DNA from: Limisphaerales bacterium
GTDB taxonomy: Bacteria; Verrucomicrobiota; Verrucomicrobiia; Limisphaerales; CAZKNW01
DNA length: 64,000 nt
Direction of reading: 5' to 3'
Assembly (NCBI GenBank): GCA_965658675.1
Contig: CBFHTT010000031.1
Location: forward strand, 51,320-115,319
Shown here: positions 1 to 64,000 of the stretch, piece by piece
Layout: each line of letters starts with the position of its first letter
Position numbering within the stretch: the first letter of the stretch is position 1
Program-made: the position numbers and the translations under genes
The notes under the pieces: generated by a model
Database searches by the model: none
The model's input: only the letters and a program-made list of their open reading frames with translations
What the model was told of the DNA's origin: nothing

Positions 1-1210
1 CTGCGATAACGCCCGATGGCAAAGTCTTTCGCAGAGGTTGAAGGATTCTTGAGCACGGGCACCTGACTCAATCCCTGCAGGTGCGATGGCTTGGACAGCC
101 CGCTAAGATCACAGAGGGTGGGATAGATATCGATGAACTCTGCAAAGCTCTGGGTGGATGCTCCTTTCTGAAATCCTTCCAATGTCGGAGCGCTAAACAT
201 GAGTGGTGCACGCATGGAGGACTCAAAGCAACAGTGCTTACACCAGAGGGTATGATCGCCAAGGTTCCAACCGTGGTCTCCCCAGAAGACGATGATGGTA
301 TTGTCACTGATTCCGTTATCGGAAAGTGATTTTAGCAGTCTGCCTATGTGGGCATCGGTGTAGCTGACGCATGCGAGGTATCCGTGAATGAGCCGACGTG
401 CCTCGATGTCTGATAAGGGACCTTTCTTGGGGATGCCATGATAGGCGCGCAACTCTCCGAAAGTATGGATGGCTTCCTTGGGTGCGTTCTCCGGCACCTT
501 GTAGTTATCGGGCAATCGGATGTCATCAAAGTCGTAGAGATCCCAATAGCGTTTGGGAGCAATAAACGGCAGGTGTGGCTTGGTAAATCCGACAGCAAGA
601 AAGAAGGGATCATCGCTGTCCGCCAATCGATCAATTGTTTCGACGGCCTGATTGGCAAGGATACCATCGCCATAGGTATCATCACTCACCACAGCTGACT
701 CATAAGCCGGACCTCTACGTTTGGGAGGATTGTTCTTTGCCTTGAGAACGTTCTCTGGATTGGCATATCTCACAGCTTCCTTTCCAGGACGCCACGGTTT
801 CTCTGACCACCCGTGAACGTTGTCGCCTGGATTGTGAAAGATCTTCCCCAAGGAAACCGTGTGGTAACCATTCTCCTTGAAATGGGTATTCAAGGTCTTG
901 CGTCCTGGAGCATCTTTATCAGCGCGGGAGAGATAGGTCATGAACCTTCCCGGCGCGGGTCGAATTCCTGACATGAGACTGGCGCGCGAGGCACCACAGG
1001 TCGGAACCATGCAATAGGAGCGTTCGAACCGCACACTACGTTCAGCAAGGTTGTCGATGTTTGGCGTGACCATCTTGGACACACCGAAGCTCCGGATCTC
1101 AGGTCGCAGATCATCAACGGCAATGAAGAGAATATTGGGACGATCAGCAGCCTGCACCAACAACGGCAAAGAAAGGAGGAGTGAGAGAATAGCGGAAAAT
1201 CGTTTCATAT
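1..1210 (-). CDS. Sulfatase (formylglycine-dependent, iduronate-2-sulfatase-like). The C-terminus runs off the window edge. Not in the ORF track because no stop lies inside the window.
   Basis: Translating the minus strand from ATG at 1210 gives MKRFSAILSLLLSLPLLVQA (signal peptide), then NILFIAVDDLRPE, then the active-site segment CMVPTCGASRASLMSGIRP (sulfatase signature with Ala in place of Pro), then GDHGWNLGDH. The frame stays open to position 1. Confidence 0.8.
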
Positions 1211-1242
1211 CAGGATCTACAATGTCCTACGCTGTCTGTGGA

Positions 1243-2631
1243 CTAGTTCTTCAACCACGGTTGGCGGGCGTTCTTTGTGATCTCTGCATCCAGCTCCTTC
1301 ATACGTGCCTGCAGCTTGGCGACCAACTCAGGTTTGGAGGAGGCGAGATTCTTCTGCTCTCCAAGGTCGTTTTTCAGATTGAACAGCATTGCCTCAGGTG
1401 CAGGTGGCTTCTGACCGCGCTTCACACGTTTGACTTTCATTAGAAGTTTCCAATCACCTTGGCGGAGGCCTTCCAACACACCACGGGATGTGTAGTGCAC
1501 AAATTCGTTGCGAGGCGACTTGGCCTTGTCGTTGTGCAGCAGTGCAGAAGCGTCCAATCCATCGATGATACGATTTTTCGGAAGTGGGGTCTTTGTGATG
1601 GATGCGATGGTCGGCAAGAGATCGATCGTGCCCATCAGCTCGTTACAGGTTGTGCCGGCAGGAATACGACCGGGGCCCCACATGACACATGGGACACGTT
1701 GCCCGCCTTCAAAGGTGGTGCCCTTTCCTTCGCGCAATGGGCCGGCTGATCCACCGTGGTTCTTGAACTGAAGCCATGGCCCGTTATCCGAGGTGTAGAT
1801 CACATAGGTGTTCTCTGCGAGGCCCTGCTCCCGGAGCGTGTCCATGATGCGACCGACCTCAGCATCGATGTGTTCGATGACACACTTGTAGGCATTCATT
1901 GGATTCGGGTCGTAGACATCCTCGGGAACATACAAAGGAATGTGCGGCATGGAGTGTGGCAGGTAGACAAAGAATGGGTTGTCCTTGTTGCTCTTGATGA
2001 AATCGACAGCGCGATCGGTGTAGCGGCGTGTGACTGTCCGTTGGTCCACGGGGAGTTCCACGATCTTCTCATTCTCAATCAAAGGTGTTTTCCAGAGTGT
2101 GAGCGTGGATTCCTGATCTTTCCAAAGGTCGTCCGACTTCACCCTGGGCTTCCCTTTGTTGTCAGGGTGGTTCATGTCATTGGAATAAGGGATACCGTAA
2201 TAAACATCGAAGCCGTTCTGACGCGGGAGTGTTTCAGGGTGATGACCCAGATGCCATTTCCCAAAGCAGGCAGTGGCGTATCCCTGCCCTTTCAGATGAT
2301 CGGCAATCGTGTGTTCGCTTGGGTTCAATCCTTTGGTGGATGCAGGAAACAACACATGCTGATGCATCCCTACCCGCTTGGGATAACTTCCGGTCAACAA
2401 AGCAGCCCGTGATGGCGTGCAGACAGGTGAAGCCACCATGAAACTGGTGAATCGTCTACCTTCCTTGGCCATGCGGTCGATATTGGGAGTCTTGATCGTC
2501 TCGGATCCGAAACAGCCAAGATCTCCATATCCTTGATCATCGGCAAAGATGATGACGAAGTTCGGTTTGGCTGCAATCGAAGAGGCAGCAAGAAGCGCCA
2601 TAAGCGCAAAGGTGATCAGTCGAGGGAACAT
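1243..2631 (-). CDS. Arylsulfatase-family sulfatase (secreted).
   Basis: 462 aa. Signal peptide. PNFVIIFADDQGYGDLGCFG and CTPSRAALLTGSYPKRVG (canonical C-x-P-x-R formylglycine motif). GKWHLG motif. Confidence 0.9.
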   Translation of the reverse strand: MFPRLITFALMALLAASSIAAKPNFVIIFADDQGYGDLGCFGSETIKTPNIDRMAKEGRRFTSFMVASPVCTPSRAALLTGSYPKRVGMHQHVLFPASTKGLNPSEHTIADHLKGQGYATACFGKWHLGHHPETLPRQNGFDVYYGIPYSNDMNHPDNKGKPRVKSDDLWKDQESTLTLWKTPLIENEKIVELPVDQRTVTRRYTDRAVDFIKSNKDNPFFVYLPHSMPHIPLYVPEDVYDPNPMNAYKCVIEHIDAEVGRIMDTLREQGLAENTYVIYTSDNGPWLQFKNHGGSAGPLREGKGTTFEGGQRVPCVMWGPGRIPAGTTCNELMGTIDLLPTIASITKTPLPKNRIIDGLDASALLHNDKAKSPRNEFVHYTSRGVLEGLRQGDWKLLMKVKRVKRGQKPPAPEAMLFNLKNDLGEQKNLASSKPELVAKLQARMKELDAEITKNARQPWLKN

Positions 2632-2730
2632 GCGCGGATTGAAAACGGACCTTCGGCAAGCCGCAAGCCATTCCTTTCTAAACCATCAAGCACTGCGTTC
2701 TCTGCCTTGTTCCGATGCTGAAAGCAGGTC

Positions 2731-4251
2731 ATGTTTCGTTTCATGCGCACCTACTCTTCCTTGATGATGGTTCTATTCGCCTGCCATTGCGCGGCAGCAT
2801 CTCCAACCAATTTCATCATCGTCCTGTGTGACGACCTTGGTTACGGCGATCTTCACTGCTACGGGAGTGAGCAACTCATCACTCCCAATATCGATCGCTT
2901 CGCGGAAGAAGGACTCAGGCTCACAAGCTGCTATTCCGCCCACCCAAATTGCTCTCCGTCACGAACGGGACTGATGACAGGGCGAACTCCTTATCGCGTA
3001 GGAATCCACAACTGGATCCCCATGCTCTCACCTGTTCATGTACCCACCAATGAAGTCACGATCGCCACGCTCTTGCGGAACAACGGCTACGACACAGCAC
3101 TTTCTGGCAAGTGGCACCTGAACGGGCGTTTCAATCTCACAGGGCAGCCTCAGCCGAATGACCATGGGTTCAATCACTGGTTCGCCACGCAGAACAATTG
3201 TCTCCCCAACCACAAGGATCCTTACAACTTTGTCCGCAACGGTATTCCGGTTGGCCCGCTCAAAGGCTATGCCGCACATCTCGTCGCCAATGAAGCCATC
3301 CATTGGTTGAGTGATCTGAGAGATCCTGACAAACCATTCTTCCTATTTGTGTCATTCCACGAACCACATGAACCAATAGCCTCAGATCCAAAGTATCAGT
3401 CACTCTACGAGTCTGATGATCCAAGCCTCCCTCCCCATCACGGCAACATCACTCAGATGGATGCAGCCTTCGGCGACTTGATGAAGGCAGTCGATCAACA
3501 AGGGTTACGGGAAAACACATTGATTCTCTTCACCAGTGACAATGGCCCAGCAAAGACCTCCTTTCATCCAAATGGATCTTCGGGACCTCTCAAGGACAAG
3601 AAGGGAGCCATCAGCGATGGAGGCATCCGCGTGCCCGGGCTCATCCGCTGGCCCGGAGTCATCAAGGCTGGACAGGTATCCGACACACCCGTCATCGGGA
3701 CAGACATACTGCCCACCCTTTGTGACATATCAGGAACGCCCCTGCCAACGGACCGCCCGCTCGATGGAACGAGCCTACTTCCATTTCTGAAAGGGAAACC
3801 AATCAAGAGACACATGCCTCTCTATTGGCATTTCTATCATGCACGTGGATCGGACAAGGTGGCCATCCGCATCGATGACTGGAAGCTGACTGCGAAACTT
3901 CAGGCAGATGAGCCGAAGCAACGCGCCGGGATTGATCCCATCGATCAACAAACCATCAAGACTGCTCCCTTGGGAGAGATGGCTCTCTACAATCTCAAGG
4001 ATGACATCAGTGAATCGAAGGATCTGAAGAAATCGCATCCTGAGCGTTTTGAAAGCATGCGCCAGGTCCTCATCGCCAGATACAAGGAGGTGCAGAAGGA
4101 AAGTCCCATTTGGCCCGAATGGGAATTCCCAAGATATGAGGCCCAGAGAATCCAGTGGCCTTCCTATCGGGGAAGCAAACTGGTCGCTCCTCGCACCCCT
4201 CAGATTCCCGCCAACTACATCGACAATCCCCTGATCGAATCCTTCGAGTAA
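2731..4251 (+). CDS. Arylsulfatase-family sulfatase (secreted).
   Basis: 506 aa. Signal peptide. NFIIVLCDDLGYGDL, CSPSRTGLMTGRTPYRVG and GKWHLNG motifs. Confidence 0.9.
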   Translation: MFRFMRTYSSLMMVLFACHCAAASPTNFIIVLCDDLGYGDLHCYGSEQLITPNIDRFAEEGLRLTSCYSAHPNCSPSRTGLMTGRTPYRVGIHNWIPMLSPVHVPTNEVTIATLLRNNGYDTALSGKWHLNGRFNLTGQPQPNDHGFNHWFATQNNCLPNHKDPYNFVRNGIPVGPLKGYAAHLVANEAIHWLSDLRDPDKPFFLFVSFHEPHEPIASDPKYQSLYESDDPSLPPHHGNITQMDAAFGDLMKAVDQQGLRENTLILFTSDNGPAKTSFHPNGSSGPLKDKKGAISDGGIRVPGLIRWPGVIKAGQVSDTPVIGTDILPTLCDISGTPLPTDRPLDGTSLLPFLKGKPIKRHMPLYWHFYHARGSDKVAIRIDDWKLTAKLQADEPKQRAGIDPIDQQTIKTAPLGEMALYNLKDDISESKDLKKSHPERFESMRQVLIARYKEVQKESPIWPEWEFPRYEAQRIQWPSYRGSKLVAPRTPQIPANYIDNPLIESFE

Positions 4252-4357
4252 GTGCTCTGAGTCATCTATTTCATTGCCGACTAGGCCCCGAATCCAAGAA
4301 ATCAGGCATTTGGGATGAAATTACCCTGTTTTCCTTAGAAAAATAAATTGTCAGCGG

Positions 4358-5701
4358 ATGTCGCCTCTCGGCAAGCTATCCGGCTTTATGCATAAGGTTC
4401 AGATAGGACTGATTGGCGGAGGGACCGTCGGTGGTGGAGTCATCAAGGCACTGAAGAATAACGGTCGCCTGATTGCCTCGCGTACCGGTGTGGAGCTGAA
4501 GGTCAGCGCCGTCGCCGTGAAGGACAAAAGCCGCAAGCGCTCTGTCCCGATTGCCAAGTCTCTCCTGACAGAGGACTGGCGCGAAGTGATCGCCAATGAC
4601 AAGATTTCTGTAATCGCAGAGGTCATGGGAGGCACCACCATCGCCCGTCGGGTCGTGGTTGCCGCATTGAAGGCAGGCAAGTCCATTGTCACCGCCAACA
4701 AAGCCCTGCTGGCAGAACATGGCGAAGAGCTTTTCGAACTGGCACGCAAGCACGGCGCCAACATCTATTACGAAGCTGCCGTCGCTGGAGGCATCCCCAT
4801 CATCAAGGTGTTGCGTGAATCACTCGCAGCCAACCGTGTGACCCGTCTCTACGGAATCGTCAACGGAACCTGCAACTATATCCTCAGTCGCATGAAGGAT
4901 GAGGGAGCCGCGTTTGATGACGTGCTGACTGATGCACAGCAACTTGGCTACGCCGAGGCTGAACCATCACTGGATATCGATGGAGATGATGCATGGCACA
5001 AGACAGCCTTGATGGCCACGCTGACTCAGGGATTCTGGGTGGATCCAAAGAAGGTTCATCTCGAAGGCATCCGCGGTATCTCACAGCTGGATATCCAATT
5101 TGCAGAAGTCCTCGGTTACACCGTCCGTCTGCTGGGCATCGTCAAAGCCGGTGAAGGCAAAGGAAAGAAGGCACTGACCCAGATCGGCGTCTACCCTGCC
5201 CTCGTTCCCAACGACCATGTGCTTGCAGGGATCAACGGAGTCAACAATGCCATCCTCGTCCGCGGCGACATTGCTGGTGACACACTTTATTACGGTCCCG
5301 GTGCCGGACAGGACGCAACCGCCAGTTCGGTGGTGAGTGACCTGATCGATGCAGCACTGGATACCAAGACTGACTCAGGTTGCCGTGTGCCTCCTTTCGA
5401 GACTCACAATCCTGATGGCGGTATTCTTCCAATTGGTGAGACTGTATCCTCTTTCTATATCCGCCTGAGCGTGGTGGACAAGCCAGGGACACTGGCCCGT
5501 ATTTCCAAGATCCTTGGTGATTCTGGAATCGGCATTTCATCCGTCATTCAACCTGAAGGGCACGAAGGAACCAGCGTTCCTCTGATCCTGATGATCCACA
5601 ACGCACGGGATGCCGCCATGAGCGCTGCTCTGAAAAAGATCGGTAAACTCTCGGTGATCAAAGGAAGCCCCATCATGTATCGCGTCGAACACTTCGACTG
5701 A
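4358..5701 (+). CDS. hom: Homoserine dehydrogenase.
   Basis: 447 aa. N-terminal NAD-binding GLIGGGTVGGGV. Central catalytic region. C-terminal ACT-like regulatory domain. Immediately followed by thrC and aspartokinase. Confidence 0.85.
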   Translation: MSPLGKLSGFMHKVQIGLIGGGTVGGGVIKALKNNGRLIASRTGVELKVSAVAVKDKSRKRSVPIAKSLLTEDWREVIANDKISVIAEVMGGTTIARRVVVAALKAGKSIVTANKALLAEHGEELFELARKHGANIYYEAAVAGGIPIIKVLRESLAANRVTRLYGIVNGTCNYILSRMKDEGAAFDDVLTDAQQLGYAEAEPSLDIDGDDAWHKTALMATLTQGFWVDPKKVHLEGIRGISQLDIQFAEVLGYTVRLLGIVKAGEGKGKKALTQIGVYPALVPNDHVLAGINGVNNAILVRGDIAGDTLYYGPGAGQDATASSVVSDLIDAALDTKTDSGCRVPPFETHNPDGGILPIGETVSSFYIRLSVVDKPGTLARISKILGDSGIGISSVIQPEGHEGTSVPLILMIHNARDAAMSAALKKIGKLSVIKGSPIMYRVEHFD

Positions 5702-5725
5702 TACCGTCACTTTTCTTCTTACAAA

Positions 5726-6838
5726 ATGAGCGACCAAACTAGTCCATCATCAAGCGACAACGCCGCCGCCGCAAAAGGCAAGGCATGGCCCGGCATCATC
5801 CGGAACTACTCACGCTTCCTCCCCGTTACCGATACCACCCCAGTCGTCACCCTGCATGAGGGATGGACGCCACTGGTCAAAGTGCCCAACTTCGTTGAGG
5901 CAATCGGAGGCGAATTCGATCTCTATCTCAAATACGAGGGACTCAACCCAACCTGCTCCTTCAAGGACCGTGGTATGACCATGGCAGTGACCAAGGCCGC
6001 CGAGCGTGGAGCCCAAGTCGTCCTCTGTGCGAGCACTGGCAACACATCCGCTTCTGCAGCTGCCTACGCGGCACGTGCAAAGATGAAATGTGTGGTTCTT
6101 CTTCCCAATGGCAATATCGCTCAAGGAAAGATGGCGCAGTCACTGATGTATGGTGCAGAGACAATCAGTCTGGAAGGCAACTTCGATGACGCATTGCGGA
6201 TCGTCCGCGAACTCGGTGAACGCGGAGACTTCGAAGTCGTCAACAGCATCAACCCGGTTCGCATTGAAGGACAGAAGACAGCATCCTTTGAAATCTGTGA
6301 TCAATTGGGACATGCCCCTGACTTCCATTTTCTACCGGTCGGAAATGCTGGAAACATCACCGCCTATTGGCGCGGTTTCAAAGAGTATTACTCTGTAGGC
6401 AAGGCAGACAGACTCCCTCGCATCTTCGGTTTCCAGGCAGCTGGTGCCGCACCGATCGTTGACGGAGCACCAGTCGAAAAGCCTGAGACGGTGGCCACCG
6501 CCATTCGCATCGGGAATCCAGCCAGTTGGAAATTTGCAGAGGAAGCCCGCGATGAATCAAAGGGTCACATCGGCAAGGTCAGCGACGAAGAAATTCTCAA
6601 GGCCTATACCCTCATCGCCCGCACGGAAGGCGTCTTTGTAGAGCCTGCGTGCGCCGCGCCTCTCGCCGGACTCATCCGCTGCGTCAAGGAAGGCAAGATT
6701 CCAACCGGAAGTGTCATCACTGCCACGATGACCGGTCATGGGCTCAAGGATCCAGACCGCGCCATCAGCACCGCCGGTTTCCAGCCAAAGGTCGTCTCCG
6801 CTGACAAGGATTCCGTTCTCAAAGCGATCGGAGTCTGA
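5726..6838 (+). CDS. thrC: Threonine synthase (PLP-dependent).
   Basis: 370 aa. NPTCSFKDRGMTMAV contains the PLP-lysine motif of Bacillus-type ThrC. Sits between hom and the aspartokinase gene. Confidence 0.85.
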   Translation: MSDQTSPSSSDNAAAAKGKAWPGIIRNYSRFLPVTDTTPVVTLHEGWTPLVKVPNFVEAIGGEFDLYLKYEGLNPTCSFKDRGMTMAVTKAAERGAQVVLCASTGNTSASAAAYAARAKMKCVVLLPNGNIAQGKMAQSLMYGAETISLEGNFDDALRIVRELGERGDFEVVNSINPVRIEGQKTASFEICDQLGHAPDFHFLPVGNAGNITAYWRGFKEYYSVGKADRLPRIFGFQAAGAAPIVDGAPVEKPETVATAIRIGNPASWKFAEEARDESKGHIGKVSDEEILKAYTLIARTEGVFVEPACAAPLAGLIRCVKEGKIPTGSVITATMTGHGLKDPDRAISTAGFQPKVVSADKDSVLKAIGV

Positions 6839-6864
6839 TCCGTCATTCAAAGTAGTTTCAGCCA

Positions 6865-8085
6865 ATGGCACTCATTGTTCAAAAATACGGAGGTTCCTCC
6901 GTCGGAGACGTAGACCGAATCAAGAACGTCGCCAACCGAGTCAAGGAATACACTGACAACGGCGATCAGGTGGTCGTGGTTGTCTCCGCCATGCGTGGCG
7001 AAACAGATCGCTTGATCGGTCTGGCAAAGGACATCATGTCCCTGCCCACCGAGCGGGAGATGGATATGATCCTCGCCACCGGTGAGCAGACAACGATCGC
7101 TCTGACTGCCATGGCGCTGCATGCGCTTGATGTCCCAGCCGTCTCTCTCACCGGCGCACAGGCAGGTATCGTGACCGATGGAGTCCACACCAAAGCCAAG
7201 ATCAACAACATCACGCCAGAACGCATTCATCAATTCCTTGAAGAAAGCAAGGTGGTGATCGTTGCCGGATTTCAGGGACAGACCCAGGAAGGTCACATCA
7301 CAACACTCGGGCGTGGTGGATCTGATCTTACAGCCATTGCGCTTGCAGCAGCCCTCAAAGCAGATCTCTGCCAGATTTACACCGATGTGGACGGCGTCTA
7401 CACCTGCGATCCACGGATCGTGAAGAACGCCCAGAAGATTCAGGAAATCTCCTACGAAGAAATGCTCGAACTCGCCAGCCTTGGAGCCAAGGTCATGCAG
7501 TCGCGCTCTGTGGAATTCGCCAAGAAGTTCGGCGTTATTTTTGAAGTCCGCTCCAGTCTCAACACCAATCCAGGAACGATCGTGAAAGAAGAAACCCCAA
7601 GCATGGAAAGCGTCGTTGTGCGCGGCGTCTCACTCGACAAGAACCAAGCCAAGCTTACGTTGTTCTCTGTTCCTGACGAACCAGGTGTTGCCTCCCGGAT
7701 CTTCAAGCACCTTGCTGAATCCAGCGTCAACGTGGACATGATCGTGCAGAACGTCAGTCACGCTGCAGCTCACCCATCCACCGACATCAGTTTCACTGTT
7801 GAAAAGGCAGACCTGACAAAGGCCTGCAAGGTGATTGAGGATTTGAAGAACGAGATCGGCTATGGCGAACTCGTTGCGGACGAGGAAGTCTGCAAGGTAT
7901 CCATCGTCGGAGTCGGTATGCGCACACACTCAGGTGTGGCTGCCAAGATGTTTGAAACCCTTTCGGAAGGAAGCGTGAACATCGAAATGATCTCCACAAG
8001 TGAGATCAAGATCTCCGTGGTTATCAGGCTGTCCGAAGGAGAGAAGGCCACACAGGCTCTTCACGATGCCTTTATCGAGATCTAG
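6865..8085 (+). CDS. lysC: Aspartate kinase with tandem ACT domains.
   Basis: 406 aa. N-terminus MALIVQKYGGSSVGDVDRIKNVANRV is the typical aspartokinase start. Two C-terminal ACT-like repeats. Confidence 0.9.
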   Translation: MALIVQKYGGSSVGDVDRIKNVANRVKEYTDNGDQVVVVVSAMRGETDRLIGLAKDIMSLPTEREMDMILATGEQTTIALTAMALHALDVPAVSLTGAQAGIVTDGVHTKAKINNITPERIHQFLEESKVVIVAGFQGQTQEGHITTLGRGGSDLTAIALAAALKADLCQIYTDVDGVYTCDPRIVKNAQKIQEISYEEMLELASLGAKVMQSRSVEFAKKFGVIFEVRSSLNTNPGTIVKEETPSMESVVVRGVSLDKNQAKLTLFSVPDEPGVASRIFKHLAESSVNVDMIVQNVSHAAAHPSTDISFTVEKADLTKACKVIEDLKNEIGYGELVADEEVCKVSIVGVGMRTHSGVAAKMFETLSEGSVNIEMISTSEIKISVVIRLSEGEKATQALHDAFIEI

Positions 8086-8088
8086 GGT

Positions 8089-9153
8089 TCAACGCGACGA
8101 GACAGTAAAGGTGTGATACACGCCCTTGGGTGTTCCCCACGTGACAGTTCCTTTGATGTCTTCCGTCTTCCCTTTTACAAGAACCCGGATCGTAAACTCA
8201 GTGGGATCAATTCCACCGTTGTTGCGGTAGTGATTGACGAGCACACGGTAGGTTCCTATCGGAGCACCCTTCTTCGGCCAATAGACATTCTCCACTGGCC
8301 TGTCCGTAAGCGGACTGGATGCGTTTCGATCAATATCCAGAATCCCCCCAGACCTTGATCTCCTGTGCTGGTAATTGATTTCCTCTCCTCGCGGATCAAC
8401 CACATGTAAATCCAGATCATTGTTATTGTTCCACATCAGGGACACGCGGACATCACCTGATCGGGCACCTGCCGCAGCCAGGCGTTGCTCAAAACTATCA
8501 CTCAGCGCGAGTGCATTGGTCATTCCCGGGAGATTCTCCAAGGTCATGTTGGAATAGTCGCGATTGTCAGGACGCGAACTTCCACCAGCCCCGGCCATGT
8601 CTGGATTCATATTACCCGCCATGGCAGACGTCGGTCGTTGATTCAACGAGTTGGGAGTATTCCCTGATTCATCCTGCTGCATTTCAGGACCACCTGCTCC
8701 ACCTTGAACTGGTCTTCCATCAGGAGTGCCTCCGTCCATCTTCTGGAGAAACCCCAAAGGATTGTCCTCAATCTCTACACTTTCTGCATCCGCCAACTGT
8801 TGGTTCTCCTCGCCTTCAAGATCACTATCTCCCATCAATGCACCTCGCATATCCCCCCAGAAGCCGCCTTCTGCATCCTGCACTTTGATGAAAAATATCA
8901 GCAGAATGGTCATCACCACCGCACTGATCAAAACATCCTGCCAGACCTTCCGGGAATCATGAACGCTGTCATCTTTTTGGAATGGGTCATACTTCAGCGA
9001 TACATCCACGTCGGCCCCACATTCCGGACATTCGATAAAAGCCTCCTGATAGCGATCGCTCAAAGGAACCACTTCGCTACATTGCTGGCATTTGACTTTC
9101 ATGAATCTCTGTCGATTACAATGGCTTCGGAGGAGGAGTCCGTCCACCACCAA
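8089..9153 (-). CDS. Membrane protein with TonB-like architecture: N-terminal zinc ribbon, one TM helix, Gly/Pro/Met-rich low-complexity spacer, C-terminal globular domain. The true start is probably the MKVKC Met near 9102.
   Basis: 354 aa. CQQCSEVV...CPECGADV zinc ribbon. TM segment LISAVVMTILLIFFI. Spacer GGTPDGRPVQGGAGGPEMQQDES...NMNPDMAGAGG. C-terminal VRVSLMWNNNNDLDLHVVDPRGEE...LDIDRN domain. Last gene of the operon with two ExbD-like genes. Confidence 0.45.
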   Translation of the reverse strand: MVVDGLLLRSHCNRQRFMKVKCQQCSEVVPLSDRYQEAFIECPECGADVDVSLKYDPFQKDDSVHDSRKVWQDVLISAVVMTILLIFFIKVQDAEGGFWGDMRGALMGDSDLEGEENQQLADAESVEIEDNPLGFLQKMDGGTPDGRPVQGGAGGPEMQQDESGNTPNSLNQRPTSAMAGNMNPDMAGAGGSSRPDNRDYSNMTLENLPGMTNALALSDSFEQRLAAAGARSGDVRVSLMWNNNNDLDLHVVDPRGEEINYQHRRSRSGGILDIDRNASSPLTDRPVENVYWPKKGAPIGTYRVLVNHYRNNGGIDPTEFTIRVLVKGKTEDIKGTVTWGTPKGVYHTFTVSSR

Positions 9154-9970
9154 GGACGAGGTCTACACCTTTTTCTATCGGCAGCCACGACACTTCCAAT
9201 CCAGCATCACTTGCAACCTGTTTCGCCTGATTGAAGTCCTGAAAAGAATCTCCATAAACGCGAAACACAAGATACGCATTGGATGGGACCGATCGGTAGA
9301 ACTGCTGCAGTTGTGATTTATGAACCTTGGGGCTGATCCCTTTGCCCGGGATTGGCTCGAGAACAGTGATGCTTCCTCGATTGATCCGCTGAAAGCCTGC
9401 CGTGTTTGAAACCGGTGTTCCCCGTTGATAGAAATTCACCGGATAGACATAACCTCCCCTGACAATGATCTCCACCGGAGTCTTGGTGGTTTCATGTTCC
9501 CGAGGCAAACGCAGCCTCTGCGGGCGGTTCTCATCCTGTTCGACAGCAGATGCTGATACAGCCTGATTCCTCTTCATCTGTTCCAGTTCAGCAAGTGTCT
9601 CTGAAGTTTCCTCCATCTTTTGCATGATCGCATCGAGCTCAGCCTTCAGTTCCTTGTAATTCTGCTCAAGCGTCTCCTGTTGTTGTAGGAGCTTCAACTG
9701 CTCCTGAACCTCTGGATCTCCGGACTGCGCTGCAAGCTGTTCCTGAAAGCGTTGAGCAGCACGCAGTTCTTCCTGCAACTGAGCCAAACGCTTCTCCTGC
9801 ATCTCGCGGGTCTTGATCTCCGCTTCCGTCAGCTTGACGGACATCTCAGCGTCCTTGGCAATCAGTGTCACCATCAGTGCCAACAGAATGATTCCTCCAA
9901 AGAGGTTGCACATTGTATCGAGCAACATCTCCAGACTGTCATTCTCAGCATTGATTCTTCTGCTACCCAT
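9116..9970 (-). CDS. ExbD/TolR-family protein with a long coiled-coil insert between the TM helix and the periplasmic domain.
   Basis: 284 aa. N-terminus LLDTMCNLFGGIILLALMVTLIA resembles the ExbD TM segment. About 100 aa of coiled coil (EQLKLLQQQETLEQNYKELKAELDA). C-terminus AYLVFRVYGDSFQDFNQAKQVASDAGLEVSWLPIE resembles the ExbD periplasmic domain. Confidence 0.55.
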   Translation of the reverse strand: MGSRRINAENDSLEMLLDTMCNLFGGIILLALMVTLIAKDAEMSVKLTEAEIKTREMQEKRLAQLQEELRAAQRFQEQLAAQSGDPEVQEQLKLLQQQETLEQNYKELKAELDAIMQKMEETSETLAELEQMKRNQAVSASAVEQDENRPQRLRLPREHETTKTPVEIIVRGGYVYPVNFYQRGTPVSNTAGFQRINRGSITVLEPIPGKGISPKVHKSQLQQFYRSVPSNAYLVFRVYGDSFQDFNQAKQVASDAGLEVSWLPIEKGVDLVLGGGRTPPPKPL

Positions 9971-10738
9971 CTATCCTTGATCCATATCCAATGATTGATT
10001 CTCTCCAATGGCGTCATAACCGATCGTAAATCCAGCAGCCTTGGCTCGTTCCACACAGAAATTGAACAGTCGTATTCCAGAAGGACGAATGTAGAATACC
10101 AGATTGTTTTTTTCGGGGTCCCATGATTTAAGTGCCGAAAAGAACTGTCCGGGCGCACGCGATCCCGTGTAGACCTCTTCTCCCTCAGCTGTCCCGAATC
10201 GCCGGACGCGAATGGAATCACCATTCAACACCACCAACATGTTCTGACGATTATCTCTTGTGTAATCCGGCACCAGCCATAGACGGTTCTTCTTGATCAC
10301 CTCTTCGGCCTTGGTCGTCTCCTTTGACTTGCGGCCAAGGCCCAGTTCGCTTGCCAGAATATCAGCATCGATTTCCTGTTCCTGCATCTTCTTCTGAGCC
10401 ACTTCCAACTCCTTGCGAATGGCATTCACTTCGGAGCGAAGGCTGTCCATCTCCGCATCCAATCGTTCAGCCGTCGGCGCTGAAGTGGTGGCAGACATCA
10501 ACTTTTGTCGTGCGCGGTTCTCTGAATTGACCTGCTTGAGCAACGCCTCAGTCTCACGCATCTGGGTCATCATCGGATCTTCCTCAGCTCCTTCACCTTC
10601 CCACATCGATGCAGGACTGTTGACAAAGAGCGTCAAGATCAAGGTCACAAGGACGAGGATACCAGTCACCGCAGTGATGATATCCTGGAACGCGAAAAAA
10701 CTGATCCGCGTACTGTTGCCCTTTCTCAATCGAGACAT
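9971..10738 (-). CDS. ExbD/TolR-family paralog with a coiled-coil insert.
   Basis: 255 aa. ISFFAFQDIITAVTGILVLVTLILTLFV resembles the ExbD N-terminus/TM. Coiled-coil middle. C-terminus NLVFYIRPSGIRLFNFCVERAKAAGFTIGYDAIGE resembles the ExbD C-terminal domain. Directly abuts 9116-9970. Confidence 0.55.
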   Translation of the reverse strand: MSRLRKGNSTRISFFAFQDIITAVTGILVLVTLILTLFVNSPASMWEGEGAEEDPMMTQMRETEALLKQVNSENRARQKLMSATTSAPTAERLDAEMDSLRSEVNAIRKELEVAQKKMQEQEIDADILASELGLGRKSKETTKAEEVIKKNRLWLVPDYTRDNRQNMLVVLNGDSIRVRRFGTAEGEEVYTGSRAPGQFFSALKSWDPEKNNLVFYIRPSGIRLFNFCVERAKAAGFTIGYDAIGENQSLDMDQG

Positions 10739-10767
10739 ATCTGACTAACCCAAACCGTGGAAAGGCC

Positions 10768-11574
10768 TCAACAAATACGCATTGTGAGCCCCCCGTCAAT
10801 CGTGACCATATCGCCGGTGATGTAATCGTTCTGCACCAACTCAGCAATCAACGACGCCACCTGATCTGTGGAACCTTCTCTTTTGAGGGGAATTCGTTTC
10901 TCCAGATTGAGGGTTCTCACCTCCTCAGGCATCTCGTCATGAAAGCGAGTGCGGATCACACCTGGCGCCACGCAATTCACACGTATGTTGTCAGGAGCCA
11001 ATTCTCTCGCCATGGCACGCGTCATTTGAGGCAAAGCACCTTTCACTGTCTGGTAGCCAATGTGCGTAGGGACAGCTAGTTTTCCCGCAGTGGATGAAAT
11101 CAGGATAATGGCACCTTCGCCGCCCTGCTTCATCAATGGCGCGACTGCTCTGCTGAGATGAAATGCGCCATGCACATGGACAGCAAATCCATTCATCCAA
11201 TCTTCATCGCTCACCTCAAACAAGCCACCAGGGACCAATCCTCCTGCGCAATGAACAAGCACGTCCAATCCACCCAGAGCTGATTGGGATTCATCAACCA
11301 TCCTGACGCAGTCTTCTGGTTTTCCACAGTCCCCTTCGACAAATGTGGCTTTTCTTCCCATTACTTCGATATCCGACAGCAGTTTATCAACATCGCCATC
11401 ACGATGACGTGCACTGACAGCCACATTTGCACCGCGCTTTGCCAATTCCAATGCAGTCGCAGCGCCGATTCCCTTAGTTCCACCCGTGATCAGGGCATTC
11501 TTATTCTCCAGATTCATGTTTCTTTTTCTTGGATTCCAACAACCGCTCATCGAGCAGGTATTGATTATAATCAA
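10768..11574 (-). CDS. Short-chain dehydrogenase/reductase (SDR). Likely true start MNLENKNALITGG near 11517.
   Basis: ALITGGTKGIGAATALELAKRGANVAV Rossmann motif. SDR-length protein. The upstream extension overlaps lepB. Confidence 0.85.
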   Translation of the reverse strand: MIIINTCSMSGCWNPRKRNMNLENKNALITGGTKGIGAATALELAKRGANVAVSARHRDGDVDKLLSDIEVMGRKATFVEGDCGKPEDCVRMVDESQSALGGLDVLVHCAGGLVPGGLFEVSDEDWMNGFAVHVHGAFHLSRAVAPLMKQGGEGAIILISSTAGKLAVPTHIGYQTVKGALPQMTRAMARELAPDNIRVNCVAPGVIRTRFHDEMPEEVRTLNLEKRIPLKREGSTDQVASLIAELVQNDYITGDMVTIDGGLTMRIC

Positions 11575-12121
11575 AGTCCTTCAAATCCCCGACAATCACC
11601 TTCCCCATGATTTCACGTTCATAAACGACCCCGTGCTCATGTTCAAAAATGTACATGGAACGGTTGTCTCCGATCAAATAGTACTCGTTGTCTTTAAGAG
11701 TGATCGGTCTTTGAAACCAGGGGCGCTTTTCCCAGACATAAGGCTCGGGAATTGGTTTCCCATCGATCAACACCTCGCCATTCAAGATTCCCATCTGCTC
11801 ACCGGGCAAGGCGATGACACGCTTGAGAAAACAAAGTCCCCGGGTGTCCAACCACACGGCGACCACATCTCCACGCTGAGGTTTCTTCTCCTCTGAATAG
11901 GCTGTCCTGAGAACGAAGTTAATTTCTCCGTTCTTATAACTCACCGCCATGCTGTCTCCAGTAACCCTCACTGGCACCAGGAAGAATTTGAAGGTGATAA
12001 AGAATGTCCCGATAAGAACGCCCAAGCGGACCAATGTCCGCTTGGGGTTCTTACCAAAAAGCCATGGTGAAAAGACGATGGTCTCTTTCTTCTGAGCTTC
12101 GAGCTGGCCGGGATCATCCAT
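11501..12121 (-). CDS. lepB: Signal peptidase I.
   Basis: 206 aa. N-terminal TM. GDSMAVSY catalytic Ser box. GDNRSMY box. Typical S26 family. Confidence 0.85.
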   Translation of the reverse strand: MDDPGQLEAQKKETIVFSPWLFGKNPKRTLVRLGVLIGTFFITFKFFLVPVRVTGDSMAVSYKNGEINFVLRTAYSEEKKPQRGDVVAVWLDTRGLCFLKRVIALPGEQMGILNGEVLIDGKPIPEPYVWEKRPWFQRPITLKDNEYYLIGDNRSMYIFEHEHGVVYEREIMGKVIVGDLKDFDYNQYLLDERLLESKKKKHESGE

Positions 12122-12132
12122 CTACAACGTCT

Positions 12133-13767
12133 CTAGTCCTTCTTCTTGCCAGCTTCGGCAATCTTTCCAAAGACGCCCACCGGGACATTCACTTTGATGG
12201 TCAATTCCTTATCCATATCTCCTGAAAAGGTCATCGTGGCATTTTCGTCAGACATGGTTTGAATCGCGTCCTTGAATTGCTGCGGAACCATCGGATTTGG
12301 ACCGGCAAACACACGGATCATTTGCACCAAATTCACGGCACCAGCCATCACCGTTGTATCTCCAACTGTAACTGGAGGCTTTGCTCCCTTGATCTTAAGG
12401 GTCTTATCCAACGAGCCTTTAGAGGCGATGTAGAACATGTCCGCCTTGCGCGCCATCTCCATACTCATCTTTCCACCCGGCATCATGGCTTCAATGCCTT
12501 CCTTCTGCCCTGGAGCCTGATACATCGGCAGATCCAGATTCAAAACCATCTCCATCTCACTGACATCCACACCCCCGATTTTGCGGACATTCTCAGTGTA
12601 TTTCATGCTCTTGTAGCTCTTCCCCTCACCTGACATCAGCGGCATCATGTCTGTGGTGATTTCTCTGATTTTCTCATGAAGCACTTCTGGTGATTTACCC
12701 GGCATTTGATAGACCGCACCAAAAGCGAGTCCCTTCCCTGCATCAAGAGATACACCGGTAACAATCGGAAGCATGGTGTCAATGAAGTCGTCCATTTTCT
12801 CCATCAACGCGGGATCTGCCTCCATTCCCTGCAATTTGTATCCGAGCACAGTGGCTTTGGTAAACACTTCCTTGATCTTCGGGATATCGTTCAGCGCGTA
12901 AGCAATGGCCATGGGACTGTCCCAATCCAGCTTGTCCACGACGCTGGAAACATTCATTCCGTTGTTCTTCAACCAACCGGCAAATTCACTGGAAGGTGTA
13001 GCTGAAATATTTTCGACGATTGCCAGTTCTCCATCCGAGAAATTTAGTCCTACTCCCAGTTCATCCAGTCCCTGCACAACGATCTCGGCCAGTGAGATAT
13101 AGAGAGCCAGCAATTGCCCCAGAGCAGCAGGGTCGTATCCGGGAGGCAGACCCTTTGCCGGATTTCCATCTGGTCCATCGACTTTACTCATCGAAGCAGT
13201 AAACATTTTTGCAAACGCCAAGCCCTGAGTGAACTGCATACGGATCTCATCGTTCATGTTCAGATCCATGCGAACCCAATCCTCTGACTTCCCTGTTACC
13301 TTGGGGGCATAAGCGAGGAGTTCATCCTTCCATGCATCAGTAAGAGGCTCCTGGTTGGCATCTTCCATGACGATGATTGCATGAGATTTTCCATCCAAGG
13401 CAGTGTGCCCATTCTTGGAAAATGCATCGGGATCACGATCGCGCACATAGGCGTCATAATCACGAACAGGTGCGTAAATCACAGACAGTGGTTTCTGCAT
13501 CATCCCTTTCTGCCAGACAGCCAACTGCCAAGGCTTATCTGAGTCCAGCCCGGCAAAGGTCGAACTACCCACACTCTGTCTCAAGCTCTTCTCAAGCTTG
13601 GCCTGATGATCCTTTCCCGGCTCAACGGTGCTCAGGAATTCCGCAGCGGTTTCCACCCACGCCGGATAGTTCTTTGCTGTGATCGTGACAAATGGCTCGG
13701 CTGCCATTCCTTGAAACGTTGATGCAATCAACGCAAGACCGACTAGTTTTGTGATCGTTTTTTTCAT
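12133..13767 (-). CDS. Secreted hypothetical protein.
   Basis: 544 aa. N-terminal signal peptide MKKTITKLVGLALIASTFQGMAAEP. No recognisable catalytic motif. Upstream of and co-directional with the ABC-2 exporter genes. Confidence 0.5.
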   Translation of the reverse strand: MKKTITKLVGLALIASTFQGMAAEPFVTITAKNYPAWVETAAEFLSTVEPGKDHQAKLEKSLRQSVGSSTFAGLDSDKPWQLAVWQKGMMQKPLSVIYAPVRDYDAYVRDRDPDAFSKNGHTALDGKSHAIIVMEDANQEPLTDAWKDELLAYAPKVTGKSEDWVRMDLNMNDEIRMQFTQGLAFAKMFTASMSKVDGPDGNPAKGLPPGYDPAALGQLLALYISLAEIVVQGLDELGVGLNFSDGELAIVENISATPSSEFAGWLKNNGMNVSSVVDKLDWDSPMAIAYALNDIPKIKEVFTKATVLGYKLQGMEADPALMEKMDDFIDTMLPIVTGVSLDAGKGLAFGAVYQMPGKSPEVLHEKIREITTDMMPLMSGEGKSYKSMKYTENVRKIGGVDVSEMEMVLNLDLPMYQAPGQKEGIEAMMPGGKMSMEMARKADMFYIASKGSLDKTLKIKGAKPPVTVGDTTVMAGAVNLVQMIRVFAGPNPMVPQQFKDAIQTMSDENATMTFSGDMDKELTIKVNVPVGVFGKIAEAGKKKD

Positions 13768-13785
13768 AATGGGATCAGGGGTAAA

Positions 13786-15393
13786 TCAGGGTTTCTGTCG
13801 AATCCATGAGAACAGCTCCTTGATCTTGGGAGGTTGCCCGGTTCTCAGGATTCCGATTCGAAAAATTTTTCCAGATAACCAGAGTATCAATCCGGTCGTG
13901 ACAACCATCATGATCAGAGTGCCCACTTGGTCAAACAAAGGCGGATCGGCTGTGGCACGGTTCATCATGATGAACGGAGAGAAACAAGGAATCCACGAAA
14001 GCACGGTCGCCAAGGTGCCATTTGGGTCCTTGGGGATAAACATCAACGTAAACAAGGGAACCATCATCAGAACAGTAATCAACCCCATGAAATTCTGTGC
14101 TTCCTTCAAGGTGTTACAAAGGCTGCCGATCGTTAAAATCACACCTGCATACATCATGTATCCAATGATGAAATACACGGCGAACCAGATCAGGAGATTC
14201 GATGTCTTCAGCACTTCAAACACCTGATAGGCCAATTCAAATTGAGGTCCGGCTTTCCACGCCAGCACGCCTATCAACGATGCAATCCATGTCGTGATCA
14301 TTATGAGCCCGATGGCGGCAATCCCCATCAGCTTACCCATCATCAGTTCCCCCGGTGTCACCGATGACAAGAGCACCTCAATGATCCGGTTTGATTTCTC
14401 CTCAATGGTATTGCTCAAGAGCATTTGACTGACGGTGAACACCGATATCCAGAGCAGATAGACGAACGCGCTCGGCGCCCATTGGCGGATGAAGTCAGCC
14501 ATGCTCACCTTTTCCTTACCCTTTTCCTTCTTTGGATTGAGCTTCGCGATCGGCGCTCTGCTCCGCTCAACAACGCGAACCACACCGACATCCACGCCCC
14601 GTGATTCATACTCACGCTTGCGGATCTCATCGTTGATCAGATTACGAACCTCGTCGTGCAACTGAAGATCCGCCAGATTCGGCGACCAATACTCAATGCC
14701 ATTGCGCCCCATCATGGCAGCAACGGGCGGTCTATCAGGTCGGTTCACCTGAGCCATGACATCCTTTGGAATCAGAATCGCAGCAAAGAGCTTACCTCCA
14801 TCTTCAAGTCCCGGAAGTTTCTGTCCTCCCCTAAGGTAAGGACGGAGTTCGCCAGCAATGTCAGAGACAGATTGATCAACTGAAATAGAATCAGGTAGAG
14901 GCACCAACGTGAAACGTCGCCTGGGTTCTTCAAACGGAGAAGCACCCTCTCCTATGAATCGTTCCAGCTGGTTCAAAACCATGTCCTGTCCACCCTTTTC
15001 CATGAAGGCATCCACAGCTGCAGGATTGGCAGAAGCAAAATCATCGAGGAAGCGTTCCACCTGACCATCAGGCGCAGGGATGGATTCCAGATCCACCTTC
15101 GCTGAATTGGTTTCCGTGTTCTCCATCGCATGCTTCTGCACATACTTCACCATGGCCTTCAAAACCTGTCTCTGGTGAAAACGCTCCATACCTTCCTTCA
15201 CGATCTCTTCAAACTCTCCTGATTGATCCACCAGAATGAAGTTACGCTGTGGTACAGCTTTTTCACCAATCAGGACTGGTACCTGAACAGAGATGAAAAT
15301 AATCAGAGGAAACAGGAGAATCCCAAGCCAGAATCCCTTGGTCCTGGCACTCTCGGAAAAGTCACGCATGGCAACCAGAAGAGCATGTTTCAT
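13786..15393 (-). CDS. ABC-2 family transporter permease (NatB-like) with large extracytoplasmic loop.
   Basis: 535 aa. N-terminal TM. About 300 aa periplasmic region. Five C-terminal TM helices typical of ABC-2 permeases. 4-nt overlap with the upstream ATPase gene. Confidence 0.75.
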   Translation of the reverse strand: MKHALLVAMRDFSESARTKGFWLGILLFPLIIFISVQVPVLIGEKAVPQRNFILVDQSGEFEEIVKEGMERFHQRQVLKAMVKYVQKHAMENTETNSAKVDLESIPAPDGQVERFLDDFASANPAAVDAFMEKGGQDMVLNQLERFIGEGASPFEEPRRRFTLVPLPDSISVDQSVSDIAGELRPYLRGGQKLPGLEDGGKLFAAILIPKDVMAQVNRPDRPPVAAMMGRNGIEYWSPNLADLQLHDEVRNLINDEIRKREYESRGVDVGVVRVVERSRAPIAKLNPKKEKGKEKVSMADFIRQWAPSAFVYLLWISVFTVSQMLLSNTIEEKSNRIIEVLLSSVTPGELMMGKLMGIAAIGLIMITTWIASLIGVLAWKAGPQFELAYQVFEVLKTSNLLIWFAVYFIIGYMMYAGVILTIGSLCNTLKEAQNFMGLITVLMMVPLFTLMFIPKDPNGTLATVLSWIPCFSPFIMMNRATADPPLFDQVGTLIMMVVTTGLILWLSGKIFRIGILRTGQPPKIKELFSWIRQKP

Positions 15394-16325
15394 CGGAACA
15401 CCGCCTCTCTGGCTGTCTCACCCACAAGCTCTACGAACACATCATGGAGAGACGGTTCCACCTGCTCAAAGCGGCGCATCTTGAATCCTCGTTCGAAACA
15501 AGACTGAAGCAGCTCCTGAGAGTCCACGCTCTCTTCCACATGAATTGTCCAGCAGCCCTTTTCTTTTTCATTGGGCTCCTCCACCCGCTTGACTCCGTCA
15601 ATCGACGACAGCCCCATCAACGAATCTTCTGATTCGATATGAATCGTTCTAGGCAGGAGATTCTTTGCCTCAGGAATAGAGCCTTCGAAGATTTTCTTTC
15701 CGCGATTGATCAACACGATCCGATTACACAATCGCTCTGCATGTTGCATCACATGCGTCGAAAAAATCACGGTCCGGTTCCGCTCGGCCATATCCCGGAT
15801 GATTTCTTCCATCACCTGTTGATTTACAGGGTCAAGGCCACTAAAGGGTTCATCAAGGATCACCAGATCCGGATCATGTGCAATCGAGGCCAGCACCTGA
15901 ACCTTTTGCCCCATGCCTTTTGAGAGACTGTCTGTCTTGGCTTCGGCGAAATCCTTGAGTCCATATCTCTCCAAAAGCTCGTAGGCACGCACCTTGGCTG
16001 CCTTGCGGGACATCCCTTTCAAGGTCGCAAAGTAGGCAATGATACTCCACGCCTTCATCTTCTTGTAGAGCCCCTTTTCCTCAGGAAGATATCCAATCTG
16101 GTCGCGAACCATCAAAGCGCTGGGCTTCCCAAGAATACTGAGCGATCCCGAGGTCGGACGAAAGATGTCCAAAATCATCCGAATGATGGTGGTCTTACCC
16201 GCTCCGTTTGGCCCAAGAAACCCCAAGATGGTTCCTCCTCCCACGGAGAAACTAACTGAGTCCACAGCCTTGAAATCACCAAATTTCTTGGTTACCTCGT
16301 TGAGCTGAAGAATTGCATCATCCAT
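15390..16325 (-). CDS. ABC transporter ATP-binding protein (NatA-like).
   Basis: 311 aa. Walker A GPNGAGKTT. ABC signature LSKGMGQKV. Walker B ILDEP. Confidence 0.9.
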   Translation of the reverse strand: MDDAILQLNEVTKKFGDFKAVDSVSFSVGGGTILGFLGPNGAGKTTIIRMILDIFRPTSGSLSILGKPSALMVRDQIGYLPEEKGLYKKMKAWSIIAYFATLKGMSRKAAKVRAYELLERYGLKDFAEAKTDSLSKGMGQKVQVLASIAHDPDLVILDEPFSGLDPVNQQVMEEIIRDMAERNRTVIFSTHVMQHAERLCNRIVLINRGKKIFEGSIPEAKNLLPRTIHIESEDSLMGLSSIDGVKRVEEPNEKEKGCWTIHVEESVDSQELLQSCFERGFKMRRFEQVEPSLHDVFVELVGETAREAVFR

Positions 16326-16433
16326 CGGGCAGGCAGTGATCTTGAGACAGTACTCAGATCATCCCGAGGAGGCCTCGAAAGTCGAGTCTAATGGGGGAGA
16401 ATCTGGGGCTTGGACGGCGCCCCGAGTAGAAGA

Positions 16434-17198
16434 TCAGTAAACCATTTCTGGTTCACGCTCCGGTTGTTCATTCCTCGTGCGATTTTCGAAGTAAGGATGA
16501 AACAACTCTTCGAGTTCAACGAGGTAGTTCTCGTTGATCGACATGGCAGTGTAGTTTCCATGGCAATCAAGATTGGCCAGTGCATTTAGACTCGTATCTT
16601 CACAATGAATGCTCGCCAAGCGTTCGCCGAAAGCCTGATTCACCTTCGCTATATCATCGTAAATATGCACCAGATCATTCAGTTCCCAATCCGGCTCTTC
16701 ACCTCGTTTGAACTTGAGAAACTGTGCAACAAGATACATGGCCATGGCCCGGTAAAGGGTCTCATGCATCGTTGGAAACGGAAGATGGGTGTAGACCATG
16801 GGACGGAGTTTATCCATCACAGGACAACCCGATGTCACCATCACCACGCCCAGCATGGAGCGGACACCATATTGGATCGGTGCTTCCTTGTGATACTGCC
16901 GGTCCTCATTTGAAATCGTGATGTCTGCAATCTCTGTCGAAGGAAGATCTGCAAACTCATCTGCGAGTCGCACCATTCTCGCAGCAATTGGGCATGCGGG
17001 ATGTTCCTCGCTCTTCAGAGGGCAATTGTCGCATTGGTAATGACCAAGTGCTGTCCATTCAGGGAGCTTCTCGGGCACTTCCTCAATGATCTCCATAGAA
17101 GGATGATTCATGCGAAGAGTGAAATGCTTCTCCTGCCCGCTCTTGAGTTTGAAGTGGTAGTGAAACGACCTGGTTGAACTGTCCGTTTGAGAGTCCAT
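16434..17198 (-). CDS. Hypothetical protein with paired Cys motifs.
   Basis: 254 aa. HYQCDNCP...HPACP cysteine cluster. No recognisable family. Downstream of the TIR-like gene on the same strand. Confidence 0.4.
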   Translation of the reverse strand: MDSQTDSSTRSFHYHFKLKSGQEKHFTLRMNHPSMEIIEEVPEKLPEWTALGHYQCDNCPLKSEEHPACPIAARMVRLADEFADLPSTEIADITISNEDRQYHKEAPIQYGVRSMLGVVMVTSGCPVMDKLRPMVYTHLPFPTMHETLYRAMAMYLVAQFLKFKRGEEPDWELNDLVHIYDDIAKVNQAFGERLASIHCEDTSLNALANLDCHGNYTAMSINENYLVELEELFHPYFENRTRNEQPEREPEMVY

Positions 17199-17252
17199 TT
17201 GCTCAAACTATCGGACGCCAGCCCCCCAGACTTAAACTGAATTTCAGCCGAC

Positions 17253-17588
17253 CTAACGATTAAAGAACAAAAACAAACCTACCAGAGCACCTGAAACCAT
17301 GACTATTAGGCCAATTACGTGTCTTTTGCTGACACCAATATTCTGAAAAGGAGAGTTCTTGTCATGGTAGCTTCTACGACTGCGCTTCGTCCTGCGCTCC
17401 TTTCGTTGCTCCGACTTGGCTTCCTGTAATTCGACAACCCTGCGTTCAATGTATACCGATTGAGTCTCTTCCTCTGAATCCGTTTCCTCAAGCGCCTCAG
17501 ACCATGTGTCCTCCCGCACTTGGCCGAATTTCAGCTCACGCTCAACTGCCCGCCTTAGTCTCTCGGTATTGTCACTTCCCTCCCCCAT
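17253..17588 (-). CDS. Small acidic protein with C-terminal transmembrane anchor.
   Basis: 111 aa. Glu/Arg-rich. C-terminal helix VIGLIVMVSGALVGLFLFF. Confidence 0.35.
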   Translation of the reverse strand: MGEGSDNTERLRRAVERELKFGQVREDTWSEALEETDSEEETQSVYIERRVVELQEAKSEQRKERRTKRSRRSYHDKNSPFQNIGVSKRHVIGLIVMVSGALVGLFLFFNR

Positions 17589-17594
17589 GACACA

Positions 17595-18297
17595 TCACTG
17601 AGCTGCGCTACCTTTGTATTTTTCCAGATCCAACCGCAAAATCTCCAGCTCGGTCTCCAAATGGGCGGCCCGACCATCGGCTGCTTCAGCTTCAAACCTG
17701 GCAGAACGCGCCTGTAACATAAAAAAGAGGGGGCTCAGCCCCAGCAAAACCACCAGCGCGGCAGCGACAACCATGATCTGGAACGATTTCTTTTGCTGCT
17801 GCTCAAAATCACGTTCCTTCAGCTCCTCATAATCGAGTCGAAGAACCCCAGCCAACACTTTGAGAAAGGAACTGCGTCGCCCATCACGATGTGCTCGTAA
17901 GTCGGCCGCTGACGGTGACGCCGGAGTCTCCGTCAGATCGCCATTCTTGTTCACCTCATACTTGATCGCCTTGGGGAGACATTCCTCACCGTCTGGTTCC
18001 ACCCGCGCCGAAGCAAAAGGCTCACCCGCCACAATCAGACACTGAACGCGATGCTCACGTTCCAGGCTCTTGAAATGCTTCACCCACTTGTCGATCTCCT
18101 CTGACCTTGCAGCATCTGGACTGCACAAGATGACGAGATACCGGGACAAGGCCATCAGCCGATGGTCTGCCTTCCAAATGGACAGGCACATTATAGCCTT
18201 CCAGCCGGCTCTTCAGCCATTCAGCCCAGCGCATGTCTGAGCGAACGCAGAGAATTGAAACCCAATGGGCAAACTCGCCTTTCTTATTAGCATCCAT
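17595..18297 (-). pseudogene. Membrane-anchored TIR-like (flavodoxin-fold) protein split by a frameshift near 18180 (ORFs 18055-18297 and 17595-18191).
   Basis: The upstream ORF encodes FAHWVSILCVRSD..WAEWLKSRLEGYNVPV (beta-A/alpha-A-like). The downstream ORF in the +1 frame continues ADHRLMALSRYLVILCSPDAARSEEIDKWVKHF...HRVQCLIVAGEP (TIR-like S-x-W/E region), then a C-terminal TM helix and coiled coil. The two frames overlap by about 135 nt. Confidence 0.35.
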
Positions 18298-18694
18298 GAT
18301 GATGAGTCAAAACCAACACCGTTCGCGAACAACGAAGCGGACCGTATCAAAATTCATTGAGCCCGAAAGTGAAAACGCCATCAGATGATTCCCAAAAATC
18401 AAGATCTGGCATGCTTTTCCCTTGGATAGGTGGTGCGGTAGTCCATTTTCTGATACTCCAGCTGATCAGATTACTCACCTTTATTCTGATCCACCTAGCG
18501 CCGCGCCACCTGAACTCTGATCCGTTGATCCTTGGGCTGACCAAGTTGACGTCTGTCCTAAAGCAACCATCTGGATTACTCCAGATCATCTGGCCCTTTG
18601 AATCCTTTTTTCCCGGATTCTTTCTTATGACCGCCCTTGCATCCCATGCGATCTGGGGTGGATTGATCGCCTACAGCTACAAGCGGTTCAGGCA

Positions 18695-18725
18695 CTAAAA
18701 AAGCCCCTCGATCCTAAGACCGAGG
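18695..18725 (-). terminator. Rho-independent terminator for ppdK.
   Basis: Hairpin GCCCCTCG-ATCCTAAGA-CCGAGGGGC followed on the minus strand by a T-run (AAAAAA on the plus strand at 18695-18700). Lies 37 nt past the ppdK stop. Confidence 0.7.
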
Positions 18726-18761
18726 GGCTGATGATTCATTTAAGAATAGGAATTGGATTCC

Positions 18762-21605
18762 TTACTTCTTTTTTGCTGCCTTCTTTTTGGGAGCTGCTTT
18801 CTTTTTCTTCGGTGCAGCCTTTTTGGCAGGAGCATTGTCGAGCGCAGCCTGAGCAGCAGCAAGACGAGCAACCGGGACGCGGAACGGAGAACAACTCACG
18901 TAGTCCAAGCCCAAGGTGTTACAGAATTTCACACTGGCAGGATCACCACCGTGCTCACCACAGATACCAAGCTTGATACCAGGACGTGCAGCCTTGGCTG
19001 AAGCAACGGCCTGCTTCATCAGCTCGCCAACACCTGTCTGATCGATGGAGGCAAATGGGTTCTGAGGTAGAATGTCAGCCTCCTGATAGGTTGGCAGGAA
19101 GGTTCCCATGTCATCACGACTCATTCCGAGCGTGGTCTGGGTCAGATCGTTGGTCCCGAAGCTGAAGAACTCAGCAACGTCAGCGATCTCACCTGCGGTC
19201 AGAGCTGCGCGAGGCACCTCGATCATGGTTCCAACCTTGTAGTTGAACCTAACCTGCTTGGCTTCAGCAACTTCAGCAGCCACACGATGAATCACATCCA
19301 CCTGGAGCTCCAGCTCACGACGGAAACCTACGAGAGGCACCATGATTTCAGGCTCTACCTTGATGCCCTTCTTCTGGATCTGCGCAGCAGCTTCGAAGAT
19401 GGCACGGGCCTGCATTTCAGAGATCTCTGGATAACAGATACCAAGACGGCAACCACGATGACCAAGCATTGGGTTGGATTCGTGAAGTTCAGCCACACGG
19501 CTCATCACCTTCTCAACCTTCACGCCAAGTTTCTTGGCAAGATCAAGCTGCTGCTCTTTGGTGTGAGGCAGGAACTCATGCAAAGGTGGATCCAACAGAC
19601 GGATGGTTGCAGGAAGGCCATTAAGAGACTTGAAGATACCGGCGAAGTCCTTGCGCTGGAATGGCAGGAGCTTTTTGAGCGCCTTTTTACGCTCTGTCTC
19701 TTCAGTTGCGAGAATCATCTGGCGAACGTAGTCGATACGATCACCTTCGAAGAACATGTGCTCGGTGCGGGTAAGGCCGATGCCCTGTGCGCCGAAAGCA
19801 ACAGCAGTAGCAACCTGATCTGGTGCATCCGCATTGGTGCGAACACCCATTTCCGTGACTTTGGAACACCAGTCCATGAGCTTCTTGAAGCCTTGGAAAG
19901 TAGGGCTCTTCTCTGGCTTGAGCTTCTTGTCAACGAGCACCTGAATCACCTCTGAAGGAGCAGTTGCAATGTCGCCAGCGAAGACTTTACCAGAGGTTCC
20001 GTCGATGGAGAGGTAGTCACCCTGCTTGAAGGTCTTTTTGCCAACCTTCAGAGTGCGCTTGCCGTAATCAATGTGAAGCGCAGCAGCACCGCAGACACAG
20101 ACTTTACCCATCTGACGGGCAACGAGAGCTGCATGTGAGCTCACACCACCGCGTGCAGTCAGGATACCTTCTGCTGCGATCATTCCGCGCAGATCCTCAG
20201 GAGAGGTCTCAACGCGAACGAGGAGAACTTTGTCACCCTTTTCAGCAGCTTCCACAGCGCGCTCGGCGTTGAAGAAGATACGTCCACTTGCAGCACCCGG
20301 ACCGGCGGGAAGACCAGTGGCGATCTCAGTGGCAGCGGCAACAGCCTTGGAATCAAAGATAGGAGCAAGAACCTGATCGAGCTGCTCTGCTGGCACGCGC
20401 TTGATAGCAGTCTGCCAGTCGATGAGCCTCTCCTTCACCATTTCACAGGCGATACGAACAGCAGCAAGACCAGTGCGCTTGCCATTACGTGTCTGGAGCA
20501 TGAAGAGAACACCGTCTTCGATGGTAAACTCAAAGTCCTGCATGTCCTTGAAGTGAGACTCGAGCTTCTTACGGACTGCTTCCAGTTCCTTATAAGCCTT
20601 AGGAGCGTCCTTCTTGAGTTCAGCAACAGGAAGCGGGGTGCGAACACCAGCCACAACGTCTTCTCCCTGTGCGTTCATGAGGAACTCACCGTAGAAAACC
20701 TTTTCACCGTTGGCCGGGTCACGTGTGAATGCAACACCGGAACCGGAGTTCTCACCGGTGTTGCCAAATACCATTGCCTGCACGTTTACAGCAGTTCCCC
20801 ACTCAGCAGGGATGTTGTATTTGCGGCGGTAAACATTGGCACGATCATTTTGCCATGAATTGAACACGGCGCTCACGGCACCATCGAGCTGTTTCCAAGG
20901 ATCATTAGGGAATGCCTTGCCTGTGCGCTCTTTCACGAGAGCCTTGAAGCGCTTGACCAGCTCCTTCATTCCGTCGGCAGTGATCTCGGTGTCCTCAACG
21001 TGAGCACTGCCGTAAAGATCTGCTTTCAGTCCTTCGATCACAGCCTCGAACGGCTCGACTTCTTCACCTGGGAGGGATTGAACGCCCATTACCACGTCAC
21101 CATACATCTGGATGAAACGACGGTAGCAGTCATATGCGAAGCGAGGGTTGCCACTTGCTTCAGAAAGTGCATCCACGGTCGCATCGTTCAGGCCGAGGTT
21201 CAGAATCGTATCCATCATTCCAGGCATGGACTCACGTGCGCCGGAACGGACAGCCACAAGAAGAGGCTTCTTCACATCGCCGAATTTCTTGCCGAGGATC
21301 TTCTCCATGTTACGAACACCAGCTTCGATCTGAGCCTTGAGCTGCTTCGGATACTGCTTTCTGTTCGCGTAGTAATGGGTGCAGACCTCTGTGGAGATCG
21401 TGAATCCTGGAGGCACAGGAAGACCGATGCGGGTCATCTCTGCGAGGTTGGCACCTTTACCTCCGAGGAGGGATTTCATGGTGCCGTTTCCATCGGCCTT
21501 GTTTTTGCCGAACGTGTAGACGTACTTGGGAGCTTTCGCTTTACTAGCCATTGTTTTGGATTTGATTGAACCGAGCGACGAACCCTTGAGGTAGGTTTTC
21601 GCCAA
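18762..21605 (-). CDS. ppdK: Pyruvate, phosphate dikinase. Probable true start [12 protein letters not shown] near 21551. Carries a C-terminal Lys/Ala/Pro-rich tail.
   Basis: About 930 aa. [26 protein letters not shown]-grasp start. Phospho-His region [27 protein letters not shown]-utilising C-terminal domain. Tail [21 protein letters not shown]. Confidence 0.9.
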
Positions 21606-21679
21606 ATTGAACGGCCGGGGAGCCTAACAATAGGACTTACCCCGTCAATGCTAGTTCCTTCCTTTCAAGCACTTTTCGA

Positions 21680-22468
21680 TCATTTTTCGACCGGCCGGCC
21701 TTCCCTTTGTGTTTCAGACTCCGTTTTCGGCGTTCCTTTGATAAGCGATCCGCTTCGATACATCTCCCTGTTACTGGACTGAAACTCGGCCTTCAAACGC
21801 ACCTTCATGCCACTCAAGTCCACCAGTTCCCATGACACAAATCGCCACAATCCATCTATCTTTCCCTCATGCTCAATGCCGACGACCAAATGATGTGCAT
21901 CTGATGTGATCTTGTTGGTCTCCCTCTTCGGCTCGTAATAGAAGGTGCGAAAGGAACTGTGGCGTGACTTGGAGGCGAACACCTTGGGATCCAGATAAAG
22001 TCGCCGCCCTGAATCATGTATCAGGAGTAAATCTGGATAACCACTACGCTGTGTCCCGCCATCAGCCTTGGTTGCAAACTGACATCGAAATCCATCCAGA
22101 GCATCCAACTGCTTCCTGATGGCTTTTTCGAAATCACCACTCACCTCATTGATACGCCCTCTTGCCTGAGCTGGACTACTCGCCTCGTTCATCACTGCCA
22201 ACACACGGTCCATGACAGCGACCATGGCAGGCAACAATTGTCCTCTGATGAATTCGTCTTCTTGATCTACCGGTATCACCCGATGTCCGGTAGATGCCTC
22301 CACCACTTCCGCGAAAGAGACCGAATCCAGTTTGTCCCGGTTATTCACCAGTGACCCAATTACAGGCGCGAGGTCATCCGCCTTGAGAGTTCCTCCAGCC
22401 AAGATTCCCACCAATACCATCCATAAACAGCCATGTTTCATGACATCCACAGCGTCCGTCAGGCTCAA
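21680..22468 (-). CDS. Secreted hypothetical protein.
   Basis: 262 aa. Signal peptide-like CLWMVLVGILAGGTLKA. No recognisable motifs. Confidence 0.4.
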   Translation of the reverse strand: MSLTDAVDVMKHGCLWMVLVGILAGGTLKADDLAPVIGSLVNNRDKLDSVSFAEVVEASTGHRVIPVDQEDEFIRGQLLPAMVAVMDRVLAVMNEASSPAQARGRINEVSGDFEKAIRKQLDALDGFRCQFATKADGGTQRSGYPDLLLIHDSGRRLYLDPKVFASKSRHSSFRTFYYEPKRETNKITSDAHHLVVGIEHEGKIDGLWRFVSWELVDLSGMKVRLKAEFQSSNREMYRSGSLIKGTPKTESETQREGRPVEK

Positions 22469-22490
22469 CGCATGGTCAACAGATTTGAAA

Positions 22491-22892
22491 TCACTTCAAG
22501 CTACGCAGGACATCTTTCTCACTCTCATAGGTAAGCTTCTCCAACGCTTCTTCCAGACTAAACCACCCCAGTTCGGCAACCTCGTCCTCATCAATTGGTC
22601 CGCCGTCAGAGAGAAATTTCATCTGCCAGTAATGCACCTCTTTCTGGCGTTTCTTTACAGGATAAATCACGACCTGGATGAAGTCCCCCATCTTCGCACT
22701 GCAACCTGTCTCTTCTTCCACTTCCCGCAGTGCTGTCTCGGCCAGTTCTTCACCTTCGTCGCATTTACCTTTTGGAAGCGACCAATCGTTGTAACGGTGC
22801 CTATGAACCAGAACCAATTTCCGTCCCTCAGGAAACTCTCTCCACAGCACTCCTCCGGCTGCAAATATCTCTGTCTTCGTTTTATCGTCAGC
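22491..22892 (-). CDS. NUDIX hydrolase. The track ORF extends to 23024, but the likely start is MADDKTK.
   Basis: Nudix box GKCDEGEELAETALREVEEETGC. Starting at 22892 avoids overlap with the kinase gene that ends at 22930. Confidence 0.8.
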   Translation of the reverse strand, partial: ADDKTKTEIFAAGGVLWREFPEGRKLVLVHRHRYNDWSLPKGKCDEGEELAETALREVEEETGCSAKMGDFIQVVIYPVKKRQKEVHYWQMKFLSDGGPIDEDEVAELGWFSLEEALEKLTYESEKDVLRSLK

Positions 22893-22929
22893 CATTGAAG
22901 GCAAAGCCTCTCCCAAACGATCAGGGTGG

Positions 22930-25539
22930 TCAAACAAGCATCGGCTCCGGAGTCTCTGAATCGTAGACCTTGTCGAAAACCATTCTGAGTTTACGCGAGG
23001 AGATGGGTTTGCTGAGAAAGTCATTCATTCCAGCGTCCATACAGGCTTCCCTATCCTCCTCCTGCATACTTGCCGTCAGTGCAACGATCGTCAGGTCCGC
23101 ATTGGTGCCACTCATGGCCCTGATAGATCTGACAGCATCCATCCCGCTGATTCCCTCTATCTGACAATCCATCAGAACAAAATCAAACTCATCAGCAGCA
23201 AGCTTCTCCAAGGCTTCTTCTCCGCTTTCCGCGGTCTCGCACTTATGTCTCAGCTTCTGGACCAGTTTGGCAGAGAAGTTCCGATTGACTGGATCATCGT
23301 CCACAAGCAGAACGCGCATCCCCTTCTTTGACTTTCGCGCATCTCGGCCAAAGTTGGTTTCGCGTTTCTGTTCAGCCGGTCTCACGACAAAGTCTTCGTT
23401 TGAGAACTCCTGCAATCTGGAAAGCAAGAATCTGGATTGAATCGGACGGCCAAGGCACAGCCAACGGCTTCCATCGTGAAACCGTCCCAACGACGAACGT
23501 CGTTGAGGTGACGCGATCGGAACCACTCGCGCCCCAGCCGGGGCTCGATGCACAAATGCGGACTGAAAGGCGTTGATTCTAGTCTCATCAAACGAATCGA
23601 GATCAACCAGAACCGCCGGTTTGAGTGGTGCCCCTTCCGTCTTCGCCTTCTCCAATGCGTCCAGAACTTCAGACAAGGTCTCAAACTCCGTTACACTACA
23701 GGACCAATGACCCAACATTTCATTGAGTGCCTTTCTGACAAACGGATCTGGGAAACAGGTAAAGCAAGAAACCGCTGATAGCTCATCATCAAGTCGAACA
23801 TTCCCCGGGACAGGGGACGCCGCATTCTCAAAAGGAATCACAACGCCAAATACCGACCCCTTCCCTTCCACCGACCGGACAAAAGACCTGCCTCCCATCA
23901 TTTCAGACAATCGTTTGACAATGGACAGCCCCAGACCGGTTCCTCCGTATTCGCGTGTCATGGATGCATCCACCTGACTAAAACATTGGAAAAGGCGGTT
24001 CATTCGGTTGCGGGCGATACCAATGCCCGAATCTTTGACAATCATCTTCCACCTTCGGACACCGTCTGCGCCCATGGCAGATCCCACTCGAATTCTGACG
24101 ACTCCCTCATGAGTAAATTTGATGGAATTACCAACCAGATTCAGAAGTATCTGTCTGATCCTGTTTCCATCCCCACAAACCCAACTTGAATCTTTCATTG
24201 GCATGTAGAACTGCAGGTTCAGTCCGCGTTTCGATGCAAGATGACTGACGGTATCCACCACCTCTTCGATCGTCGTTCGAAGATCAAAGTCTGAATTCAC
24301 CAGTTCCAACTTTCCCGCTTCGATCTTCGAGAAATCAAGAATGTCATCGATGATCCCCAGTAGAGACTCCCCGCTGTTCCTGATCGTTTCAGCAAATTCC
24401 CGCTGCTCAGCATCAAGGTGCGTATCCAAGATAAGTTGGGACATCCCCAGAATTCCATTCATGGGTGTTCGAATCTCGTGACTCATAGTCGCGAGGAACT
24501 CGCTCTTAGCTTTATTGGCCACTTCAGATTTCTCGCGCTCCTCCTCCATGTCCTGCATCATGTTCAACATCGAGCTGCGCCCCTTTTCCAAAGAATCAGC
24601 ACGCTCTGAGAGTGTCTTATTGGCAAGCTCCAGATCCTCTCGGGCCTGTTTGAGACGATCGTTCTTTTCATCCACGGACCTGCGTGCCTCCTTCAACTGA
24701 TCATTGGATTTCTCCAATTCGAGTTTCTGCAATTGAAGAAGCCGGTTATTAAGAAGTGTTTCATTCTCATTTCGCCTTAAACGCCTAAACACAAACACCA
24801 TCATTCCCAACCCAACCAAGCCGAAGAAAGCAACCCTTACAAACACACCCTGAAAACCTCCGGCAGCCACAGTAGATGCATCCCTGATCGGAATCCTCAC
24901 TTCCAGTATTCCTCGCAAATCGCCTTCCACCCAATCCGTCTTAGGTGATTCTGGGTGAGAATTATGACAGTCCACGCACTCGGATCCCATCAAATCGGAG
25001 GTCGCATATCTCAGCACCCTTTCTCCTCCTTGGTTCACGATCTTTGAAAATGCTGTATGCGGATCGGTTGAAAGAGCCGCCCATGCTTCCTGCTGATACG
25101 CATCCATCTCCTTGTCCTCTTTCCATGGAAAAGGCCAAGGACTCACAAGTTCAGCATCAGCATCCCCTTCATGCAGGCCGATTCGCGCTCCTATTTCCTC
25201 AGTAAGAGATGCAGGAAGTGGCACAACTCCCTCCTTTCCATTGAACTCATGCGAAATCGTCACGCCTGAAACGTCTCCAAGTTTCCGAATTACTTGATCT
25301 GTATAAAGCTTCCGAAACTCGCCTAGAGAACGTGAGAGCATTCGGGCATTCTCGATAGCCGCCTCTTTAATCACCTGATCACGGGCATCGATCAATTTCC
25401 CGAAGACCACCCACCCAGACAAAGCGATCAGACAAGCCAACACGCTTCCCGGATGATGATGCAAAAGGTAGACAAGCCTGCCCAATCGGTGCTCACCAAC
25501 AACTTGCTTGGATTCAGAACTGTTATCGATGTGCTTCAT
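22930..25539 (-). CDS. Hybrid sensor histidine kinase/response regulator with N-terminal TM plus periplasmic CxxCH (heme-c type) sensor domain.
   Basis: 869 aa. TM. Periplasmic segment with [10 protein letters not shown]. Second TM. Coiled coil. HisKA H-box [15 protein letters not shown]. HATPase_c region with N, G1 and G2 boxes. C-terminal receiver [11 protein letters not shown]...[11 protein letters not shown]. Its start overlaps the stop of the Amt-PAS gene (ATGA). Confidence 0.85.
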
Positions 25540-27428
25540 ACCTTCTTCAGGTGATAGCGATCAGGATGACCCAACTGGCGTTCCAACATGTTGATCTCCA
25601 ACTTGAGATCCAGCATCTGCAGCTCCCTTCCCATGGCCAATTCATTAAACCTCTCCAATTCATTCATTCGAATCGTCAATTCCCTGCTCACCCGCTCTGC
25701 TTCTTCTCTCGACCTCATCAGCTCTAATTCATACTCCTTTCTGCGCGTAATATCTCTTACCAACAGAGTTCGTTCACCTTCTTCGCCTGAGCTTTTCGTC
25801 ACGGATACCTCGACTGGAAAACACCCCTTTCCCTTATTTTCCATCATGGCTTCAAACTGGTAACCACCTTTCTCCAACTCATAAAGCCACCGCGACTTCG
25901 CCCCCACGGAACCGTCTCCGCCGACAGGTTTGATACAATCCAGAATCGATCCATTCGCCCCATTCTCACCAAGCAATTCGCACGCCCCAGTATTTGCACT
26001 GGTGATCATTCCATCCTTGGTGACCGTCAGGATACCTTCTTTGAGATCTTCCAAAATCGCTTCACTACGGGTGATTTCCTTCTCCAAAGAATCAAGAAGT
26101 CGATTGAAAGCCATGGCCACCTGTCCAGATTCGGTAAATGGATTTCCAGGCAATCTGGAAGAAAGATCCAGGTGGTCCACTTTTTCCTCCATCGCCTTGA
26201 CCAGTTCACCCCGTTCATCGCTCGTAGCATGTTCAGAGTAGTTCAATCCATCAGCCTCGTCCTGAGCAGAAACCCTCAGCGGAACAATCCGATCCAGTGT
26301 TTTCCAAATCACATAACTGAAACACCCACCCCAAGCGAAACACATCAATGCCCCAAGAGACTGCACTAATAGGAGCTCCATCCTAGAAAGATCCGTTTCC
26401 ATCAACTCCAGATCGCCAAACAGTCCTACACACAGGATTCCCCATACACCACACACGCCATGGACCGCACCAGAGGAAACAACGTCATCCAAACGGAAAC
26501 TATGAAACAGCTTTTCAAACCATACCACCAACACGCCACCACACATGCCGATCATCAAGGACTGCTCTGCTGATACCCCGTGACAACATGCAGTGACTGA
26601 GACCAAGCCTCCAAGGGAACCATTCATCGGAAACCTGGCAGCAGCAAAACCGTAGATAAACCACCCCGCGACCAACGCAGCGATGGCTCCTCCAGCTCCG
26701 GCCAGAACGGTGTTCACAAGAACCCCGGGTACCTTGTCGTTCGCCACAAGCATGGCTCCACCGTTGAATCCCATCCAACCTACCCAAAGGATGACAACAC
26801 CCAACATTGAAAGAGGAAGATTCGAACCTTTGAAGTAACACGGAGTTCCATCTTCATTACAGAACCCCTGCCTGGCACCTATCACCATCACACAGGCCAA
26901 AGCACTGAATCCTCCGATGCCATGCACAACAGATGCCCCAGCAAAATCAATAAACCCCATACCTTTCAGCCAGCCTACCTCTCCCCCCATCATTCCTCCC
27001 CATACCCAATGTCCGAAAACCGGATAGATCAGGCATGAGATGACACAAGCCGCAATTAGATAAGATTTGAAAGAGACCCGTTCAGCAACCCCACCGGAAA
27101 GGATCGTGACAGCAGTCCCGCAGAACATGGTTTGAAACAAAAAGAAGACATTATCCTTCAATCCCGCATCCGACCCTACATCAAGCCGAAATCCACTCCC
27201 TCCAAAGATCCCTCCGATACTATCTCCAAACATCAGTCCATAACCCACCAGCCAGAACAAGAACACCGACAAACACAGATCGGTCAGGTTCTTGATCGCT
27301 ACATTGATGCTGTTCTTATTCCGTGTCTGACCGCTCTCGAGGCAAAGAAAGCCCGCTTGCATAAACAAGACAAGACCGGCACAGGCACAGATCCAGACCA
27401 CATCCAATTGGCTGACATTTTCAGGCAT
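25536..27428 (-). CDS. Ammonium transporter (Amt/MEP) fused to a cytoplasmic PAS domain and coiled-coil tail.
   Basis: 630 aa. About 420 aa of polytopic Amt core (11 TM helices, conserved Phe-gate and twin-His region). Then a PAS-like [24 protein letters not shown]. Then a C-terminal coiled coil. Translationally coupled to the hybrid kinase. Confidence 0.8.
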
Positions 27429-27580
27429 GAATCATGAATTGGGCTATGAACCCACCCTCCGCTGATCGACAAATTTCCTAGTCCTCTTAAACGATCCCTA
27501 CCCTCAATCACTGCCCTTCAGCAAAAAAACATGCTCTAAAAGGAATCGACCCTTGAACTGTAGGGCCGACATTCAGGACA

Positions 27581-29317
27581 TTGGGGCCTGCACACATGCA
27601 TTTGAAGTTCGCCATTCGTCTCCTAAAAAAGCTGCCTGAGAAAACTCGTAGCTACGTAATGGTCGGACTCTTCGGTGTGGTGGGTGGATTGATTGCCGTC
27701 GTTTTCCACCTTTTGATCGAGGGGATGTTCAAGCTGACTTACGAGGAGCTTGCTCACAGTTCTCAGAGCCAATTCCTTATCTGGAGCTTCGTCATGATCA
27801 TGACGACCAGCCTGATAGTAGGTTATCTCCTGAATAACGTTTGCAGCGAAGCCAAAGGAAGCGGTGTCCCTCAATTAAAGCTTAGCTTCTGGAAAGACTT
27901 TGGAATGATCCCATTCAAGGTCGTATGGGTGAAGTTCATCGCAGGTGTTCTCAGTATTGGCGGTGGTTGCAGTCTTGGCCGTGAAGGCCCCAGTGTCCAA
28001 CTCGCAGGAGGCCTTGCTTCCAATCTATCAGGCGCCCTTGGTGAGCCCAAACAGCGCAGAAGGACTGCTGCTGCTGCCGGATCTGCTGCCGGACTCGCTG
28101 CTGCATTCAATACCCCTCTGGCTGCCATGACCTTTGTCTTGGAGGAAATCATTGGCGACATGAACAGCCGCTACATCGGCAATGTGCTGCTCGCATCATT
28201 GATTGGAGCTTTCATCGTTCATGGAATCATCGGGGACCAACCAGCCTTTCAACTGGGTGACGTGGCCATGCACTCATGGGCCGTCTATCTTGTGATCCCC
28301 TTGGTGGCCGGTGGTGCTGCTGTAGTGGGCGGACTTTTTCAAAAATGGACACTGAAGCTTCGGCTCAGGCGGAAGGAATTCAAGAAACTCCCTCTGTGGG
28401 CGCGCCCAGCAATCGGTGCCCTGATCACTTGGTGCCTTGGTGCAGCCGTTTTTGTCTACACCGGGCACCTCGGTGTGTTCGGTCTCGGTTACCACGATCT
28501 GTCAGCCGGTCTCAATGCCGATCTTGGATGGAAAATAGCCGGTATCCTGCTCATCACGAAATTCATAGCCACCTTTGCCTGCTATGGATTTGGCGGCTGC
28601 GGAGGCATCTTTTCCCCAACACTCTTTCTCGGTGGCATGGTTGGAGTGTTTCTAGCGGGCGTCACAGACCACTACCTTGATCTGAACGAATCAGATTACA
28701 TCATGCTCGCCGTCGTGGGCATGAGCGCCTGTCTCGGTGCAGTGGTCAAAGCGCCCATTACATCCATTCTTATCGTCTTCGAGCTCACTCACCAATTCGA
28801 ACTCGTCCCCGCTCTCATGCTGGGCACCCTGGTCTCACAATCAGTTTCCTCAAGACTCAGCAAGCACAACTTCTATGAGCAGGTCATTCTCCAAGACGGA
28901 CACGATCTGGATCACCTCGTTCCTCCAAGAGACCTCCGTACATGGCAACAGCTACCTGTCTCGACCATTACCAATTTCAATCCGATCATCCTCACCAGCA
29001 CCAAGGAAGATGTCCTCGAACAGGCCCTGGACAACTACCCATACAACTACTTCCCGGTAGTGCTTGATGGTGAATTCAAGGGAGTCGTCAGTCGGTTGAA
29101 GGCAAAGCAGTCTATTGAGTCCGGCAAGGCCCCTGTACTCCAAGAAACAGAGACCTGCATGCCATTCGAGCCCATCCGCAAACTCCAAGGACACCTGATT
29201 TCTTCGCCAACAGGCATCGTGATCGTCAAAGATAAGAACAACGGAAGCGTCATGGGATTGATCACACTCCACGATCTCCTCAGACAAGAAGTGGCTCACG
29301 CCAAGAATGCTGAATAA
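27581..29317 (+). CDS. ClC-family chloride channel/transporter with C-terminal tandem CBS domains.
   Basis: 578 aa. Selectivity motifs GSGVPQ, GREGP and GIFSPTLFLGG. Two CBS-like repeats at the C-terminus. Confidence 0.85.
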   Translation: MGPAHMHLKFAIRLLKKLPEKTRSYVMVGLFGVVGGLIAVVFHLLIEGMFKLTYEELAHSSQSQFLIWSFVMIMTTSLIVGYLLNNVCSEAKGSGVPQLKLSFWKDFGMIPFKVVWVKFIAGVLSIGGGCSLGREGPSVQLAGGLASNLSGALGEPKQRRRTAAAAGSAAGLAAAFNTPLAAMTFVLEEIIGDMNSRYIGNVLLASLIGAFIVHGIIGDQPAFQLGDVAMHSWAVYLVIPLVAGGAAVVGGLFQKWTLKLRLRRKEFKKLPLWARPAIGALITWCLGAAVFVYTGHLGVFGLGYHDLSAGLNADLGWKIAGILLITKFIATFACYGFGGCGGIFSPTLFLGGMVGVFLAGVTDHYLDLNESDYIMLAVVGMSACLGAVVKAPITSILIVFELTHQFELVPALMLGTLVSQSVSSRLSKHNFYEQVILQDGHDLDHLVPPRDLRTWQQLPVSTITNFNPIILTSTKEDVLEQALDNYPYNYFPVVLDGEFKGVVSRLKAKQSIESGKAPVLQETETCMPFEPIRKLQGHLISSPTGIVIVKDKNNGSVMGLITLHDLLRQEVAHAKNAE

Positions 29318-29328
29318 GGAGGCAGCAC

Positions 29329-30060
29329 TCAGCCTCTCGACCTCACGGTCCCCAATCCACCGTCCACACCAAGTGTCTGACCGGTCACCCATGAGTTGGA
29401 TGGGGCCAGCAACCAAACCACAGCCGACGCAACCTCGGAGGCCTGCCCCACCCTTCCCAATGCATGCATCCGCTCTGACGCCTTCAAGGTCATCTCGTTA
29501 TTCAACAACCCTTTGGTCAATGGCGTCTCAGTCAGCCCGGGTGCAACCGTATTGATCCGAAAACCTCGCCCCCCATACGTCGCCGCTGCAGAGAGCATCA
29601 ATCCTTGAATCCCTGCCTTGGCTGCTCCGATCGCCTCATGATTCGCCAGCCCGATCCGACCGGCAGCAGAAGACATCAATACGACACTCCCCCCGTCCTT
29701 GGGCATATTTTTGGCAAAATGTTTCACCAACAAGAAACTACTGGTCAGGTTCACATTCATCGTCTGCTGCCAGACTTCCAAGGGTGTCATATGCGCCGGC
29801 TTCAACCACAAGGAACCGATACAGTTGACCGCACCATGAATCTCTTGCTCTGAGAAAAGCTTCTCCAAAGTCGCCTCAAAACCTTCAGGATCCGACGCAT
29901 CACACGTAAAGTCGATCGCTCCCGACTGAGACCGGCCTCCTCCGACGACTTCGGCACCTTTTTGTTCCAGCAACTTGCCTACCTGCCCCCCAATCCCACC
30001 ACCTGCTCCCAGAACAAGAATACGACGCCCTTCAAAGATTTTAGTGTTCGATTCACTCAT
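29329..30060 (-). CDS. SDR-family oxidoreductase.
   Basis: 243 aa. ILVLGAGGGIGGQVGKLL Rossmann motif. Confidence 0.8.
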   Translation of the reverse strand: MSESNTKIFEGRRILVLGAGGGIGGQVGKLLEQKGAEVVGGGRSQSGAIDFTCDASDPEGFEATLEKLFSEQEIHGAVNCIGSLWLKPAHMTPLEVWQQTMNVNLTSSFLLVKHFAKNMPKDGGSVVLMSSAAGRIGLANHEAIGAAKAGIQGLMLSAAATYGGRGFRINTVAPGLTETPLTKGLLNNEMTLKASERMHALGRVGQASEVASAVVWLLAPSNSWVTGQTLGVDGGLGTVRSRG

Positions 30061-30282
30061 GACTTGCCCAAACTAGTGCCAATCCGAACCATCGCAACCG
30101 CTGCCACAATGATTATACAAACCATTGATCGCATTATAAGAGCCACATCGAGTCCCCTATGGTTTTCTTTGCAGCATCAGGCCGGAAAACACCTTCCGGC
30201 TTTGCATCTGGGAGAAAAGCTGATTTGATCCGACCACTCCCGGAGTTCAACTCAAACACCAAAAGGCGCAACCAACTTTCAC

Positions 30283-30921
30283 ATGCAAGGACTGTGGACC
30301 AATGCCACCTCTCCGATAATCCTGCCCATTACGATGGTCATGGGCTTCTTGGCGCTTTATTGGATAATTTTCGCACTAGGATTTCTGTCCTTCGATACCG
30401 ACTTGGCCGAAGTCGATTTCGATGTTGACGCAGATTCCCATTCAGGTGTTTTGGGAGGGATATCTCACTACCTTCATATCGGCGAAATGCCGTTCATGAT
30501 TATCTTCTCGATTCTCACTTCCCTGTTCTGGCTGCTAAGCCTCTTGGCCACTCGCCTCTTCAACCCAGAAGGAGTTTTTGCTCTCGGGCTGGGACTAATG
30601 GCCGGATCGTTCTTCATCGCAGTTCTCGCTACGCACTACATCTCACTCCCCGTCAAGAAACTGTTCAGGGCACTCGACGTGGACGTCGACAAGGCTCCCG
30701 CAATGGTCGGCATAACTGCCACAGTAGTCACATCTAAGGTGACTTCGGATTTCGGTAGAGTCGAATACGTCCACAAGGGAGCCCCTCTTACGGTGGAGGC
30801 CCGTTCTGAATCGCTGCTCCAAAAGGGAGATCAGGCATTAATTTTGGAAATCATCGATAAGAAAAAGCGAATTTTCAAAGTAACTAAACAAGAAACAACT
30901 AAACTGGAGGAAGAATTATGA
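30283..30921 (+). CDS. NfeD/YqiJ-like membrane protein (flotillin partner): N-terminal TM helices plus C-terminal OB-fold-like beta domain.
   Basis: 212 aa. Four TM helices. C-terminal VGITATVVTSKVTSDFGRVEYVHKGAPLTVEARSESLLQKGDQALILEII resembles the NfeD short-form beta-barrel. Stop overlaps the flotillin start (ATGA at 30918). Confidence 0.6.
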   Translation: MQGLWTNATSPIILPITMVMGFLALYWIIFALGFLSFDTDLAEVDFDVDADSHSGVLGGISHYLHIGEMPFMIIFSILTSLFWLLSLLATRLFNPEGVFALGLGLMAGSFFIAVLATHYISLPVKKLFRALDVDVDKAPAMVGITATVVTSKVTSDFGRVEYVHKGAPLTVEARSESLLQKGDQALILEIIDKKKRIFKVTKQETTKLEEEL

Positions 30922-33083
30922 TCCAAGCATTTGCACCAGAATTGGGTGCTCTAATCGGATTCGGCATCGTCGGGTTTGTTATTATCCTATTCATCATTTC
31001 CCGATTCTATAGGAAGGTTGACCAAGGTGTCGCTTTGGTCAGAAATGGGTTCCAAGGGACCAAAGTCTATTTCACCGGCGCTGTCGCCTACCCGATTCTT
31101 CACAAAGTCGAGTTTATGGACATCTCCGTCCATAAGATTGAAATCTCACGCCGCGGTCCCGACGGATTGATCTGTAAGGACAACATGCGTGCGGACATCA
31201 CGGTCAACTTCTTCATCCGAGTCAACAAGGCAGAGGAGGATGTGAAGATGGTCGCCACCACCATTGGTTGTGAGCGTGCGTCTGACGTCAACGCCATCCG
31301 CGACCTCTTTGAAGCCAAATTCTCTGAGGGCCTGAAGACCGTTGGACGTCAATTTGACTTTGTGGAGCTCTACGATTCACGCGATCAATTCCGCGAGCAG
31401 ATTCTCAAGATCATTGGCACCGATCTGAATGGCTACGTGCTGGATGACGCCGCCATTGACTTCCTCGAGCAGACCCGCGTCGAAGACCTCAATCCAAACA
31501 ACATCCTTGATGCAGAAGGTATCAAGAAGATCACAGACCTCACTGCCGTTCAGGCCAAGCTCGCCAACCAGATCACCCGCGATAAGGAAAAGGTGATCAA
31601 GAAGCAGGACGTGGAGGCAAAGGAAGCCATCCTAGAACTTGAAAAACAGCAGGCTGAAGCCGAACAGAAACAGACCCGCGAGATTGCTACCATCACCGCC
31701 CGTGAAGTAGCCGAAGCACAGAAGGTCGAACATGAACAACGCCTCAAATCTGAGCAGGCTCGAATCAATTCCGACGAGGAACTCCAGATCGCTGAAGAGA
31801 ACAAGAACCGTCAGGTCATTGTTGCAGCCAAGAACAAAGAACGGACCGAAGCGGTCGAAACCGAGCGTGTTGAGAAAGATCGCCTGCTCGAAGTAACGGA
31901 GCGCGAGCGCATCGTCACTCTGGCCCAGATCGAGAAAGAGAAGGCAGTCGAGGTCGAACAGAAGAAGATTCAAGACGTCATTCGCGAGCGTGTCATGGTC
32001 GAGAAGTCCGTGGTCGAAGAGAAAGAGAAGATCAAGGATACCGAGGCCTTTGCTGCAGCCGATCGTCAGAAGAAGGTCGTTGTCACCGAAGCCGAAATGA
32101 AGGCGGAAGAGAACCTCGTTCAAGAGATCAAGGCAGCAGAAGCAGCCAAGAAGGCAGAAGAGCTCAAGGCAGACAGAGAAGCCTACACCGTCGTCAAGTC
32201 GGCAGAAGCCAAGAAGACTGCCGCAGAGCGCGAAGCAGAAGAGATCGTCATCAAGGCCGATGCATCACAAGAAGCAGCAGAGCGCGATGCCGCTGCCAAG
32301 AAGATGCTCGCCGAAGGAACCGTGGCCGAGACCGCAGCTCCTGGTCTGGGCGAAGCACAGATCATCGAAGCCAAGGCCGCAGCAGCAGAGAAAGAAGGTA
32401 CTGCAGAAGCCAAGGTCATGGAACTGAAGTTCGGAGCCGAGGCCAAGGGCACCGAGCAGAAGATGACTGCCGAAGCCACAGGAACAGAGAAGCAACTCAC
32501 CGCCGAAGCAGTGGGTGCCGAACGCAAGTTCGCAGCCGATGCGAAGGGTATCACCGAGAAGGCGGAAGCCATGAAGATCTTCGATGGTGTCGGTCGCGAG
32601 CACGAAGAGTTCAAGTTGCGCCTCAACAAGGACAAGGAAGTCGAACTGGCCTCCATCAATATCCAGAAGGATGTCGCAGGACATCAGGCAGAGGTCCTCG
32701 GCGAAGCACTCAAGAATGCCAAGGTCGACATCGTCGGCGGCGACATTCAGTTCTTCGACAAGATCGTCAATGCCATCACTACTGGTAAGGCAGTCGATCG
32801 CACTGTGAAGAACAGCGATACGCTCACGGACATCAAGGAAACCTTCTTCAACTCGGATCCGGATTACTTCCGCGAGCAGATGAACAAGTTCCTGAACCAG
32901 TTCGGATTCTCTTCCGAGGATGTGAAGAACCTCTCCATCGCTTCTGCCCTGGGCAAGATGATCCAAGGCAGTTCCGGTGAGAACAAGGCAACACTGCAGC
33001 GCATGCTCTCCGTCGCTGAGAATCTGGGCCTCCAGGATCAGTCTGTTTCCAACGTCCTCACTTCAGGTATCAGCAACTCCTGA
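30918..33083 (+). CDS. Flotillin-like SPFH/Band-7 protein (YqiK/FloT family) with long Glu/Ala/Lys-rich coiled-coil repeat region.
   Basis: 721 aa. N-terminal membrane hairpin IGFGIVGFVIILFIISRFY. SPFH core VALVRNGFQGTKVYFTGAVAYPILHKVEFMDISV. About 350 aa of EA-rich helix with 11-residue repeats. Confidence 0.85.
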   Translation: MIQAFAPELGALIGFGIVGFVIILFIISRFYRKVDQGVALVRNGFQGTKVYFTGAVAYPILHKVEFMDISVHKIEISRRGPDGLICKDNMRADITVNFFIRVNKAEEDVKMVATTIGCERASDVNAIRDLFEAKFSEGLKTVGRQFDFVELYDSRDQFREQILKIIGTDLNGYVLDDAAIDFLEQTRVEDLNPNNILDAEGIKKITDLTAVQAKLANQITRDKEKVIKKQDVEAKEAILELEKQQAEAEQKQTREIATITAREVAEAQKVEHEQRLKSEQARINSDEELQIAEENKNRQVIVAAKNKERTEAVETERVEKDRLLEVTERERIVTLAQIEKEKAVEVEQKKIQDVIRERVMVEKSVVEEKEKIKDTEAFAAADRQKKVVVTEAEMKAEENLVQEIKAAEAAKKAEELKADREAYTVVKSAEAKKTAAEREAEEIVIKADASQEAAERDAAAKKMLAEGTVAETAAPGLGEAQIIEAKAAAAEKEGTAEAKVMELKFGAEAKGTEQKMTAEATGTEKQLTAEAVGAERKFAADAKGITEKAEAMKIFDGVGREHEEFKLRLNKDKEVELASINIQKDVAGHQAEVLGEALKNAKVDIVGGDIQFFDKIVNAITTGKAVDRTVKNSDTLTDIKETFFNSDPDYFREQMNKFLNQFGFSSEDVKNLSIASALGKMIQGSSGENKATLQRMLSVAENLGLQDQSVSNVLTSGISNS
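32430..32570 (+). repeat. In-frame tandem 33-nt (11-aa) repeats inside the flotillin coiled-coil (AEAKGTEQKMT / AEATGTEKQLT / AEAVGAERKFA / ADAKGITEKAE).
   Basis: Direct reading of the protein sequence. Four consecutive 11-residue units. Confidence 0.6.
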
Positions 33084-33166
33084 TAGGTCACCCTGTCAAT
33101 CACCGGGGGACTCCAGCCGGAGTCCCCTGCCCTTTCATAGGGAATTCGTGAAACGTCATACAGACC

Positions 33167-36100
33167 ATGTCTGAAGAGGAAACAGAGATTCAGGAAGAAG
33201 AGCAGAGCCCGGATCAGCCCAAGCTTGAGGGGGGTGCCTATGAGATCATCCGTAGCAGGCTGAACTCTCGGGCCTCCGATCTTCGCGATCGACTGGATCA
33301 GCTCAACACGGCACGCAAGGAGGTCTTTGGAGCCATCCCTACTGCCCTGATTGCCACAGAGCGAGTCACCACGGCGAACAATTGCGTACCTCGCGATATG
33401 GTAGCCATCGGCGGCGGCGATTTCCTCTTTGCATACAATGTCCAATTCGGACTGAAGAACGAGATAGATGTCTCTGATGTCCTCGGAGGATATACCTTCA
33501 ATCGGGAAGACAGGACTTTTGCAGAAACGGATCTCCCCTTCCTCAAGGACGACATCTTCGTCAACGATTTCAAGCAGCTCTACAAGTATTACAAAAAGAC
33601 CATCTTTGCGAAGTTTTCATGGATCGGGCCTCACTTGTTCATGGTCTTTCGGATCGGAGATTCCGTAACAGACATCAAGACATTCAAGTGGCTCAAGCGC
33701 GGCGACGAAATGATCTACGAGGGAAACCGAAGCGATCACGAATTCGTCTACCCCACCCAGCATGAGTTTGAATGGAAACGCACACATCGCGACCTGCACA
33801 GGAGTGGTTTACATCCACACATCTCCATCGAAAACCGCGTGTACGTGGAGACTGTCGGCGGAGATCTGACCATCAAGGTCGAGGACAATACTGAGTCCGG
33901 TCACGGGATCTATTCTGAGCCCGTTGAGCAGGAGGATCAGACACTCGATGATGCAGAGATTTTTTACGCCAGTCTTGGCAATCTGATTCTTCTCAAGATA
34001 CGTCCCTATCAGGAGAACGAATGGCGTCATTTCGTCTACAATGAGAAGCTTCAACAAGTCCGGCGAATCGATGCGATGGAGGAATCATGTATCCTCCTGC
34101 CTGACGATCAGGGCATCATCTTCTCTACAGGTTATTATCTTCAGCTTGGTGAGTATAAGGAATTCCCCTCTGAACTGAGCAACATGATGTTTGAGCGCCG
34201 CATTCAGGCGCCAAACGGCGAGGACTTTCTCTACGTTTTCTACAACCGCAAGTCCGGCACCTATGTGTTGATGTCCTACAACATCATTGAGCAGCGGGTG
34301 GAGTCTCCGATCACCTGCAACGGCTTCAGCACCTTTGCCAATGGAGAACTCGCCTACTTCAAGGCTCAGGACGATCCACAGAAACACCACGTCATCCAAA
34401 TCTGGCAAACTCCCTACGTGGATGGCGACCTCCCCATCACCGAGAAAAGTGATTCAAAGCTATTCAAGATCGGCAACCCTTCCATTGTCCGATGCATGGC
34501 AGAGTGTCAGGAGATTCTGACGCTGCTGGGAAAAGAGGATTCCTACGCCGGTCTTTATATTGATCTGGTAAAGGATTCCGCATCCGTCGTGGATGCCTAC
34601 TTCTGGATCGGCGACGAAGAGACCTTTGACCTGAAGACGCCTCTCGTTTCCATCAAGGAAGCGGCCGCCAGCGCAATCGATGAATTCGACAAGGTTACCC
34701 GCCTCAAGAAAAACGCGGTCCAAGAACTTCAACGCATCGGAGGAGAAGCAGAGAAGCTCATCACCGAGGCATCCTTTGGACAGATAAGTGACATCAATGA
34801 GTTCGTCAATCGGCTCTCAGGCCTGAGAACAATTAGGGGCGAACTGATCTCACTGAAGGATGTCCGCTACATGGATGTCCCCGCCGTCGATTCCTTGGAA
34901 GAGCGCGTCGCGGAAGTCACAGAGTCCCTTTCTCAAAAGTGCGTCGAATACCTCCTCAAACCAGAAGCACTAGATCCCTACAAGGCGAAGGTGGATGGTC
35001 ACTCAGGCGATGTTGAAAAACTCACAAAAGTAACCGAAGCAAAGCCGCTGGCTGAACAGATCGCCGCCACTGCAAGTGAACTGGAGATGCTCATTGAGAT
35101 CGTCAGCAATCTAAAGATCGAGGACGCCACCCAGACCACACGGATCATCGACAGCATTTCCGAGATCTATGCTCCACTAAATCAGATCAAGGCAGCTCTC
35201 AAGCGTCGCAAATTGGATCTGCAGAAGACAGAGGGCGCAGCCCAATTTGCTGCTCAGCTTCGCCTGCTCGATCAGTCAGTGGTCAATTTCCTCGAAATCT
35301 CCGACACACCAGAAAAGTGTGAAGAGTATCTGAACAAGGTCATGATTCAGATCGAGGAACTTGAAGGTCGTTTCTCAGATTTTGACGATTACGTCCTACA
35401 ACTTTCCGAAAAGCGCGATGAACTCTACACCGCGTTTGAGAACAGAAAACTGGCACTCGTCGAAGCCAGGAACCGCCGAGCGTCCACCCTCTTTTCCTCA
35501 GCCGAGCGAATCCTCAAGGGAATCAAGCATCGCGTGGAGAATCTGGGTTCCATCAATGACATCAATGGCTACTACGCCTCCGATCTCATGGTGGACAAGG
35601 TCCGGGACATCATCACTCAGCTTGAGGAGATTGATGACTCGGTCAAAGCAGGCGACATCCAGAGCCAGCTCAAGACCATTCGTGAAGATGCCGTCCGTCA
35701 GCTGAAGGACCGCTCCGATTTGTTTGTTGATGGCAAAAACATCATTCAGTTCGGTAAACACAAATTCTCCGTCAACACACAGGAACTGGAACTCTCCATC
35801 GTTCTCAAGGACGACGAAATGTATTTCCACCTGGCGGGAACCGGTTTCTTCGAGAAGATCGAGGACTCAGAGTTCATCGCGACAAGAGGTGTTTGGAATC
35901 AGGAAGTCCCCAGTGAAACACCAGAGGTTTACAGAGCCGAATATCTGGCATGGTCTCTCCTAAACGACGCTGAAGCAGGACTCGAATTGAAGGATGCAGA
36001 GTCTGACTCTCCTGCCCTTCATATCAGAGATCTTGCAACCAAATCCGATGAGGAGCTGCTAAAGGTCGTGCAGGCCTACATGGCACCGCGTTATGCGGAA

Positions 36101-38542
36101 GGTTACGTCAAAGGTGTCCATGACCACGACGCCAGCAGCATTCTCAGAGAACTGGTGAACATGCATGGATCCATCGGTCTGTTGAGATTCCATACTCAAG
36201 CCCGCGCCTGCGCATCTGTCTTCTGGAAGACCTGTGATGACGAGATCATCCAGGCAAAACTCCAGTCATTCAGCGTCCGCAACCAACTCTTTCCCGGACA
36301 GCCCACACAGGAGGAATACATTGCGGAACTCCAGTCACTCATCCGAGATTTCTGCGAACAGACCAAACTCTTCCCCTCTCATCTTGCCGACGAAGCCGGA
36401 GAATATCTTTTCTACGATCTGACAAAGGAGCCCGGCCGCAAACACTTGGTGGTCAGTCCACAGGCTGCTGCCCTTCACAAGGCTTTCGACCTTCACCTCA
36501 AGACGAAACACTTTGCGAAGAAGCTCGAAGATGCACGCAAGGTGATCAGCTCCAACACCATTGCAGAGTTCAGTCTCTTAAGGGATTGGTTGACCGCCTT
36601 TCTGAATCAGTACAAGCCAGACGAAGGCCATCCGGCACTGGACGCCGCCTACATCGATGAAGCCTGTGCCATTCTCCTTCGAGGCCTGCTGGATCATCTG
36701 GACATCATCAATGCATCCGTCGAGACCAAGATCGAGAAGCTCTCCGGTAATCACGCGAGAATGGAAGATGGTTCCCTGCTACTGAATTACAACGAGTTGA
36801 TGTCTCGGCTACAGGAACATCAGCGAGAGAACGTCCCCCTCTTCCATCGCTACCACGAGCTTAAGAGTCATCTGATCGAGACCAAACGCAAGGACCTCAG
36901 GCTGCATGAATTTGAGCCGCGCGTACTATCCAGTTTCGTCCGCAACCAACTGATCAACGAAGTCTATCTGCCCATCGTGGGTGACAACCTCGCCAAGCAG
37001 ATGGGCGTGGTGGGTGAAGACACCCGGACCGACCGCATGGGACTGCTGCTCCTGATCTCCCCTCCTGGTTACGGTAAGACGACTCTGATGGAGTATATCG
37101 CCAATCGTCTCGGTCTGATCTTCATGAAGGTCAATGGTCCAGCAATCGGCCACAGCGTCACCAGTCTTGATCCTTCAGAAGCACCAAATGCGAGTGCACG
37201 GGAGGAAATGGAGAAACTCAATCTGGCATTGGAGATGGGTGACAATGTCATGCTCTATCTGGATGACATCCAACACACTCATCCCGAACTCCTGCAAAAA
37301 TTCATTTCACTCTGTGATGCTCAGAGAAAGATCGAGGGTGTCTACAAGGGGGAAGCCAAGACATACGACCTACGCGGCCGCAAAGTCTCTGTAGTCATGG
37401 CTGGTAATCCCTACACCGAATCTGGTGACAAATTCCAGATCCCAGACATGTTGGCCAACCGTGCCGACACCTACAACTTGGGTGATATCATTGGCGACAC
37501 TCGCACGGCTTTTGAGACCAGTTATCTGGAAAACTCACTCACATCCAACCCTGTGTTGAGCAAGCTCAGCAGCCGTAGCCAAAAGGACGTCTACGCCATC
37601 ATCAAGATCGCAGAGAGAGGTTCGCGTGAGAACGTTGATTTCGAAGGCTCCTACTCCCCGGAAGAGATCAACGAGATGGTCGACGTCATGAAGAAGCTCA
37701 TGAAGGTGCGCGACACCGTCCTACGGGTAAATCTCGAATACATCGCATCTGCAGCTCAGGCAGAGGAATACCGGACCGAGCCACCGTTCAAGATGCAGGG
37801 TTCCTATCGTAACATGAATCGCATGGCCGAGAAGATACTCCCAATCATGAACGATGCGGAGGTCGAGGCACTGATCAACGATCACTACAAGAACGAAGCA
37901 CAAACCCTGACGACCGGCGCTGAGTCCAATCTCCTCAAATTTCAGGAAATACGCGGCACACTTGCGGGTGAAGACGCCGATCGTTGGGTGGAGATCAAGA
38001 AGACCTTCAAGAAGAACCTCCTGCTACAGGGAGCTGACGGAAACGATCCCGTATCACGAGTCGTCGCCCAGTTGGCTACATTCACTGCCGGACTGGATGC
38101 CATCCAGACCACTATCGCAGCCGTGAGCAAGGAGAAGAACGCACCTGAATCCAGCCCTGAGCTCATTCAAGCCGTTGAGGAAATCAGCTCCGTCGGAGGA
38201 GCGCTCCAATCAATTGAAAACGCCATTCGTCAGGCTCTTGAAAACACACCAAAGGAATCCGCCCCATCCATCGACCTCACTCCGTTAAGCAATCACCTGA
38301 ACACCTTTGGCAAATCACTCGATGGAATCCAGAAAGCGCTTCATACAAACGCAGACGAATCATCGTCAAAAGGAGAGCTTAGAGTCATCGATGAAGCCAA
38401 CGAAGTCAGCGACTACCAGATCGCCAACATCTCCCGCAGCACCCTGAAACGGATCTGGGAAATCATCGCCACAGAACGTGAACGGGAAGCAAAGAAAAAG
38501 GGGACAGTCCCACCGGAACTGCCCCCTGAAAAATCTGAGTAA
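33167..38542 (+). CDS. Giant (1791 aa) protein with a MoxR-type AAA+ ATPase module near the C-terminus. The N-terminal 400 aa are beta-strand rich and the middle 800 aa helical.
   Basis: Single uninterrupted ORF. Walker A LLLISPPGYGKTTLMEY (about residue 1298). Walker B VMLYLDDIQH. MoxR-like sensor region VVMAGNPYTESGDKFQIPDMLANRAD (compare ATQNP.E.G...LP.A.LDRF). No TM segments. 84 nt downstream of flotillin on the same strand. Confidence 0.8.
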   Translation: MSEEETEIQEEEQSPDQPKLEGGAYEIIRSRLNSRASDLRDRLDQLNTARKEVFGAIPTALIATERVTTANNCVPRDMVAIGGGDFLFAYNVQFGLKNEIDVSDVLGGYTFNREDRTFAETDLPFLKDDIFVNDFKQLYKYYKKTIFAKFSWIGPHLFMVFRIGDSVTDIKTFKWLKRGDEMIYEGNRSDHEFVYPTQHEFEWKRTHRDLHRSGLHPHISIENRVYVETVGGDLTIKVEDNTESGHGIYSEPVEQEDQTLDDAEIFYASLGNLILLKIRPYQENEWRHFVYNEKLQQVRRIDAMEESCILLPDDQGIIFSTGYYLQLGEYKEFPSELSNMMFERRIQAPNGEDFLYVFYNRKSGTYVLMSYNIIEQRVESPITCNGFSTFANGELAYFKAQDDPQKHHVIQIWQTPYVDGDLPITEKSDSKLFKIGNPSIVRCMAECQEILTLLGKEDSYAGLYIDLVKDSASVVDAYFWIGDEETFDLKTPLVSIKEAAASAIDEFDKVTRLKKNAVQELQRIGGEAEKLITEASFGQISDINEFVNRLSGLRTIRGELISLKDVRYMDVPAVDSLEERVAEVTESLSQKCVEYLLKPEALDPYKAKVDGHSGDVEKLTKVTEAKPLAEQIAATASELEMLIEIVSNLKIEDATQTTRIIDSISEIYAPLNQIKAALKRRKLDLQKTEGAAQFAAQLRLLDQSVVNFLEISDTPEKCEEYLNKVMIQIEELEGRFSDFDDYVLQLSEKRDELYTAFENRKLALVEARNRRASTLFSSAERILKGIKHRVENLGSINDINGYYASDLMVDKVRDIITQLEEIDDSVKAGDIQSQLKTIREDAVRQLKDRSDLFVDGKNIIQFGKHKFSVNTQELELSIVLKDDEMYFHLAGTGFFEKIEDSEFIATRGVWNQEVPSETPEVYRAEYLAWSLLNDAEAGLELKDAESDSPALHIRDLATKSDEELLKVVQAYMAPRYAEGYVKGVHDHDASSILRELVNMHGSIGLLRFHTQARACASVFWKTCDDEIIQAKLQSFSVRNQLFPGQPTQEEYIAELQSLIRDFCEQTKLFPSHLADEAGEYLFYDLTKEPGRKHLVVSPQAAALHKAFDLHLKTKHFAKKLEDARKVISSNTIAEFSLLRDWLTAFLNQYKPDEGHPALDAAYIDEACAILLRGLLDHLDIINASVETKIEKLSGNHARMEDGSLLLNYNELMSRLQEHQRENVPLFHRYHELKSHLIETKRKDLRLHEFEPRVLSSFVRNQLINEVYLPIVGDNLAKQMGVVGEDTRTDRMGLLLLISPPGYGKTTLMEYIANRLGLIFMKVNGPAIGHSVTSLDPSEAPNASAREEMEKLNLALEMGDNVMLYLDDIQHTHPELLQKFISLCDAQRKIEGVYKGEAKTYDLRGRKVSVVMAGNPYTESGDKFQIPDMLANRADTYNLGDIIGDTRTAFETSYLENSLTSNPVLSKLSSRSQKDVYAIIKIAERGSRENVDFEGSYSPEEINEMVDVMKKLMKVRDTVLRVNLEYIASAAQAEEYRTEPPFKMQGSYRNMNRMAEKILPIMNDAEVEALINDHYKNEAQTLTTGAESNLLKFQEIRGTLAGEDADRWVEIKKTFKKNLLLQGADGNDPVSRVVAQLATFTAGLDAIQTTIAAVSKEKNAPESSPELIQAVEEISSVGGALQSIENAIRQALENTPKESAPSIDLTPLSNHLNTFGKSLDGIQKALHTNADESSSKGELRVIDEANEVSDYQIANISRSTLKRIWEIIATEREREAKKKGTVPPELPPEKSE

Positions 38543-38551
38543 CCGAAAGCG

Positions 38552-39070
38552 TCAAGCAGCTGTGTTGACGTTGACGACGTCGCGATGGGAAGCGTTGCTT
38601 CCATTGACGTGATCGCCATTCATCTTGATGGCTTTGCCCGGCGTCGTTGCCATTTGCAACACCCTCAATGCTGCTGCCAAATCCTCTGAACTCAGCTCAG
38701 CCTCGTGGTCAGTGACGTAGGCTTCTAGAGCATTCTCAATAGAACCATTGAAATAGGTTTTCAGCACCCTACGGAGTGCCGACCGTCCAGCACGTTTGCG
38801 CTGACGGCACGAAAAATAGAGAAATTCCCTGCCCTTCTGTTTGTGTTTGATGTGCCCTTTCTCCTCCATGATACGCATGAGCGTCCTGACAGAGGTTCTG
38901 GACGGAGGATCTTCAATGCGCTCGAGCACATCGTTCACCGTGGCTTCGCCCAATTCGAAGATGGCATCCATGATTTGTCGCTCCCTACGACTGAAATTGC
39001 TCGTCTCTTCCATAACTTCAATTGCTGATAGATTTACACTTTGTTGCGTTCGATCCGAACACCAACCCAC
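38552..39070 (-). CDS. BlaI/MecI/CopY-family transcriptional repressor. Likely start MEETSNFS near 39010.
   Basis: LSRRERQIMDAIFELGEATVNDVLERI winged-helix N-terminus typical of the penicillinase-repressor family. No BlaR1-type M56 sensor gene adjacent. Confidence 0.7.
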   Translation of the reverse strand: MGWCSDRTQQSVNLSAIEVMEETSNFSRRERQIMDAIFELGEATVNDVLERIEDPPSRTSVRTLMRIMEEKGHIKHKQKGREFLYFSCRQRKRAGRSALRRVLKTYFNGSIENALEAYVTDHEAELSSEDLAAALRVLQMATTPGKAIKMNGDHVNGSNASHRDVVNVNTAA

Positions 39071-39384
39071 TGCGTCTGCGGGATGATGAACTTCTTAATT
39101 TCGACTGCTGCAAAAATCGCGCCAAATTCGACAATTCCCTTTTGTGCAATTTCTACCGCCACAGTTTCAAGCAACTTCCAACGACTATTCTGAAACATTG
39201 CTCTTACCGAACGGCAAAATCCGTCGTAATCAATGGTATGAGAAAGGTCATCTGAAGCGGCTGCTTCAGAAAAATCAGTCCCTAATTCCACACTGACAAG
39301 AAGCTTTTGCGGCTTGGCGCGCTCTTCATCAGGCACACCAATCCTTGCCCAAACCTCCAGATCAGTTATTACGATTTTGTCCAT
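39034..39384 (-). CDS. folB: Dihydroneopterin aldolase.
   Basis: 116 aa. ITDLEVWARIGVPDEERAKPQKL...TIDYDGFC matches the FolB fold signature. Confidence 0.75.
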   Translation of the reverse strand: MDKIVITDLEVWARIGVPDEERAKPQKLLVSVELGTDFSEAAASDDLSHTIDYDGFCRSVRAMFQNSRWKLLETVAVEIAQKGIVEFGAIFAAVEIKKFIIPQTQWVGVRIERNKV

Positions 39385-39390
39385 AATGGG

Positions 39391-40470
39391 TTACAAAGTT
39401 GCGAAGGCTTCCATTGTAGGCTGATTGATTCTCAATTTCACGAGATTCGAGCTTTTGATCCACTGATAAGCCCTTGCCTCATCATTCAGGCGCACAGTCG
39501 GGGCTCCATCAACTTTGCCCTTATAACAGATCAGAACAAAGTGTGCATCCCTGTAAAATTCCTCCGGTTGAATACAGTCCTGAACCATAAGAAAATCGAC
39601 ATCGTTCAGGCGAATTCCAGTTTCTTCCAAAGCCTCACGAATGGCGGCATCCTTAAGCGCCTCACCTGCCTTCACCTTACCACCCGGCATCCCCCATGTA
39701 TCAGACCATTTCTGAGTCTGAACGAGAAGCCATTCGCCTCGTTCGTTCTCGATCATGATCCCTACCGTCACAACAGGCCCAGGTGACTCAGTCAACGTTG
39801 GAAGGCTCTTCAAATTCGACGGGATGGTTCCATCCAGCAATCTCGATTTCAATTCATCCAGATGCTCGACCATCCAGCTTGGATTCGCCTCTTTGAGATC
39901 GCGCATACCTGTGTAACCAGTCAACACCGCGCAGGAATGAATCCCGCCATGGTGAGCAGTCTCGATATCATGGACCATATCCCCTACGAAAACCGTCTCC
40001 TCCCCTTCCAGTTCATGGACCTCGAGGATCTCCTTTAACTTGGTTCGCTTGTCCTTCACTCCGGCATAGACACCATCAAAGAACTGATCGACTCCCAATC
40101 TGGCTGACTGTTCTCGGAAACGGTCCTCTCTAAGGGAACTCAATAGAAGGATCTTCCAACCCTGCGAATGACAGAACTCCAGGAACTCTCTCCCATGCTG
40201 GAGCATCGGAACATTCTCATGCAGTTCTTCAAACTTCTCGTGAAATCCGATCTCCAATAAATCCACTTCTACATGCGGAAGGTGCTCTCGATAGAAGTCA
40301 GGATAAGGAAGATAAAAGATATCTCGGAACACCGATTCCGTCATGGCTTCAAAACCATGAGGGACCATTGTGTGGTTCATCGCCTCAATGGTCGCAGGCA
40401 GGTCATTTACCAATGTGCCTGACCAATCGAAGATGACGTTTCGAATGCGTCCTGACATGAGCGGGGTCAA
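39391..40470 (-). CDS. HAD-superfamily phosphatase fused to a NUDIX hydrolase domain.
   Basis: N-terminus VIFDWSGTLVND (HAD motif I) and GDMVHD (motif IV). C-terminus GGKVKAGEALKDAAIREALEETGI Nudix box. Confidence 0.8.
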   Translation of the reverse strand: MTPLMSGRIRNVIFDWSGTLVNDLPATIEAMNHTMVPHGFEAMTESVFRDIFYLPYPDFYREHLPHVEVDLLEIGFHEKFEELHENVPMLQHGREFLEFCHSQGWKILLLSSLREDRFREQSARLGVDQFFDGVYAGVKDKRTKLKEILEVHELEGEETVFVGDMVHDIETAHHGGIHSCAVLTGYTGMRDLKEANPSWMVEHLDELKSRLLDGTIPSNLKSLPTLTESPGPVVTVGIMIENERGEWLLVQTQKWSDTWGMPGGKVKAGEALKDAAIREALEETGIRLNDVDFLMVQDCIQPEEFYRDAHFVLICYKGKVDGAPTVRLNDEARAYQWIKSSNLVKLRINQPTMEAFATL

Positions 40471-41702
40471 CCAGCCTCATCCGTCACAGCATCACCATCG
40501 ACAGGATTGGCAGTGTCCTCACTCCCTCTGAGTTTGCCATATGCGATCACTGCAGCCACCACAGCCACACCAGCACAGACAAAATAAGGAAGACGCTGGC
40601 TGTAATCAGAAAGTCCCAGCGCAAACAGAGGCCCCACCATTCTGGCCAGACTGCCAGCGCTCTGGGCCACGCCCATGGTCACTCCCTGCTCATCCTTGGG
40701 TGTCTTCAATGAGAGCAGCCCGAAGGTCGGAGGACGATTCAATCCGGAACCCAATGCGAAGATGGCCAGACCTCCAAGGATGGCCATTTTGGAACTGGCG
40801 ATTGGCAACACCACCATGCCTACGGCAAGAATGACGAGACTCAGAAAAATCAGATTCGTTTCACCAAATTTCTTTACCAGCCTGCCAACAAGTCCTCCCT
40901 GAATAAACGCCCCCAGCAAGCCACAATAGGAAAACAGAAACGCGATATCACCAGGTCCATATCCAACAGCCTTCTTAAGAACAAGCGGGTAGCTGCTCTC
41001 AAAACAGGAAAAACAAAAAGTCGCTAAAAAGAAGAGCCCGATCAACAGACCGATCTTCGGACGCCTTAACACCTTTCTCCACTGCTCCAAGCGGGGAGTC
41101 CGATCTGCACTGACCGAGTTGTCAGGCTTCCAGCTCTCCCCAAGAAAGAAGATAGCCATCAGAAAATTTAGAAAACAGATCGAGGCAGCAAAGATACCTG
41201 GGCCGGTCGCTCCCATCAGTTTGATACTGGCACCACCAATTGCCGGGCCAAAAATGAAGCCCAAGCCAAACGCCATTCCAATCAACCCCATGCGTTTGGA
41301 GCGCTTTTCAGGTTCTGTGATATCAGCGATATAGGCACTGGCCACCGAAAGATTGGCACCACAGACACCAGCAAAGAATCTGGAGACAAAGAGCCACATC
41401 AACGCTTGACCACCTTCCATGGTGGAGGCATAGGCAAATAATCCGTAGGAACACGAACTCCCGAAAAGACTCATCAAGATGATCGGTCGCCGTCCTATAC
41501 GATCGGACCAACGGCCCCAGATCGGAGCAAAGATAAACTGTGCAAAGGAGTAGCTGGCAACAATCAGGCCGTTCAACCAACCAGAGGCACCGAATTCATC
41601 GGCGTAGGTTGGCAGCATCGGCAATACAATGCCGAAACCGACCAGATCCACAAAAACGGTCAAAAAGATGACCAATATCGAAGTCTTTCTCATCAAAAAC
41701 AA
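40467..41702 (-). CDS. MFS transporter (drug/H+ antiporter-like, 12 TM).
   Basis: 411 aa. GRWSDRIGRRPIIL MFS loop motif. 12 predicted TM helices. ATGA overlap with the downstream HAD-NUDIX gene. Confidence 0.8.
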   Translation of the reverse strand: MFLMRKTSILVIFLTVFVDLVGFGIVLPMLPTYADEFGASGWLNGLIVASYSFAQFIFAPIWGRWSDRIGRRPIILMSLFGSSCSYGLFAYASTMEGGQALMWLFVSRFFAGVCGANLSVASAYIADITEPEKRSKRMGLIGMAFGLGFIFGPAIGGASIKLMGATGPGIFAASICFLNFLMAIFFLGESWKPDNSVSADRTPRLEQWRKVLRRPKIGLLIGLFFLATFCFSCFESSYPLVLKKAVGYGPGDIAFLFSYCGLLGAFIQGGLVGRLVKKFGETNLIFLSLVILAVGMVVLPIASSKMAILGGLAIFALGSGLNRPPTFGLLSLKTPKDEQGVTMGVAQSAGSLARMVGPLFALGLSDYSQRLPYFVCAGVAVVAAVIAYGKLRGSEDTANPVDGDAVTDEAG

Positions 41703-41768
41703 ATTACAAACGGAAGCGGGAGCCTATTCAACCAACCCGTTGGGATCGACACGAAAACTCAGAAATTC

Positions 41769-43331
41769 CTAACGAAGGTAGCTCACCAGCCCTTTCCGTA
41801 TCGCTTCGCGGTTCTCTGCGTCCCTGAATTCCGTCGGATTGAAATCATCTGTCAGTACAATACCGCTCTCCGGATTCGTCACCGTCGTTCCCTCATATGC
41901 CCTCTGCACAACTCCCTGAACCTGAGGATGGATGTTGGACATATCCGGTTGCCTCACGAACTCCAGAGTCTCCCGCTTGGATGCGACAAAGAATACGTTG
42001 CCATTTCCTGAATGATGGATCCTCACCGAGCTGAAGACCGACTGCAGTGTCTGATCCAATGACGATGTGAAGAAATCCTGCCCCGGCTCAAAATTTCCAA
42101 AACTGTTGATCACCAAGACAGCCTCATTTGACATGACTTTGGCGATCCCTTGAAAGGCCTCCTTTGACATCAGATGCGACGGAGATGCATCGCCAAGGAA
42201 CGCATCCAAAATCACACAGTCATATTGCTCATTGCTCTCGTTTACGAAATGGCGACCGTCGTCGATGACAATGTTCATGCGATCTGGCTCCAGCCCAAAA
42301 TACTGTTTCCCCACATCGACCACCTCTGGATTGATTTCCACCACATCCACCTCGACTCCCTCGTCCACAAGGTCCATAGGCACAATTCCCACGCCCAACC
42401 CAATGCAGAGCGTCTTTTCGTTCTGTGGCACATAGACCTTGGACAAGCCATGAAGCATGTATGTGAAAAGCGTTGTGCTCTGTTCCGTTGCCGGATCGTA
42501 AATATTCTGTGTCAGGCGATCATTCAGGTAGTAGAGATATCCCGAGTCCTTTGCCTTCCAGACGCGCAAGTCTCCAAAATTTGAATTGCGGCGATCCAAC
42601 TCATCAAAGTCCTTTGAATCCATTGTCAGGTCTGCCCGCGCAGCCAATCCTCCGATCAAGAGCGCCACCACACTAACGCCCGCGGCCTTCACCTTCCCTG
42701 CCTTCAATCCCCAGATCGCAAAATAGCTTCCACCCAACACAAGCAACACCAATGAAGTTACCCACATGGTCACCGAATTCGGCATGAGAGGGATCAGTAC
42801 ATACCCAATCAACACTGCACCAAAGACACTGCCAAAGGTGCTCACTGCAGAAAGTCGTCCTACCTGTCCGCCGACCTTGGAAAGATCCAACGTAAGAACA
42901 CGGATAAAGAACGGACCAACCGCAGCCAACAAAGTTAGAGGAACAAAGAAGAGGAACATCGAAGCGAGAATCGACCCAACCGACAGCTTGAACCTCAGAC
43001 AACTCAGCGCGACTGCTTCAGTCATTCCCAAGGTCAACGCAAGGTAGACGGCAGCCCCCATGATACAGGCATAGATTCGCTTTAGATCTGCCGCCTTATC
43101 GACCATCCAGCCGCCAAAATAATACCCCACTGCCAAGGACACCAAGGTCACCGATATCTGGGCAGTCCACACGAAATGGGAGGTCCCCAGAAACGGAGAT
43201 AACATTCTGGCTCCCAGAATCTCAACGATCAGGATGCACGCCCCCGTCGTCGCAGCGGTCAGGTAGAGATACCGACGTAACCCGTCACTGATCTCGTCGG
43301 TCTTCTTTGCTTTGTCAGTCTTTGCAGCCAT
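41769..43331 (-). CDS. Polyamine aminopropyltransferase (spermidine/spermine synthase)-like domain fused to an N-terminal polytopic membrane domain.
   Basis: 520 aa. About 7 TM helices in the first 210 aa. C-terminal CIGLGVGIVPMDLV...VDVVEINPEVVDVGKQYF...DDGRHFV...DCVILDAF matches the SpeE-family SAM-fold motifs. Confidence 0.7.
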   Translation of the reverse strand: MAAKTDKAKKTDEISDGLRRYLYLTAATTGACILIVEILGARMLSPFLGTSHFVWTAQISVTLVSLAVGYYFGGWMVDKAADLKRIYACIMGAAVYLALTLGMTEAVALSCLRFKLSVGSILASMFLFFVPLTLLAAVGPFFIRVLTLDLSKVGGQVGRLSAVSTFGSVFGAVLIGYVLIPLMPNSVTMWVTSLVLLVLGGSYFAIWGLKAGKVKAAGVSVVALLIGGLAARADLTMDSKDFDELDRRNSNFGDLRVWKAKDSGYLYYLNDRLTQNIYDPATEQSTTLFTYMLHGLSKVYVPQNEKTLCIGLGVGIVPMDLVDEGVEVDVVEINPEVVDVGKQYFGLEPDRMNIVIDDGRHFVNESNEQYDCVILDAFLGDASPSHLMSKEAFQGIAKVMSNEAVLVINSFGNFEPGQDFFTSSLDQTLQSVFSSVRIHHSGNGNVFFVASKRETLEFVRQPDMSNIHPQVQGVVQRAYEGTTVTNPESGIVLTDDFNPTEFRDAENREAIRKGLVSYLR

Positions 43332-43390
43332 GGAAAGCGCGCAGCCTGCCCGACTGATCAGATCGAGGCAATAAGGGAGAATCTATTCCC

Positions 43391-44437
43391 TTGCCTCGCA
43401 TTATCAGAGTCAACGAATCTCCCGGCTTTCAGCAGTCCACCCATCTGATGCTACCAACCCTCCATCCAAAGCTTGAATCAGTGATCCTTGAGACCACTCA
43501 AGCAACGTCCCTGAATGTAGAGGAAGCCATTCAGGAACTCTGGAGTGGCTACGGAAACATTCTCAGGATCAAACTGACCGGAGCGGCAAATAGTTCAGTA
43601 ATCGCCAAATACGTCACGCCTCCCAACGCTCAATCACATCCTCGGGGATGGAACACGAGTCGCTCTCATGAACGGAAGCTATTCTCATATCAGGTGGAAT
43701 CCTCGTTCTACGAGCAATGGAGCAGCAAGTGTGGAGCTGATTGCCGGGTGGCTACGTTTCTTGCTCATCAGCAATTGGACGGGACAACGCTTCTGGTCAT
43801 GGAAGATCTTGATGCTGCCGGATACGCCGATCGCTTAACCTCGGTTGATTGGGAGCAAATTGACAGCTGCCTCCGTTGGCTCGCCAACTTTCACGCCACC
43901 TTCATGGGCTGCAGTCCCGATGCGCTTTGGAAGACAGGAACTTATTGGCATCTGGATACACGCCCGGATGAATGGAGCACAATGGATCAGGGCGACTTGA
44001 AGGACGCTGCCTCAACGATTGATAGTAAACTCAATCAAGCCCGCTTCCAGACGTTCGTGCATGGTGATGCCAAGCTGGCCAACTTCTGCTTTTCTTCACA
44101 GTCCGATCAAGTGGCAGCTGTGGATTTTCAATACGTGGGTGGAGGATGCGGAATGAAAGACGTCGCCTACTTCATCGGCAGTTGTCTGAATGAAGACGAA
44201 TGTGAAAAGCATGAAACTGCCCTGCTAGATTGCTACTTCAATCACCTCGAAAAGGCATTGATGATCAAGAAGCCAGATATCAATCCGTCAGATCTCATCG
44301 ACGAATGGCAGAGCCTATACCATCTGGCGTGGACGGATTTTCACCGATTCCTCAAAGGCTGGTGTCCCGATCACTGGAAGATCAACAGCTACAGCGAACG
44401 CATCGCCATAAAAGTGATTCAAGATCTGTGTGATTGA
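43391..44437 (+). CDS. Phosphotransferase-family (APH/CHK-like) small-molecule kinase.
   Basis: 348 aa. Catalytic loop [11 protein letters not shown] (H-G-D-x4-N). Downstream [14 protein letters not shown]. Confidence 0.6.
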
Positions 44438-44443
44438 GCGATC

Positions 44444-45730
44444 TTACTTCCCTTTGAAGCAGAAGAGATATTTTGCACTGCGAATCAGGAGATGATTTTT
44501 GTAAGGCACGGGCATTGCGATGACAGACTCACCCATGTCGTTCTCTGAAAGAAGCTCATAGCCATTCTCGATTCCGACCACAAACACCACACCATCTTCG
44601 CGAGCAGCATACAGTTTTCCATCTGCAATCAATGGTGATGAGTAGTAGTTGGATTTATTCTTGGGCAAAGCCGCATTCCAAATGGTCTTACCAGACTTGG
44701 GATCCAGGCACTCAATCTCGCCTCGATCTCTCAAGAGATAAACTTTCCCATCGTGCGCAGCCGGACTTGGCACAAATGAACTGATGTCATTCCGCTTCCA
44801 AACCCGATGAGTCTCGGTCACATCACCACTACCATCTAGACGAATGCCATGAATGCGCGGAATCTTACGGTCATTTCTCCCAAAAGGAACCACCGCCATA
44901 TCACCCACCACAACAGGCGTAGCCACCGCCGGCCACAATGCCTTTTCATCCGGATTGAAATCACCACAAGACCAGATGATGGCGCCATCATTCGGATCGT
45001 GGACCGTCAGATGTTGAGTACCCCACACCAGCAGGGCCTCTTTGCCCTTATGTTGAATGATTTGAGGTGTGGCATAACCGTGATCCCCTTCACGCGGCGT
45101 CTTGTAGTTCCGCGCCACCTTCCATGCCAGTTTTCCTGAATCCTTCTCGAAAGCAGCAAGCCATGATTCACCTTCGTGCATCCTTGCCATGACCACGTGA
45201 TCCTTGGTCAATACAGGCGACGTGCCATGATCCCAATACAACGTGTCCGGCCCATACATCTCCACCAGATTAATCTCCCAACGCACCTTGCCTCCCAAGG
45301 TCAGTGATGCCAACGCACCGCTCTTGTAGTTTACATAGAGTTTCTTTCCGTCGGTGATCGGAGAGGGATTACTTCCAGATCCATTACGATGCCGTCCCGG
45401 GTTCTCTTTACCCAGAGACGTCTGCCACAACCGCTTTCCATCAAGACCATAAGCCTCCACCGAGTCCTTTCCATCAGCAGGCACCGTGAGATAAATGCGA
45501 CCATCAAGAACGATCGGAGTTGAGCACCCTTTCCCCGGCAACGCCACCTTCCACAAAGGCTGCTCCGCATTCAAATTCACCGGGTAGACACCACCTTCCA
45601 CACTTCCATTCCCATGAGGCCCACGCCACTGCATCCAATCAGCGCCGTTGATCGAGGAGGAAGAGATAACCGTCAGGGCAGACAACACCAATAGGCCATG
45701 CAACCGTTTTAGAAATCTGGGAAGAATCAT
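44444..45730 (-). CDS. Secreted PQQ-repeat beta-propeller protein (BamB-like fold).
   Basis: 428 aa. Signal peptide. Repeated W/G-rich beta-propeller blades (WRGPHGNG, LWQTSLG, AWKVARN, IWSCGDF, IWNAALP). Confidence 0.7.
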   Translation of the reverse strand: MILPRFLKRLHGLLVLSALTVISSSSINGADWMQWRGPHGNGSVEGGVYPVNLNAEQPLWKVALPGKGCSTPIVLDGRIYLTVPADGKDSVEAYGLDGKRLWQTSLGKENPGRHRNGSGSNPSPITDGKKLYVNYKSGALASLTLGGKVRWEINLVEMYGPDTLYWDHGTSPVLTKDHVVMARMHEGESWLAAFEKDSGKLAWKVARNYKTPREGDHGYATPQIIQHKGKEALLVWGTQHLTVHDPNDGAIIWSCGDFNPDEKALWPAVATPVVVGDMAVVPFGRNDRKIPRIHGIRLDGSGDVTETHRVWKRNDISSFVPSPAAHDGKVYLLRDRGEIECLDPKSGKTIWNAALPKNKSNYYSSPLIADGKLYAAREDGVVFVVGIENGYELLSENDMGESVIAMPVPYKNHLLIRSAKYLFCFKGK

Positions 45731-45781
45731 GAGGTGAGTCTACCCAAGCCCCTTTACCAAGTCACGTCGTTCATCAGCGAA

Positions 45782-47770
45782 TCAGACCTCCTGATTGGAA
45801 GCAAAGCCGAGGGCGTCTTCGAGCCAGTTATCCATCTTGAGAACGGATTTCCGCTGCTTGTATGCCATGCGCTGCGCGTTGGCTTGGGCTCGATGGTAGA
45901 AACGTGCCAGTATGAGAGATCGTCCGGGAACAGGCGTGGCGCTGGCCATATTCAATGACTTCTGGAGCGTCTTTCTGAGGTGCCGCTTCACCAACTCATC
46001 ATCTGCACTGACAAACGCCTGTGCACTTCCAGGATCCCCCTGTCTACCTGCTCGTCCATAAAGCTGTCTGTCGACCCTGCCTGACTCGTGCTTCTCGGTG
46101 GAGATCACATGAAGCCCACCCAGATCTTTAACCCCTTTGCCCAGCAGGATATCGGTTCCGCGGCCTGCCATATTAGTGGCGATGGTGATACGTCCACGCT
46201 CACCGGCATCAGCAATGATACCTGCTTCTTCCTGATGGTGAACGGCATTCAACAGGCGATGAATGAGCCCTGCTTCATCGAGCAGTTTGGAAAGTTTTTC
46301 AGAGGCGGTGACGCTTCGTGTTCCTACAAGGATGGGACGCCCTTTGGCATAAACCCGTTTGATTTCTCCAACAATTCCCTGCCACTTTGCTTCGTCATCA
46401 GGGAAATACCGATCAGGCCATTGCTCACGAATGCAGGGCTTGTTCGTCGGGATCTTCACAACCGCCAGACCATAGATCTGCCAAAACTCAGGAGAGGCTT
46501 CCGCGGCCGTTCCCGTCATTCCCGAAAGACGTCTGTAGAGTCTGAAAAAGCGTTGAAAACTCAGGCGGGCAATTGTCTCGGCCGGGCTACTGATTGGGAG
46601 TCCTTCCTTGGCCTCGATAGCCTGATGCATTCCCTGTCGCCAACTCCGCTGGGGCATGGGACGTCCAGTGAACTCATCCACGATCACGACCTTGTCATCC
46701 ACGATGACATATTGCTTCCCCTTCACATAAAATTCCCGCGCCACCAATGCCTGTCTGAGCAGCTCAAGCCGACGCTCCTCGCTATGCCAGAATCCAGGAA
46801 GATCAGAACAGATCTCTTCAATTCTCCGTCGCCCTTCTGGAGTCAGTTCCACTTCGCGGTATTTGGAAACGACCTTGTAATGGATCTCTGCCTCAAGCTC
46901 ATTCACCAGACGGCATGCAATCATAACCACATGCTCCAACGACTTGTTTTCCTTGGGCGCTGAAATAATCAAAGGCGTCACCGCTTCATCGATCAAGACA
47001 CTGTCCGCTTCATCAATAATCGCTATGTCCACGCCTCGCATCACCAGCTGTTCCCTCGCTCGAAACTCGGGCTTTCCCATCTGCTTTATCAATCTGCGCA
47101 CGGGGCTATTGACCGTTCCGATGCGGAGCCGATCTCTCAAAAAGTCCGCGAGTATCTCCTTACTGGTGGAGTAAGTGACGTCGCAGTTGTATCCCTTTTG
47201 ACGTTCCGGCACCTGCATGTCTCCGGTCACCCAACCCACCCGGACACCGCAGAATTCATAAAGCATCTTCAGCCACTTGGGATCGCGCTTTACGAGGTAG
47301 TCATTCACGGTGATGACATGTGTTGGCCGGCGGGTCCAGCCAGCCAGCACTGCAGCAATGCCTGCCGTCAGTGTCTTGCCCTCCCCGGTCGCCATCTCTG
47401 CAAGATACCCTTTATAGAGAGCCAGTGCCCCCATGATCTGAACCATGAACGGGCGCAGTCCCAATGTGCGCTGTGCGGCTTCGCGAACGGCAGCAAGTGC
47501 GGGAGCTACGTTCTCTTCAACATCTCTCCCTCCCCTGCGAAAGATCTGTCTGAAGGCAAATATCTTTGAGCGGAGTTCATGATCATTCATGGCCTTCCAC
47601 TCATCTGCCTGTGCCTCCACTTCTTCAGCCTGCTTTTCGATTTCTGAAAAGACACTGTTTCCACGCTTCACACGACCGATCACTGTATTCACCGCTGCGT
47701 CCAAGCCCTTGTATAACTTTCGAGGGCTCTGGCAGGAGGCACGGCGATAGTCCTGTGTCGGCGTGATCAT
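45782..47770 (-). CDS. Truncated SecA-like motor ATPase (DEAD motor NBD1-PPXD-NBD2 only, 662 aa, lacking the SecA C-terminal helical scaffold/wing/CTL).
   Basis: LGLRPFMVQIMGALALYKGYLAEMATGEGKTL (SecA Walker A region). IIDEADSVLIDEA (DEAD box). MTGTAAEASPEFWQIYGLAVVKIPTNKP. ATNMAGRGTDI. ESGRVDRQLYGRAGRQGDPGS (SecA motif VI). Start overlaps the stop of the M50-HlyD gene (ATGA). Confidence 0.8.
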   Translation of the reverse strand: MITPTQDYRRASCQSPRKLYKGLDAAVNTVIGRVKRGNSVFSEIEKQAEEVEAQADEWKAMNDHELRSKIFAFRQIFRRGGRDVEENVAPALAAVREAAQRTLGLRPFMVQIMGALALYKGYLAEMATGEGKTLTAGIAAVLAGWTRRPTHVITVNDYLVKRDPKWLKMLYEFCGVRVGWVTGDMQVPERQKGYNCDVTYSTSKEILADFLRDRLRIGTVNSPVRRLIKQMGKPEFRAREQLVMRGVDIAIIDEADSVLIDEAVTPLIISAPKENKSLEHVVMIACRLVNELEAEIHYKVVSKYREVELTPEGRRRIEEICSDLPGFWHSEERRLELLRQALVAREFYVKGKQYVIVDDKVVIVDEFTGRPMPQRSWRQGMHQAIEAKEGLPISSPAETIARLSFQRFFRLYRRLSGMTGTAAEASPEFWQIYGLAVVKIPTNKPCIREQWPDRYFPDDEAKWQGIVGEIKRVYAKGRPILVGTRSVTASEKLSKLLDEAGLIHRLLNAVHHQEEAGIIADAGERGRITIATNMAGRGTDILLGKGVKDLGGLHVISTEKHESGRVDRQLYGRAGRQGDPGSAQAFVSADDELVKRHLRKTLQKSLNMASATPVPGRSLILARFYHRAQANAQRMAYKQRKSVLKMDNWLEDALGFASNQEV

Positions 47771-49923
47771 ATCTGATAGCGGCTTTGGAGGAGCTGACGG
47801 AAACGACGTATCCAGCGCGGAATCAATGGTTCTGAACCGATGTCGAAACGCACCATTCCAGTCCGGCCGTGATGGAGCATCACCGCGTCACTCTCGGATA
47901 TCTTACCAGTCACACGGAAGAAAGGTTCTGTGGTGGAAGTGCCATTACCATCATCCTGTTTGACAGGGATCGATCCACCTGCGGACCAACCCAATGCAGC
48001 TGAAGGCAGCGAGTATTGCTCTGCCGGCACGATCACCAGGTCCTTGATCTCAAACTCCTGCTTCGATTTACCTCTGAATCTTAATTCCGCGTCAGTGGCC
48101 AACTTCTGATTGAACAGGAAGTCCACATCATCCTGCTGAACCACAGCAACAAACTCATAGGACTCCGGATTGATCAAGAGCCCTACAGGCGTGCCGCGAG
48201 CCAACCAACGTCCCTGATAGCTCTCGATTCCAGGCGCCACCCATTCCCCTGACTGACTGGCCCTGACCACAAGGTTCTCCAAATACTCTTCCAGCTGGGC
48301 GATTCGTTTCTTGGATGCATCGAGACTGCTTTTGAGCGGTTGCACATCCGCCCCTCCTGCCTGGATCGCCATTCGGATTCTTGTCTCAACTTCCTTCAGA
48401 TTGGCGAGTGCAGCCTTGTGCTGCAGTTCCAGTTGTCGGTTCGAAAGTCGGATCAACGGATCGCCCGCTTTCACCGGCTCACCCGGTGTCGCAAGGATCT
48501 CTTCCACCTGCCCCTCTGACTTGAGGGTGAGCTGCGACCATTCGGTAGATTCAATCACGCCAGGAGCACGGAAATGATATGGAAAATGAATGAAATTGAG
48601 GCAGAGGATCAGAACGGCAAAAAAAGCAATGGACACGGAAACGGCCCGCAATCGCACACGATCCAGCTGGGGACTGGTGCTCAGGTATTTGACGAATTTC
48701 CATATCGGAGCAATCACCCATGACACGATACAGATCACCGCCATGATGATTCCCACGAGAAGGAATTGATCCGCAACGAACAGAAGAATGGTCGCAAACA
48801 CAACAATCCTGTAGATGCCCGCGGCAATTCCGAAGACAGTCAAAAGCCCCGCTTCCTTCTTACTCCGCGTAGGGCTCTCAGAATTCTTCACGCCAAACAC
48901 ATAATGCTCAACCAGATGCCTCAGATGCTTGCTCGAACGTTGATGCAGGTTCGGAATATCAAGGACATCGGAAAGGATGTAATAACCATCAAAACGCAGC
49001 AACGGATTGGCGTTAAATAGCAATGTGGAGACCGAGGCGATGAACATCACATTGTAGGCCACGGCATTGACGACTCCTTGCGATGTATTGGCCCAGATCA
49101 CGGCAGCGATGGCTGCCACAAAGATCTCAACAATCATCCCTGCCGCACCGACCAACGCCCTTTTCCAACGCGAACGAAACGACCAACTGGAAGTCGCATC
49201 CATGTATGGGATGGGGGTGAAGATCAGCAACATGACACCCATGATATGGACCTCCCCTCCGTATTTCCTACAGAAGTAGGCATGTCCAAACTCATGGAAG
49301 GTCTTGATGAAGACCATCGCAATATAGAGGTAGAACAGATTGCTGGGTGCCAACACTGAGTTGGACTGATCCATGGCACTGTTCCAATTGTCTGCCACCA
49401 CCTTGAGCCCGAAGCCGACGACCAACAACCAGATCAATCCACCGATTGGAGTGATCATCTTTCCAATGTATGGAAGTGTGTTCTTCAGGAACCGATCCGG
49501 ATCGAAAAGCGGAATACGCATGAACATGATCTGGAGCAGTTTTGCCCGCGCCTCACGTTGTTTGCGTTTCTTGTATCGTTCAAAGAGCTTGGCACTGTCC
49601 GCTGCCAGGTCGTATTGGAGCAGATTGGCAAAATAGAGTTGAGACAACAGCTGGATCACTGACTCCTGCCCCGGCGCTTCTTCAGGAAATTTCTCAACAA
49701 CCTCATCCCATACATCCTGAACGGTCCGATCTGGGCGCAGACGCGATACAAACTCATACGCTGCAGGTCGAAGCCGGTAGAACTGATTACTGAAAGGATT
49801 CTCCAGAACAATCCAGCGCTCTCCCCTAAAGTTCTGCCGCCGCGTCTTCACCCCAAGGCGCAGACTGATTTTCTGGTTCGCGATGCGATACCAGCTCTCA
49901 CTGAATGTTTGATTGCCTGCCAC
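47767..49923 (-). CDS. Site-2-protease (peptidase M50)-like membrane domain fused to a C-terminal HlyD-type membrane-fusion domain.
   Basis: 718 aa. About 170 aa cytoplasmic N-terminus. Polytopic region with HEFGHAY (HExxH) and NPLLRFDGYY (S2P LDG motif). Then a TM and a biotin-lipoyl/beta-barrel HlyD-like region (VKAGDPLIRLSNRQLELQ...). Confidence 0.75.
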   Translation of the reverse strand: MAGNQTFSESWYRIANQKISLRLGVKTRRQNFRGERWIVLENPFSNQFYRLRPAAYEFVSRLRPDRTVQDVWDEVVEKFPEEAPGQESVIQLLSQLYFANLLQYDLAADSAKLFERYKKRKQREARAKLLQIMFMRIPLFDPDRFLKNTLPYIGKMITPIGGLIWLLVVGFGLKVVADNWNSAMDQSNSVLAPSNLFYLYIAMVFIKTFHEFGHAYFCRKYGGEVHIMGVMLLIFTPIPYMDATSSWSFRSRWKRALVGAAGMIVEIFVAAIAAVIWANTSQGVVNAVAYNVMFIASVSTLLFNANPLLRFDGYYILSDVLDIPNLHQRSSKHLRHLVEHYVFGVKNSESPTRSKKEAGLLTVFGIAAGIYRIVVFATILLFVADQFLLVGIIMAVICIVSWVIAPIWKFVKYLSTSPQLDRVRLRAVSVSIAFFAVLILCLNFIHFPYHFRAPGVIESTEWSQLTLKSEGQVEEILATPGEPVKAGDPLIRLSNRQLELQHKAALANLKEVETRIRMAIQAGGADVQPLKSSLDASKKRIAQLEEYLENLVVRASQSGEWVAPGIESYQGRWLARGTPVGLLINPESYEFVAVVQQDDVDFLFNQKLATDAELRFRGKSKQEFEIKDLVIVPAEQYSLPSAALGWSAGGSIPVKQDDGNGTSTTEPFFRVTGKISESDAVMLHHGRTGMVRFDIGSEPLIPRWIRRFRQLLQSRYQI

Positions 49924-49952
49924 GATGGAAAACGTTGCTGAGATTCAATGCT

Positions 49953-51821
49953 CTACCACCAGAGCCACATGCGAAGGAAGTCGACTGTCTTGTGAGTAAA
50001 GATCCAGGCCAGTGTTCGTTTCTCCACATTGATCTTGGATAATCCAGCCATTCCCGGCCGCCACCAATCTTGGATCTCATCCTCAAATTCCAGGCGAACC
50101 ATGAAGCGATTTCCATCTGTGCGAGGAACAGCAGCCGGCTCAATCCGTGTGACCTTCATCGGGAACTTCAGATTCGGCCGACTGAACAACGCGATCTCTG
50201 CCGACTCAGAATCCATGATCTCGTGAATATCAGCTTCATCCACCTCCGCCTCCACATACAGACGGTCCAATCTGGCAACACGATAAAGGGCATCACCCTG
50301 ACTTACGGGGGCTCCAATACGTTCCTCCAGATCGCCCTCTACCACAAAGCCTTCAAAAGCCACCTTCACCTCAGCCAGTTCCAGCCGATGACGGATCAAC
50401 TCCCATCTTGCCTCTGACTGTTCTCCCAGAGCCTGAGCGATCTGCATCTCAGCCAGCTTGCCAGCCGCACGAGATTTCTCAGCCTCCTTTCGATAACGAT
50501 TGAGATCAGCGATGGCCGAAGCCTCCTCCAGTAACAGATCTTCGGTATTGAGGCGAAGCAGTGGTTGATCCTTCTTCACCAGATCACCCGTCTTCACCAA
50601 CACCTCGTCGATATAACCATTGTAAGGAGCCGTCAGGAAAGACACCTCTTCACTACGAATGATAAAATCAGCCTCCACCCGATAAGGAACACGCACGAAG
50701 AACAAGATAGCCAACAACGTGGCAATCAACACGGTGAGGACCTTGGCCCATGTATGCTCTGGTCCAAGGATCTTGGATGCCTTTTCCTTACACGACGCGG
50801 CCATTCGGGCGCCAAACCATCGGTCATTCTTTTTCAGATCGGCCAGTCGCGGAATGACCTGATCACCGATCAGGCGCAGTTGCTGAAGCTCGACCTCGGT
50901 AAATGCACCGCTCTGCCGCTCACAGGTCAGGACAGCAACGGGTTCTTCTTCCGAGCGAAGTGGAGTGGAACAAATAAAATCAACAGCCTGACTGCGGGCG
51001 AACTTCTCGTGATCCCGATTGACGAACGTTGCCTCTTGAGGCGACGGAAACACAATCTCTTCATCCTGATCATGGGCCTCCTCCATTGCTGCCTCCAGAT
51101 CTGTGACTGAAGACATGTTCTTCTCAAACTTCTCAGTCCGACTGATGGACTGCATCTTGATGTATCCGCCCTGCAACCATCCAAGGCTGACTCGATCACA
51201 CTGAAACTTGGTGGCAACGGAATTACAGAGAGCCAACGTCGATGAAAGAAAGCGCTTCTCTTCATTCACCTCAGCCAGCACATCCATGGCTACAGCCATG
51301 CGCTCTGCTTCCAGTCTGGCTTTCTCGACGCGACCTGCAGCCTGAAACGAAACAGGTAGATCCGCTATCAATTCAAGACGGGCCAACATCTCCTGCGCCC
51401 GGTCCAGAGTGATATGGGTCAGCAAAAAGGCACCGACACAAACATCCTGTTCCTGATCGAGCTTCAACCGGATTCCGACAGCAAAATTTCTGAGCCCTTC
51501 CGGATCTGAAGAGCCAACTGATTGAAGGTGCTTTTCTTTATCAGCGCATACTCCTGCCAAGCCTCCCAAAACCTGGGAAAACTCCAGAACGACAGGGCTA
51601 TTGTCCGCCTTCTGTGGCCACTCGCCTATCTTCTTGAGTGGTTCATCGCCTGCCTTCTTCAGGATCAACACACCTCGCTTGGCATTCACCAATCGGGATG
51701 CGGCATCCAAGAAGCGTCGCCAAAAGTCCGACGGCGATCCACTGAAAGAACGAAGTTCCTGAAGATCCTGCTGAGCCTCTTCAGAGGGTTGTGGGGAATG
51801 CCCCGTCTTTTCTTCAGCCAT
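49953..51821 (-). CDS. HlyD-family membrane-fusion protein with N-terminal cytoplasmic GAF-like domain.
   Basis: 622 aa. About 330 aa soluble N-terminus with GAF-like alpha/beta pattern. Single TM WAKVLTVLIATLLAILFFV. Periplasmic HlyD-like coiled-coil plus lipoyl/beta-barrel region (VKKDQPLLRLNTEDL). Confidence 0.65.
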   Translation of the reverse strand: MAEEKTGHSPQPSEEAQQDLQELRSFSGSPSDFWRRFLDAASRLVNAKRGVLILKKAGDEPLKKIGEWPQKADNSPVVLEFSQVLGGLAGVCADKEKHLQSVGSSDPEGLRNFAVGIRLKLDQEQDVCVGAFLLTHITLDRAQEMLARLELIADLPVSFQAAGRVEKARLEAERMAVAMDVLAEVNEEKRFLSSTLALCNSVATKFQCDRVSLGWLQGGYIKMQSISRTEKFEKNMSSVTDLEAAMEEAHDQDEEIVFPSPQEATFVNRDHEKFARSQAVDFICSTPLRSEEEPVAVLTCERQSGAFTEVELQQLRLIGDQVIPRLADLKKNDRWFGARMAASCKEKASKILGPEHTWAKVLTVLIATLLAILFFVRVPYRVEADFIIRSEEVSFLTAPYNGYIDEVLVKTGDLVKKDQPLLRLNTEDLLLEEASAIADLNRYRKEAEKSRAAGKLAEMQIAQALGEQSEARWELIRHRLELAEVKVAFEGFVVEGDLEERIGAPVSQGDALYRVARLDRLYVEAEVDEADIHEIMDSESAEIALFSRPNLKFPMKVTRIEPAAVPRTDGNRFMVRLEFEDEIQDWWRPGMAGLSKINVEKRTLAWIFTHKTVDFLRMWLWW

Positions 51822-51824
51822 GGT

Positions 51825-52664
51825 TTATGGGGTTTGGATATGAATCAATCCGGCGACACCGGGTTTGATCTGACCGTCCTGATTATCAAAGACAGCCTTG
51901 ATGCGCAGCAATCCACTGTAGGGATCCACCACAGGAGAAATGAAATCAATGGCACCAGTCAGTTTGACCTTGGCATCCCCGTTCTGAATCTCCAGATCTA
52001 CCTTTTGTCCCTTCTTCAGATACTGACCTGCGCTGCCTGCGACGTTTGAGACAAAGTAACAACGGGTGACGTCCACGACTCTGGCCAATGGTTCCTGCGA
52101 TTTGGCGTCCTCACCTTCCTGATAGAGCATCTGGGCAATCATTCCCTTGATGGGAGACACCAGGACACGCCGATCATGATCTTCCTTTGCAATGCTGTAT
52201 TCGATCTCCTCGCGCTTCTCCACCGTCTGCAGGCGTTGATGCTCAGCCTTCGCCTTCACGTATTCCAGTTCCTTGACGGCGACATCGTCCTTACTCACCG
52301 AACCTGTTTTCTCGGCCAGTTTCTTGGTGGTCTCGTAGTCGTCCTTCTTTATCTGTTCATCCGTGGCGGCGGCAGTCACCTCAGCCTTGCTCTCCCAAAG
52401 CAATTTGCGCCGCGCCATTTCCAGTTTCTCAGCCTCGCGCTCAAACTCAAAGATCACCTGCCCCTTCTCCACCGGATCACCTTCATTCACTGGTCGGGCT
52501 TCAATCGTCCCGGCCACCTTGGCACTCACCGTCACGTCGTGAATAGCCTCGGTGATACCTTCAAAAGAGAGGGTGGCTGCCTGAATCGGCAACAACGCGA
52601 AAAGAATCAACGCGGAGGCGCAGATCCCTTTCATTCCGGATGAACTCGGATGATTGGATTTCAT
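51825..52664 (-). CDS. Periplasmic efflux adaptor (HlyD/MFP family, signal-peptide form).
   Basis: 279 aa. Signal peptide. Lipoyl-like VEKGQVIFEFE. Coiled-coil hairpin. C-terminal beta-barrel. Confidence 0.75.
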   Translation of the reverse strand: MKSNHPSSSGMKGICASALILFALLPIQAATLSFEGITEAIHDVTVSAKVAGTIEARPVNEGDPVEKGQVIFEFEREAEKLEMARRKLLWESKAEVTAAATDEQIKKDDYETTKKLAEKTGSVSKDDVAVKELEYVKAKAEHQRLQTVEKREEIEYSIAKEDHDRRVLVSPIKGMIAQMLYQEGEDAKSQEPLARVVDVTRCYFVSNVAGSAGQYLKKGQKVDLEIQNGDAKVKLTGAIDFISPVVDPYSGLLRIKAVFDNQDGQIKPGVAGLIHIQTP

Positions 52665-52675
52665 TGGTGATAGGA

Positions 52676-54559
52676 TTATTGAGCGTCCTGCTCGAGTTCG
52701 GTGACCTTGGATTTCAATTCATGCACAGCCTGATTCACTGCTTCTTGACTGGTGATCTCAGGGGCTGGACCGGATGATTTCTTGGCAGTGACCTTCTTAG
52801 CAGGCGTGGCTTTTGGGGCACTTGTTTTCTTCACTGGCGTCGTGAATTCACCACGTGCCCGATAACGCGTAAAGATGGATGCTCTGGCTCCATCAAGGGA
52901 TGCATCAGAGATCTCAGAGCGGCGCATCATGATGTCACGGGTATTGGTCGCCAGGTCACCCTGACTAAGCTCGATGTTGCGATCTTCGAGGTAACTCCCC
53001 TTGAGACTTTCCATTTCAAGAATCGCACGCTCCAACCGCACTTGGCCTTCGATGTAGGCAATACGCGCCTCGAACAGGTCCTCTTCCTTTTCCAATACGG
53101 ACCGGCTGTCAGACTTCCCTGCTTCCATCCGTGCGATCTCGGTGTCCAACACGCGCTGGTTGAACGACACAATGGATTCATAGCGACCCACGTTGTCCGC
53201 AAAGATGCGCACGCGGTCAATGGCGGCATCCAGCGCATTGATCAACTGAGTCTCAGTAGTCTTAAGATTCAGCAAGGCCTGGCGTTGGCGAAGTTTGGCG
53301 GCATCGCGCTCAAGGCGTCCTTTCTTGTTTCCATCCAGAGGCACGCGAAACTCGAATCCAAAACTCCACGAGGCATAATTGTTCTCTGCCAAATCCTCGA
53401 ATGAACCTGCTGGTGTTCCATCCAGACCATTGAGACCGTAACTACCACGAAGGTCTAATTGAGGAAGTGCCTGATTCCGCTGATAGGCCAGGCGCACCTT
53501 CTCCTGTTCGGCCTGTTTGGCTCGTATCTTCAGGTCTGGGTTCTTCTCAAATGCAACACTCCAGTGATCTCCTACCTCTCCCTTGATTTCACGGCCAGTG
53601 GGCGTATCCGTGGTCTCAATGACATACTTCCCATTGGCTACTGATTCGGAGAAAAGCGTCATGGCGCGACTGGTCGCATCCTGAAGCACCTGCTTGGCTT
53701 CGTTCAACAAGGCGAGACGACGTGCTACACCTGCTTCAGCTTCCAGAACATCGAGTTCACTGGCCTTACCCACTTTGACCCGCTCCTGATTATCCTCCAA
53801 CACCGTCTTGGCCAACCCTACGGAATCAGTGGCGATCTTGTGCTGTTGCTGCGCCAGATAGAGATCCCAATAAGTGGCTTCGGCTGTGGCGGCGAGTTCG
53901 ATGAGTCCTTTGCGGTATTCCTGAAAGGCCACGTCCGATGCAGCGGCAGCCAGTCGCATGTTCACCATGGTGGCATTCTTGCCAAAGTTCTTCAGCACAG
54001 GCTGAATAACACTGAGTCCGACATTGGATTGAAACTCACCGTTGTGGGTTGCTGGTCCGTTATTGATGTCGTTCTGCAGCCGGCTCATGGAGAACCCGAG
54101 GCGGAACTGCGTTCCACCCTCCTTCATCGTCCATTCCAGCCCCTGCTTCATGATGCGATTTCGCTCATTGAAATCCGCGCGCCCACCACCAAAGAGCCCG
54201 AGGGATGAAGTCTGCTGTGCGTTGTTCGGACGTTGGGAATCCTGACTCTCAAAGTCAGTTACAGACACGGGGGAAAAATTGTGCTTCTGAGCACGGTAGG
54301 TTCTTTGGCCAATCTCTGTTTCAAGAAGCCTTACCTCAAGCGCCTCGTTATGTTGGAGTACCCGCCTGACAAAGTCCTCTTGAGACATTTTCAAGGGCTG
54401 GGTTTCTTGGGCCTCAACGCCGATACCGCCAATGAGATAAACCCCAGTAAATACCACCCCGAGCCATCCCGCAGACTTAGGTCCACGGCCGTTTGCTTGA
54501 TTTGTCATAATCATTTTAGAAAGAGCGCGTACGGCACCATTTAGCCCTCTCGTTGTCAA
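52676..54559 (-). CDS. TolC-family outer-membrane efflux protein with a Lys-rich C-terminal extension.
   Basis: 627 aa. Two TolC-type helical repeats (TYWDLYLAQQQ..., LDLRGSYGLNG..., VLDTEIARMEAGKSD). C-terminal KKTSAPKATPAKKVTAKKSSGPAP tail. Confidence 0.8.
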   Translation of the reverse strand: MTTRGLNGAVRALSKMIMTNQANGRGPKSAGWLGVVFTGVYLIGGIGVEAQETQPLKMSQEDFVRRVLQHNEALEVRLLETEIGQRTYRAQKHNFSPVSVTDFESQDSQRPNNAQQTSSLGLFGGGRADFNERNRIMKQGLEWTMKEGGTQFRLGFSMSRLQNDINNGPATHNGEFQSNVGLSVIQPVLKNFGKNATMVNMRLAAAASDVAFQEYRKGLIELAATAEATYWDLYLAQQQHKIATDSVGLAKTVLEDNQERVKVGKASELDVLEAEAGVARRLALLNEAKQVLQDATSRAMTLFSESVANGKYVIETTDTPTGREIKGEVGDHWSVAFEKNPDLKIRAKQAEQEKVRLAYQRNQALPQLDLRGSYGLNGLDGTPAGSFEDLAENNYASWSFGFEFRVPLDGNKKGRLERDAAKLRQRQALLNLKTTETQLINALDAAIDRVRIFADNVGRYESIVSFNQRVLDTEIARMEAGKSDSRSVLEKEEDLFEARIAYIEGQVRLERAILEMESLKGSYLEDRNIELSQGDLATNTRDIMMRRSEISDASLDGARASIFTRYRARGEFTTPVKKTSAPKATPAKKVTAKKSSGPAPEITSQEAVNQAVHELKSKVTELEQDAQ

Positions 54560-54667
54560 TGGCTAAGTGGCATTGTTCGCTTCTCAAAAGGACAAAAAAC
54601 GATTCCCTCGTAACCTGCTTACAAAGTCTTTACTTCCGGCCGTCGTTTCCAAGACACGCAACAGAGT

Positions 54668-55909
54668 CTAGCAACAGCTATCACCTTCGCAGCAATTGCT
54701 GGGATCGGTGGTCAATCGGTAGTTCAGTCCCTTCATCTCTCTTGGGTCACGCCACTTCATCCCTGTCCATGAAAACGGCTCTTTTTTCTCCACCGGCTTC
54801 AAGGGTTCCAGCAACTCAAACTGATCTGCATAAGCCGATGATTTGAATGCCGCCATGGTCTTGTCACACACGGCAGCGCGAACACCTCGCTCATAATGAT
54901 GTCCGGCATCATCCAAGACTTTCTTGAACGGTCCTTTATAGACCACCGCCTGCCCCGCATCTGAACCGGGACTCACGTCCAGCCGATACGCCTCCAGCGT
55001 CAATGACCGAAACTCGATCCCTTCCACGGTCTGCCATGGTTGTTCATCCCGTTTGAGAATGCGAATCCCAACAAAGCCTGCAGCCTCAAATGCGGCGACA
55101 AACTCTTCTTCTCGAAGCGCACCCGAGATGCAACCACTCCAAAGAGTAGGATCATTCTTCATGGCATCCGTCGGCTCTTCATCACTCACGATATCAGAGA
55201 TCACTGCACGACCTCCCTCTTTCAGAACACGATGAATCTCAGCAAAGAGCTGGGGTTTGAGCGATGCGTCCACCAGATTTAGAACACAGTTGGAAACCAC
55301 GACATCCACACTCTCAGAAGGAACCAAGGGTTCTTTGGTGCGGAGCTCAGCAGCGATCTCTTCCGCCCGAATGAATCCATCTACTCCATCCACAGGATTT
55401 GACTGCAGGGCTTCATCAAATTTCTCCAGATTCAACGCAAGATCCTGAATGCGGCCTTTGCGGAACTCGACATTGTCGTATCCCATGCGCTCAGCAACGA
55501 TCGGACGATTCCTCTGTGCTACCTCTAGCATATCATCCGTCATATCCACGCCGATGACCTTGCCCTTCTCTCCTACCACCTGCGCGGCAATGAAACAGAT
55601 CTTTCCAGTGCCACTACCGAGATCGAGAACAGTCTCCCCTTCCTTCAAGTAGCGACTTGGGTCCCCGCATCCGTAATCCCGCTCAATGACTTCCTGAGGA
55701 ATGATCTCGAGAAACTTGCGATCATAGTCAACAGGGCAACACAAAGCCGCCTCCTGGGCGTTTGCGGCGGCGGCGTAGCGTTCTTTTACAGCAGATTCGG
55801 TCTTAAGAGTGCTCATGTCGTGTTTCGTGTCGCGGCGATTCAAAGCCCAAGGGAGCATGGTTGCAATCACCACATCAAAAAAAATGGCGCACCAGCTTAT
55901 CGCCGGCAC
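54668..55909 (-). CDS. SAM-dependent methyltransferase, arsenite methyltransferase (ArsM)-like. Likely start MSTLKTE near 55816.
   Basis: ALCCPVDYD and GCGDP N-terminal Cys motifs as in ArsM. SAM motif VLDLGSGTGKICFIAAQ. Cys-rich C-terminal tail NCCEGDSCC. Confidence 0.6.
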   Translation of the reverse strand: MPAISWCAIFFDVVIATMLPWALNRRDTKHDMSTLKTESAVKERYAAAANAQEAALCCPVDYDRKFLEIIPQEVIERDYGCGDPSRYLKEGETVLDLGSGTGKICFIAAQVVGEKGKVIGVDMTDDMLEVAQRNRPIVAERMGYDNVEFRKGRIQDLALNLEKFDEALQSNPVDGVDGFIRAEEIAAELRTKEPLVPSESVDVVVSNCVLNLVDASLKPQLFAEIHRVLKEGGRAVISDIVSDEEPTDAMKNDPTLWSGCISGALREEEFVAAFEAAGFVGIRILKRDEQPWQTVEGIEFRSLTLEAYRLDVSPGSDAGQAVVYKGPFKKVLDDAGHHYERGVRAAVCDKTMAAFKSSAYADQFELLEPLKPVEKKEPFSWTGMKWRDPREMKGLNYRLTTDPSNCCEGDSCC

Positions 55910-55941
55910 GCCATTGGAGATTCGAACGAAAGGATTATTCC

Positions 55942-57564
55942 CTAACGCAACTCATGTCCTTCATGACTACATTTTGGAAAATCCTTCACCGCACCAATCG
56001 TATACGTCCCGTTGTTAGGACACGTTGCCCTGATCTTGATATAGAGCGCTGTTCCTATCAAATCCGACTGTTTAGGCGTATCCAATGGACCCTTTTTATT
56101 ATCCAAAGCCCACTGTTGCTTGGCTCCGTCCAACTGCTTGAGGTTGGCAATACAGGTATTCTTTTGGGCACTCGACCTGGCTTTGACGAAATTTGGAATG
56201 GCTATGGCAGCCATCAGTCCAGCCGGGGCAATCATTCCTCCAGCCAAGAAAGAGAACGCTGGTTGAAAGTTCGCATTACCCGTCATTTTCCATCCGTTCT
56301 TCTCATGCGCGATGACCACGTAACCAAACTTGGCTTCGCTAAAATTCGTCAGCATCGCCCTGACGGCAGTGATCTGATCATCCTCTCCGCCCGCCATTTC
56401 CATGGCCTTCGTCTGGATTTCGTTGACCGTTTCTCCAAAGCGCTTGCTGGAATAGAAGAAACCATTTCCTTCGGTCGGCATCTCACGAGAGAGTGATTTG
56501 AACTCATCGGTCGAGGTCAGTCCTTCTGCTTCGCCCTTATGAACTGCCACCGCTTCCATGACTAGTTCCTTGGTTGATCCAAGAATCAATTGGTTCTCAA
56601 AACGGGCAAGTGTCGGAGTCAATTGAACCGGCAGCGGAATCGGAAGCGGCATACTGACATAGCGCACGCCATTGGTTTCACCACGATCCACGCTGGGATC
56701 CTTTGGGATAATAGACCCAACATGATCAAACAAAAGATCATCAGCCACTTCCAACATGATCAACAACCCCGGTGCAGGAATCGTAAGTGGTTCATCACCA
56801 GGAAAAGGAAGAGGCACCTGCTGACTATCATCAAGGGTCATTGCAAATCCCATATCCCCACCATAGGTATTCAGGAAGGCATCCCACTCCAATCCGGTGC
56901 CTGCTTGAAACGCCTGTTTCAGTTCCTTGATCCCCTCAAGTCCCTGAGGTGCATCCAAAGCAAGGACGAGTTCTTCAAACACAGTCACCAGCTCCTTGAT
57001 GTTCACTTCGCCGTAATCAGCGATCACTGTATTCGAAGGCAGGTAGGAAAGTCCGTTCAATGGCTTGGCTTCCTTACCAAAGGTCGTCCAAAGGAATCCA
57101 TCACCCTGCCCTTCGCGATGGTGAAGAATGGCCTTGGAGTGGTAGATCCCCTTCTCAATTGCCACTGAACTCACACCCAGTCCCGTGGCATCCTTCATTC
57201 CGCTACGATCTACAAATGCCCTGGCAACCTTGAATCCATTTTCAATCAGCTTGGCCTCATCCCCATTTCCTTTGGGAAAACCAGCCATCAATGTTTCGGC
57301 TCCATCGATCAGCTCATCCACTTTGCCAAGCAACTGCTCCGTGCTGACATACATATAGAAATTTCCTCCTGGATTCAGTTCGGAGGTCACTTTATCAAAA
57401 GTCGTCTTCTCTGCGGGAACAATGCCTGGCTTGGCTTCCACCACCGCAGGTTGCTCCACAATGGGAGGCGGTGCCTGCTGCTTGTTTCCACATCCACTCA
57501 ACACCAGACACGACGCCGCTGTAGCGCCTGCCAACATCACCTTGGGTATACTGATTTTCTTCAT
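55942..57564 (-). CDS. Lipoprotein with C-terminal pseudopilin-like hydrophobic/N-methylation-domain-like segment.
   Basis: 540 aa. Lipobox LSGC. Large soluble domain. C-terminal MAAIAIPNFVKARSSAQKNTCIANLKQLDGAKQQWAL resembles the N-terminus of type-IV pilin-like DUF1559 proteins. Confidence 0.5.
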   Translation of the reverse strand: MKKISIPKVMLAGATAASCLVLSGCGNKQQAPPPIVEQPAVVEAKPGIVPAEKTTFDKVTSELNPGGNFYMYVSTEQLLGKVDELIDGAETLMAGFPKGNGDEAKLIENGFKVARAFVDRSGMKDATGLGVSSVAIEKGIYHSKAILHHREGQGDGFLWTTFGKEAKPLNGLSYLPSNTVIADYGEVNIKELVTVFEELVLALDAPQGLEGIKELKQAFQAGTGLEWDAFLNTYGGDMGFAMTLDDSQQVPLPFPGDEPLTIPAPGLLIMLEVADDLLFDHVGSIIPKDPSVDRGETNGVRYVSMPLPIPLPVQLTPTLARFENQLILGSTKELVMEAVAVHKGEAEGLTSTDEFKSLSREMPTEGNGFFYSSKRFGETVNEIQTKAMEMAGGEDDQITAVRAMLTNFSEAKFGYVVIAHEKNGWKMTGNANFQPAFSFLAGGMIAPAGLMAAIAIPNFVKARSSAQKNTCIANLKQLDGAKQQWALDNKKGPLDTPKQSDLIGTALYIKIRATCPNNGTYTIGAVKDFPKCSHEGHELR

Positions 57565-57703
57565 ATTTGATTGGGGTCAGACTTTGAGTCCAAGAGAGTT
57601 GCGGACTGCCCTTCCCTCCTGATTGATTGAGGCCAGTATCGTGTGTCGTTAAGATTCCTCCGTCCACTCCAAAAACGATCCACGCGTGTAATCCAATCGT
57701 TTT

Positions 57704-58450
57704 GTGACCAAACCACGCCACATTCCTATAAACATAGATTCTATGAAAAAACTTTCCCTGTTCCTCATCGTTGCCCTGACCACCACGGCCTCATTCGCAA
57801 AAGATACTAAAGGAAAGCTGCTGCTCAGCGATGATTTCAATCGCACTGAAAAGGACGATTCCAAAGAACAACTCGGCGGTAAATGGGGAACTAACAGCCG
57901 CTCACGCGCCAAGGGTGTCAAACAGGTGGATCTCAAGGATGGCGCCATGCACGTGAACCGGGCGGACGTAGCGGACCACGGAGTATCCATCCACCATGAT
58001 CTCAGCTTTAAAGATGTGACGATCCAGCTGCGATTCAAGCTGGGTGCCAAGGACGATCTCGGTATCAATATTGCAGATATGAAGGAAAAGGGAGTCCACG
58101 CAGGTCACATCTGCATGGCCAAGATCCGCACCCACAACGTGGAGATCTTCGACCTCAAATACGGCAATATGAAACTCGAGCACCGCACCGCTCGAAAGGC
58201 AGGGAAGGAGACTCCAGCCATGAAGAAAGCCACTGCGGACAAAAACAAACGCTTCCCTTCAAAGATCAGCGCAAACGAATGGCACGATCTGGAAGTAAGG
58301 ATTGATGGTGATCTCATGACAGTGAGCATTGACGGAAAAAAGGTCGGATCATTTGAGTCCGAGGGTATCGGTCACCCAACCAAGAGCCGCCTTCGACTCG
58401 CTATCGCCAAATCAGCTGTCATCGACGACATCAATGTCTGGAGCCGATAA
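57704..58450 (+). CDS. Secreted DUF1080/LamG-like jelly-roll protein (3-keto-disaccharide hydrolase family-like). Likely start MKKLSLF near 57743.
   Basis: Signal peptide MKKLSLFLIVALTTTASFA. Motifs WHDLEVRIDGDLMTVSIDGKKVGSF and AVIDDINVWS typical of this family. Confidence 0.5.
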   Translation: MTKPRHIPINIDSMKKLSLFLIVALTTTASFAKDTKGKLLLSDDFNRTEKDDSKEQLGGKWGTNSRSRAKGVKQVDLKDGAMHVNRADVADHGVSIHHDLSFKDVTIQLRFKLGAKDDLGINIADMKEKGVHAGHICMAKIRTHNVEIFDLKYGNMKLEHRTARKAGKETPAMKKATADKNKRFPSKISANEWHDLEVRIDGDLMTVSIDGKKVGSFESEGIGHPTKSRLRLAIAKSAVIDDINVWSR

Positions 58451-58486
58451 GAAGAGGCTGACATAGGGGGATGAATTCAGGAGACT

Positions 58487-59935
58487 GTGCCCGACGCAGG
58501 CATGTCTTCATCTCCATCCATCAACGATCTGATTTCGCTCAGCCAACAGCTTGAGCGCGATCGTGATCTTCCTTTAAGGGAGCTGGAGGAGCGCGATCAC
58601 TCGCTCAGTCTGGACACGTCGAAAGAAGTCCGCGATCAAGAGCTCCTTCAAAATTGGTTACGGGCGCTTCCATCCCTTTCCTCTACAAATTTCGGCAAAG
58701 CCCGCTCGATTGGTCTCCTTTTGCTTGGCGGGTTGTCACTAATTGCTGGGCTGGGCTCAGGCATGGCGATGTTTCGCTATGACGGGACACACCCCATCAA
58801 CATTCTCCCACCTGTCGCAACCATCCTGATCTTTCAGGTAGTCAGCCTTGTTGTAGCATTCATTTTGATGAAGAGCTCAGCCGCTCCTGATAATGGTGGG
58901 ATTGGCCATACCTTGCGCGAACTAAGCCCGGGACGCTGGCTACCGGCCATCCTCAGACTCTGTAGCCAACCGACAAGAGAGGCGTTCGATACCCTTCACT
59001 CCTCCGTGTCCAGGCATCGAGCGCTCTTCACACCAGTTTATTCATGGAGTGCGTTTCACGCGTCACAATGGGCGTCTTCACTCTTCTTCGCCGGGCTGAC
59101 TCTCAGTTTTCTCAGACTGGTCCTTTTCACAGATCTGGCCTTTGCATGGAGCACGACCTTGGACCTTCAGCCATCAACACTCCATTCGTGGACAAGTCTC
59201 CTGACAGCCCCTGTCTCATTACTCATCCCATCAGTCAGCCCTTCATTGGATCTGGTGAGCGGCACGCGATATTTCCGATTGGAAGACGGCGGATTTTCTG
59301 CAGTCGCGAGTATGGACGTCCCCGGATCTTGGTGGCCGTTTGTTCTTGGTATTCTCTGTCTCTATGGAGTGCTTCCTCGGCTACTCTGTCTAGCTGTTGG
59401 CGCATGGAAGACGAACGCGCAGGTGAAAGCCTGTTTCACACAATTCCCCGGCGCATCCGATGTCATCAGGAGGCTCCGATCTCCAATCATTGAAACGATC
59501 ACCAAAGACGATCAGGAAGATGCCCCTGATTCCGTATCGCAAGATTCAGAAACAGATCATGGCATTACCAAGACTCCAACTCAGATCCTAATCTGGAACG
59601 AAGCGCAGAATCCTTTCATTGAAGCCAGGCAGACTCAGATTGGAGGACGACAATCATGGGAACAGGATATCCAGTCTTTGAAGACATTTTCAGCTGAGAT
59701 CGGAAACGCTGAAGCATGGATCTCTGTAAAGGCATGGGAGCCACCGACCGCAGACCTCGTGGATCTGCTGAAGGAATTACGCCCCCTACTCCAAGCCTCA
59801 CAAGCAATCAGGGTTGTCACTCAGTTTGAATCTGCGCCAAGCGAAGATCAGTTCTCAGTCTGGCAAAAGCGTCTCGCCAAACTCGGAGATCCTTACCTTC
59901 AGGTGGTGAAGCCGAACAGTGGAGGCGGCGAATGA
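58487..59935 (+). CDS. Polytopic membrane protein (DUF2868-like), translationally coupled to the downstream GTPase.
   Basis: 482 aa. At least 5 TM helices. No catalytic motifs. TGA/ATG overlap with the next gene at 59932-59935. Confidence 0.45.
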   Translation: MPDAGMSSSPSINDLISLSQQLERDRDLPLRELEERDHSLSLDTSKEVRDQELLQNWLRALPSLSSTNFGKARSIGLLLLGGLSLIAGLGSGMAMFRYDGTHPINILPPVATILIFQVVSLVVAFILMKSSAAPDNGGIGHTLRELSPGRWLPAILRLCSQPTREAFDTLHSSVSRHRALFTPVYSWSAFHASQWASSLFFAGLTLSFLRLVLFTDLAFAWSTTLDLQPSTLHSWTSLLTAPVSLLIPSVSPSLDLVSGTRYFRLEDGGFSAVASMDVPGSWWPFVLGILCLYGVLPRLLCLAVGAWKTNAQVKACFTQFPGASDVIRRLRSPIIETITKDDQEDAPDSVSQDSETDHGITKTPTQILIWNEAQNPFIEARQTQIGGRQSWEQDIQSLKTFSAEIGNAEAWISVKAWEPPTADLVDLLKELRPLLQASQAIRVVTQFESAPSEDQFSVWQKRLAKLGDPYLQVVKPNSGGGE

Positions 59936-61308
59936 GCCAACCTCGCTTTGCTGTAATCGGCCCTCCCAACAAAGGGAAGTCCAGCATCGTCGCAGCCTTG
60001 GCCCGCGATGATTCAGTCACTGTAAGCGCGACTCCGGGCACCACCACACTGCATCATGAGTATCCGATGCAGGTGGACGGGCAGATTCTCTACACCCTTT
60101 TCGATACACCCGGTTTTCAACGGGCACGAAGAGTTCTGAGCTGGCTCAAGGAAACCAATTCCGGGCCAGCGGATCGTCCGGCAACCATTCAACGGTTCAT
60201 TGATGAACATCAGGCTCAAGGGATGTTTCCAGATGAATGTGAGTTGCTGGCTCCTTTGACTGAGCCATGTGGGATTCTCTACGTCGTCGACGGCTCCGTG
60301 CCATACGGTCCTGAATACGAGGCTGAAATGGAGATTCTCCAATGGACCGGACGACCACGGATGGCATTGATCAATCAGATCAGCCCAGCAGATCATGTCG
60401 AGGAATGGAAGACGGCATTGGGACAATTCTTCAATCTCACCAGAGTCTTCAATGCACGAACCGCGGACTTTCAACGCCAGGTGGATCTGCTCGATGCATT
60501 GGGCGAACTGGATCCATCATGGAAACCCAGCCTTCAGTCAGCCACTGGCTTCCTCCAATCCGAACGACAGCAACGGCTGGACCGCGCATCAGATCATATC
60601 GCGGATATGCTCGAAATGATGCTCACGCACCGGGTCGAGAAGGAATTTGATCTGAAGAAGATACCAGAGTCTGAGATCGAGAAGGCACAGCAGGCATTCG
60701 AGAAGCGTCTGCAGGATGAGGAAGTTCGCTGTAGGCGAAGGGTTGAAGAACTCTACCATCACCTGCGCATTCAACGTATCGAAGATGCCCTTCCTGTTTT
60801 GAAAGGAGCATCACTATTCAGCGATGAGGCATGGAGAATCTTTGGCCTCAGTCGTCGTACCCTGGCTTCGTTGGGTGCCGCAAGCGGTGCTTTGGCTGGC
60901 GGTGTGATTGATCTTGCAGTTGGAGGGAGTTCCTTGCTGGCAGGCACCTTGATTGGAGCCAGCGCTGGTGCGGTGACTTCCTTCTTTGGTAGTCGCAAGC
61001 TCGCCAAAGCCAAGGTCCTCAGTCTCACCTTGGGGATGAAGCAGCTGGTTCTCGGCCCCGTGCAGAATCCTCAATTCGCTCATGTGGTCTTGGAACGCGC
61101 GCGTTTGCATCATCAACTGGTGGCCAATCGTTCACACGCCATGAGAGACCAACTCGACATGACCTCTCTCAAATCCGACCTCTGCCCTCCCCTCCAAGGC
61201 GAAACCCTGAAAGCACTCGACAAGGAGTTCCGCAATCTCGCCAAGGACTCTGAACTGAAATCACGCGAAGATTTCAGGCAGCTCGTAAGTGAAGCGCTCA
61301 CGCAGTAA
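59932..61308 (+). CDS. TRAFAC-class small GTPase domain fused to a C-terminal DUF3482-like region with glycine-zipper membrane segment.
   Basis: G1 GPPNKGKSS. G2 PGTT. G3 DTPG. C-terminal LASLGAASGALAGGVIDLAVGGSSLLAGTLIGASAGAV. Confidence 0.6.
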   Translation: MSQPRFAVIGPPNKGKSSIVAALARDDSVTVSATPGTTTLHHEYPMQVDGQILYTLFDTPGFQRARRVLSWLKETNSGPADRPATIQRFIDEHQAQGMFPDECELLAPLTEPCGILYVVDGSVPYGPEYEAEMEILQWTGRPRMALINQISPADHVEEWKTALGQFFNLTRVFNARTADFQRQVDLLDALGELDPSWKPSLQSATGFLQSERQQRLDRASDHIADMLEMMLTHRVEKEFDLKKIPESEIEKAQQAFEKRLQDEEVRCRRRVEELYHHLRIQRIEDALPVLKGASLFSDEAWRIFGLSRRTLASLGAASGALAGGVIDLAVGGSSLLAGTLIGASAGAVTSFFGSRKLAKAKVLSLTLGMKQLVLGPVQNPQFAHVVLERARLHHQLVANRSHAMRDQLDMTSLKSDLCPPLQGETLKALDKEFRNLAKDSELKSREDFRQLVSEALTQ

Positions 61309-61361
61309 GCAACCAATCGATTGATCAGATCAAAACAATCGATCTGCACTACCTCCCCCCA

Positions 61362-61405
61362 ACAAAGAAAAAGCCCGGCAGGCTTGCGCCTACCGGGCTG
61401 ATTCG
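61362..61405. terminator. Probable bidirectional Rho-independent terminator between the GTPase gene (+) and glnK (-).
   Basis: Hairpin GCCCGGCAGG-CTTGCG-CCTACCGGGC, flanked by AAAAA upstream on the plus strand. The minus-strand reading has CTTTTTCTTTG after the stem. Confidence 0.55.
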
Positions 61406-61422
61406 ATTCCTCCTGAAAGGGC

Positions 61423-61779
<357 letters not shown>

Positions 61780-61799
61780 TTATTCTTCAGTTGGTCGGT

Positions 61800-63230
61800 C
61801 TATTTCTCTGCGACAGAAACGAAGTCAGGATAGGCATGCTGACCATGCTCAGAGATATCGAGTCCTTCCTCTTCCTCTTCAGCATCCACACGCCAGAGAC
61901 CTGCGCTCTTGAGCACGATGGCGAGAACCAATGAGAAGACGAAAGCGAAGATACCGAACGAGAGAGTTCCGATAAGCTGACTGACGAAAGAGAATCCTTC
62001 GCCGAAGATGGCTACAGCCAACGTTCCCCAGACACCGCAAACACCGTGCACAGAGATGGCTCCAACTGGATCGTCGATCTTGGCCTTGTCGAAGAAAAGG
62101 ATGGAAGGAACAACGATGATACCAGCGATGATACCGATGATCACGGATCCCCAAACGGACACAACATCAGCACCAGCAGTGATTCCGACGAGCCCAGCAA
62201 GGATACCATTGAGAGCCATGGTCAAATCAGGGTTTTTGATCATGACCATTGAAGTCACGATAGAAGCCAACGCACCGGCAGCAGCAGCCAAGCAGGTGGT
62301 AGTGATCACAAGACCAATGGCTTTCGGATCTGCTGAAAGAACAGAACCGCCATTGAATCCGAACCAACCCAACCAGAGGAGGAATACACCGATGGTGGCG
62401 AGGGGCATCGAGTGACCTAGAATCGGACGAATTTTTCCGTCAACATACTTGCCACGACGTGGGCCAAGGACAAGAGCGGCAGCCAGAGCAGCAAACCCAC
62501 CGAAGGCATGCACTGCAGAAGAACCAGCAAAGTCCTTGAAAGCTCCTCCGCTCAATCCACTTAGGAAACCTCCACCCCAGTGCCAAGAACCAGCAACTGG
62601 ATAACCGATTCCAACAAGGATAACGGCATAGATCATGAACCCCTTCAGGTTGATACGCTCAGCAACAGCACCAGAAACGATGGTTGCAGCGGTCGCTGCG
62701 AACATAGCCTGGAAAATGAAGTCACCAAATCCGGTCATGCACAGACCAACGCCACCATAAGCAAACGTGCCCGCGTCACCTTCATTCAAATCACCAATCA
62801 TTCCACCCAAGGAAAAGAACCCGTTGAAATCACCTGGATAATGAGTGTTGAAACCAAGGAGCGCGTAAGTGATCAGACCAATTGAAATAATAAACACATT
62901 CTTGAACAGAATATTGGTCGTGTTTTTCGCTCTGGTAAGACCTGCTTCGAGAGTTGCGAAGCCCAAATGCATCAGGAACACCAATGCGGCGCAGATGATC
63001 GTCCACACCATGGATAGGGAGAAGAAGTCAAAGGCGTAAGCAGTGGCCCCCTGCCCCTCGACCAGATCGAGGTAACCTTGTTTCGTCTCATCCACTTCGC
63101 CTTCGGCAGCTTCCGCCACCGCTTCAACTGCCGCGGCAACTGCCTCGCCAGCTCCGTCCTGAGCTAATCCCGTTGCTACTGGCGCTATGCACAGCAGCCC
63201 GAGAAGCATGTATTTCCAGAGTTTTTTCAT
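61800..63230 (-). CDS. amt: Ammonium transporter (Amt) with signal peptide.
   Basis: 476 aa. Signal peptide. 11 TM helices. Conserved Amt motifs (DFAGSSAVH, GFNGGS). Paired with glnK. Confidence 0.9.
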   Translation of the reverse strand: MKKLWKYMLLGLLCIAPVATGLAQDGAGEAVAAAVEAVAEAAEGEVDETKQGYLDLVEGQGATAYAFDFFSLSMVWTIICAALVFLMHLGFATLEAGLTRAKNTTNILFKNVFIISIGLITYALLGFNTHYPGDFNGFFSLGGMIGDLNEGDAGTFAYGGVGLCMTGFGDFIFQAMFAATAATIVSGAVAERINLKGFMIYAVILVGIGYPVAGSWHWGGGFLSGLSGGAFKDFAGSSAVHAFGGFAALAAALVLGPRRGKYVDGKIRPILGHSMPLATIGVFLLWLGWFGFNGGSVLSADPKAIGLVITTTCLAAAAGALASIVTSMVMIKNPDLTMALNGILAGLVGITAGADVVSVWGSVIIGIIAGIIVVPSILFFDKAKIDDPVGAISVHGVCGVWGTLAVAIFGEGFSFVSQLIGTLSFGIFAFVFSLVLAIVLKSAGLWRVDAEEEEEGLDISEHGQHAYPDFVSVAEK

Positions 63231-63289
63231 AGTTTGTTTTGTATCTTATTTGTTGGTTAGTGCGCTTAATACGTTCAGCGAACGTCCTT

Positions 63290-63306
63290 AAGCACCCCCC
63301 TTGCCA
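63290..63306 (-). promoter_or_regulatory. Candidate sigma-54 (-24/-12) promoter for amt-glnK.
   Basis: Minus-strand sequence TGGCAAGGGGGGTGCTT has GG and GC separated by 10 nt (TGGCA-N-TGC core). Lies about 60-75 nt upstream of the amt ATG in an AT-rich 330-bp intergenic region. Confidence 0.35.
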
Positions 63307-63560
63307 AAAAAATTATTTTTTTGTAATTCGGCACAAAAAACCAACAAAACCGGCATAAAAAAGTTTAATTCATTTTATTCATGATCCGATTCTATTTGAT
63401 TCACCTGAACCAATTCGGCCGAACTGTTGCTTTTTAGACAGTTGAAAAAGATACACTTCGGCCTCAAACGTCGAAAATGGCCTGATTCGCATCATTTTCA
63501 CCACTGCCCCCTTTTTCTTTCTGATTTATCCTCCCTTGTTCCTCTGCTAAACCCTCAGCA

Positions 63561-64000
63561 ATGCGTTTCATTCAGACCTCCATCATGTTGTTCTTGTTGG
63601 CTCTGTGCGCATCAGCAGCGTCTCTTCCCAACCTGAAGTTTCCCGAAGTCAGTGTTCGCAGTGAATCAGGCCAATTCACTGCCACAGGCCCTCGAACAAC
63701 TATCCAAAGACGTGTCTTTGAGGTCTCAGAGCACAACCAATTGCTGAAGGTTCACACCTCGCTCCTCCCTATGATGAGTGAAAATGTGTCCAAAGGAGTC
63801 TTTTCCATCCTCAAGACTGAGGAGCCATGGAAGCACAGGATCATCCTGAAGGTGGATCCAGATCTACCTCCCAACAGTGATATCGTGGTGATTACCTACC
63901 AGGTCGTGAAGCAACACAGCTACAAGGTGATCGTGCCAGAGTACGTAGATGGGAGAAAACTCACCAAGGCATTGGTGAATGTGACGTTGAAGGAATACGC
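63561..64000 (+). CDS. Secreted hypothetical protein, N-terminal fragment (runs off the window end).
   Basis: ATG at 63561, then MRFIQTSIMLFLLALCASAAS signal peptide. Open frame to position 64000. Absent from the ORF track because no stop lies in the window. Confidence 0.5.
   Translation, partial: MRFIQTSIMLFLLALCASAASLPNLKFPEVSVRSESGQFTATGPRTTIQRRVFEVSEHNQLLKVHTSLLPMMSENVSKGVFSILKTEEPWKHRIILKVDPDLPPNSDIVVITYQVVKQHSYKVIVPEYVDGRKLTKALVNVTLKEY

Follow-up and report, generated by a model that had tools for sequence, protein, structure and literature searches.

Flagella, TonB-dependent uptake, Tol-Pal, gliding and Zorya defence are all driven by motors of the MotA/ExbB family. Every known complex of this family can be recognised by its gene order, in which a channel gene precedes a gene for a single-transmembrane (single-TM) protein, the helix of which has an Asp close to its cytoplasmic end (PMC9389320). 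In the AglR-AglQ/AglS gliding motor of Myxococcus, one MotA/TolQ-like channel protein is combined with two paralogous single-TM Asp proteins (PMC9389320), and the shaft of GldM, which belongs to the gliding and type IX secretion motor, is about 18 nm long (PMC9389320). The ZorA-ZorB complex of Zorya is an anti-phage, proton-driven 5:2 motor (PMC11946911).

A separate group of systems is centered on GTPases. The GAP1-N2-type DO-GTPase "GTPase-centric" systems were predicted by Kaur, Burroughs, Iyer and Aravind (2020) to be membrane-proximal conflict systems, are found in planctomycetes and verrucomicrobia, and include GYF+TM proteins and vWA components (PMC7159879). MotA, ExbB, TolQ, ExbD and TM2 are not mentioned in the main text and one supplementary file of that paper, and the same supplementary file does not mention GYF either.

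Gene content of the locus

The window, i.e., the whole 64-kb stretch of DNA that was analysed, carries three adjacent genes on the minus strand, to which all of the feature coordinates below also refer. In agreement with the preliminary description, all three ORFs are present and intact. Gene A (9971–10738; 255 aa) and gene B (9116–9970; 284 aa) encode the first and the second long-stalk subunit of the ExbD/TolR class, whereas gene C (8089–9102; 337 aa) encodes a putative membrane-anchored adaptor. The ORF of gene C extends over 8089–9153, and its true start is most likely the MKVKCQQC at 9102, which is also the start called on metagenome contigs.

The trio is flanked by unrelated housekeeping genes (SDR, signal peptidase, ABC transporter, aspartate kinase). 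The gap between the SDR gene and A is only 29 nt, and a MotA fragment hidden there was thus rejected. For A, 38 word-indexed homologs were obtained, together with 371 representative clusters at E ≤ 1e-30. Three independent metagenome contigs, each from a different sample, show the same trio-only arrangement with 0 mismatches in 2650 nt, so that an assembly artefact can be rejected as its origin. In comparison with the related locus L005, dN/dS is 0.07 for A and 0.11 for B, and 0.07–0.11 for the trio; the genes are intact and under purifying selection.

Anatomy of proteins A and B

AlphaFold2 modelling of A yields a TM helix (residues 15–40), three further helices (55–85, 90–131 and 135–150) and a confident beta-beta-beta-alpha-beta-alpha-beta domain (160–245). 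The TM segment (residues ~13–40; 10619–10702) bears the invariant Asp19 in the motif SFF[AS]FQDIIT, which is found in all of the ~85 A orthologs and reads SFFAFQDIIT in the window; S13, F15, F17, Q18, D19, I20 and I21 are invariant columns of the A alignment (A1). It is followed by a periplasmic helical stalk (residues 55–150; 10289–10576), which breaks at conserved AP and LGLG motifs, and by a C-terminal alpha/beta domain, the predicted fold of which resembles that of TolR/ExbD (residues ~152–245; 10004–10285).

Protein B has the same layout. Based on the ortholog listing and a hydrophobic segment that begins at residue 13, its TM helix spans residues ~13–38 (9857–9934) and contains Asp18, which lies within LLDTMCN, is invariant across about 85 B orthologs and is part of the motif DS[LF].[LM][LF]LDT[MIL]CN.FGGI. 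The helical stalk of B (residues ~42–150; 9521–9847) is length-matched to that of A, and its C-terminal alpha/beta domain (residues ~151–275; 9146–9520) is a larger version of the A domain, with which it was aligned by hhalign. The ortholog alignments of A and B match end-to-end (hhalign probability, 99.5%; E-value, 2.7e-23), and the two proteins are paralogs over their entire length. Both the paralogy and the ExbD/TolR-class architecture proposed earlier are thus supported: each protein starts with one TM helix that bears a conserved acidic residue, as is characteristic of B-type motor subunits, followed by a stalk and an alpha/beta domain.

In A, 135 aa separate the TM Asp from the end domain, compared to 138 aa in B. 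Among 64 distinct loci the stalk lengths of the two proteins co-vary (r = 0.86; mean difference, 2.8 ± 6.2 aa), by a statistic that ignores phylogeny. The stalks gave only coiled-coil-type noise matches in Pfam, NCBIfam and the PDB. In the preliminary description they were taken for a coiled-coil insert of ~100 residues; a helical insert of about this length is indeed present, but a canonical coiled coil is only weakly backed by the heptad test. Since the heptad periodicity is weak and the helices are interrupted at conserved AP, GDP and LGLG motifs, "helical stalk" is the safer label.

Anatomy of protein C

Protein C begins with a cytoplasmic C4 zinc ribbon (residues 1–35; 8998–9102), in which C5, C8, C25 and C28 form a CxxC...CxxC pattern and for which AlphaFold2 predicts four short strands at pLDDT >90; the match to Pfam Zn_ribbon_LysW (E-value, 9e-4) is below the cut-off. 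A TM helix (residues 53–75; 8878–8946), seen both as an AlphaFold2 helix and as a hydrophobic segment, leads into a disordered periplasmic linker rich in Gly, Pro, Met and Asn (residues ~76–194 in total, disordered at ~90–190; 8521–8877; pLDDT <50 over 113–176), the sequence and length of which differ among homologs. The C-terminal part (residues ~195–337; 8092–8520) is a DUF2135-related head made up of a helix and a Ca-binding-type beta-sandwich. The sandwich itself (218–334; pLDDT >95), which includes SLMWNNNNDLDLHVVDPRGEE, is TerD/PPC-like.

Thus, the TonB-like topology with an unrelated head that had been described for C is borne out. The protein has an N-terminal TM anchor and an extended periplasmic spacer (a disordered linker of about 110 residues), whereas a TonB_C or TolA_C domain is not found at its C-terminus, and the zinc ribbon on its cytoplasmic side is foreign to TonB.

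A conserved cassette in related genomes

Searches of 80 GTDB loci with our own HMMs revealed that relatives of A and B belong to a larger cassette encoded on one strand. Its order is a DO-GTPase2-type GTPase, GAP1-N2 (in most loci), a ~990-aa single-TM (bitopic) protein, a GYF-like/TM2 protein, a 4-TM channel protein of the MotA/ExbB family, A, B and a variable third gene. The MotA/ExbB-family gene lies directly upstream of A in 74 of the 75 testable loci, and the gene after A is always B. The GTPase was found in 44/44 loci, the ~990-aa protein in 55/56, GAP1 in 47/51 and the TM2 protein in 62/71. In the cassettes of L003 and L005, Pfam matches were obtained for MotA_ExbB (E-values, 4e-8 to 5e-11), DO-GTPase2 (1e-7), GAP1-N2 (8e-24) and TM2 (5e-9). 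The cassette MotA has four hydrophobic segments in a 2+2 layout, and its homologs are labelled "biopolymer transport protein ExbB/TolQ" in the sources.

The gene after B differs among loci. A member of the C family follows B in 18 of the 74 loci with enough downstream flank, and other TM-anchored proteins take its place elsewhere; the third gene may be C, a vWA protein or none. C is therefore a variable, dispensable slot of the cassette.

The system is rare (185 loci among 185,579 species representatives), and the trio is probably the detached periplasm-facing half of a module specific to Verrucomicrobiota and Planctomycetota. The clade to which the window belongs (L001, L005, L010–L014 and L089) has no separate GAP1 gene. 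One metagenome-assembled genome bears two cassettes (L021 and L028).

The missing channel gene and a probable second locus

The earlier observation that no channel gene is encoded near the trio holds for the whole 64 kb: MotA/ExbB/TolQ was found neither by tblastn with cassette MotA proteins, nor by the cassette MotA HMM run with --max, nor by scanning each of the ten polytopic membrane proteins encoded there against Pfam. The channel gene that immediately precedes A in the relatives is thus missing from the window, as are DO-GTPase and GAP1-N2 genes.

A complementary locus, L089, has the order GTPase, ~990-aa protein, 163-aa TM2 protein and MotA, followed by genes for a cysteine desulfurase, a rhodanese and NifU; GAP1 is absent, and no A, B or C was detected by tblastn after its MotA gene. 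This MotA (P0112) is 88% identical to that of L005. An L089-type locus was found in sample ERR14888797, which also contains the contig with the trio of the window. The tetranucleotide correlation of the L089 locus with the window is 0.978 (0.962 for its flanks only), compared to 0.961–0.974 for thirds of the window against the rest, 0.936 for L005 and <0.8 for all of the other loci. The divergence from L005 is consistent in both halves, with identities of 57–88% for the L089 genes and 71–74% for A, B and C, and the number of close lineages in the database is exactly three for each gene.

Because the complementary locus shares both the sample and the tetranucleotide signature (r = 0.98) with the trio, a split of the cassette is probable in this organism. 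By the sample co-occurrence and composition of separate contigs, a second, L089-type locus of the same organism very probably encodes the channel together with the cytoplasmic half, in which case the trio would still have a partner. Two possibilities had been put forward for the trio, a stator-less ExbD assembly or a partner encoded elsewhere. The former is contradicted by the channel gene upstream of A in almost all relatives and by the matching MotA half-cassette, which has both its sample and its genome signature in common with the trio; these findings favour the latter. Taken together, the anatomy of the proteins and the split of the cassette are proposed here with considerable confidence.

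Comparison with described systems

In contrast to ExbB-ExbD and TolQ-TolR, which are 5:2 motors associated with outer-membrane receptors, Pal and TolB, the cassette encodes a 4-TM MotA-like channel and two obligatory paralogs, which carry a helical stalk of about 100 residues and have no Pfam ExbD match. Its third protein is dispensable and has a head unrelated to TonB or TolA, and its partners are the GTPase, GAP1-N2 and the ~990-aa protein.

Zorya resembles the cassette in that a MotA-family motor is part of a multi-gene, patchily distributed system with cytoplasmic partners, and both might plausibly sense the envelope and pass the signal on to a response in the cytoplasm. PADLOC gave weak ZorA matches for the cassette MotA (E-values, 6e-6 to 2e-5) and nothing for A, B, C or the other cassette proteins. 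However, in the cassette the periplasmic B-type subunits carry the long extension, whereas Zorya has it as the cytoplasmic tail of ZorA, and the cassette has DO-GTPase2 and GAP1-N2 instead of a ZorC/D/E-like nuclease. Zorya, which combines ZorA and ZorB with ZorC/D or ZorE, was rejected as an assignment, as no ZorB, ZorC or ZorD was found.

GldL-GldM and PorL-PorM are similar to the cassette in having an inner subunit dimer with a long periplasm-spanning shaft, but no sequence or fold relation to them was found: the GldM shaft is a homodimer of globular domains, GldL is outside Pfam MotA_ExbB, and the phyla and partners are different. AglR-AglQ/AglS shares the combination of one channel with two paralogs, yet AglQ and AglS are short, TolR-like and stalkless, no GTPase/GAP1 cassette accompanies them, and both the taxon and the cellular role are different. 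The upstream half of the cassette matches the DO-GTPase systems in its DO-GTPase2 and GAP1-N2 proteins, although the window itself is without these defining genes.

Alternative explanations

That A and B are ExbD-like, as claimed in the preliminary description, holds for their architecture, whereas membership in the family by sequence is not established. No PF02472 match was obtained for A and B at E ≤ 1 or for 22 stalk-deleted A/B ortholog constructs at E ≤ 5. Searches with A, B and C in Pfam, NCBIfam, PADLOC and PDB sequences returned nothing beyond noise from coiled coils and zinc ribbons, a PDB profile search with the stalk-deleted A/B alignment matched only de novo designed alpha/beta proteins, and phmmer with E. 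coli ExbD and TolR as baits found nothing among all of the window ORFs and 92 loci. In hhalign comparisons with 15 annotated ExbD/TolR proteins, all from proteobacteria, A gave a weak match (probability, 56%; P, 1.1e-4; 72–84 collinear columns over ExbD 44–135) and B a still weaker one that is in register at ExbD 81–132 (probability, about 1.5%; P, 0.02–0.03), while controls gave P of 0.04–0.28. These results could also be expected if A and B were lineage-specific coiled-coil membrane scaffolds encoded beside a MotA-family gene, with another role for the Asp. The fold of the A end domain is likewise generic, since in fold searches TolR is matched in score by uS11, YqgF and ASKHA domains. On the other hand, the match of A runs collinearly through the entire periplasmic domain of ExbD and takes in the V.V.LP / LWLIPD / LRLPRE motif, TolR leads the Foldseek list in target-normalised TM-score (0.53), and a channel gene is followed by a single-TM protein with an Asp near the cytoplasmic helix end in 74/75 loci. 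An origin of A and B outside the ExbD relatives is thus quite unlikely.

If A and B are motor subunits, they may still be part of a divergent Ton/Tol-type system, in which MotA/ExbB, the two ExbD paralogs and the TonB/TolA-like C would supply the energy for transport across the outer membrane or for the integrity of the envelope in PVC bacteria. The architecture is parallel (a channel gene, single-TM Asp proteins and a protein with a TM anchor, linker and head), the end domain of A has a TolR-like fold, the source name of the MotA homologs points the same way, and AglRQS is a precedent for two B-type paralogs with one channel protein (PMC9389320). It had been reasoned earlier that homologs always adjacent to exbB would make the trio simply a rearranged TonB system. 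A MotA/ExbB gene does adjoin A, yet the cassette invariably includes DO-GTPase2 and the ~990-aa protein, usually GAP1-N2, as well as the GYF/TM2 protein. C is missing from most loci, its place being taken by vWA or other proteins, the listed neighbourhoods contain neither a TonB-dependent receptor nor Pal or TolB, and the whole system is confined to the 185 loci. A TonB system proper is rejected because the head of C, a Ca-type beta-sandwich, is not a TonB (nor a TolA) C-terminal domain, and a divergent Ton/Tol-type function is unlikely. The trio might, alternatively, be a decaying, non-functional remnant of a broken-up cassette that lacks a working partner: only A, B and C are present within 64 kb, the flanks are unrelated, and no promoter-like site was found upstream in a promoter/terminator scan, which was uninformative. 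This is highly unlikely. All three ORFs keep every invariant residue, their dN/dS is low and their sequence identical in three samples, an intact complementary half shares the sample and genome signature, and in a second lineage (L033) A, B and C are likewise kept as a unit with no MotA upstream. Pseudogenisation is rejected, as the genes are intact and under purifying selection.

Proposed mechanism and role

On balance, the trio is likely to be the split half of a MotA/ExbB-GTPase module, which may act as a proton-driven envelope motor. A and B, in one copy each, would pair as the inner "axle" of an ion-driven complex of the 5:2 type with a MotA/ExbB-like pentamer, a heterodimer for which the matched stalk lengths speak indirectly, and Asp19 of A and Asp18 of B would be the proton-binding sites; AglQ and AglS may likewise form either a hetero- or a homodimer (PMC9389320). 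The length-matched stalks may carry the TolR-like end domains deep into the periplasm, where these would either be fixed to a structure of the envelope or sense it. C would be an exchangeable adaptor that is held in the inner membrane by its TM helix and could reach the envelope with its flexible linker and putative Ca-binding head. In the cytoplasm, the motor would be linked to the GTPase/GAP1 switch via the bitopic ~990-aa and GYF/TM2 proteins.

The likeliest task of such a machine would be proton-motive-force-dependent surveillance of the envelope that triggers a GTPase-gated response, serving conflict or defence on the Zorya principle and not nutrient uptake. This role is proposed only tentatively: PADLOC gave no match except the weak ZorA hits of MotA, and no effector was recognised. 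Housekeeping flanks in several loci and an unusually conserved MotA subunit were also observed, which speak against defence. It is doubtful, though conceivable, that the full cassette represents a previously unrecognised, PVC-restricted class of 5:2 motor, a GTPase-gated immune machine with a long-stalk heterodimer axle, analogous to Zorya but independent of it, the halves of which function at separate loci.

The cassette is present in the cultured planctomycetes Stieleria mannarensis JC639 and Allorhodopirellula solitaria CA85, and experiments are therefore feasible. A further motor branch, in which long-stalk inner subunits come in pairs and a GTPase is an obligatory partner, would broaden the known roles of such motors, and the cassette would supply the predicted DO-GTPase/GAP1-N2 "conflict systems" with a concrete energy-coupled membrane module. 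For annotation, the locus indicates that one half of a split cassette can look like an "orphan" ExbD-like operon, which is thus not necessarily stator-less.

Organization of the Trio Locus

The three genes form a tightly packed unit on the minus strand (window 8089–10738), in which gene A (9971–10738) encodes a protein of 255 aa and the start codon of gene B (9116–9970, 284 aa) directly follows the stop codon of A. Gene C was listed as an ORF at 8089–9153; on independent metagenome contigs it starts at 9102 (MKVKCQQC, 337 aa). Three contigs, assembled from different samples, share this layout without a single mismatch in 2650 nt, and it thus represents a real genomic arrangement. The three-gene unit noted in the preliminary description is confirmed.

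A short-chain dehydrogenase gene is located 29 nt upstream of A on the same strand, and further upstream are genes for a signal peptidase, an unknown 544-aa protein, an ABC-2 transporter pair and a DUF6901 protein. The 544-aa protein (12133–13767, minus strand), encoded between the signal peptidase gene and the transporter pair, has an N-terminal signal-like sequence and no match in Pfam or NCBIfam, and is kept on contigs L006–L008. On the other side of the trio, an aspartate kinase gene (6865–8085, plus strand) converges on C (8089–9102, minus strand); the two stop codons are 3 nt apart (8083–8091), and no terminator-like hairpin was found between these genes.

Structure of A, B and C

Searches of Pfam, NCBIfam, PADLOC and PDB sequences returned no significant match for A or B, only coiled-coil noise. 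The homologs of A make up a compact family with no Pfam annotation, all from Verrucomicrobia-type sources, and the A profile gathers 371 representative clusters at E ≤ 1e-30, a number that rises to 1513 when the cut-off is relaxed to E ≤ 1e-10. In the alignment of A, the N-terminal motif SFF[AS]FQDIIT..[TS]G is invariant and a C-terminal block, LVFYVRPSGI..F....A...GF.VGYDA, is conserved; the counterpart of the former in B, DS[LF].[LM][LF]LDT[MIL]CN.FGGI, is also invariant, the Asp residue included in both proteins. The AlphaFold2 model of A (mean pLDDT 74, about 90 in the end domain) consists of a TM helix (residues 15–40), three stalk helices (55–85, 90–131 and 135–150) and a beta-beta-beta-alpha-beta-alpha-beta end domain (160–245). 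Profile-profile comparison of A and B (85 orthologs each) gave a match with 99.5% probability (E-value, 2.7e-23) and an alignment running from the TM helix to the C-terminus; thus, A and B are paralogs of one architecture. Their middle region is helical and rich in charged residues, shows weak heptad periodicity, and is broken at conserved AP, GDP and LGLG motifs, and is referred to here as a helical stalk.

According to its structure model, C has a four-strand zinc ribbon (residues 1–35), a TM helix (53–75), a disordered stretch of about 110 residues and, after a further helix, a beta-sandwich modelled with very high confidence (218–334). This head is also found in other architectures (DUF2135, MopE, OmpA, FHA, HSP70 and YukD contexts), some archaea included. 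It represents a mobile module for ligand binding and is distinct from TonB and TolA domains.

Search for a Channel Gene in the Window

The earlier observation that no proton-channel gene lies near the trio holds across the whole 64-kb window. No MotA/ExbB channel gene was found by tblastn with MotA proteins of related loci or with an 84-sequence MotA HMM with filters off, and Pfam recognized none of the window's ten polytopic membrane proteins as such a channel. These ten are two Amt transporters, a CLC channel, an MFS transporter, a spermine-synthase-TM protein, an M50-like protein, a DUF2868 protein, a YqiJ-like protein, a histidine kinase and one unknown protein.

Several other features of the window were recorded. 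The DUF2868 membrane protein (Pfam E-value, 2e-46) is followed by a 458-aa ORF overlapping by 4 nt (58487–61308, plus strand), possibly a DUF2868/GTPase gene pair, which appears unrelated to the trio. At 22930–27428 (minus strand), a hybrid histidine kinase with a Tll0287-like sensor adjoins an ammonium transporter fused to PAS domains, and the second Amt transporter is found near the window end (61800–63230, minus strand). A protein of 198 aa (17595–18191, minus strand), in which a C-terminal TM helix precedes a short charged helical tail, has weak FliL-like NCBIfam matches (E-value, ~0.008) and weak cross-matches to the HMMs of the cassette described below, probably due to composition alone.

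A Conserved Cassette in Related Genomes

In the neighborhoods of three A homologs, a MotA_ExbB gene was found directly upstream of A. Scanning GTDB with a single genome for each species yielded 185 loci with relatives of A, and the best 80 of these are nearly all from Verrucomicrobiota and Planctomycetota, including the cultured strains Stieleria mannarensis JC639 and Allorhodopirellula solitaria CA85. Components were called with iterated custom HMMs on six-frame ORFs, and the counts refer to loci with enough flank. The genes lie on one strand in the order GTPase, GAP1, ~990-aa protein, TM2 protein, MotA, A, B and sometimes C. MotA is directly upstream of A in 74 of 75 testable loci, so the "stator-less" ExbD assembly suggested previously is not supported. 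The GTPase is present in all 44 testable loci, the ~990-aa protein in 55 of 56, GAP1 in 47 of 51 and the TM2 protein in 62 of 71, and for such a gene set the alternative of a rearranged TonB system is too simple.

The partners were identified by Pfam as DO-GTPase2 (E-value, 1e-7), GAP1-N2 (8e-24), TM2 (5e-9) and MotA_ExbB (4e-8 to 5e-11). The GTPase carries CxxC pairs, the P-loop GDVASGKT and NKSD, the ~990-aa protein has a single central TM segment, and the hydrophobic segments of the MotA-like protein number four, arranged 2+2. Comparison of MotA from the closest relative, L005 (L005:9128–9973), with that of locus L089 (L089:10001–10936) and with further relatives of L005 MotA revealed that this protein is far more conserved than its partners, with 70–74% identity where A has ~46%, and 88% where A has 74%. 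The cassette combines a MotA/ExbB-type motor, in which the long-stalk inner subunits come as a pair, with a DO-GTPase as obligatory partner. Within this uncharacterised, PVC-restricted family the trio is an ordinary member, its unusual point being the detachment from the rest of the cassette.

The slot after B is occupied by the C family in 18 loci, by a protein with a Pro-rich segment, TM helix, linker and vWA domain in ten Pirellulaceae loci, and by GYF/TM or zinc-ribbon/TM proteins in a few, and is empty (no same-strand gene within 400 nt) in 16. Since the vWA protein takes the place of C in Pirellulaceae, the third gene encodes an exchangeable TM-linker-head adaptor.

The Pirellulaceae proteins (L058, for instance at ~7860–8820, L063, L064, L069, L075, L076, L079, L083, L085 and L086) are 316–506 aa long, with a Pro-rich N-terminus, one TM helix, a low-complexity linker and a vWA-like domain containing VVDVSPSM, a MIDAS-like motif. 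MAG Loclat_bin-20771 harbors two cassette copies, of which L028 includes a C-family gene and L021 does not.

The Probable Missing Half of the Cassette

Searching with L005 MotA identified two other close lineages, P0112 and P0113, each with 88% identity; P0113 is a member of a lineage with the complete cassette. The P0112 locus (L089) is arranged as DO-GTPase2 (594 aa), 990-aa protein, 163-aa protein and MotA (311 aa), followed downstream by cysteine desulfurase, rhodanese and NifU genes, and tblastn found no trace of A, B or C there. Sample ERR14888797 yielded both this locus and the contig of the trio. Identical proteins of the trio and of the P0112 locus are present in NCBI, on contigs of 260,476 and 462,887 bp, respectively. 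The tetranucleotide correlation of the P0112 locus with the window is 0.978 (flanks only, 0.962), as compared with 0.961–0.974 for window thirds against the rest, 0.936 for the related genome L005 and <0.8 for all other loci, and the G–C contents are 52.2% and 51.6%, respectively. Identity to L005 is 70% for the GTPase, 69% for the ~990-aa protein, 57% for TM2 and 88% for MotA of the P0112 locus, which fits the 74%, 71% and 71% of A, B and C in the window. Compared with L005, the trio is under purifying selection (dN/dS, 0.07 for A and 0.11 for B, with dS saturated). For each gene, exactly three close lineages were found in a collection of 5.8 billion proteins. From the shared sample, composition, matching divergence and number of lineages, it can be inferred that this organism very probably carries the cassette in two pieces, with the MotA half at the P0112 locus. 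Of the earlier readings, that of a partner encoded elsewhere is the one supported.

A contig of only 4.3 kb from uncultured Verrucomicrobiota SRP287453_co1_246 (L033:1–2817) also carries A-B-C with no MotA upstream, a glucan-phosphorylase-like gene being located divergently upstream. It may represent an independent split, and its retention of the trio in an unrelated lineage suggests that A-B-C is a separable unit.

Relationship of A and B to ExbD/TolR

PF02472 (ExbD/TolR) did not match A or B, including 22 stalk-deleted orthologs at E ≤ 5. The reference set for hhalign comprised 15 proteins annotated as ExbD or TolR, taken from E. coli K-12 and a variety of plasmids. Against this set, stalk-deleted A gave 56% probability (P, 1.1e-4), collinear over ExbD residues 44–135, with the ExbD V.V.LP motif paired with LWLIPD in A and LRLPRE in B. 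For B, P was 0.02–0.03 in the same register, and for unrelated controls 0.04–0.28. Characterised complexes of the MotA/ExbB family all have as inner subunit a single-TM protein that carries a conserved Asp and whose gene lies just downstream of that for the channel (PMC9389320). As A and B fit this description, they are filed as ExbD/TolR-class inner subunits; the ExbD-like character described previously stands for role, architecture and gene context, where the arguments are strongest, while membership by sequence family is unproven.

Proposed Mechanism and Function

In a proposed arrangement, A and B pair as a heterodimer that serves as the axle of a MotA-like pentamer. The spacing between the TM Asp and the start of the end domain, compared at 64 distinct loci, is 104–177 residues in A and 95–173 in B (135 and 138 in the window), and the two co-vary (r = 0.86; mean difference, 2.8 ± 6.2; kinship among the loci ignored). 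The stalks would set the TolR-like domains deep in the periplasm, and C or its vWA substitute would provide a head that binds the envelope, can be exchanged and is anchored in the inner membrane. In the cytoplasm, the motor state may be coupled to a GTPase switch through the ~990-aa bitopic protein, the GYF/TM2 protein and the DO-GTPase, in some loci together with GAP1-N2.

According to Kaur et al., DO-GTPase/GAP1-N2 systems, planctomycete and verrucomicrobial versions of which include GYF and TM proteins, are predicted to be membrane-proximal conflict systems (PMC7159879); the text and one supplement of that paper contain no mention of a MotA/ExbB or ExbD-like module. In function, the closest analog is Zorya, in which a 5:2 ZorAB motor is coupled to cytoplasmic effectors (PMC11946911). 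Several points count against a defence role: no recognisable effector was found, PADLOC detected only weak ZorA similarity for MotA, the flanks at several loci are housekeeping genes, and MotA is strongly conserved. A Ton/Tol-like envelope function is a live rival. The cassette as a whole deserves experimental attention.

Follow-up and report, generated by a model that had tools for sequence, protein, structure and literature searches.

Assemblies of SPFH proteins are known to pair with AAA+ machines or with NfeD partners, as exemplified by HflK/C–FtsH and QmcA–YbbJ. In E. coli, YqiJ and YqiK are homologous to the first two proteins of the locus described here and their genes are arranged alike, but no giant ATPase is encoded downstream. 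A larger operon has been described in which YqiJ/YuaF and a Band-7/flotillin protein are followed by a protein consisting of a beta-propeller, a coiled coil and an AAA-ATPase (Ravi et al., mSystems 2024, PMC11237479; bioRxiv 2020). This operon is often accompanied by a CesT/Tir–PspA dyad, an abbreviated three-gene form has also been described, and the prototype context is that of ANH61663.1 from Dokdonia donghaensis (Ravi et al. 2024, PMC11237479).

The locus at positions 30283-38542 (+ strand) of the window, which is the whole 64,000-nucleotide stretch of DNA analysed, agrees with the operon of Ravi et al. in gene content, order and strand and in the domains that make up each protein, and represents its abbreviated form without the CesT/Tir–PspA dyad. 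It encodes a YqiJ-like protein, a YqiK-type flotillin and a soluble giant protein of 1791 residues (Table 1). The coordinates and strand of these three ORFs, and the uninterrupted reading frame of the giant, had been proposed in a first-pass annotation and were all borne out. The features of the Ravi-type giant, namely a DUF3686 propeller, a helical region and an AAA+ module in one polypeptide, and a position downstream of flotillin and YqiJ, are found here, and the equivalence with the Dokdonia protein rests on identical architecture and synteny. The same annotation had regarded such a third component as not described for bacterial flotillins, which does not hold because both the operon and its three-gene form had been reported (Ravi et al. 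2024, PMC11237479). The module is real and very widely conserved, and its description by comparative genomics dates from 2020/2024.

Table 1. Features of the flotillin–giant ATPase locus, in positions of the window.
Feature	Position	Strand	Basis
YqiJ/YuaF-like small inner-membrane protein, 212 aa	30283..30921	+	Pfam, BLASTP, hydropathy, alignment
YqiK-type flotillin, 721 aa	30918..33083	+	BLASTP, hhalign, composition, hydropathy
Intergenic spacer flotillin/giant, 83 nt	33084..33166	+	Stem-loop, no U-tract
Giant soluble ATPase, 1791 aa, family DUF3686	33167..38542	+	Pfam matches
N-terminal beta-propeller, ~aa 58-420, core of Pfam DUF3686	33338..34426	+	AF2, Foldseek
Long helical/coiled-coil region, aa 439-851, including Pfam DUF7902 (aa 600-682)	34481..35719	+	AF2 DSSP, Pfam
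Small beta/alpha middle domain, ~aa 860-1010, and helical linker, ~aa 1004-1243	35744..36895	+	AF2 models
Single AAA+ module, ~aa 1250-1600	36914..37966	+	Walker A, Walker B, sensor 1 motifs
Walker A SPPGYGKTT, aa 1298-1306	37058-37084	+	Sequence motif
Walker B MLYLDD, D1366 D1367	37250-37267	+	Sequence motif
MAGNPYTESG...LANRAD, aa 1411-1434	37397-37468	+	Sequence motif
Variable helical C-terminal tail, aa 1601-1791	37967..38539	+	Low conservation, pLDDT 30-70

The first protein matches Pfam YqiJ_N with an E-value of 4e-5, just above the cut-off, and E. coli YqiJ in BLASTP (5e-7), its C-terminal part included. A hydropathy scan shows three hydrophobic segments (about residues 8-39, 64-93 and 96-118), and an acidic D-x-D loop follows the first of them. 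The C-terminal domain is beta-rich and was aligned to the OB region of YqiJ using 15 relatives and E. coli YqiJ, and there is no match to Pfam YqiJ_OB or NfeD. Of the expected NfeD/YqiJ-like OB-fold, the homology with YqiJ is upheld, and the fold itself is suggested by the YqiJ alignment. Alternative start codons at 30298 (207 residues) and 30349 (190 residues) are those used by gene callers on identical metagenome contigs. The start of the flotillin gene overlaps the stop codon of the first gene by 4 nt (ATGA), with a GGAGG Shine–Dalgarno sequence upstream.

The second protein consists of an N-terminal membrane anchor or hydrophobic segment (residues 4-34), an SPFH region (about residues 35-210), a coiled-coil region rich in E, A and K (about residues 211-560; 63% E+A+K+R+Q) and a C-terminal extension (about residues 555-721). 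BLASTP aligns residues 15-441 with E. coli YqiK (6e-48, 32% identity over 436 residues), covering the SPFH domain and the following coiled coil, hhalign gives a probability of 100 for the same protein, and a weak profile match to QmcA (8z5g) is also seen. Close relatives are named flotillin, YqiK or SPFH by NCBI and JGI. No Pfam family, Band_7 (SPFH) and Flot included, matches the window protein at E-values up to 10; nor was any Pfam match obtained for about 20 relatives scanned, and none is on record for 120 listed ones. The protein had been called a canonical flotillin, a label that fits its homology but not its Pfam profile, from which Band_7 is completely missing. Sequence comparison places it in a divergent subfamily whose homology to YqiK is nevertheless clear. 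The C-terminal extension is conserved and subfamily-specific (conserved columns H562, E563, E564, F565, G607, G608 and F612), the protein is 168 residues longer than YqiK, and BLASTP finds no similarity to YqiK in this extension.

The giant matches Pfam DUF3686 (1e-181), DUF7902 (6e-30) and AAA/AAA_5 (residues 1294-1417), and a hydropathy scan reveals no transmembrane segment. Its relatives across phyla number more than 4800, at 53-65% identity, and the database names are "DNA repair ATPase" or "MoxR-like ATPase". From the N-terminus, a beta-propeller is followed by a long helical/coiled-coil region, a small middle domain, a single AAA+ module and a tail. A helix (residues 24-54) precedes the propeller. 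In the AF2 model m8d3333412d1c, residues 60-414 are all-beta, with about 28 strands and pLDDT values mostly of 85-92, and the Foldseek matches of this part in the PDB are dominated by beta-propellers: Elp1, Rrn6, CyRPA, the clathrin N-terminal domain, Ski8, PON1 and prolyl oligopeptidase. The propeller is present only in giants of about 1600-1930 residues, and some relatives carry ANK or TPR additions at the N-terminus. Helices of 20-58 residues extend throughout residues 439-851 (AF2 DSSP). The middle domain has conserved columns (G863, H865, F867 and N870; R975, E978, Y980, K982, G983, H985 and D988), the helical linker includes a short beta element, and neither gives a Pfam match above noise. 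The ORF had been thought to end in the AAA+ module; the module is present, but it is not terminal, being followed by a tail of 190 residues.

In MoxR ATPases, Walker B is followed by a helix, a beta-hairpin and then the motif xxNPxxExG...(L)xxR(F/A)D. The AAA+ core of the giant resembles the MoxR family (NorQ, CbbQ and RavA) in motif layout, with a beta-hairpin before sensor 1, and its nearest structural neighbours appear to be the MoxR ATPases NorQ and CbbQ. Pfam AAA_5 matches across the entire core; AAA_3 does not match, and the hhalign comparison with RavA is insignificant. AF2 models the vicinity of the P-loop and of the NP...RAD segment with low confidence. The AGNP and LANRAD elements reported by the first-pass annotation are confirmed, whereas the spacing AGNP-x-E-x-G has to be corrected to AGNP-xx-E-x-G (AGNP-YT-E-S-G). 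The nucleotide-binding motifs are intact: the Walker A lysine, the sensor-1 asparagine (N1414) and the arginine of LANRAD (R1432) are invariant in the alignments of giants. The giant differs from the MoxR family in having about 1250 extra N-terminal residues, which form the propeller and the coiled coil, in its Walker B and in the lack of a VWA/MIDAS partner gene. Walker B is D1366-D1367 in every aligned giant and never D-E. This suggests that hydrolysis may be slow and that the giant could work as a nucleotide switch instead of a motor. A VWA/MIDAS partner is typical of MoxR systems. None was found in any of 160 loci: clustering of all ORFs within 10 kb on either side in 80 of them gave no further conserved neighbour, and the second set of 80 was searched with HMMs of already known neighbour families only. 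The neighbours in the window contain no VWA domain.

The name "ATPase involved in DNA repair", which is derived from Pfam, NCBI and COG, would make the giant a DNA repair ATPase whose adjacency to flotillin reflects SOS-type co-regulation only. Its weak similarity to RuvB_N is in line with such a role, as is a divergent HTH + S24 LexA-like repressor flanking the extended operons with PspA and CesT. However, the RuvB similarity is limited to about 45 residues around the P-loop, neither Pfam nor NCBIfam detects a nuclease, helicase or DNA-binding domain, and the conserved partners are membrane proteins, with no DNA-repair gene among the conserved neighbours. A role in DNA repair is therefore very improbable.

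The three genes travel together across phyla. Of 148 informative loci, which come from at least seven phyla, 139 have a flotillin gene upstream of the giant and on its strand. This holds for 69 of 76 informative loci from genomes of species representatives, belonging to Planctomycetota, Verrucomicrobiota, Bacteroidota, Desulfobacterota, Omnitrophota, Hydrogenedentota and Kiritimatiellota, and for 70 of 72 informative loci from metagenomes, which represent a distant branch of the family. Gene order and strand are kept down to about 30% identity, the module is found in unrelated genomic contexts, and no other neighbour is conserved family-wide. In the reverse direction, a giant was found downstream of all three relatives of the flotillin subfamily that were checked (3/3). 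The adjacency had been put forward as a point on which the proposal could be refuted, and homologues of the giant do lie overwhelmingly beside the flotillin/YqiJ pair. A merely coincidental adjacency with no functional tie might be suspected from the strong hairpin that separates the two genes in the window and from the nine informative loci without an adjacent flotillin; these are scattered among flotillin-linked relatives and form no separate clade. Because the three genes are kept together in 139/148 loci, with sporadic exceptions and a clean reverse check, coincidence is effectively refuted and is given almost no weight. The three genes very probably form one functional unit.

In 12 genome loci and 6 metagenome loci, the module has an extended form, with genes for PspA/IM30 (Pfam, 4e-41) and CesT_Tir_1 (4e-54) immediately upstream and in the same orientation; those loci whose taxon is known are mostly from Bacteroidota. 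At least 5 further loci have weaker PspA-like genes in that place. In the extended loci, a divergent HTH + S24 protease gene, CesT_Tir, PspA, YqiJ, flotillin and the giant reproduce the published string exactly. HMMs built from the neighbours of related loci detected neither PspA nor CesT in the 64-kb window, within which a LexA-like regulator and phospholipase D were also not found.

Giant P-loop NTPases whose sensors are propellers, TPRs or ANK repeats are a typical feature of conflict systems, and the triad might be an anti-phage, abortive-infection system in which a repeat-sensor NTPase triggers a membrane-acting SPFH/YqiJ effector. The variety of genomic contexts would fit such a system, as would the small toxin-like and DUF559-like genes that a few loci have inserted between flotillin and the giant. 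However, PADLOC gives no meaningful match, the best ones being confined to the P-loop (IetA, 8e-4 over 30 residues; mad8, 5e-3), and the neighbours are housekeeping genes rather than defence islands. The giant and the flotillin are both unusually conserved across phyla (50-60% identity), the giant reaching 50-65% over 1700 residues. The fast diversification that defence genes should show was not seen, and the PspA linkage speaks for a role in stress maintenance. A defence function is improbable.

The spacer between the flotillin and giant genes lies at 33084-33166 as had been annotated, but it is 83 nt long and not 84 nt. It contains a GC-rich stem-loop of 11 bp at 33104-33129 (CGGGGGACUCC / AGCC / GGAGUCCCCUG) without a U-tract, 37 nt from the ATG of the giant. 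The spacer folds with a minimum free energy of -34.4 kcal/mol (z = -4.2), and none of 200 shuffled sequences is as stable. A consensus scan of the spacer called neither a promoter nor a terminator. Spacers at the same position are structured in related loci (median z = -3.3, n = 82), and some of them are canonical terminators. The stem-loop 3' of the flotillin gene in most loci is a new observation. Transcription is probably attenuated between flotillin and the giant in view of the strong hairpin and of the structured spacers across the family, which suggests that the giant is expressed with attenuation and not simply co-transcribed. The proposed single operon is uncertain. The hairpin could terminate transcription fully, and the giant would then depend on a promoter of its own that escaped recognition.

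The best overall reading, which we favour with modest confidence, is that the giant, driven by ATP, remodels flotillin (and PspA) membrane scaffolds or acts in their assembly during envelope stress; that it is specifically a remodeller of the flotillin/PspA scaffold is nearly an even question. By analogy with solved SPFH complexes, the YqiK-type flotillin would build an oligomeric scaffold or cage at the inner membrane, on its cytoplasmic side. The giant may oligomerise via its single AAA+ module, its coiled-coil arms and propellers would reach the flotillin assembly, and the subfamily-specific C-terminal extension of flotillin is a plausible docking site. ATP would be spent to assemble, remodel or dismantle the scaffold, or PspA polymers or clients held by the scaffold, and such remodelling would serve a phage-shock-like envelope-stress response. 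The stem-loop may limit read-through, leaving the scaffold protein in large excess over the enzyme. An account of B. subtilis (PMC8581546) includes the recruitment of PspA to the membrane by YdjI. The same contextual prediction had been made by Ravi et al. 2024 (PMC11237479). Arguments against this reading are the D-D Walker B, the missing VWA/MIDAS partner, the low AF2 confidence at the P-loop and the NP...RAD segment, the absence of PspA and CesT genes from the window, and a possible terminator function of the hairpin. We found no report in the literature of physical interaction, ATPase activity or a phenotype for the giant. The scaffold-remodelling hypothesis has already been published in general form, so that novelty would lie only in showing it by experiment.

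The flotillin could instead be a platform from which the giant serves other clients, such as damaged or assembling membrane complexes, in the manner of a MoxR-like chaperone or maturase, much as HflK/C corral FtsH but without the protease. NorQ and CbbQ, the MoxR-type neighbours, mature or activate other enzymes, the propeller and the ANK/TPR N-terminal additions of some relatives look like client-recognition modules, and S. aureus FloA–NfeD has been reported to stabilise unfolded proteins. However, neither a conserved client gene nor a VWA adaptor is found nearby, and the one-to-one coupling to a flotillin subfamily with a special C-terminal extension points to the scaffold itself. Action on other clients is unlikely, though it is the alternative to be taken most seriously.

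Remodelling of the scaffold by the giant shares with HflK/C–FtsH, prohibitin–m-AAA and Vps4–ESCRT-III/PspA polymers the concept of a scaffold polymer served by a hexameric AAA+ protein, and in part of the family PspA is linked through the operon. In contrast to FtsH and m-AAA, which are proteases anchored in the membrane, and to Vps4, an AAA protein of the classical clade, the giant is soluble, lacks protease and MIT domains and is nearest to MoxR; the likeness to FtsH, m-AAA and Vps4 is one of analogy and not of homology. Tentatively, the giant may be the first example of an AAA+ machine that is dedicated to a bacterial flotillin and is not proteolytic, a MoxR-like hexamer of about a megadalton with propeller-tipped coiled-coil arms that would open, disassemble or reshape YqiK-type SPFH cages and, in loci that also encode them, PspA/ESCRT-III-like polymers, its dosage being kept far below that of the scaffold by the conserved hairpin. 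If this is true, the giant would be to flotillin what Vps4 is to ESCRT-III.

The genes for the YqiJ-like protein, the flotillin and the giant ATPase lie on the plus strand with the boundaries claimed in the first-pass annotation (see the table). The first two overlap at an ATGA, with a GGAGG 5' of the flotillin start, and a gap of 83 nt separates the flotillin and giant genes. This arrangement is widely conserved. In 80 species-representative genome loci whose giants share 50% or more identity with that of the window, tblastn places a flotillin 5' on the same strand in 69; four of the 11 loci without flotillin have less than 400 nt of upstream sequence, giving 69 of 76 informative loci. ORF clustering of 81 loci including the window recovers only the flotillin (68/81) and the YqiJ-like protein (59/81) as family-wide neighbours. 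To reach distant members, the propeller was searched against 1.84 billion cluster representatives (E up to 1e-3), yielding 762 clusters at 50% identity with identities down to 29%; all full-length propeller-carrying members have about 1600-1930 aa. A further 80 metagenome loci were fetched with an alignment of the most distant giants; in 70 of the 72 informative ones, HMMs of the neighbour families place a flotillin gene 5' of the giant, and in 54 a YqiJ gene precedes that flotillin.

Positions of the genes, sequence features and predicted segments of the giant protein
Feature	Window position (nt)	Residues (aa)	Strand	Basis
Hybrid histidine kinase/response regulator, Tll0287-like sensor domain	22930-25539		minus	
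Ammonium transporter with fused PAS domains	25536-27428		minus	
Short-chain dehydrogenase gene, divergent flank of triad	29329-30060		minus	
YqiJ-like protein, 212 aa	30283-30921		+	ORF
YqiJ-like protein, loop after TM1	about 30400-30450	40-55		
Flotillin, 721 aa	30918-33083		+	ORF
Flotillin-giant spacer	33084-33166			
Spacer hairpin	33104-33129			
Giant, 1791 aa	33167-38542		+	ORF
Giant, helix		24-54		AlphaFold2
Giant, all-beta domain, about 28 strands		60-414		AlphaFold2
Giant, very long helices		439-851		AlphaFold2
Giant, small beta/alpha domain		about 860-1010		AlphaFold2
Giant, helical linker with short beta element		about 1004-1243		AlphaFold2
Giant, single AAA+ module		about 1250-1600		AlphaFold2
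Giant, Walker B D-D	37262-37267	1366-1367		
Giant, poorly predicted tail		1601-1791		AlphaFold2
Terminator-like hairpin and T-run of BlaI-like gene	38499-38527		minus	
BlaI-like repressor gene, convergent flank of triad	38552-39070		minus	
520-aa protein, spermine/spermidine synthase domain	41769-43331	291-437 (domain)	minus	

Across both sets, the arrangement is kept in 139 of 148 informative loci, so the homologues of the giant are overwhelmingly flotillin-linked, the opposite of what the first-pass annotation named as grounds for coincidence. In the reverse direction, all three flotillin-subfamily proteins checked, each from a long contig, adjoin a giant. The loci without flotillin form no clade, and the idea that they carry a flotillin-independent paralogue was rejected because the closest relatives of their giants are flotillin-linked. 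Coincidental adjacency of flotillin and giant, a barely conceivable reading, is excluded by these counts, and the triad is strongly supported as a functional unit. The giant family spans many phyla with 50-60% identity over about 1700 residues, and the nearest relative of the window giant is 65% identical. In a few loci, selfish-looking small genes (a DUF559-like endonuclease-type ORF, a toxin-like ORF) lie directly 5' of the giant gene, either in the flotillin-giant gap (L044, L064-L066) or just upstream of the giant (L011, L074), and some of the larger spacers are due to such insertions. The giant of locus L086, from a long-read assembly, is split into two ORFs of 565 and 920 aa (10193-14994) by a frameshift or as a pseudogene. 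P0028, a 57%-identical hit assigned to a eukaryotic proteome set, probably reflects contamination by bacterial sequence.

In 12 genome and 6 metagenome loci, genes for PspA/IM30 (Pfam 4e-41) and CesT_Tir_1 (4e-54) precede the triad on the same strand (genomes: L026, L032, L033, L041, L048, L060-L062, L064-L066, L069; metagenomes: L139, L146, L158, L163, L165, L168). These genome loci belong to Bacteroidota wherever the phylum is recorded. A divergent gene for an HTH + S24 LexA-like protein accompanies the dyad in 11 of the 12 genome loci and in five of the six metagenome loci, the contig of the sixth, L139, ending there. The gene order of this extended form is the divergent HTH + S24 gene, then CesT_Tir_1, PspA/IM30, YqiJ, flotillin and giant. 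PspA-like genes with weaker matches take this place in at least five further loci, and no PspA, CesT/Tir or LexA-like gene lies within the 64-kb window. In Bacteroidota, the LexA-like regulator is a hint that damage or stress induces the extended operon.

The first-pass annotation regarded such an operon as undescribed for bacterial flotillins. The association has, in fact, already been described computationally. Ravi et al. (mSystems 2024, PMC11237479; bioRxiv 2020) reported an operon joining CesT/Tir-PspA to three more genes, one of them a 3TM YqiJ/YuaF, which is identical to the extended loci recovered here, and found abbreviated operons (flotillin and YqiJ/YuaF, with the ATPase in some cases) to be more widely distributed. 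No experimental paper on the flotillin-linked giant ATPase family was found in the literature searched, and an ATPase of this kind goes unmentioned in a 2026 survey of Pseudomonas SPFH proteins. The window triad is thus a new instance, from an uncultured organism, of a known but experimentally untouched association.

The flotillin escapes domain databases: neither it nor 19 scanned relatives match Pfam, none of 120 listed relatives has a Pfam match on record, and a sequence search of the PDB gives no match, a lone weak QmcA match being the best of profile-type PDB searching. The protein aligns with E. coli YqiK, taken from the K-12 genome, at 32% identity over 436 residues (BLASTP, E 6e-48) and with an hhalign probability of 100; judged by sequence, it is clearly a YqiK-type flotillin. 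It has a single N-terminal hydrophobic anchor and an E/A/K-rich centre, and its C-terminal ~170 residues are conserved inside the subfamily and show no similarity to YqiK. Unlike the gene in the window triad, E. coli yqiK has no third gene 3' of it.

The 212-aa protein narrowly passes Pfam YqiJ_N (E 4e-5) and matches E. coli YqiJ by BLASTP (5e-7). It has three hydrophobic segments and shares with its relatives and YqiJ a layout of TM1, an acidic D-x-D loop, TM2-TM3 and a beta-rich C-terminus. It matches neither YqiJ_OB nor NfeD in Pfam, and a C-terminal OB fold can only be inferred. In this protein and its relatives, the loop after TM1 carries an alternating acidic run of variable length (D-x-D-x-D), extending in L047 to about 60 residues that include His-rich stretches, and may be a cation-binding feature. 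Gene callers differ on the start even on identical metagenome contigs (30283, 30298 or 30349, giving 212, 207 or 190 aa).

The giant matches Pfam DUF3686 (aa 38-479, 1e-181), DUF7902 (aa 600-682) and, weakly, AAA/AAA_5 (aa 1294-1417), and no TM segment is predicted. It was modelled by AlphaFold2 in two overlapping segments with a 37-sequence alignment each (mean pLDDT 79.7 and 75.6). Beta-propellers dominate the Foldseek matches of the N-terminal model. A membrane-coat reading, with a clathrin-like combination of propeller and helices, was prompted by clathrin and nucleoporin Foldseek matches and set aside because the propeller alone accounts for these matches. Some giants carry ankyrin (P0014, P0073) or TPR (P0063, P0066) repeats N-terminal of the propeller, as would fit a protein that binds partners or clients through its N-terminus.

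When the giant sequence is searched against the PDB, the matches, to p97 and RuvB, are confined to the P-loop and do not allow the AAA+ clade to be classified. Foldseek ranks NorQ first for the C-terminal model (E 1.6e-3), followed by RuvB, ClpB NBD2, CbbQ and MCM, and AAA_5 spans the entire AAA+ core whereas classical AAA covers its first half only. The run DDIQH...LLQKFISLCDAQRKIEG...VVMAGNPYTESG..IPDMLANRAD resembles DEINRA...LLEAM.ER.VTI.G...ATQNP.E.EG..LPEAQLDRF of MoxR. An hhalign comparison of the giant family with E. coli RavA, a single-sequence template, gives a probability of 8 and is uninformative. The MoxR/dynein-type assignment made at first is therefore the best available, although not a secure one. 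Among the aligned giants, no variation is seen in Walker A, N1414 or R1432. Walker B reads D-D, not D-E, in every giant examined, down to about 30% identity, which suggests unusual or slow ATP hydrolysis.

The spacer contains a GC-rich hairpin of 11 bp without a U-tract, and the whole spacer folds with an MFE of -34.4 kcal/mol (z -4.2). In 82 related loci with spacers of 40-350 nt, the median folding z relative to mononucleotide shuffles is -3.3 and 72% lie below -2; some of these spacers hold textbook intrinsic terminators and others hairpins without a U-tract. Most family members have a strongly structured spacer here, often resembling a terminator. The first-pass annotation had considered an independent promoter or terminator here: a consensus scan of the window spacer called neither, and RNA folding revealed the strong hairpin. 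The 37 nt between hairpin and giant ATG are, we infer, too short for a sigma-70 promoter plus leader, although the giant could still be a separate transcription unit. Partial termination or 3'-end stabilisation is the likeliest role of the hairpin; the scaffold would then greatly outnumber the enzyme.

At the other end of the giant gene, a terminator-like hairpin of the BlaI-like gene lies within the last codons, the KKK codons supplying its T-run on the opposite strand, so the two genes share their 3' end regions. Neither Rfam families nor tRNA genes are detected in the window. The spermine/spermidine synthase-domain gene, 3 kb off on the opposite strand, encodes ~290 residues without Pfam match N-terminal of the domain and is not conserved next to the triad elsewhere; TM-fused spermine-synthase proteins were tied to PspA operons by Ravi et al. 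(PMC11237479). The ammonium transporter-PAS and hybrid kinase genes overlap by 4 nt (22930-27428, minus strand) and look like an Amt-based ammonium-sensing signalling pair.

Beyond the linkage, architectures and motifs, which are shown, a mechanism can be proposed. Flotillin and YqiJ would form a membrane scaffold resembling SPFH/NfeD complexes such as QmcA-YbbJ and HflK/C. The giant would assemble into a hexamer via its AAA+ ring and reach the scaffold with coiled-coil arms and propellers, and ATP turnover may assemble, remodel or dismantle the scaffold, or associated PspA polymers or clients. The D-D Walker B, the lack of a VWA partner and the lack, judged by eye, of canonical aromatic pore-loop residues count against an ATP-driven remodeller or leave it open. 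A platform-only role, in which the flotillin scaffold recruits the giant to other clients, is unlikely but deserves consideration. That the triad is a conflict system is distinctly improbable, PADLOC giving no defence-system match.

The database name "DNA repair ATPase" is uninformative or misleading for the giant family, and a DNA repair role, which that name asserts, is highly improbable. In genome annotation, such genes are better labelled putative membrane-remodelling ATPases associated with flotillin/PspA than DNA repair enzymes. The role of bacterial flotillins and the opening and turnover of SPFH cages are unsettled; a dedicated, highly conserved ATPase partner would offer a concrete handle on both.

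Follow-up and report, generated by a model that had tools for sequence, protein, structure and literature searches.

Downstream of genes for a YqiJ/NfeD-like protein and a YqiK-type flotillin: a giant soluble AAA+ protein that most likely serves flotillin membrane scaffolds as their ATP-driven partner

To our knowledge, the actual function of bacterial flotillins is still unclear. In the HflK/HflC-FtsH complex an SPFH cage encloses an AAA+ protease at the bacterial inner membrane. MoxR proteins (CbbQ, NorQ, RavA) are AAA+ proteins of about 250-500 aa that work with VWA/MIDAS partners, and dynein and midasin (Rea1/Mdn1) carry six concatenated AAA+ modules in each chain. In E. coli the genes yqiJ and yqiK, homologues of the two upstream genes of the cassette described here, stand in the identical order, and in E. 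coli K-12 no giant ATPase gene follows yqiK. A computational study, Ravi et al. 2024 (PMC11237479), has already described an operon with a flotillin and a giant ATPase and recognised abbreviated operons without the CesT/Tir-PspA dyad. The operon agrees with ours in gene order and in domain architectures, and our Bacteroidota loci match the full arrangement exactly. The description of Ravi et al. contains no structure-based AAA+ clade assignment, linkage statistics or experiments, and the likeness is one of gene order and domains.

The window, i.e. the whole stretch of 64,000 nucleotides analysed here (Limisphaerales bacterium, contig CBFHTT010000031.1), contains an abbreviated three-gene form of this operon. 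The flotillin and the YqiJ/YuaF-type multi-TM protein are present, while neither CesT nor PspA accompanies them, unlike in the full operon of Ravi et al., and the CesT/Tir-PspA dyad is absent from the entire 64-kb window. The features of the cassette, in coordinates of the window, are the following:

30283..30921, + strand: first cassette gene, YqiJ/NfeD-like multi-TM membrane protein, 212 aa from the first ATG
30918..33083, + strand: YqiK-type flotillin, 721 aa, with a TM helix at the N-terminus, SPFH/band-7, a long E/A/K-rich coiled coil and a conserved C-terminal region
33105..33127, + strand: perfect 9-bp GC-rich hairpin GGGGACTCC / AGCC / GGAGTCCCC, read from the sequence
33167..38542, + strand: giant AAA+ protein gene, 1791 aa, cytoplasmic; Pfam DUF3686, DUF7902 and AAA
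33344..34408, + strand: beta-rich head, residues 60-414, about 28 strands, inside DUF3686 (AlphaFold2 block pLDDT mostly 80-92)
34457..35719, + strand: long helical arm, residues 431-851, helices up to 58 residues, resembling spectrin-type three-helix bundles
34964-35212, + strand: DUF7902, residues 600-682, within the helical arm (Pfam)
35741..35857, + strand: small conserved beta domain, residues 859-897 (FVDGKNIIQFGKHKFSVNTQELELSIV...), AlphaFold2 strands, block pLDDT mostly 83-95
35933..36682, + strand: helical domain, residues 923-1172 (AlphaFold2 helices)
36947..37756, + strand: single AAA+ module, about residues 1261-1530 (AlphaFold2 and motifs)
37058-37084, + strand: Walker A SPPGYGKTT, from the sequence (PPGYGKTT is residues 1299-1306, nt 37061-37084)
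37253-37273, + strand: Walker B LYLDDIQ, residues 1363-1369 (LYLDD at 37253-37267)
37328-37369, + strand: predicted pre-sensor-1 beta-hairpin, residues 1388-1401 (model)
37400-37468, + strand: AGNPYTESGDKFQIPDMLANRAD (AGNP...NRAD), residues 1412-1434, with the sensor-1 strand VSVVMAGN(1414)P and the candidate arginine finger R1432 in ANRAD
37757..38539, + strand: C-terminal extension, residues 1531-1791 (AlphaFold2 model and conservation profile)

The giant ORF starts with ATG and runs uninterrupted through 1791 codons to a single stop at its end, and 120 homologues of 1640-1906 aa align collinearly with its product, covering 91-100% of the query with 53-65% identity. These two observations rule out a reading as two genes joined by an unnoticed frameshift, which the first-pass annotation of this DNA had named as a possible flaw in its own interpretation. 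The family comprises more than 4800 homologues with 53-65% identity over the full length, found in Planctomycetota, Verrucomicrobiota, Bacteroidota, Desulfobacterota, Acidobacteriota and other phyla, and mean column identity across its alignment is 58%. One sequence (P0001), located on metagenome contigs with unchanged neighbours, is 100% identical to the giant protein. In Pfam searches DUF3686 matches residues 38-479 with its full profile (positions 1-448; 604.5 bits against a cut-off of 25, E 1.3e-181), DUF7902 scores 103.7 bits (E 6e-30), and AAA and AAA_5 both exceed their cut-offs. DUF3686, DUF7902 within the arm, one C-proximal AAA+ module and the collinearity place the protein in the DUF3686/DUF7902 family. 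Assignment to a well-characterised family, the other outcome that could have changed the picture, did not emerge from the profile searches: we found no experimental work on DUF3686. More generally, literature searches returned no experimental study of any family member and no papers on DUF3686, PF12458 or 'DNA repair ATPase' in connection with flotillin. The giant protein is a new member of a known, experimentally uncharacterised family. Its highest 19-residue Kyte-Doolittle mean is only 1.23, and it therefore has no transmembrane segment.

The YqiJ/NfeD-like protein matches Pfam YqiJ_N (E 4.4e-5) and, over residues 62-188, E. coli YqiJ (BLASTP E 5e-7), and it has hydropathy peaks of 2.2-2.3. 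Public gene calls place the start of its gene at 30349 (190 aa), and the end of this gene shares 4 nt with the beginning of the flotillin gene. The identity of the 721-aa protein as a YqiK-type flotillin is settled only by the family profile (A2), which aligns with E. coli YqiK at hhalign probability 100% (E 2.3e-41, columns 13-430 against YqiK 15-421) and also matches the coiled-coil region of QmcA (E 2.5e-5). Pfam searches with this protein and 21 homologues gave no match, the Band_7 and Flot models included, and a direct PDB sequence search of the 721-aa protein did not detect an SPFH domain. Compared with the E. coli yqiJ-yqiK and B. subtilis yuaF-floT operons, this flotillin subfamily has diverged beyond the reach of both Pfam models. 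Since Band_7 and Flot do not detect the partner flotillins, SPFH surveys relying on them probably miss the subfamily. The bulk of the flotillin is predicted to face the cytoplasm because its single N-terminal TM helix (KD19 hydropathy 2.92 at residue 9) is followed by the basic residues of RFYRK. In the 83-nt gap between the flotillin and giant genes the hairpin at 33105..33127 is not followed by a T-run and was not called by the terminator scan; the promoter and terminator scan of the sequence was not above shuffled expectation.

Linkage between the genes is strong in both directions. In 59 of 63 genome loci the gene immediately preceding the giant gene, in the same orientation, encodes a flotillin homologue (median gap 201 nt); in 4 of the 63 the giant gene stands alone. 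Reciprocally, a search started from the flotillin finds the giant gene immediately downstream at 74 of 75 metagenome loci. At least seven phyla show the pairing. A YqiJ/NfeD-like homologue precedes the flotillin gene in 46 of 61 loci according to tblastn and in 58 loci according to clustering. Across the 80 genome loci the additional conserved genes encode PspA (13), a CesT-like protein (11) and a divergent XRE/S24 regulator (11), all in Bacteroidota; no other gene is conserved there. A conserved fourth gene in the larger flotillin-giant gaps was considered and dropped, as the inserts are heterogeneous. The genes flanking the cassette in the window (BlaI-like repressor, HAD-Nudix, MFS, fused MFS/spermidine synthase, SDR and ClC) are likewise not conserved with it, so that the proximity of the spermidine-synthase gene is probably a coincidence. 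Note that a polyamine link of the operon was mentioned by Ravi et al. 2024 (PMC11237479).

AlphaFold2 was run on two halves of the giant protein (pLDDT 81.8 and 82.8) with input alignments of 43 sequences and coverage up to residue 1700. Together with a motif scan and hydropathy it returned much the layout proposed in the first-pass annotation: a beta-rich head, a helical middle, a single C-proximal AAA+ core and no TM segment. A helix (residues 25-54) precedes the head, which is always N-terminal, in proteins of 1600-1930 aa when complete. The earlier suggestion of a propeller or other beta-sandwich domain came from three aromatic beta motifs (residues 86-94, 157-165 and 354-371), and among the Foldseek PDB matches listed for the head every one contains beta-propeller domains, for example Elp1 (E 2.6e-6) and the WDR domain of DCAF1 (E 2.8e-6, TMt 0.42). 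Superposition of the modelled head on solved propellers is weak (TM 0.42 or lower), and the matches weakly suggest a divergent beta-propeller-like fold.

The helical middle, previously taken as about 800 aa, consists of the long helices at 431-851 and the domain at 923-1172, but it is not continuous: the small beta domain at 859-897, with invariant G863, F867, N870, Q872 and H888, interrupts it. The domain at 923-1172 is the least conserved structured part (column identity 0.30-0.46) and has no Pfam match; it contains the invariant motif R975-x2-E-x-Y-x-K-G-x-H-D-x-D (KGVHDHDA, nt 36110-36133). Hidden catalytic domains were not found in the helical regions in Pfam at E up to 10. The stretch after the core, earlier described as about 330 helical residues, is made up of the AAA+ lid, conserved helices from 1531 to about 1690, including an invariant RTEPPF-x-x-QGSYRNMN block, and a variable tail. 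This tail (about residues 1650-1791) is poorly conserved (12-20% column identity), and the AlphaFold2 model, of low confidence there, extends to residue 1700 only.

The whole giant protein has one P-loop and one hhhhD[DE] motif only, and the positions given earlier for Walker A, Walker B and the sensor region were reproduced, as was the single core, which is closed by a helical lid. An active site in the AAA+ module is likely, since K1304, D1366/D1367, N1414 and R1432 are invariant across phyla. Walker B reads LYLDD, both D1366 and D1367 being invariant in 15 and in 43 sequences, and the canonical hhhhDE is absent. With D-D in place of D-E, ATP turnover may be slow or switch-like. Sequence searches are topped by p97 and RuvB, but over the stretch from Walker A to Walker B only, which is the first half of the domain; PF00004 also matches over its first half only, whereas AAA_5 is matched over nearly the whole profile (26.4 bits). 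In the AlphaFold2 model the fold is that of the pre-sensor-1-hairpin/helix-2-insert group and is nearest to known MoxR structures. On this one model, with a margin of about 3 Z units, the module is placed in the MoxR/dynein/midasin structural group. Judged by the hallmarks of the classical AAA clade (p97/Cdc48, Vps4, FtsH), namely no pre-sensor-1 hairpin, a second region of homology and closest structural likeness to classical members, the module does not belong there; a pre-sensor-1 hairpin is predicted in it. Compared with dynein and midasin, the giant protein has one module and no microtubule-binding or MIDAS domain. A single module per chain means that any ring must be a homo-oligomer.

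On these results, the most likely role of the giant protein is that of an ATP-driven partner to flotillin membrane scaffolds, because its gene almost always follows immediately on those for a flotillin and a YqiJ/NfeD protein. More specifically, we favour the view, with some reserve, that it is a soluble cytoplasmic AAA+ mechano-enzyme, the third part of a YqiJ/NfeD-like, YqiK-type flotillin and giant ATPase cassette, which remodels the scaffold with ATP. The topologies fit, as the giant protein has no TM segment and the bulk of the flotillin is predicted to be cytoplasmic. The resemblance to HflK/HflC-FtsH, an established case cited in PMC12005517, lies in an SPFH-family scaffold coupled to an AAA+ machine. 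FtsH, however, is a classical AAA+ protease anchored in the membrane, and HflK/C are oriented towards the periplasm, whereas the giant ATPase is soluble, has no protease domain and belongs to another AAA+ group, and its flotillin is predicted to face the cytoplasm.

The AAA+ module sits at the end of about 1200 residues that form the propeller-like head, spectrin-like helical arms and two smaller domains. Judging from structural relatives, the AAA+ domains would assemble into a ring, and such a ring would project several long arms, each tipped by a propeller. The arms or heads would dock on the cytoplasm-facing flotillin/NfeD assembly, and ATP turnover would then assemble, open, reshape or dismantle the flotillin scaffold, or load and unload its clients. 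PspA, whose gene belongs to the same operon in Bacteroidota, would be one candidate client. The protein more likely acts by remodelling or as a lever than by unfolding through translocation, because the nearest structural relatives remodel their partners and do not thread them, and the pore-loop position of the module has no aromatic residue. As a tentative extension, there could be a dedicated ATP-driven flotillin cycle, driven by a homo-oligomeric motor of the MoxR/dynein type whose long spectrin-like arms and propeller heads would take hold of the cytoplasmic flotillin/NfeD cage to open, move or recycle it. Such a cycle would mean that flotillin microdomains in many bacterial phyla are actively remodelled structures and not passive scaffolds.

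The same genes allow other readings. The main target might be PspA (a bacterial ESCRT-III protein), with the ATPase working like Vps4 as a disassembly factor and flotillin and NfeD being a membrane platform only. Ravi et al. 2024 (PMC11237479) reached the ATPase via PspA neighbourhoods, and the cassette is immediately preceded by CesT-like and PspA genes at 27 of 80 metagenome loci and at 13 of 80 genome loci (all Bacteroidota); we consider a main action on PspA unlikely. An ordinary MoxR-type chaperone with its VWA/MIDAS partner encoded elsewhere, which the first-pass annotation had suggested checking, we regard as very improbable. The first-pass annotation had called the core MoxR-like and had wondered at the missing VWA partner. 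The fold group is indeed closest to MoxR structures, and a VWA domain was found neither in the nine ORFs scanned at 27.6-43.3 kb nor in any gene conserved around the cassette at the 80 genome loci. The puzzle itself was misplaced, the conserved partners being the upstream YqiJ/NfeD-like and YqiK-type flotillin genes. Moreover, at 1791 aa the protein is five times the MoxR size, being longer by about 1260 residues at the N-terminus, and its Walker B is an invariant DD; Pfam gives no AAA_3 match, and hhalign against E. coli RavA is weak (7% probability). It is not a MoxR-family member.

Databases name the family 'DNA repair ATPase' or 'MoxR-like ATPase', and the Pfam label of DUF3686 is 'ATPase involved in DNA repair'. 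A function in DNA repair would draw on this label and on weak RuvB_N and RuvB matches limited to the P-loop region, but it is hardly credible: DNA-binding, nuclease and helicase domains were not detected in the giant protein, its conserved genomic context consists of membrane proteins throughout, and no paper was found to back the name. An SMC/Rad50/RecN-type ATPase is also rejected, since Walker A (1299-1306) and Walker B (1363-1367) are about 60 residues apart in one AAA+ domain, without the coiled-coil split of SMC/Rad50; searches of Pfam and NCBIfam gave no SMC-type family. The label 'DNA repair ATPase', carried by thousands of database entries, has no support. We give as little credence to the idea that the cassette serves in anti-phage defence or conflict, with a large NTPase at its centre. 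Defence systems do often include large multidomain AAA+ proteins that carry repeat domains, and PADLOC gives weak matches to IetA and mad8, but these are marginal (E 8e-4 and 5e-3) and confined to the P-loop, the partner genes match nothing and no effector domain was found. The cassette flanks are ordinary and variable, not defence islands, and an identity of 53-65% between phyla, with at least 91% of the query aligned, amounts to housekeeping-level conservation.

The near-constant pairing of the giant ATPase with flotillin suggests that flotillin function includes an energy-consuming step lacking in the E. coli and Bacillus models. The giant gene provides a concrete experimental handle on this, being a single gene that can be deleted or given point mutations against ATP hydrolysis. 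As a side observation, the combination of a propeller with a helical arm gives weak Foldseek matches to clathrin, IFT-A and nucleoporins, which makes it conceivable that the giant protein may have a coat-like role in membrane shaping.

The giant gene is coupled almost obligatorily to genes for a flotillin, predicted to face the cytoplasm, and an NfeD-type partner. The first-pass annotation had reported no VWA gene nearby, which was confirmed (VWA domain in 0 of the 9 ORFs scanned at 27.6-43.3 kb), and had suggested looking for a VWA partner elsewhere in the genome. That search was misdirected: the true partners are the two same-strand genes directly upstream.

Genes of the cassette and motifs of the giant ATPase
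30283-30921, + strand: YqiJ-like gene (Pfam YqiJ_N match; BLASTP to E. coli YqiJ, E 5e-7; several membrane helices)
30918-33083, + strand: flotillin gene (4-nt overlap with the YqiJ-like ORF)
33167-38542, + strand: giant ATPase gene (ATG start, 1791 codons, single terminal stop)
37061-37084: PPGYGKTT, residues 1299-1306
37253-37273: LYLDDIQ, residues 1363-1369
37400-37468: AGNPYTES...NRAD, residues 1412-1434

The flotillin carries a membrane helix at its N-terminus, with basic residues after it, and a long E/A/K-rich stretch. The protein has no Pfam or PDB sequence match; more specifically, Pfam Band_7 and Flot match neither the window protein (E up to 10) nor 21 homologues searched singly (E up to 1). 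Its family profile aligns with E. coli YqiK, a flotillin-family protein of the yqiJK operon, at 100% probability (E 2.3e-41), covering membrane helix, SPFH domain and coiled coil. Together with the YqiJ matches, this alignment therefore identifies the cassette as a yqiJ-like gene, a yqiK-like flotillin gene and the giant ATPase gene. SPFH censuses relying on Pfam have probably overlooked this flotillin subfamily. The gap from the flotillin stop (33083) to the giant start (33167) holds a perfect 9-bp GC-rich hairpin (33105-33127, +; GGGGACTCC-AGCC-GGAGTCCCC) with no T-run after it, which could act in processing, stability or attenuation of the mRNA.

Linkage was followed in 80 ATPase-anchored loci from species-representative genomes of Planctomycetota, Verrucomicrobiota, Bacteroidota, Desulfobacterota, Omnitrophota, Hydrogenedentota and Kiritimatiellota. 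Upstream sequence exceeds 3 kb in 63 loci, and in 59 of these a flotillin homologue (37-60% identity) lies directly upstream of the giant gene on the same strand (median gap 201 nt; larger gaps hold unrelated inserts). The YqiJ-like gene was matched by tblastn in 46/61 loci, and clustering of all ORFs finds it in 58. In the reverse test on flotillin-anchored metagenome contigs, the giant ATPase is directly downstream in 74 of the 75 loci with room for it. None of the window's other neighbours is conserved alongside the cassette in related loci.

Additional genes occur in some operons. Among the 80 genome loci, PspA/IM30 (PF04012, E 4e-41) is encoded in 13, CesT_Tir_1 (PF22550, E 4e-54) in 11 and a divergent XRE/S24 regulator in 11, all of them Bacteroidota loci; metagenome loci have PspA in 27/80 and CesT in 23/80. 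There is no PspA gene in the 64 kb of the window. The regulator, an XRE-HTH + Peptidase_S24 (LexA/CI-like) protein encoded upstream of the CesT-PspA-YqiJ-flotillin-ATPase operon (1944-2741, - strand, in the homologous locus L026, and 10 further Bacteroidota loci), may be a self-cleaving repressor controlling that operon.

The association of flotillin and giant ATPase in an operon is already in the literature as a result of comparative genomics. In their study of PspA neighbourhoods, Ravi et al. (mSystems 2024, PMC11237479) described an operon including CesT/Tir-PspA and a YqiJ/YuaF-type membrane protein; abbreviated operons without PspA were more widely distributed, and 'sub-membrane dynamics' was proposed in general terms for the flotillin-ATPase operon. 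The Dokdonia row of their supplement has a gene order identical to our Bacteroidota loci. From matching architecture and gene order we infer that their ATPase belongs to the DUF3686 giant family. Our literature search found no paper naming DUF3686 or PF12458 or tying 'DNA repair ATPase' to flotillin, and no experimental work on the family. The giant ATPase is a new member of a known, widespread family whose operon has been described in silico.

Regarding the integrity of the gene, the best 120 of over 4800 homologues range from 1640 to 1906 aa, cover 91-100% of the query and share 53-65% identity with it; such similar length and near-full-length alignment rule out a fusion artefact. Several metagenome contigs carry an identical protein with the same neighbours. 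All motif positions in the first-pass annotation match the ORF translation. The whole protein contains one P-loop and one hhhhD[DE] motif, and K1304, D1366/D1367, N1414 and R1432 are invariant in homologue alignments, giving a single, conserved and apparently competent AAA+ site. Both Walker motifs are non-canonical, yet invariant: Walker A (37058-37084) is SPPGYGKT, with Ser in place of the usual first Gly, and Walker B (37253-37267) is LYLDD, with Asp replacing the catalytic Glu. The D-D Walker B may make hydrolysis slow or regulated. No membrane helix is expected, since hydropathy averaged over 19 residues peaks at 1.23.

AlphaFold2 models were built for two overlapping halves, each with a 43-sequence alignment (residues 1-860, pLDDT 81.8; residues 841-1700, pLDDT 82.8, pTM 0.68).

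Predicted anatomy of the giant ATPase (AlphaFold2)
N-terminal tip: disordered, acidic
25-54: helix
60-414: head, about 28 strands
431-851: very long helices
859-897: small beta domain
923-1172: all-helical domain
Between all-helical domain and AAA+ core: short beta element and 37-residue helix
1293-1297, 1318-1323, 1361-1366, 1407-1413, 1433-1437: strands of the AAA+ alpha/beta core
1388-1401: beta-hairpin between Walker B and the sensor-1 strand
To about 1690: lid and more helices

The architecture proposed earlier (beta-rich head, helical middle, single C-proximal core) holds, with a small beta domain within the middle and a variable C-terminal tail to be added. Column identity across phyla peaks in the AAA+ core (79-83%) and head (60-77%) and drops to its lowest values in the helical domain at 1100-1200 (~30%) and the final 140 residues (12-20%). 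The poorly conserved helical domain contains an invariant R-x2-E-x-Y-x-K-G-x-H-D-x-D motif (R975, E978, Y980; KGVHDHDA at residues 982-989, 36110-36133), which may bind metal or serve as an interface; the region carrying it has no Pfam match. A HMMER full-library search with residues 1-480 gave 723 cluster representatives, the domain being N-terminal in every case and complete proteins 1600-1930 aa long, and the head appears essentially restricted to this architecture. Precomputed Pfam lists give some homologues extra ankyrin (P0014, P0073) or TPR (P0063, P0066) repeats besides DUF3686, which would be added protein-binding modules. A full-length member from a eukaryotic protein set (P0028; eukprot, g33011.t1; 1711 aa, 57% identity) could reflect bacterial contamination or horizontal transfer.

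Structural comparison scores of the AAA+ model
CbbQ, a MoxR ATPase (244/267 residues aligned): 15.6
NorQ: 15.3
Dynein motor: 15.0
Midasin: 13.2
ClpB / ClpA: 12.5
Classical AAA proteins (Pex6, NVL, Vps4, Cdc48): <= 11.6

The predicted pre-sensor-1 hairpin fits the MoxR/dynein/midasin group and speaks against the classical clade. Pfam coverage agrees: AAA_5, the dynein/MoxR-type model, is matched over positions 2-125 of 139, whereas PF00004 is matched over positions 1-71 of 131 only. Searches by sequence alone rank p97 D1 and RuvB first, limited to the Walker A-Walker B stretch, and are uninformative outside the P-loop. When profiles are compared, E. coli RavA scores a probability of just 7%. 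The earlier label 'MoxR-like' can therefore be kept, with moderate confidence, for structural neighbourhood and not for family membership.

The giant ATPase is a soluble protein structurally nearest to MoxR, dynein and midasin motors, with its AAA+ module behind a long helical arm bearing a propeller-like head. It would oligomerise via the AAA+ domains, as its relatives do; arms and heads would touch the flotillin assembly, and nucleotide-driven movements would remodel this assembly or its clients, PspA being a candidate where co-encoded. At the pore-loop position the sequence (KVNGPAIGHSVTSLDP) is invariant and has no aromatic residue, and the nearest structural relatives work by remodelling their partners, not by threading; because of this, lever or remodelling action is favoured over unfolding by translocation. 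It is likely that the ATPase works jointly with the flotillin/NfeD pair; the complete statement, a soluble AAA+ motor remodelling the flotillin/NfeD assembly or its clients, we hold to be more probable than not.

A Vps4-like factor acting on PspA is suggested by the Bacteroidota operons, but it fits neither most of the loci nor the AAA+ clade, and we consider it unlikely. An ordinary MoxR-VWA system, failing on partner, size and sequence membership, is highly improbable. Hardly any credence is left for the DNA repair enzyme of the database label, which finds no support in domains, context or literature, or, to the same slight degree, for a defence system, which neither PADLOC nor the conservation pattern of the family supports. 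Near-obligate coupling, quantified in both directions, and a structure-based clade assignment make the case for the remodelling motor clear and testable. On this reading, a large bacterial flotillin subfamily operates with an ATP-driven machine of its own, and the name 'DNA repair ATPase' is wrong in thousands of annotations.

Two observations concern the flanks. Downstream of the cassette, at a distance of 3.2 kb, is a fused MFS/spermidine synthase gene (41769-43331, -; NF037959, E 4.5e-55), and polyamine genes occur in PspA operons (Ravi et al., PMC11237479); the fused gene is not conserved beside the cassette among 160 related loci and its proximity is probably coincidence. Farther on, from 45782-47770 (-) to 49953-51821 (-), a 662-aa SecA-like protein adjoins an M50-peptidase/HlyD-like protein and a GAF-HlyD membrane-fusion protein, which may form an unusual secretion-related cluster.

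Follow-up and report, generated by a model that had tools for sequence, protein, structure and literature searches.

A run of five closely spaced genes occupies positions 45782-54559 on the minus strand of the window, the 64,000-nucleotide stretch of Limisphaerales DNA analyzed here. These genes encode a TolC-like outer-membrane factor of the OEP family (52676..54559), a short periplasmic adaptor (MFP; 51825..52664), a 622-aa GAF-HlyD inner-membrane adaptor (49953..51821), a 718-aa RRE-M50-HlyD fusion (47767..49923), and a 662-aa SecA-like ATPase (45782..47770). The original prediction, made from the letters alone, had described five packed, co-directional genes of this kind, and every open reading frame and Pfam domain was recovered as it had said. 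The profiles it expected were also obtained: OEP, GAF with HlyD, Peptidase_M50 with HlyD, and SecA_DEAD with SecA_PP_bind but without SecA_SW. The predicted overlap between the stop of the M50-HlyD gene and the start of the SecA-like gene is present as the 4-bp sequence ATGA, and the SecA-like gene is, judging by this arrangement, translationally coupled to its neighbor. The remaining intergenic gaps are 11, 3, and 29 bp.

The outer-membrane factor matches Pfam OEP at E=8e-37 with two repeats, while the NCBIfam TolC/NodT models match well below their cut-offs. A hydrophobic segment at residues 30-48 and an N-terminal signal peptide are predicted. The start had been placed at a TTG codon at 54559 (627 aa), but the ATG at 54514 is more likely; it gives 612 aa, the length called for this gene at locus L085. 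The short adaptor, 279 aa in length or 269 aa by gene caller, matches HlyD_D23 (E=1e-21), HlyD_3, and Biotin_lipoyl_2, and scores 115 bits against NCBIfam RND_mfp (cut-off 94.9). Its N-terminal hydrophobic segment (residues 14-32) is no more than a signal peptide, and the protein lacks a cytoplasmic domain. GAF-HlyD begins with a cytoplasmic tandem of GAF domains (residues ~12-152 and ~191-333), crosses the membrane with a single TM helix (~357-379), and continues as a periplasmic lipoyl, alpha-hairpin, and beta-barrel MFP part with a conserved C-terminal helix that ends in WW. The MFP folds of the operon adaptors match MacA, MexA, AcrA, and EmrA. The RRE, the GAF domains, and the SecA-like protein are predicted to be cytoplasmic, and all adaptor parts periplasmic.

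The fusion protein consists of a cytoplasmic winged-helix RRE/PqqD-like domain (~20-105), a site-2-protease-type membrane domain (~140-445), and a periplasmic MFP part (446-699) that is followed by a C-terminal helix. The M50 and HlyD parts had been recognized before, but the N-terminal domain (49609..49866, minus strand), a putative leader-recognition module, had been missed. In the protease domain, the HEFGH zinc-binding and catalytic motif (residues 210-214, 49282..49296, minus strand) is as described; the LDG motif reported with it is in fact FDG, within NANPLLRFDG (residues 304-313, 48985..49014, minus strand), which carries the third zinc ligand. All of 54 homologues share H210, E211, H214, N304, P307, D312, and G313. 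Pfam M50 scores 25.2 bits with the window protein, just under the gathering threshold of 27.2. The NCBIfam model daptide_HExxH (NF041824) aligns with residues 27-404 at E=2e-53, covering model positions 9-363 of 379, and NF058609 matches at E=8e-8; the protein scores below both cut-offs and is thus not a member of either family. The N-terminal domain is strongly conserved, with invariant arginines R22, R29, R33, R36, R50, and R61. PqqD matched in 27 of the 54 family members (best E=2e-6), although the window protein reaches only E=0.0026. No PDB sequence matched the RRE-domain profile, so the assignment rests on Pfam/NCBIfam matches and predicted topology, and we have modest confidence that the domain is RRE/PqqD-like. 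An AF2 model (pLDDT 78) gives this domain a beta-beta-beta-alpha-alpha-alpha order, and with Foldseek the model matches MacA/MexA/AcrA at E about 1e-12. The family bears the IMG name 'putative peptide zinc metalloprotease'.

The SecA-like protein matches Pfam SecA_DEAD (E=1e-94), SecA_PP_bind, and P-loop_SecA, and has no SecA_SW match. It aligns with residues 16-604 of Bacillus subtilis SecA. Instead of the DEAD motor and preprotein-crosslinking domain alone, as originally proposed, it contains NBD1, PPXD, NBD2, and a scaffold-helix stub of about 50 residues. It lacks the wing, the two-helix finger, the C-terminal domain, and most of the scaffold; absence of the wing, the finger, and most of the scaffold is family-wide. 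A 40-aa N-terminal extension, a family-specific NBD1 insertion of about 20 aa (residues ~217-238), and the C-tail are all conserved in the family alignment. The Walker A motif MATGEGKT (residues 126-133, 47372..47395, minus strand), DEADSVLIDEA (253-263), and GRAGRQGDPG (572-581) are intact. Walker A does not vary among 33 aligned homologues, and the DEAD box and arginine finger are likewise invariant. The best 120 homologues are 59-65% identical and nearly all about 660-663 aa long. Every NCBIfam SecA and SecA2 model, including the four for SecA2, scores below its cut-off. A decayed secA or pseudogene is ruled out by the uniform family length and the intact motifs.

Of 82 non-redundant loci from several phyla, nearly all contain the same five genes in identical order, with the outer-membrane factor first, and the operon is therefore real and widespread, recurring far beyond chance. 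The MAGs concerned are labeled Verrucomicrobiota, Methylomirabilota, Binatia, Desulfobacterales, Syntrophus, Thermodesulfovibrionia, Omnitrophota, and Victivallales, among others. At least 450 species-level genomes encode a relative of M50-HlyD, and the family profile picks up 5,396 cluster representatives (50% identity) with E<=1e-30. The SecA-like gene directly follows the M50-HlyD gene in 77 of 80 evaluable loci, and was never beside secY among the loci examined. Pfam revealed no RND, MFS, or ABC pump in the operon; in the flanks of the 82 loci, an ABC-ATPase-like reading frame lies within 10 kb in five, none of them adjoining the operon. A separate pump, a lack of co-conservation, and a decayed secA had been named as grounds against an integrated machine, and what was found favored the integrated machine in each case.

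A search of the flanks for small substrates, suggested earlier, found no conserved short reading frame or modification enzyme near the operon in the 82 loci. Giant, cysteine-poor proteins with the N-terminal motif FELEALEPRVLLSAD (NCBIfam LEPR-XLL) are encoded in 20 of them. These loci hold 21 LEPR-motif reading frames, each of which adjoins the operon or is no more than about 1.5 kb away; they either follow it directly on its own strand or lie upstream in divergent orientation. As a positional control, the motif was counted in 16/124 operon-adjacent genes and 2/303 other flank genes (Fisher p=1e-7). All six of the reading frames tested pass the NCBIfam LEPR-8K cut-off. When the search was reversed, the operon adjoined 16 of 80 LEPR genes, a figure inflated by seeding with operon-linked sequences; at least 30 LEPR genes have no operon beside them even though 2.5 kb or more of their upstream sequence is available, and no other secretion genes recur beside the unlinked genes of this set. 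In a distant variant locus (L127), whose M50-HlyD is 32% identical, a LEPR gene adjoins the operon too. In about three quarters of operon loci no LEPR gene adjoins the operon, so the two are often linked but not as a general rule. The giant reading frames are poor in Cys (0.1%), Lys, Arg, and Glu and rich in Gly, Thr, Ser, Ala, Asp, and Asn, as would be expected for secretion in an unfolded state. The residues that follow LEPR, VLLSADALLAAA, have moderate hydrophobicity and resemble a signal, and the complete reading frames in the loci share no C-terminal signal. The motif ELEALEPR, with VLLSA after it, resembles the daptide leader, in which ELExMEAP precedes an aliphatic stretch. LEPR-XLL may not always be a secretion leader. 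A Vibrio LEPR-XLL protein has been reported with C-terminal RTX/serralysin domains. Within the 64-kb window, no LEPR-XLL reading frame was detected by regular expression or HMM (best E=0.8), and thus no cargo gene is assigned to this operon.

[quoted passage not shown] That module holds the same set, namely SecA_DEAD/PPXD without scaffold-wing, M50-HlyD, GAF-HlyD, a small HlyD/biotin-lipoyl adaptor, and sometimes OEP, in shared phyla (Verrucomicrobia, Planctomycetes, Proteobacteria, and Nitrospirae). There is no essential difference, so the window operon is a further member. The SapC family and one hypothetical family, listed in 2015 as additional neighbors, are not recurrent in the present set of loci. 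The 2015 phylogeny placed the wingless clade beside actinobacterial SecA2, and in M. extorquens AM1 in exponential phase the GAF gene was the only one found expressed (PMC4452313). No experimental follow-up was found in the literature. The RRE domain, the tandem GAF, the link to giant LEPR-XLL proteins, the full-length M50 homology to the daptide leader protease, and the likeness to ELExMEAP go beyond that work. Overall, the interpretation in the original prediction is partly supported, since its novelty was overstated, its function is all inference, and no cargo gene lies in the window.

Several known systems share parts of this design. Type I systems (HlyB-HlyD-TolC, LapB-LapC-LapE) likewise combine an MFP and a TolC-family channel in a one-step duct, and their cargo is often giant, acidic, cysteine-poor, adhesin-like, and secreted unfolded. 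Unlike them, the operon has no ABC transporter, three adaptor paralogues rather than one, a SecA-family motor, a metalloprotease fused to an adaptor, and a candidate signal that is N-terminal (LEPR-XLL) instead of C-terminal. The C39 bacteriocin ABC exporters share the logic of an exporter-borne protease that recognizes and cleaves an N-terminal leader, there of the double-glycine type; they fuse a cysteine peptidase to the ABC transporter and carry short peptides, whereas the operon places an RRE-bearing intramembrane zinc protease on an adaptor and has a separate SecA-like ATPase. The site-2 proteases of daptides (MpaP/DapP) and epipeptides (YydH/EpeP) are homologous over the whole RRE-plus-M50 region. 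MpaP, an RRE-dependent intramembrane peptidase, reportedly takes off the daptide leader, and the related EpeP has been suggested to act in both cleavage and export of its own peptide. In contrast to these, the operon's module is fused to a periplasmic adaptor in diderm bacteria, with no modification enzymes nearby and candidate substrates of thousands of residues. SecA2 systems of Gram-positives and mycobacteria also use a second SecA paralogue for a special substrate set, but SecA2 proteins retain both the two-helix finger and the scaffold, cooperate with SecY or SecY2, and have no MFP or TolC partners. As an independent parallel, wingless SecA_DEAD and PPXD domains also occur inside giant Omnitrophota and Actinobacteria proteins proposed to export themselves (West-Roberts et al., bioRxiv 10.1101/2023.11.21.568195); there the motor is part of the giant protein, while in the operon it stands alone as a 662-aa protein, encoded together with adaptors, a protease, and a TolC-like channel.

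We propose, with a probability of roughly 55%, that the operon encodes a dedicated one-step, type-I-like exporter of giant proteins, which is leader-dependent, driven by the SecA-like ATPase, and spans both membranes. Its substrates are probably giant surface proteins with the N-terminal LEPR-XLL tag. What the sequence analysis shows is the gene content, the domain layout, the intact catalytic motifs, the conservation, and the genomic link to LEPR-XLL genes. In the scheme that we infer for binding, cleavage, transport direction, stoichiometry, and independence from SecYEG, the RRE-site-2-protease/adaptor fusion and the wingless ATPase would replace the ABC transporter. Cytoplasmic cargo would carry a short N-terminal leader in which basic residues precede FELEALEPR and an Ala/Leu-rich stretch comes last; in relatives, this cargo would be the giant Cys-poor, Gly/Thr/Ser/Asp-rich LEPR-XLL proteins, thousands of residues long. 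The arginine-rich RRE of M50-HlyD may bind the acidic, strand-forming leader, and the SecA-like motor could clamp the unfolded chain via PPXD and feed it, presumably N-to-C and at the expense of ATP, into an inner-membrane assembly of the M50 membrane domains and the GAF-HlyD TM helix. The three adaptor paralogues would build a conduit across the periplasm to the TolC-like channel, the M50 active site would remove the leader, perhaps just after LEPR by analogy with daptides, and the tandem GAF may gate or regulate the machine. Leader clipping by the site-2 protease was part of the original prediction; the RRE, the daptide-peptidase homology, and the LEPR-XLL adjacency lend it support. None of the operon genes encodes a known protein-conducting channel, and a channel made of M50 domains and single TM helices is hypothetical.

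This lack of an obvious channel fits a two-step route, in which an accessory SecA would target marginally hydrophobic LEPR-XLL signals to SecYEG, M50 would be a dedicated signal-peptide peptidase, and the adaptors and TolC would take up periplasmic cargo, as MacAB-TolC does with enterotoxin STII. The ATPase is a true SecA homologue with PPXD, the stretch following LEPR is signal-like, SecA2-only systems use SecYEG, and RseP, a member of the S2P family, degrades signal peptides. However, the parts lost family-wide include the finger that inserts into SecY, the NCBIfam SecA2 models all stay below cut-off, the gene is coupled to M50-HlyD and never beside secY in the loci examined, and periplasmic intermediates of several thousand residues would be needed. 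We consider this route unlikely. It is quite unlikely that the LEPR-XLL N-terminus is instead a retention or anchoring module, held, processed, or released at the envelope by the operon (compare LapG/LapD for LapA) while giant adhesins leave otherwise, for example by a T1SS via a C-terminal signal. The RTX/serralysin domains of the Vibrio protein and the GAF domains, which suggest regulated release, agree with anchoring, but no ABC exporter is linked to the operon or to unlinked LEPR genes, no C-terminal signal is shared by the complete reading frames, and an ATP-driven PPXD polypeptide motor is hard to account for.

The closest characterized RRE-M50 relatives process daptides and epipeptides, and the IMG family name also points to peptides. 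The RRE-M50 protein might then mature a short peptide of the RiPP or bacteriocin type encoded elsewhere, for export by the adaptors and TolC, with giant LEPR-XLL genes nearby for another reason. This is very unlikely, since the 82 loci lack a conserved short reading frame or modification enzyme, a short peptide needs no polypeptide-clamping motor, and the giant genes are the sole recurrent neighbors. Source annotations such as 'multidrug resistance efflux pump' and 'efflux RND transporter periplasmic adaptor', the classical role of S2P proteases in signaling, and the binding of small ligands by GAF domains would agree with no protein export at all, but with a tripartite small-molecule efflux pump or an intramembrane-proteolysis signaling device with a GAF sensor. 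This explanation is extremely improbable, given that RND, MFS, and ABC pumps are all absent, no anti-sigma/sigma pair is conserved nearby in the loci examined, and SecA PPXD and RRE domains both bind polypeptides.

All five co-directional, closely packed genes of the original prediction were found on the minus strand of the window (45782-54559), with intergenic gaps of 11, 3 and 29 bp and an ATGA overlap between the last two. Pfam and NCBIfam searches identified an OEP/TolC-family protein (52676-54559), a short HlyD-type adaptor (51825-52664), a GAF + HlyD protein (49953-51821), a Peptidase_M50 + HlyD protein with a weak N-terminal PqqD match (M50-HlyD, 47767-49923) and a 662-aa SecA-like protein (45782-47770). 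By simple hydropathy analysis, the OEP and the short adaptor have signal peptides, the GAF protein has a 360-residue cytoplasmic part followed by a single TM helix, and M50-HlyD has several TM helices in the span from about residue 150 to 445. The membrane fusion protein and TolC-family outer-membrane factor typical of type I secretion are thus represented by three HlyD-type proteins and one OEP, with structural matches to MacA, MexA and EmrA. Neither Pfam nor NCBIfam detected an ABC domain, the energizer of type I systems, in the five proteins, and the closest ABC genes in the window, an ABC-2 pair, lie about 30 kb from the operon.

The SecA-like protein aligns with residues 16-604 of B. subtilis SecA, a span that covers NBD1, the preprotein-crosslinking domain (PPXD) and NBD2 and ends a few turns into the scaffold helix. 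The C-terminal third is missing, so that the protein lacks the wing domain, two-helix finger, C-terminal domain and remaining scaffold. Pfam returned only SecA_DEAD, SecA_PP_bind and P-loop_SecA, without SecA_SW, which is the profile that had been expected from the sequence. None of the NCBIfam SecA and SecA2 models reached its cut-off, neither the housekeeping models (TIGR00963, 621.9 vs. 800; NF009538, 621.1 vs. 814) nor those for SecA2 (TIGR04397, 564.6 vs. 1085; TIGR03714, 497.8 vs. 930; TIGR04221, 462 vs. 725; NF012136, 418.5 vs. 1100). The best 120 homologues share 59-65% identity and are nearly all 660-663 aa long. Walker A (GEGKT), DEAD and the arginine finger GRxxRQGDPG are invariant in the family, which also conserves three elements of its own: 40 extra residues at the N-terminus, ~20 residues inserted into NBD1, and a C-terminal tail. 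Since the length is uniform at ~662 aa, the motifs are intact and these family-specific elements are conserved, we ruled out that the paralogue is a pseudogene or a fragment of a decayed full-length secA.

Residues 27-404 of M50-HlyD resemble model positions 9-363 of 379 in NF041824, the daptide biosynthesis intramembrane metalloprotease (E = 2e-53). The score of 181.7 bits is below the cut-off of 300, and M50-HlyD is a homologue, not a member, of this peptidase family, which depends on a RiPP recognition element (RRE, PqqD-like). The YydH/LiaK epipeptide protease model matches the same residues more weakly. Both parts of the site-2 protease signature, HExxH in a TM helix and NxxPxxxxDG, are present as HEFGH (210-214) and NANPLLRFDG (304-313), and HEFGH and NPLLRFDG are invariant in 54 homologues. 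PF02163 matches 54/54 family members at E ≤ 0.01, with the window protein at 25.2 bits vs. a gathering score of 27.2. PqqD (PF05402) matches 27 of the 54 (best E = 2e-6), and the window protein gives E = 0.0026 and 18.5 bits vs. 23.4. The N-terminal domain is exceptionally conserved, with many invariant arginines. In the AF2 model (pLDDT 78), residues 26-98 form three strands and then three helices, the RRE topology, and a helical membrane domain and the adaptor part follow. Foldseek matched the adaptor part to MacA, MexA and AcrA at E about 1e-12. With the full model, all Foldseek matches were adaptor proteins, which leaves the RRE and M50 folds as predictions. A PDB sequence-profile search with the N-terminal domain gave zero matches; the domain is a putative RRE, which profile matches and model support and do not prove.

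Around three distant SecA-like homologues, the five genes recur in unchanged order and the flanks are unrelated. An alignment scan with one genome per species found a relative of M50-HlyD in at least 450 species-level genomes. The best 80 of these loci, together with earlier ones, gave 82 non-redundant loci (designated by L-numbers), in which the order OEP, HlyD, GAF-HlyD, M50-HlyD, SecA-like is near-universal. The SecA-like gene directly follows M50-HlyD in 77 of the 80 evaluable loci. An ABC-ATPase-like ORF was present within 10 kb in 5/82 loci and adjacent in none. Because of the homologue lengths and these neighbourhoods, none of the three objections anticipated in the original prediction holds: a separate pump is not always nearby, the SecA-like gene is co-conserved with M50-HlyD, and it is not a decayed secA. 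The SecA-like gene is missing after M50-HlyD in L041, L055 and L068 and is presumably elsewhere in these genomes, as was noted likewise for the module described earlier (Kamneva et al. 2015). Genes on the other strand lie downstream in L041 and L068, where no replacement ATPase was seen. At 50% identity the M50-HlyD family falls into thousands of clusters; of 1.84 billion cluster representatives searched with a profile, 5,396 matched at E ≤ 1e-30. Among the best 150 matches most are about 715-740 aa, and some are shorter and probably partial. Soil and freshwater Verrucomicrobiota commonly carry the operon, which was also found in several other phyla. The MAG records of L017, L023, L053 and L060 are titled 'uncultured Bifidobacterium sp.' or 'Klebsiella pneumoniae'; as the operon is typically verrucomicrobial, mislabelling or contamination of these bins is almost certain.

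A conserved locus with M50-HlyD, GAF-HlyD, HlyD and sometimes OEP was described in 2015 (Kamneva et al. 2015; PMC4452313). Its authors noted that no ABC transporter was present; for the ATPase they proposed the SecA_DEAD protein, for the membrane component they suggested the M50 protein, and the substrate and biological role were left open. Carriers that they list include Methylobacterium extorquens AM1 (META1p2399-2402), Ruegeria pomeroyi (SPO2714-2718) and Verrucomicrobium spinosum. The window operon likewise combines SecA_DEAD and SecA_PP_bind without SecA_SW, and it encodes M50-HlyD, GAF-HlyD, the small HlyD/biotin-lipoyl protein and the OEP, which is optional in the module, all four in one operon. 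It is a further member of this uncharacterised module, to which no experimentally characterised secretion system comes close. In full-text searches we found neither experimental nor computational work that followed up on the module. The original prediction was a reasonable reading, but it had been anticipated in print; the composition it took to be novel was already published, while the RRE homology and the link to LEPR-XLL proteins are new.

This link was found by clustering all flank ORFs of the 82 loci, which gave one dominant neighbour family. Its members, often >2,500 aa and cut off by the end of the locus, are very large ORFs on the same strand and directly downstream of the SecA-like gene. 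Their N-termini have a basic stretch followed by FELEALEPRVLLSAD, and all six of the large ORFs tested scored above the cut-off of NF012209, the LEPR-XLL domain. A motif HMM detected 21 LEPR ORFs in 20/82 loci, each adjoining the operon or no more than ~1.5 kb from it, placed directly downstream or transcribed divergently from the OEP gene. As a positional control, the motif was counted in 16/124 operon-adjacent genes vs. 2/303 other flank genes (Fisher p = 1e-7). The MAG labels of the linked loci include several verrucomicrobial orders, Desulfobacterales, Syntrophus, Victivallales and Methylacidimicrobium, among others. No Pfam domain was found in the giant proteins. Cys makes up 0.1% of their residues, and Gly, Thr, Ser, Ala, Asp and Asn are abundant, as is typical of proteins that are secreted unfolded. 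The substrates of classical type I systems carry an uncleaved C-terminal signal. In the LEPR ORFs, as candidate substrates, the conserved signal is N-terminal, and the complete LEPR ORFs of related loci share no C-terminal feature. These candidates were seen at related loci; in the window, a regex and HMM search of all six frames over 64 kb found zero LEPR-like N-termini.

Several giants without Pfam domains (L015:13208-21114, L061:14290-22151, L071:14561-22148 and L004:12100-21983, all >2,500 aa) share a second short motif, Y...DIFEG(V/M)xGEA, ~60 residues past LEPR, which may mark the start of the mature protein. Small LEPR-motif ORFs of about 265-270 aa directly follow the SecA-like gene at L007:14312-15106 and L009:15185-16000, the former lying between the SecA-like gene and a giant LEPR gene. 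These suggest that cargo genes can be tandem and need not be giant, or the small ORFs could be frameshifted fragments.

Linkage was also examined in reverse, by a metagenome scan with six closely similar leader sequences (FEL[EQ][ASG]LEPR) from operon-linked genes. Among 80 LEPR loci, the SecA-like gene was directly upstream in 14. The whole operon was divergent at one more locus, and a distant M50-HlyD/GAF-HlyD/HlyD variant (32% identity) lay upstream at another, L127. The linked fraction is biased upwards because the query came from operon-linked genes. Of the LEPR genes with 2.5 kb or more of sequence upstream, 30 were unlinked to the operon. No other secretion genes recurred beside these; the only recurrent neighbour was a response regulator (8 loci). 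On the 6-kb contig of L127 (77-6087), the genes of this variant, GAF-HlyD, M50-HlyD and a HlyD with a C-terminal SH3 domain precede a LEPR-motif gene, and no SecA-like gene is visible.

In daptide precursors the leader motif ELExMEAP precedes an aliphatic-rich stretch, and the RRE-dependent peptidase MpaP is stated to remove their leader. EpeP, an M50 protease related to it, is believed both to cleave its peptide and to export it (PMC10885120). The ELEALEPR + VLLSA of the candidate cargo is very close to this. A homologous recognition-and-cleavage module thus sits beside proteins with a daptide-like leader. Around the architecture, intact motifs, conservation and gene linkage observed here, we propose a leader-dependent, one-step, double-membrane exporter, for which we infer leader binding, cleavage, direction, stoichiometry and SecYEG independence. 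The RRE would bind the LEPR-XLL leader, whose alternating hydrophobic/Glu pattern would suit strand addition to the arginine-lined RRE sheet. Probably docked on the RRE and GAF domains in the cytoplasm, the SecA-like motor would clamp the unfolded chain and push it N-to-C. The M50 membrane domains and adaptor TM helices would form the inner-membrane passage, and the three adaptor paralogues would bridge to the TolC-like channel. M50 would remove the leader, by analogy just after LEPR, and the tandem GAF would regulate the process.

We give a tentative probability of roughly 40% to the reading that this is a distinct, unnamed secretion class. Here, a wingless SecA and the RRE-M50/adaptor would replace the ABC transporter, and giant surface cargo, its RRE-bound LEPR-XLL leader cut by M50 just after LEPR, would pass N-to-C through a three-adaptor/TolC duct without SecYEG; the module would share ancestry with daptide-type leader peptidases. 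No recognised protein-conducting channel is encoded in the operon, and the weightiest of four rivals, which we consider unlikely, is export in two steps, with the SecA-like protein feeding SecYEG and M50 serving as a dedicated signal-peptide peptidase. In a parallel to the proposed exporter, SecA_DEAD and PPXD without the scaffold-wing are embedded in giant proteins of Omnitrophota and Actinobacteria, and these domains have been proposed to export the giant protein that contains them (bioRxiv 10.1101/2023.11.21.568195).

The rival that ranks second, and that appears improbable, takes LEPR-XLL to be an anchoring or retention module, not a leader. Weak points of the exporter model are that only about one quarter of the operon loci are linked to a LEPR gene and that a Vibrio LEPR-XLL protein has been reported with RTX and serralysin C-terminal domains; strains of the Vibrio albus clade carry an LEPR-XLL/RTX protein of 8000 aa. 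A small-peptide, RiPP-type exporter is rated third. We doubt it strongly, as the operon is accompanied by neither an aminotransferase, decarboxylase or methyltransferase cluster nor short precursor genes. Small-molecule efflux or signalling comes last and is very improbable.

If the exporter reading is true, it describes a widespread secretion route that is driven neither by Sec-SecYEG nor by ABC transporters. It would explain how proteins of several thousand residues reach the surface without an obvious classical signal peptide, and would connect RiPP leader recognition (RRE plus site-2 protease) with protein secretion. It would also assign a function to LEPR-XLL, a sorting motif in NCBIfam for which we found none reported in the searchable literature. 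The RRE homology and LEPR-XLL linkage provide a concrete, testable substrate hypothesis for the 2015 module; due to the link to a defined leader motif, that prediction can be tested directly by reporter fusions and N-terminal mapping.

The flanks of the operon in the window are unrelated and not conserved (ArsM-like methyltransferase, lipoprotein, BamB-like propeller, kinase-like, spermidine-synthase-like and MFS transporter genes). The BamB-like beta-propeller downstream (44444-45730) and, upstream, the methyltransferase and a 540-aa lipoprotein were rejected as parts of the system, since they are not conserved beside the operon at other loci. The ArsM-like arsenite/arsinothricin-type methyltransferase (54668-55909, minus strand; NF040538, E = 2e-99, under cut-off) is directly upstream. 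A promoter and terminator scan of 44000-56200 gave counts no higher than the shuffle expectation, and the only strong hairpin was terminator-like (55883-55915, minus strand; 14 pairs, 8 of them G-C, then a T-run). It lies just past the lipoprotein gene and covers the GTG annotated as the start of the ArsM-like gene.

On the plus strand (30918-38542), a 721-aa ORF without a family match precedes a 1791-aa protein with DUF3686, AAA and DUF7902 domains (33167-38542), which was rejected as cargo, being a cytoplasmic AAA/DUF3686 protein instead. The pair has only a marginal IetA-like PADLOC match and may be an uncharacterised ATPase system. Overlapping genes for a DUF2868 protein and a DUF3482 GTPase (MMR_HSR1) are present at 58487-61308 (plus strand). 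The GTPase resembles the dynamin-like proteins LeoA and LeoBC (PADLOC, E about 1e-8 to 1e-9), the only such match among the neighbouring unknowns. Two ammonium-transporter genes lie on the minus strand, in the regions 22930-27428 and 61800-63230. The first encodes 630 aa, of which ~230 form an additional C-terminal region. Its stop overlaps the start of a gene for a hybrid histidine kinase/response regulator whose sensor domain is Tll0287-like, an arrangement that suggests Amt-coupled signalling at 22930-27428.
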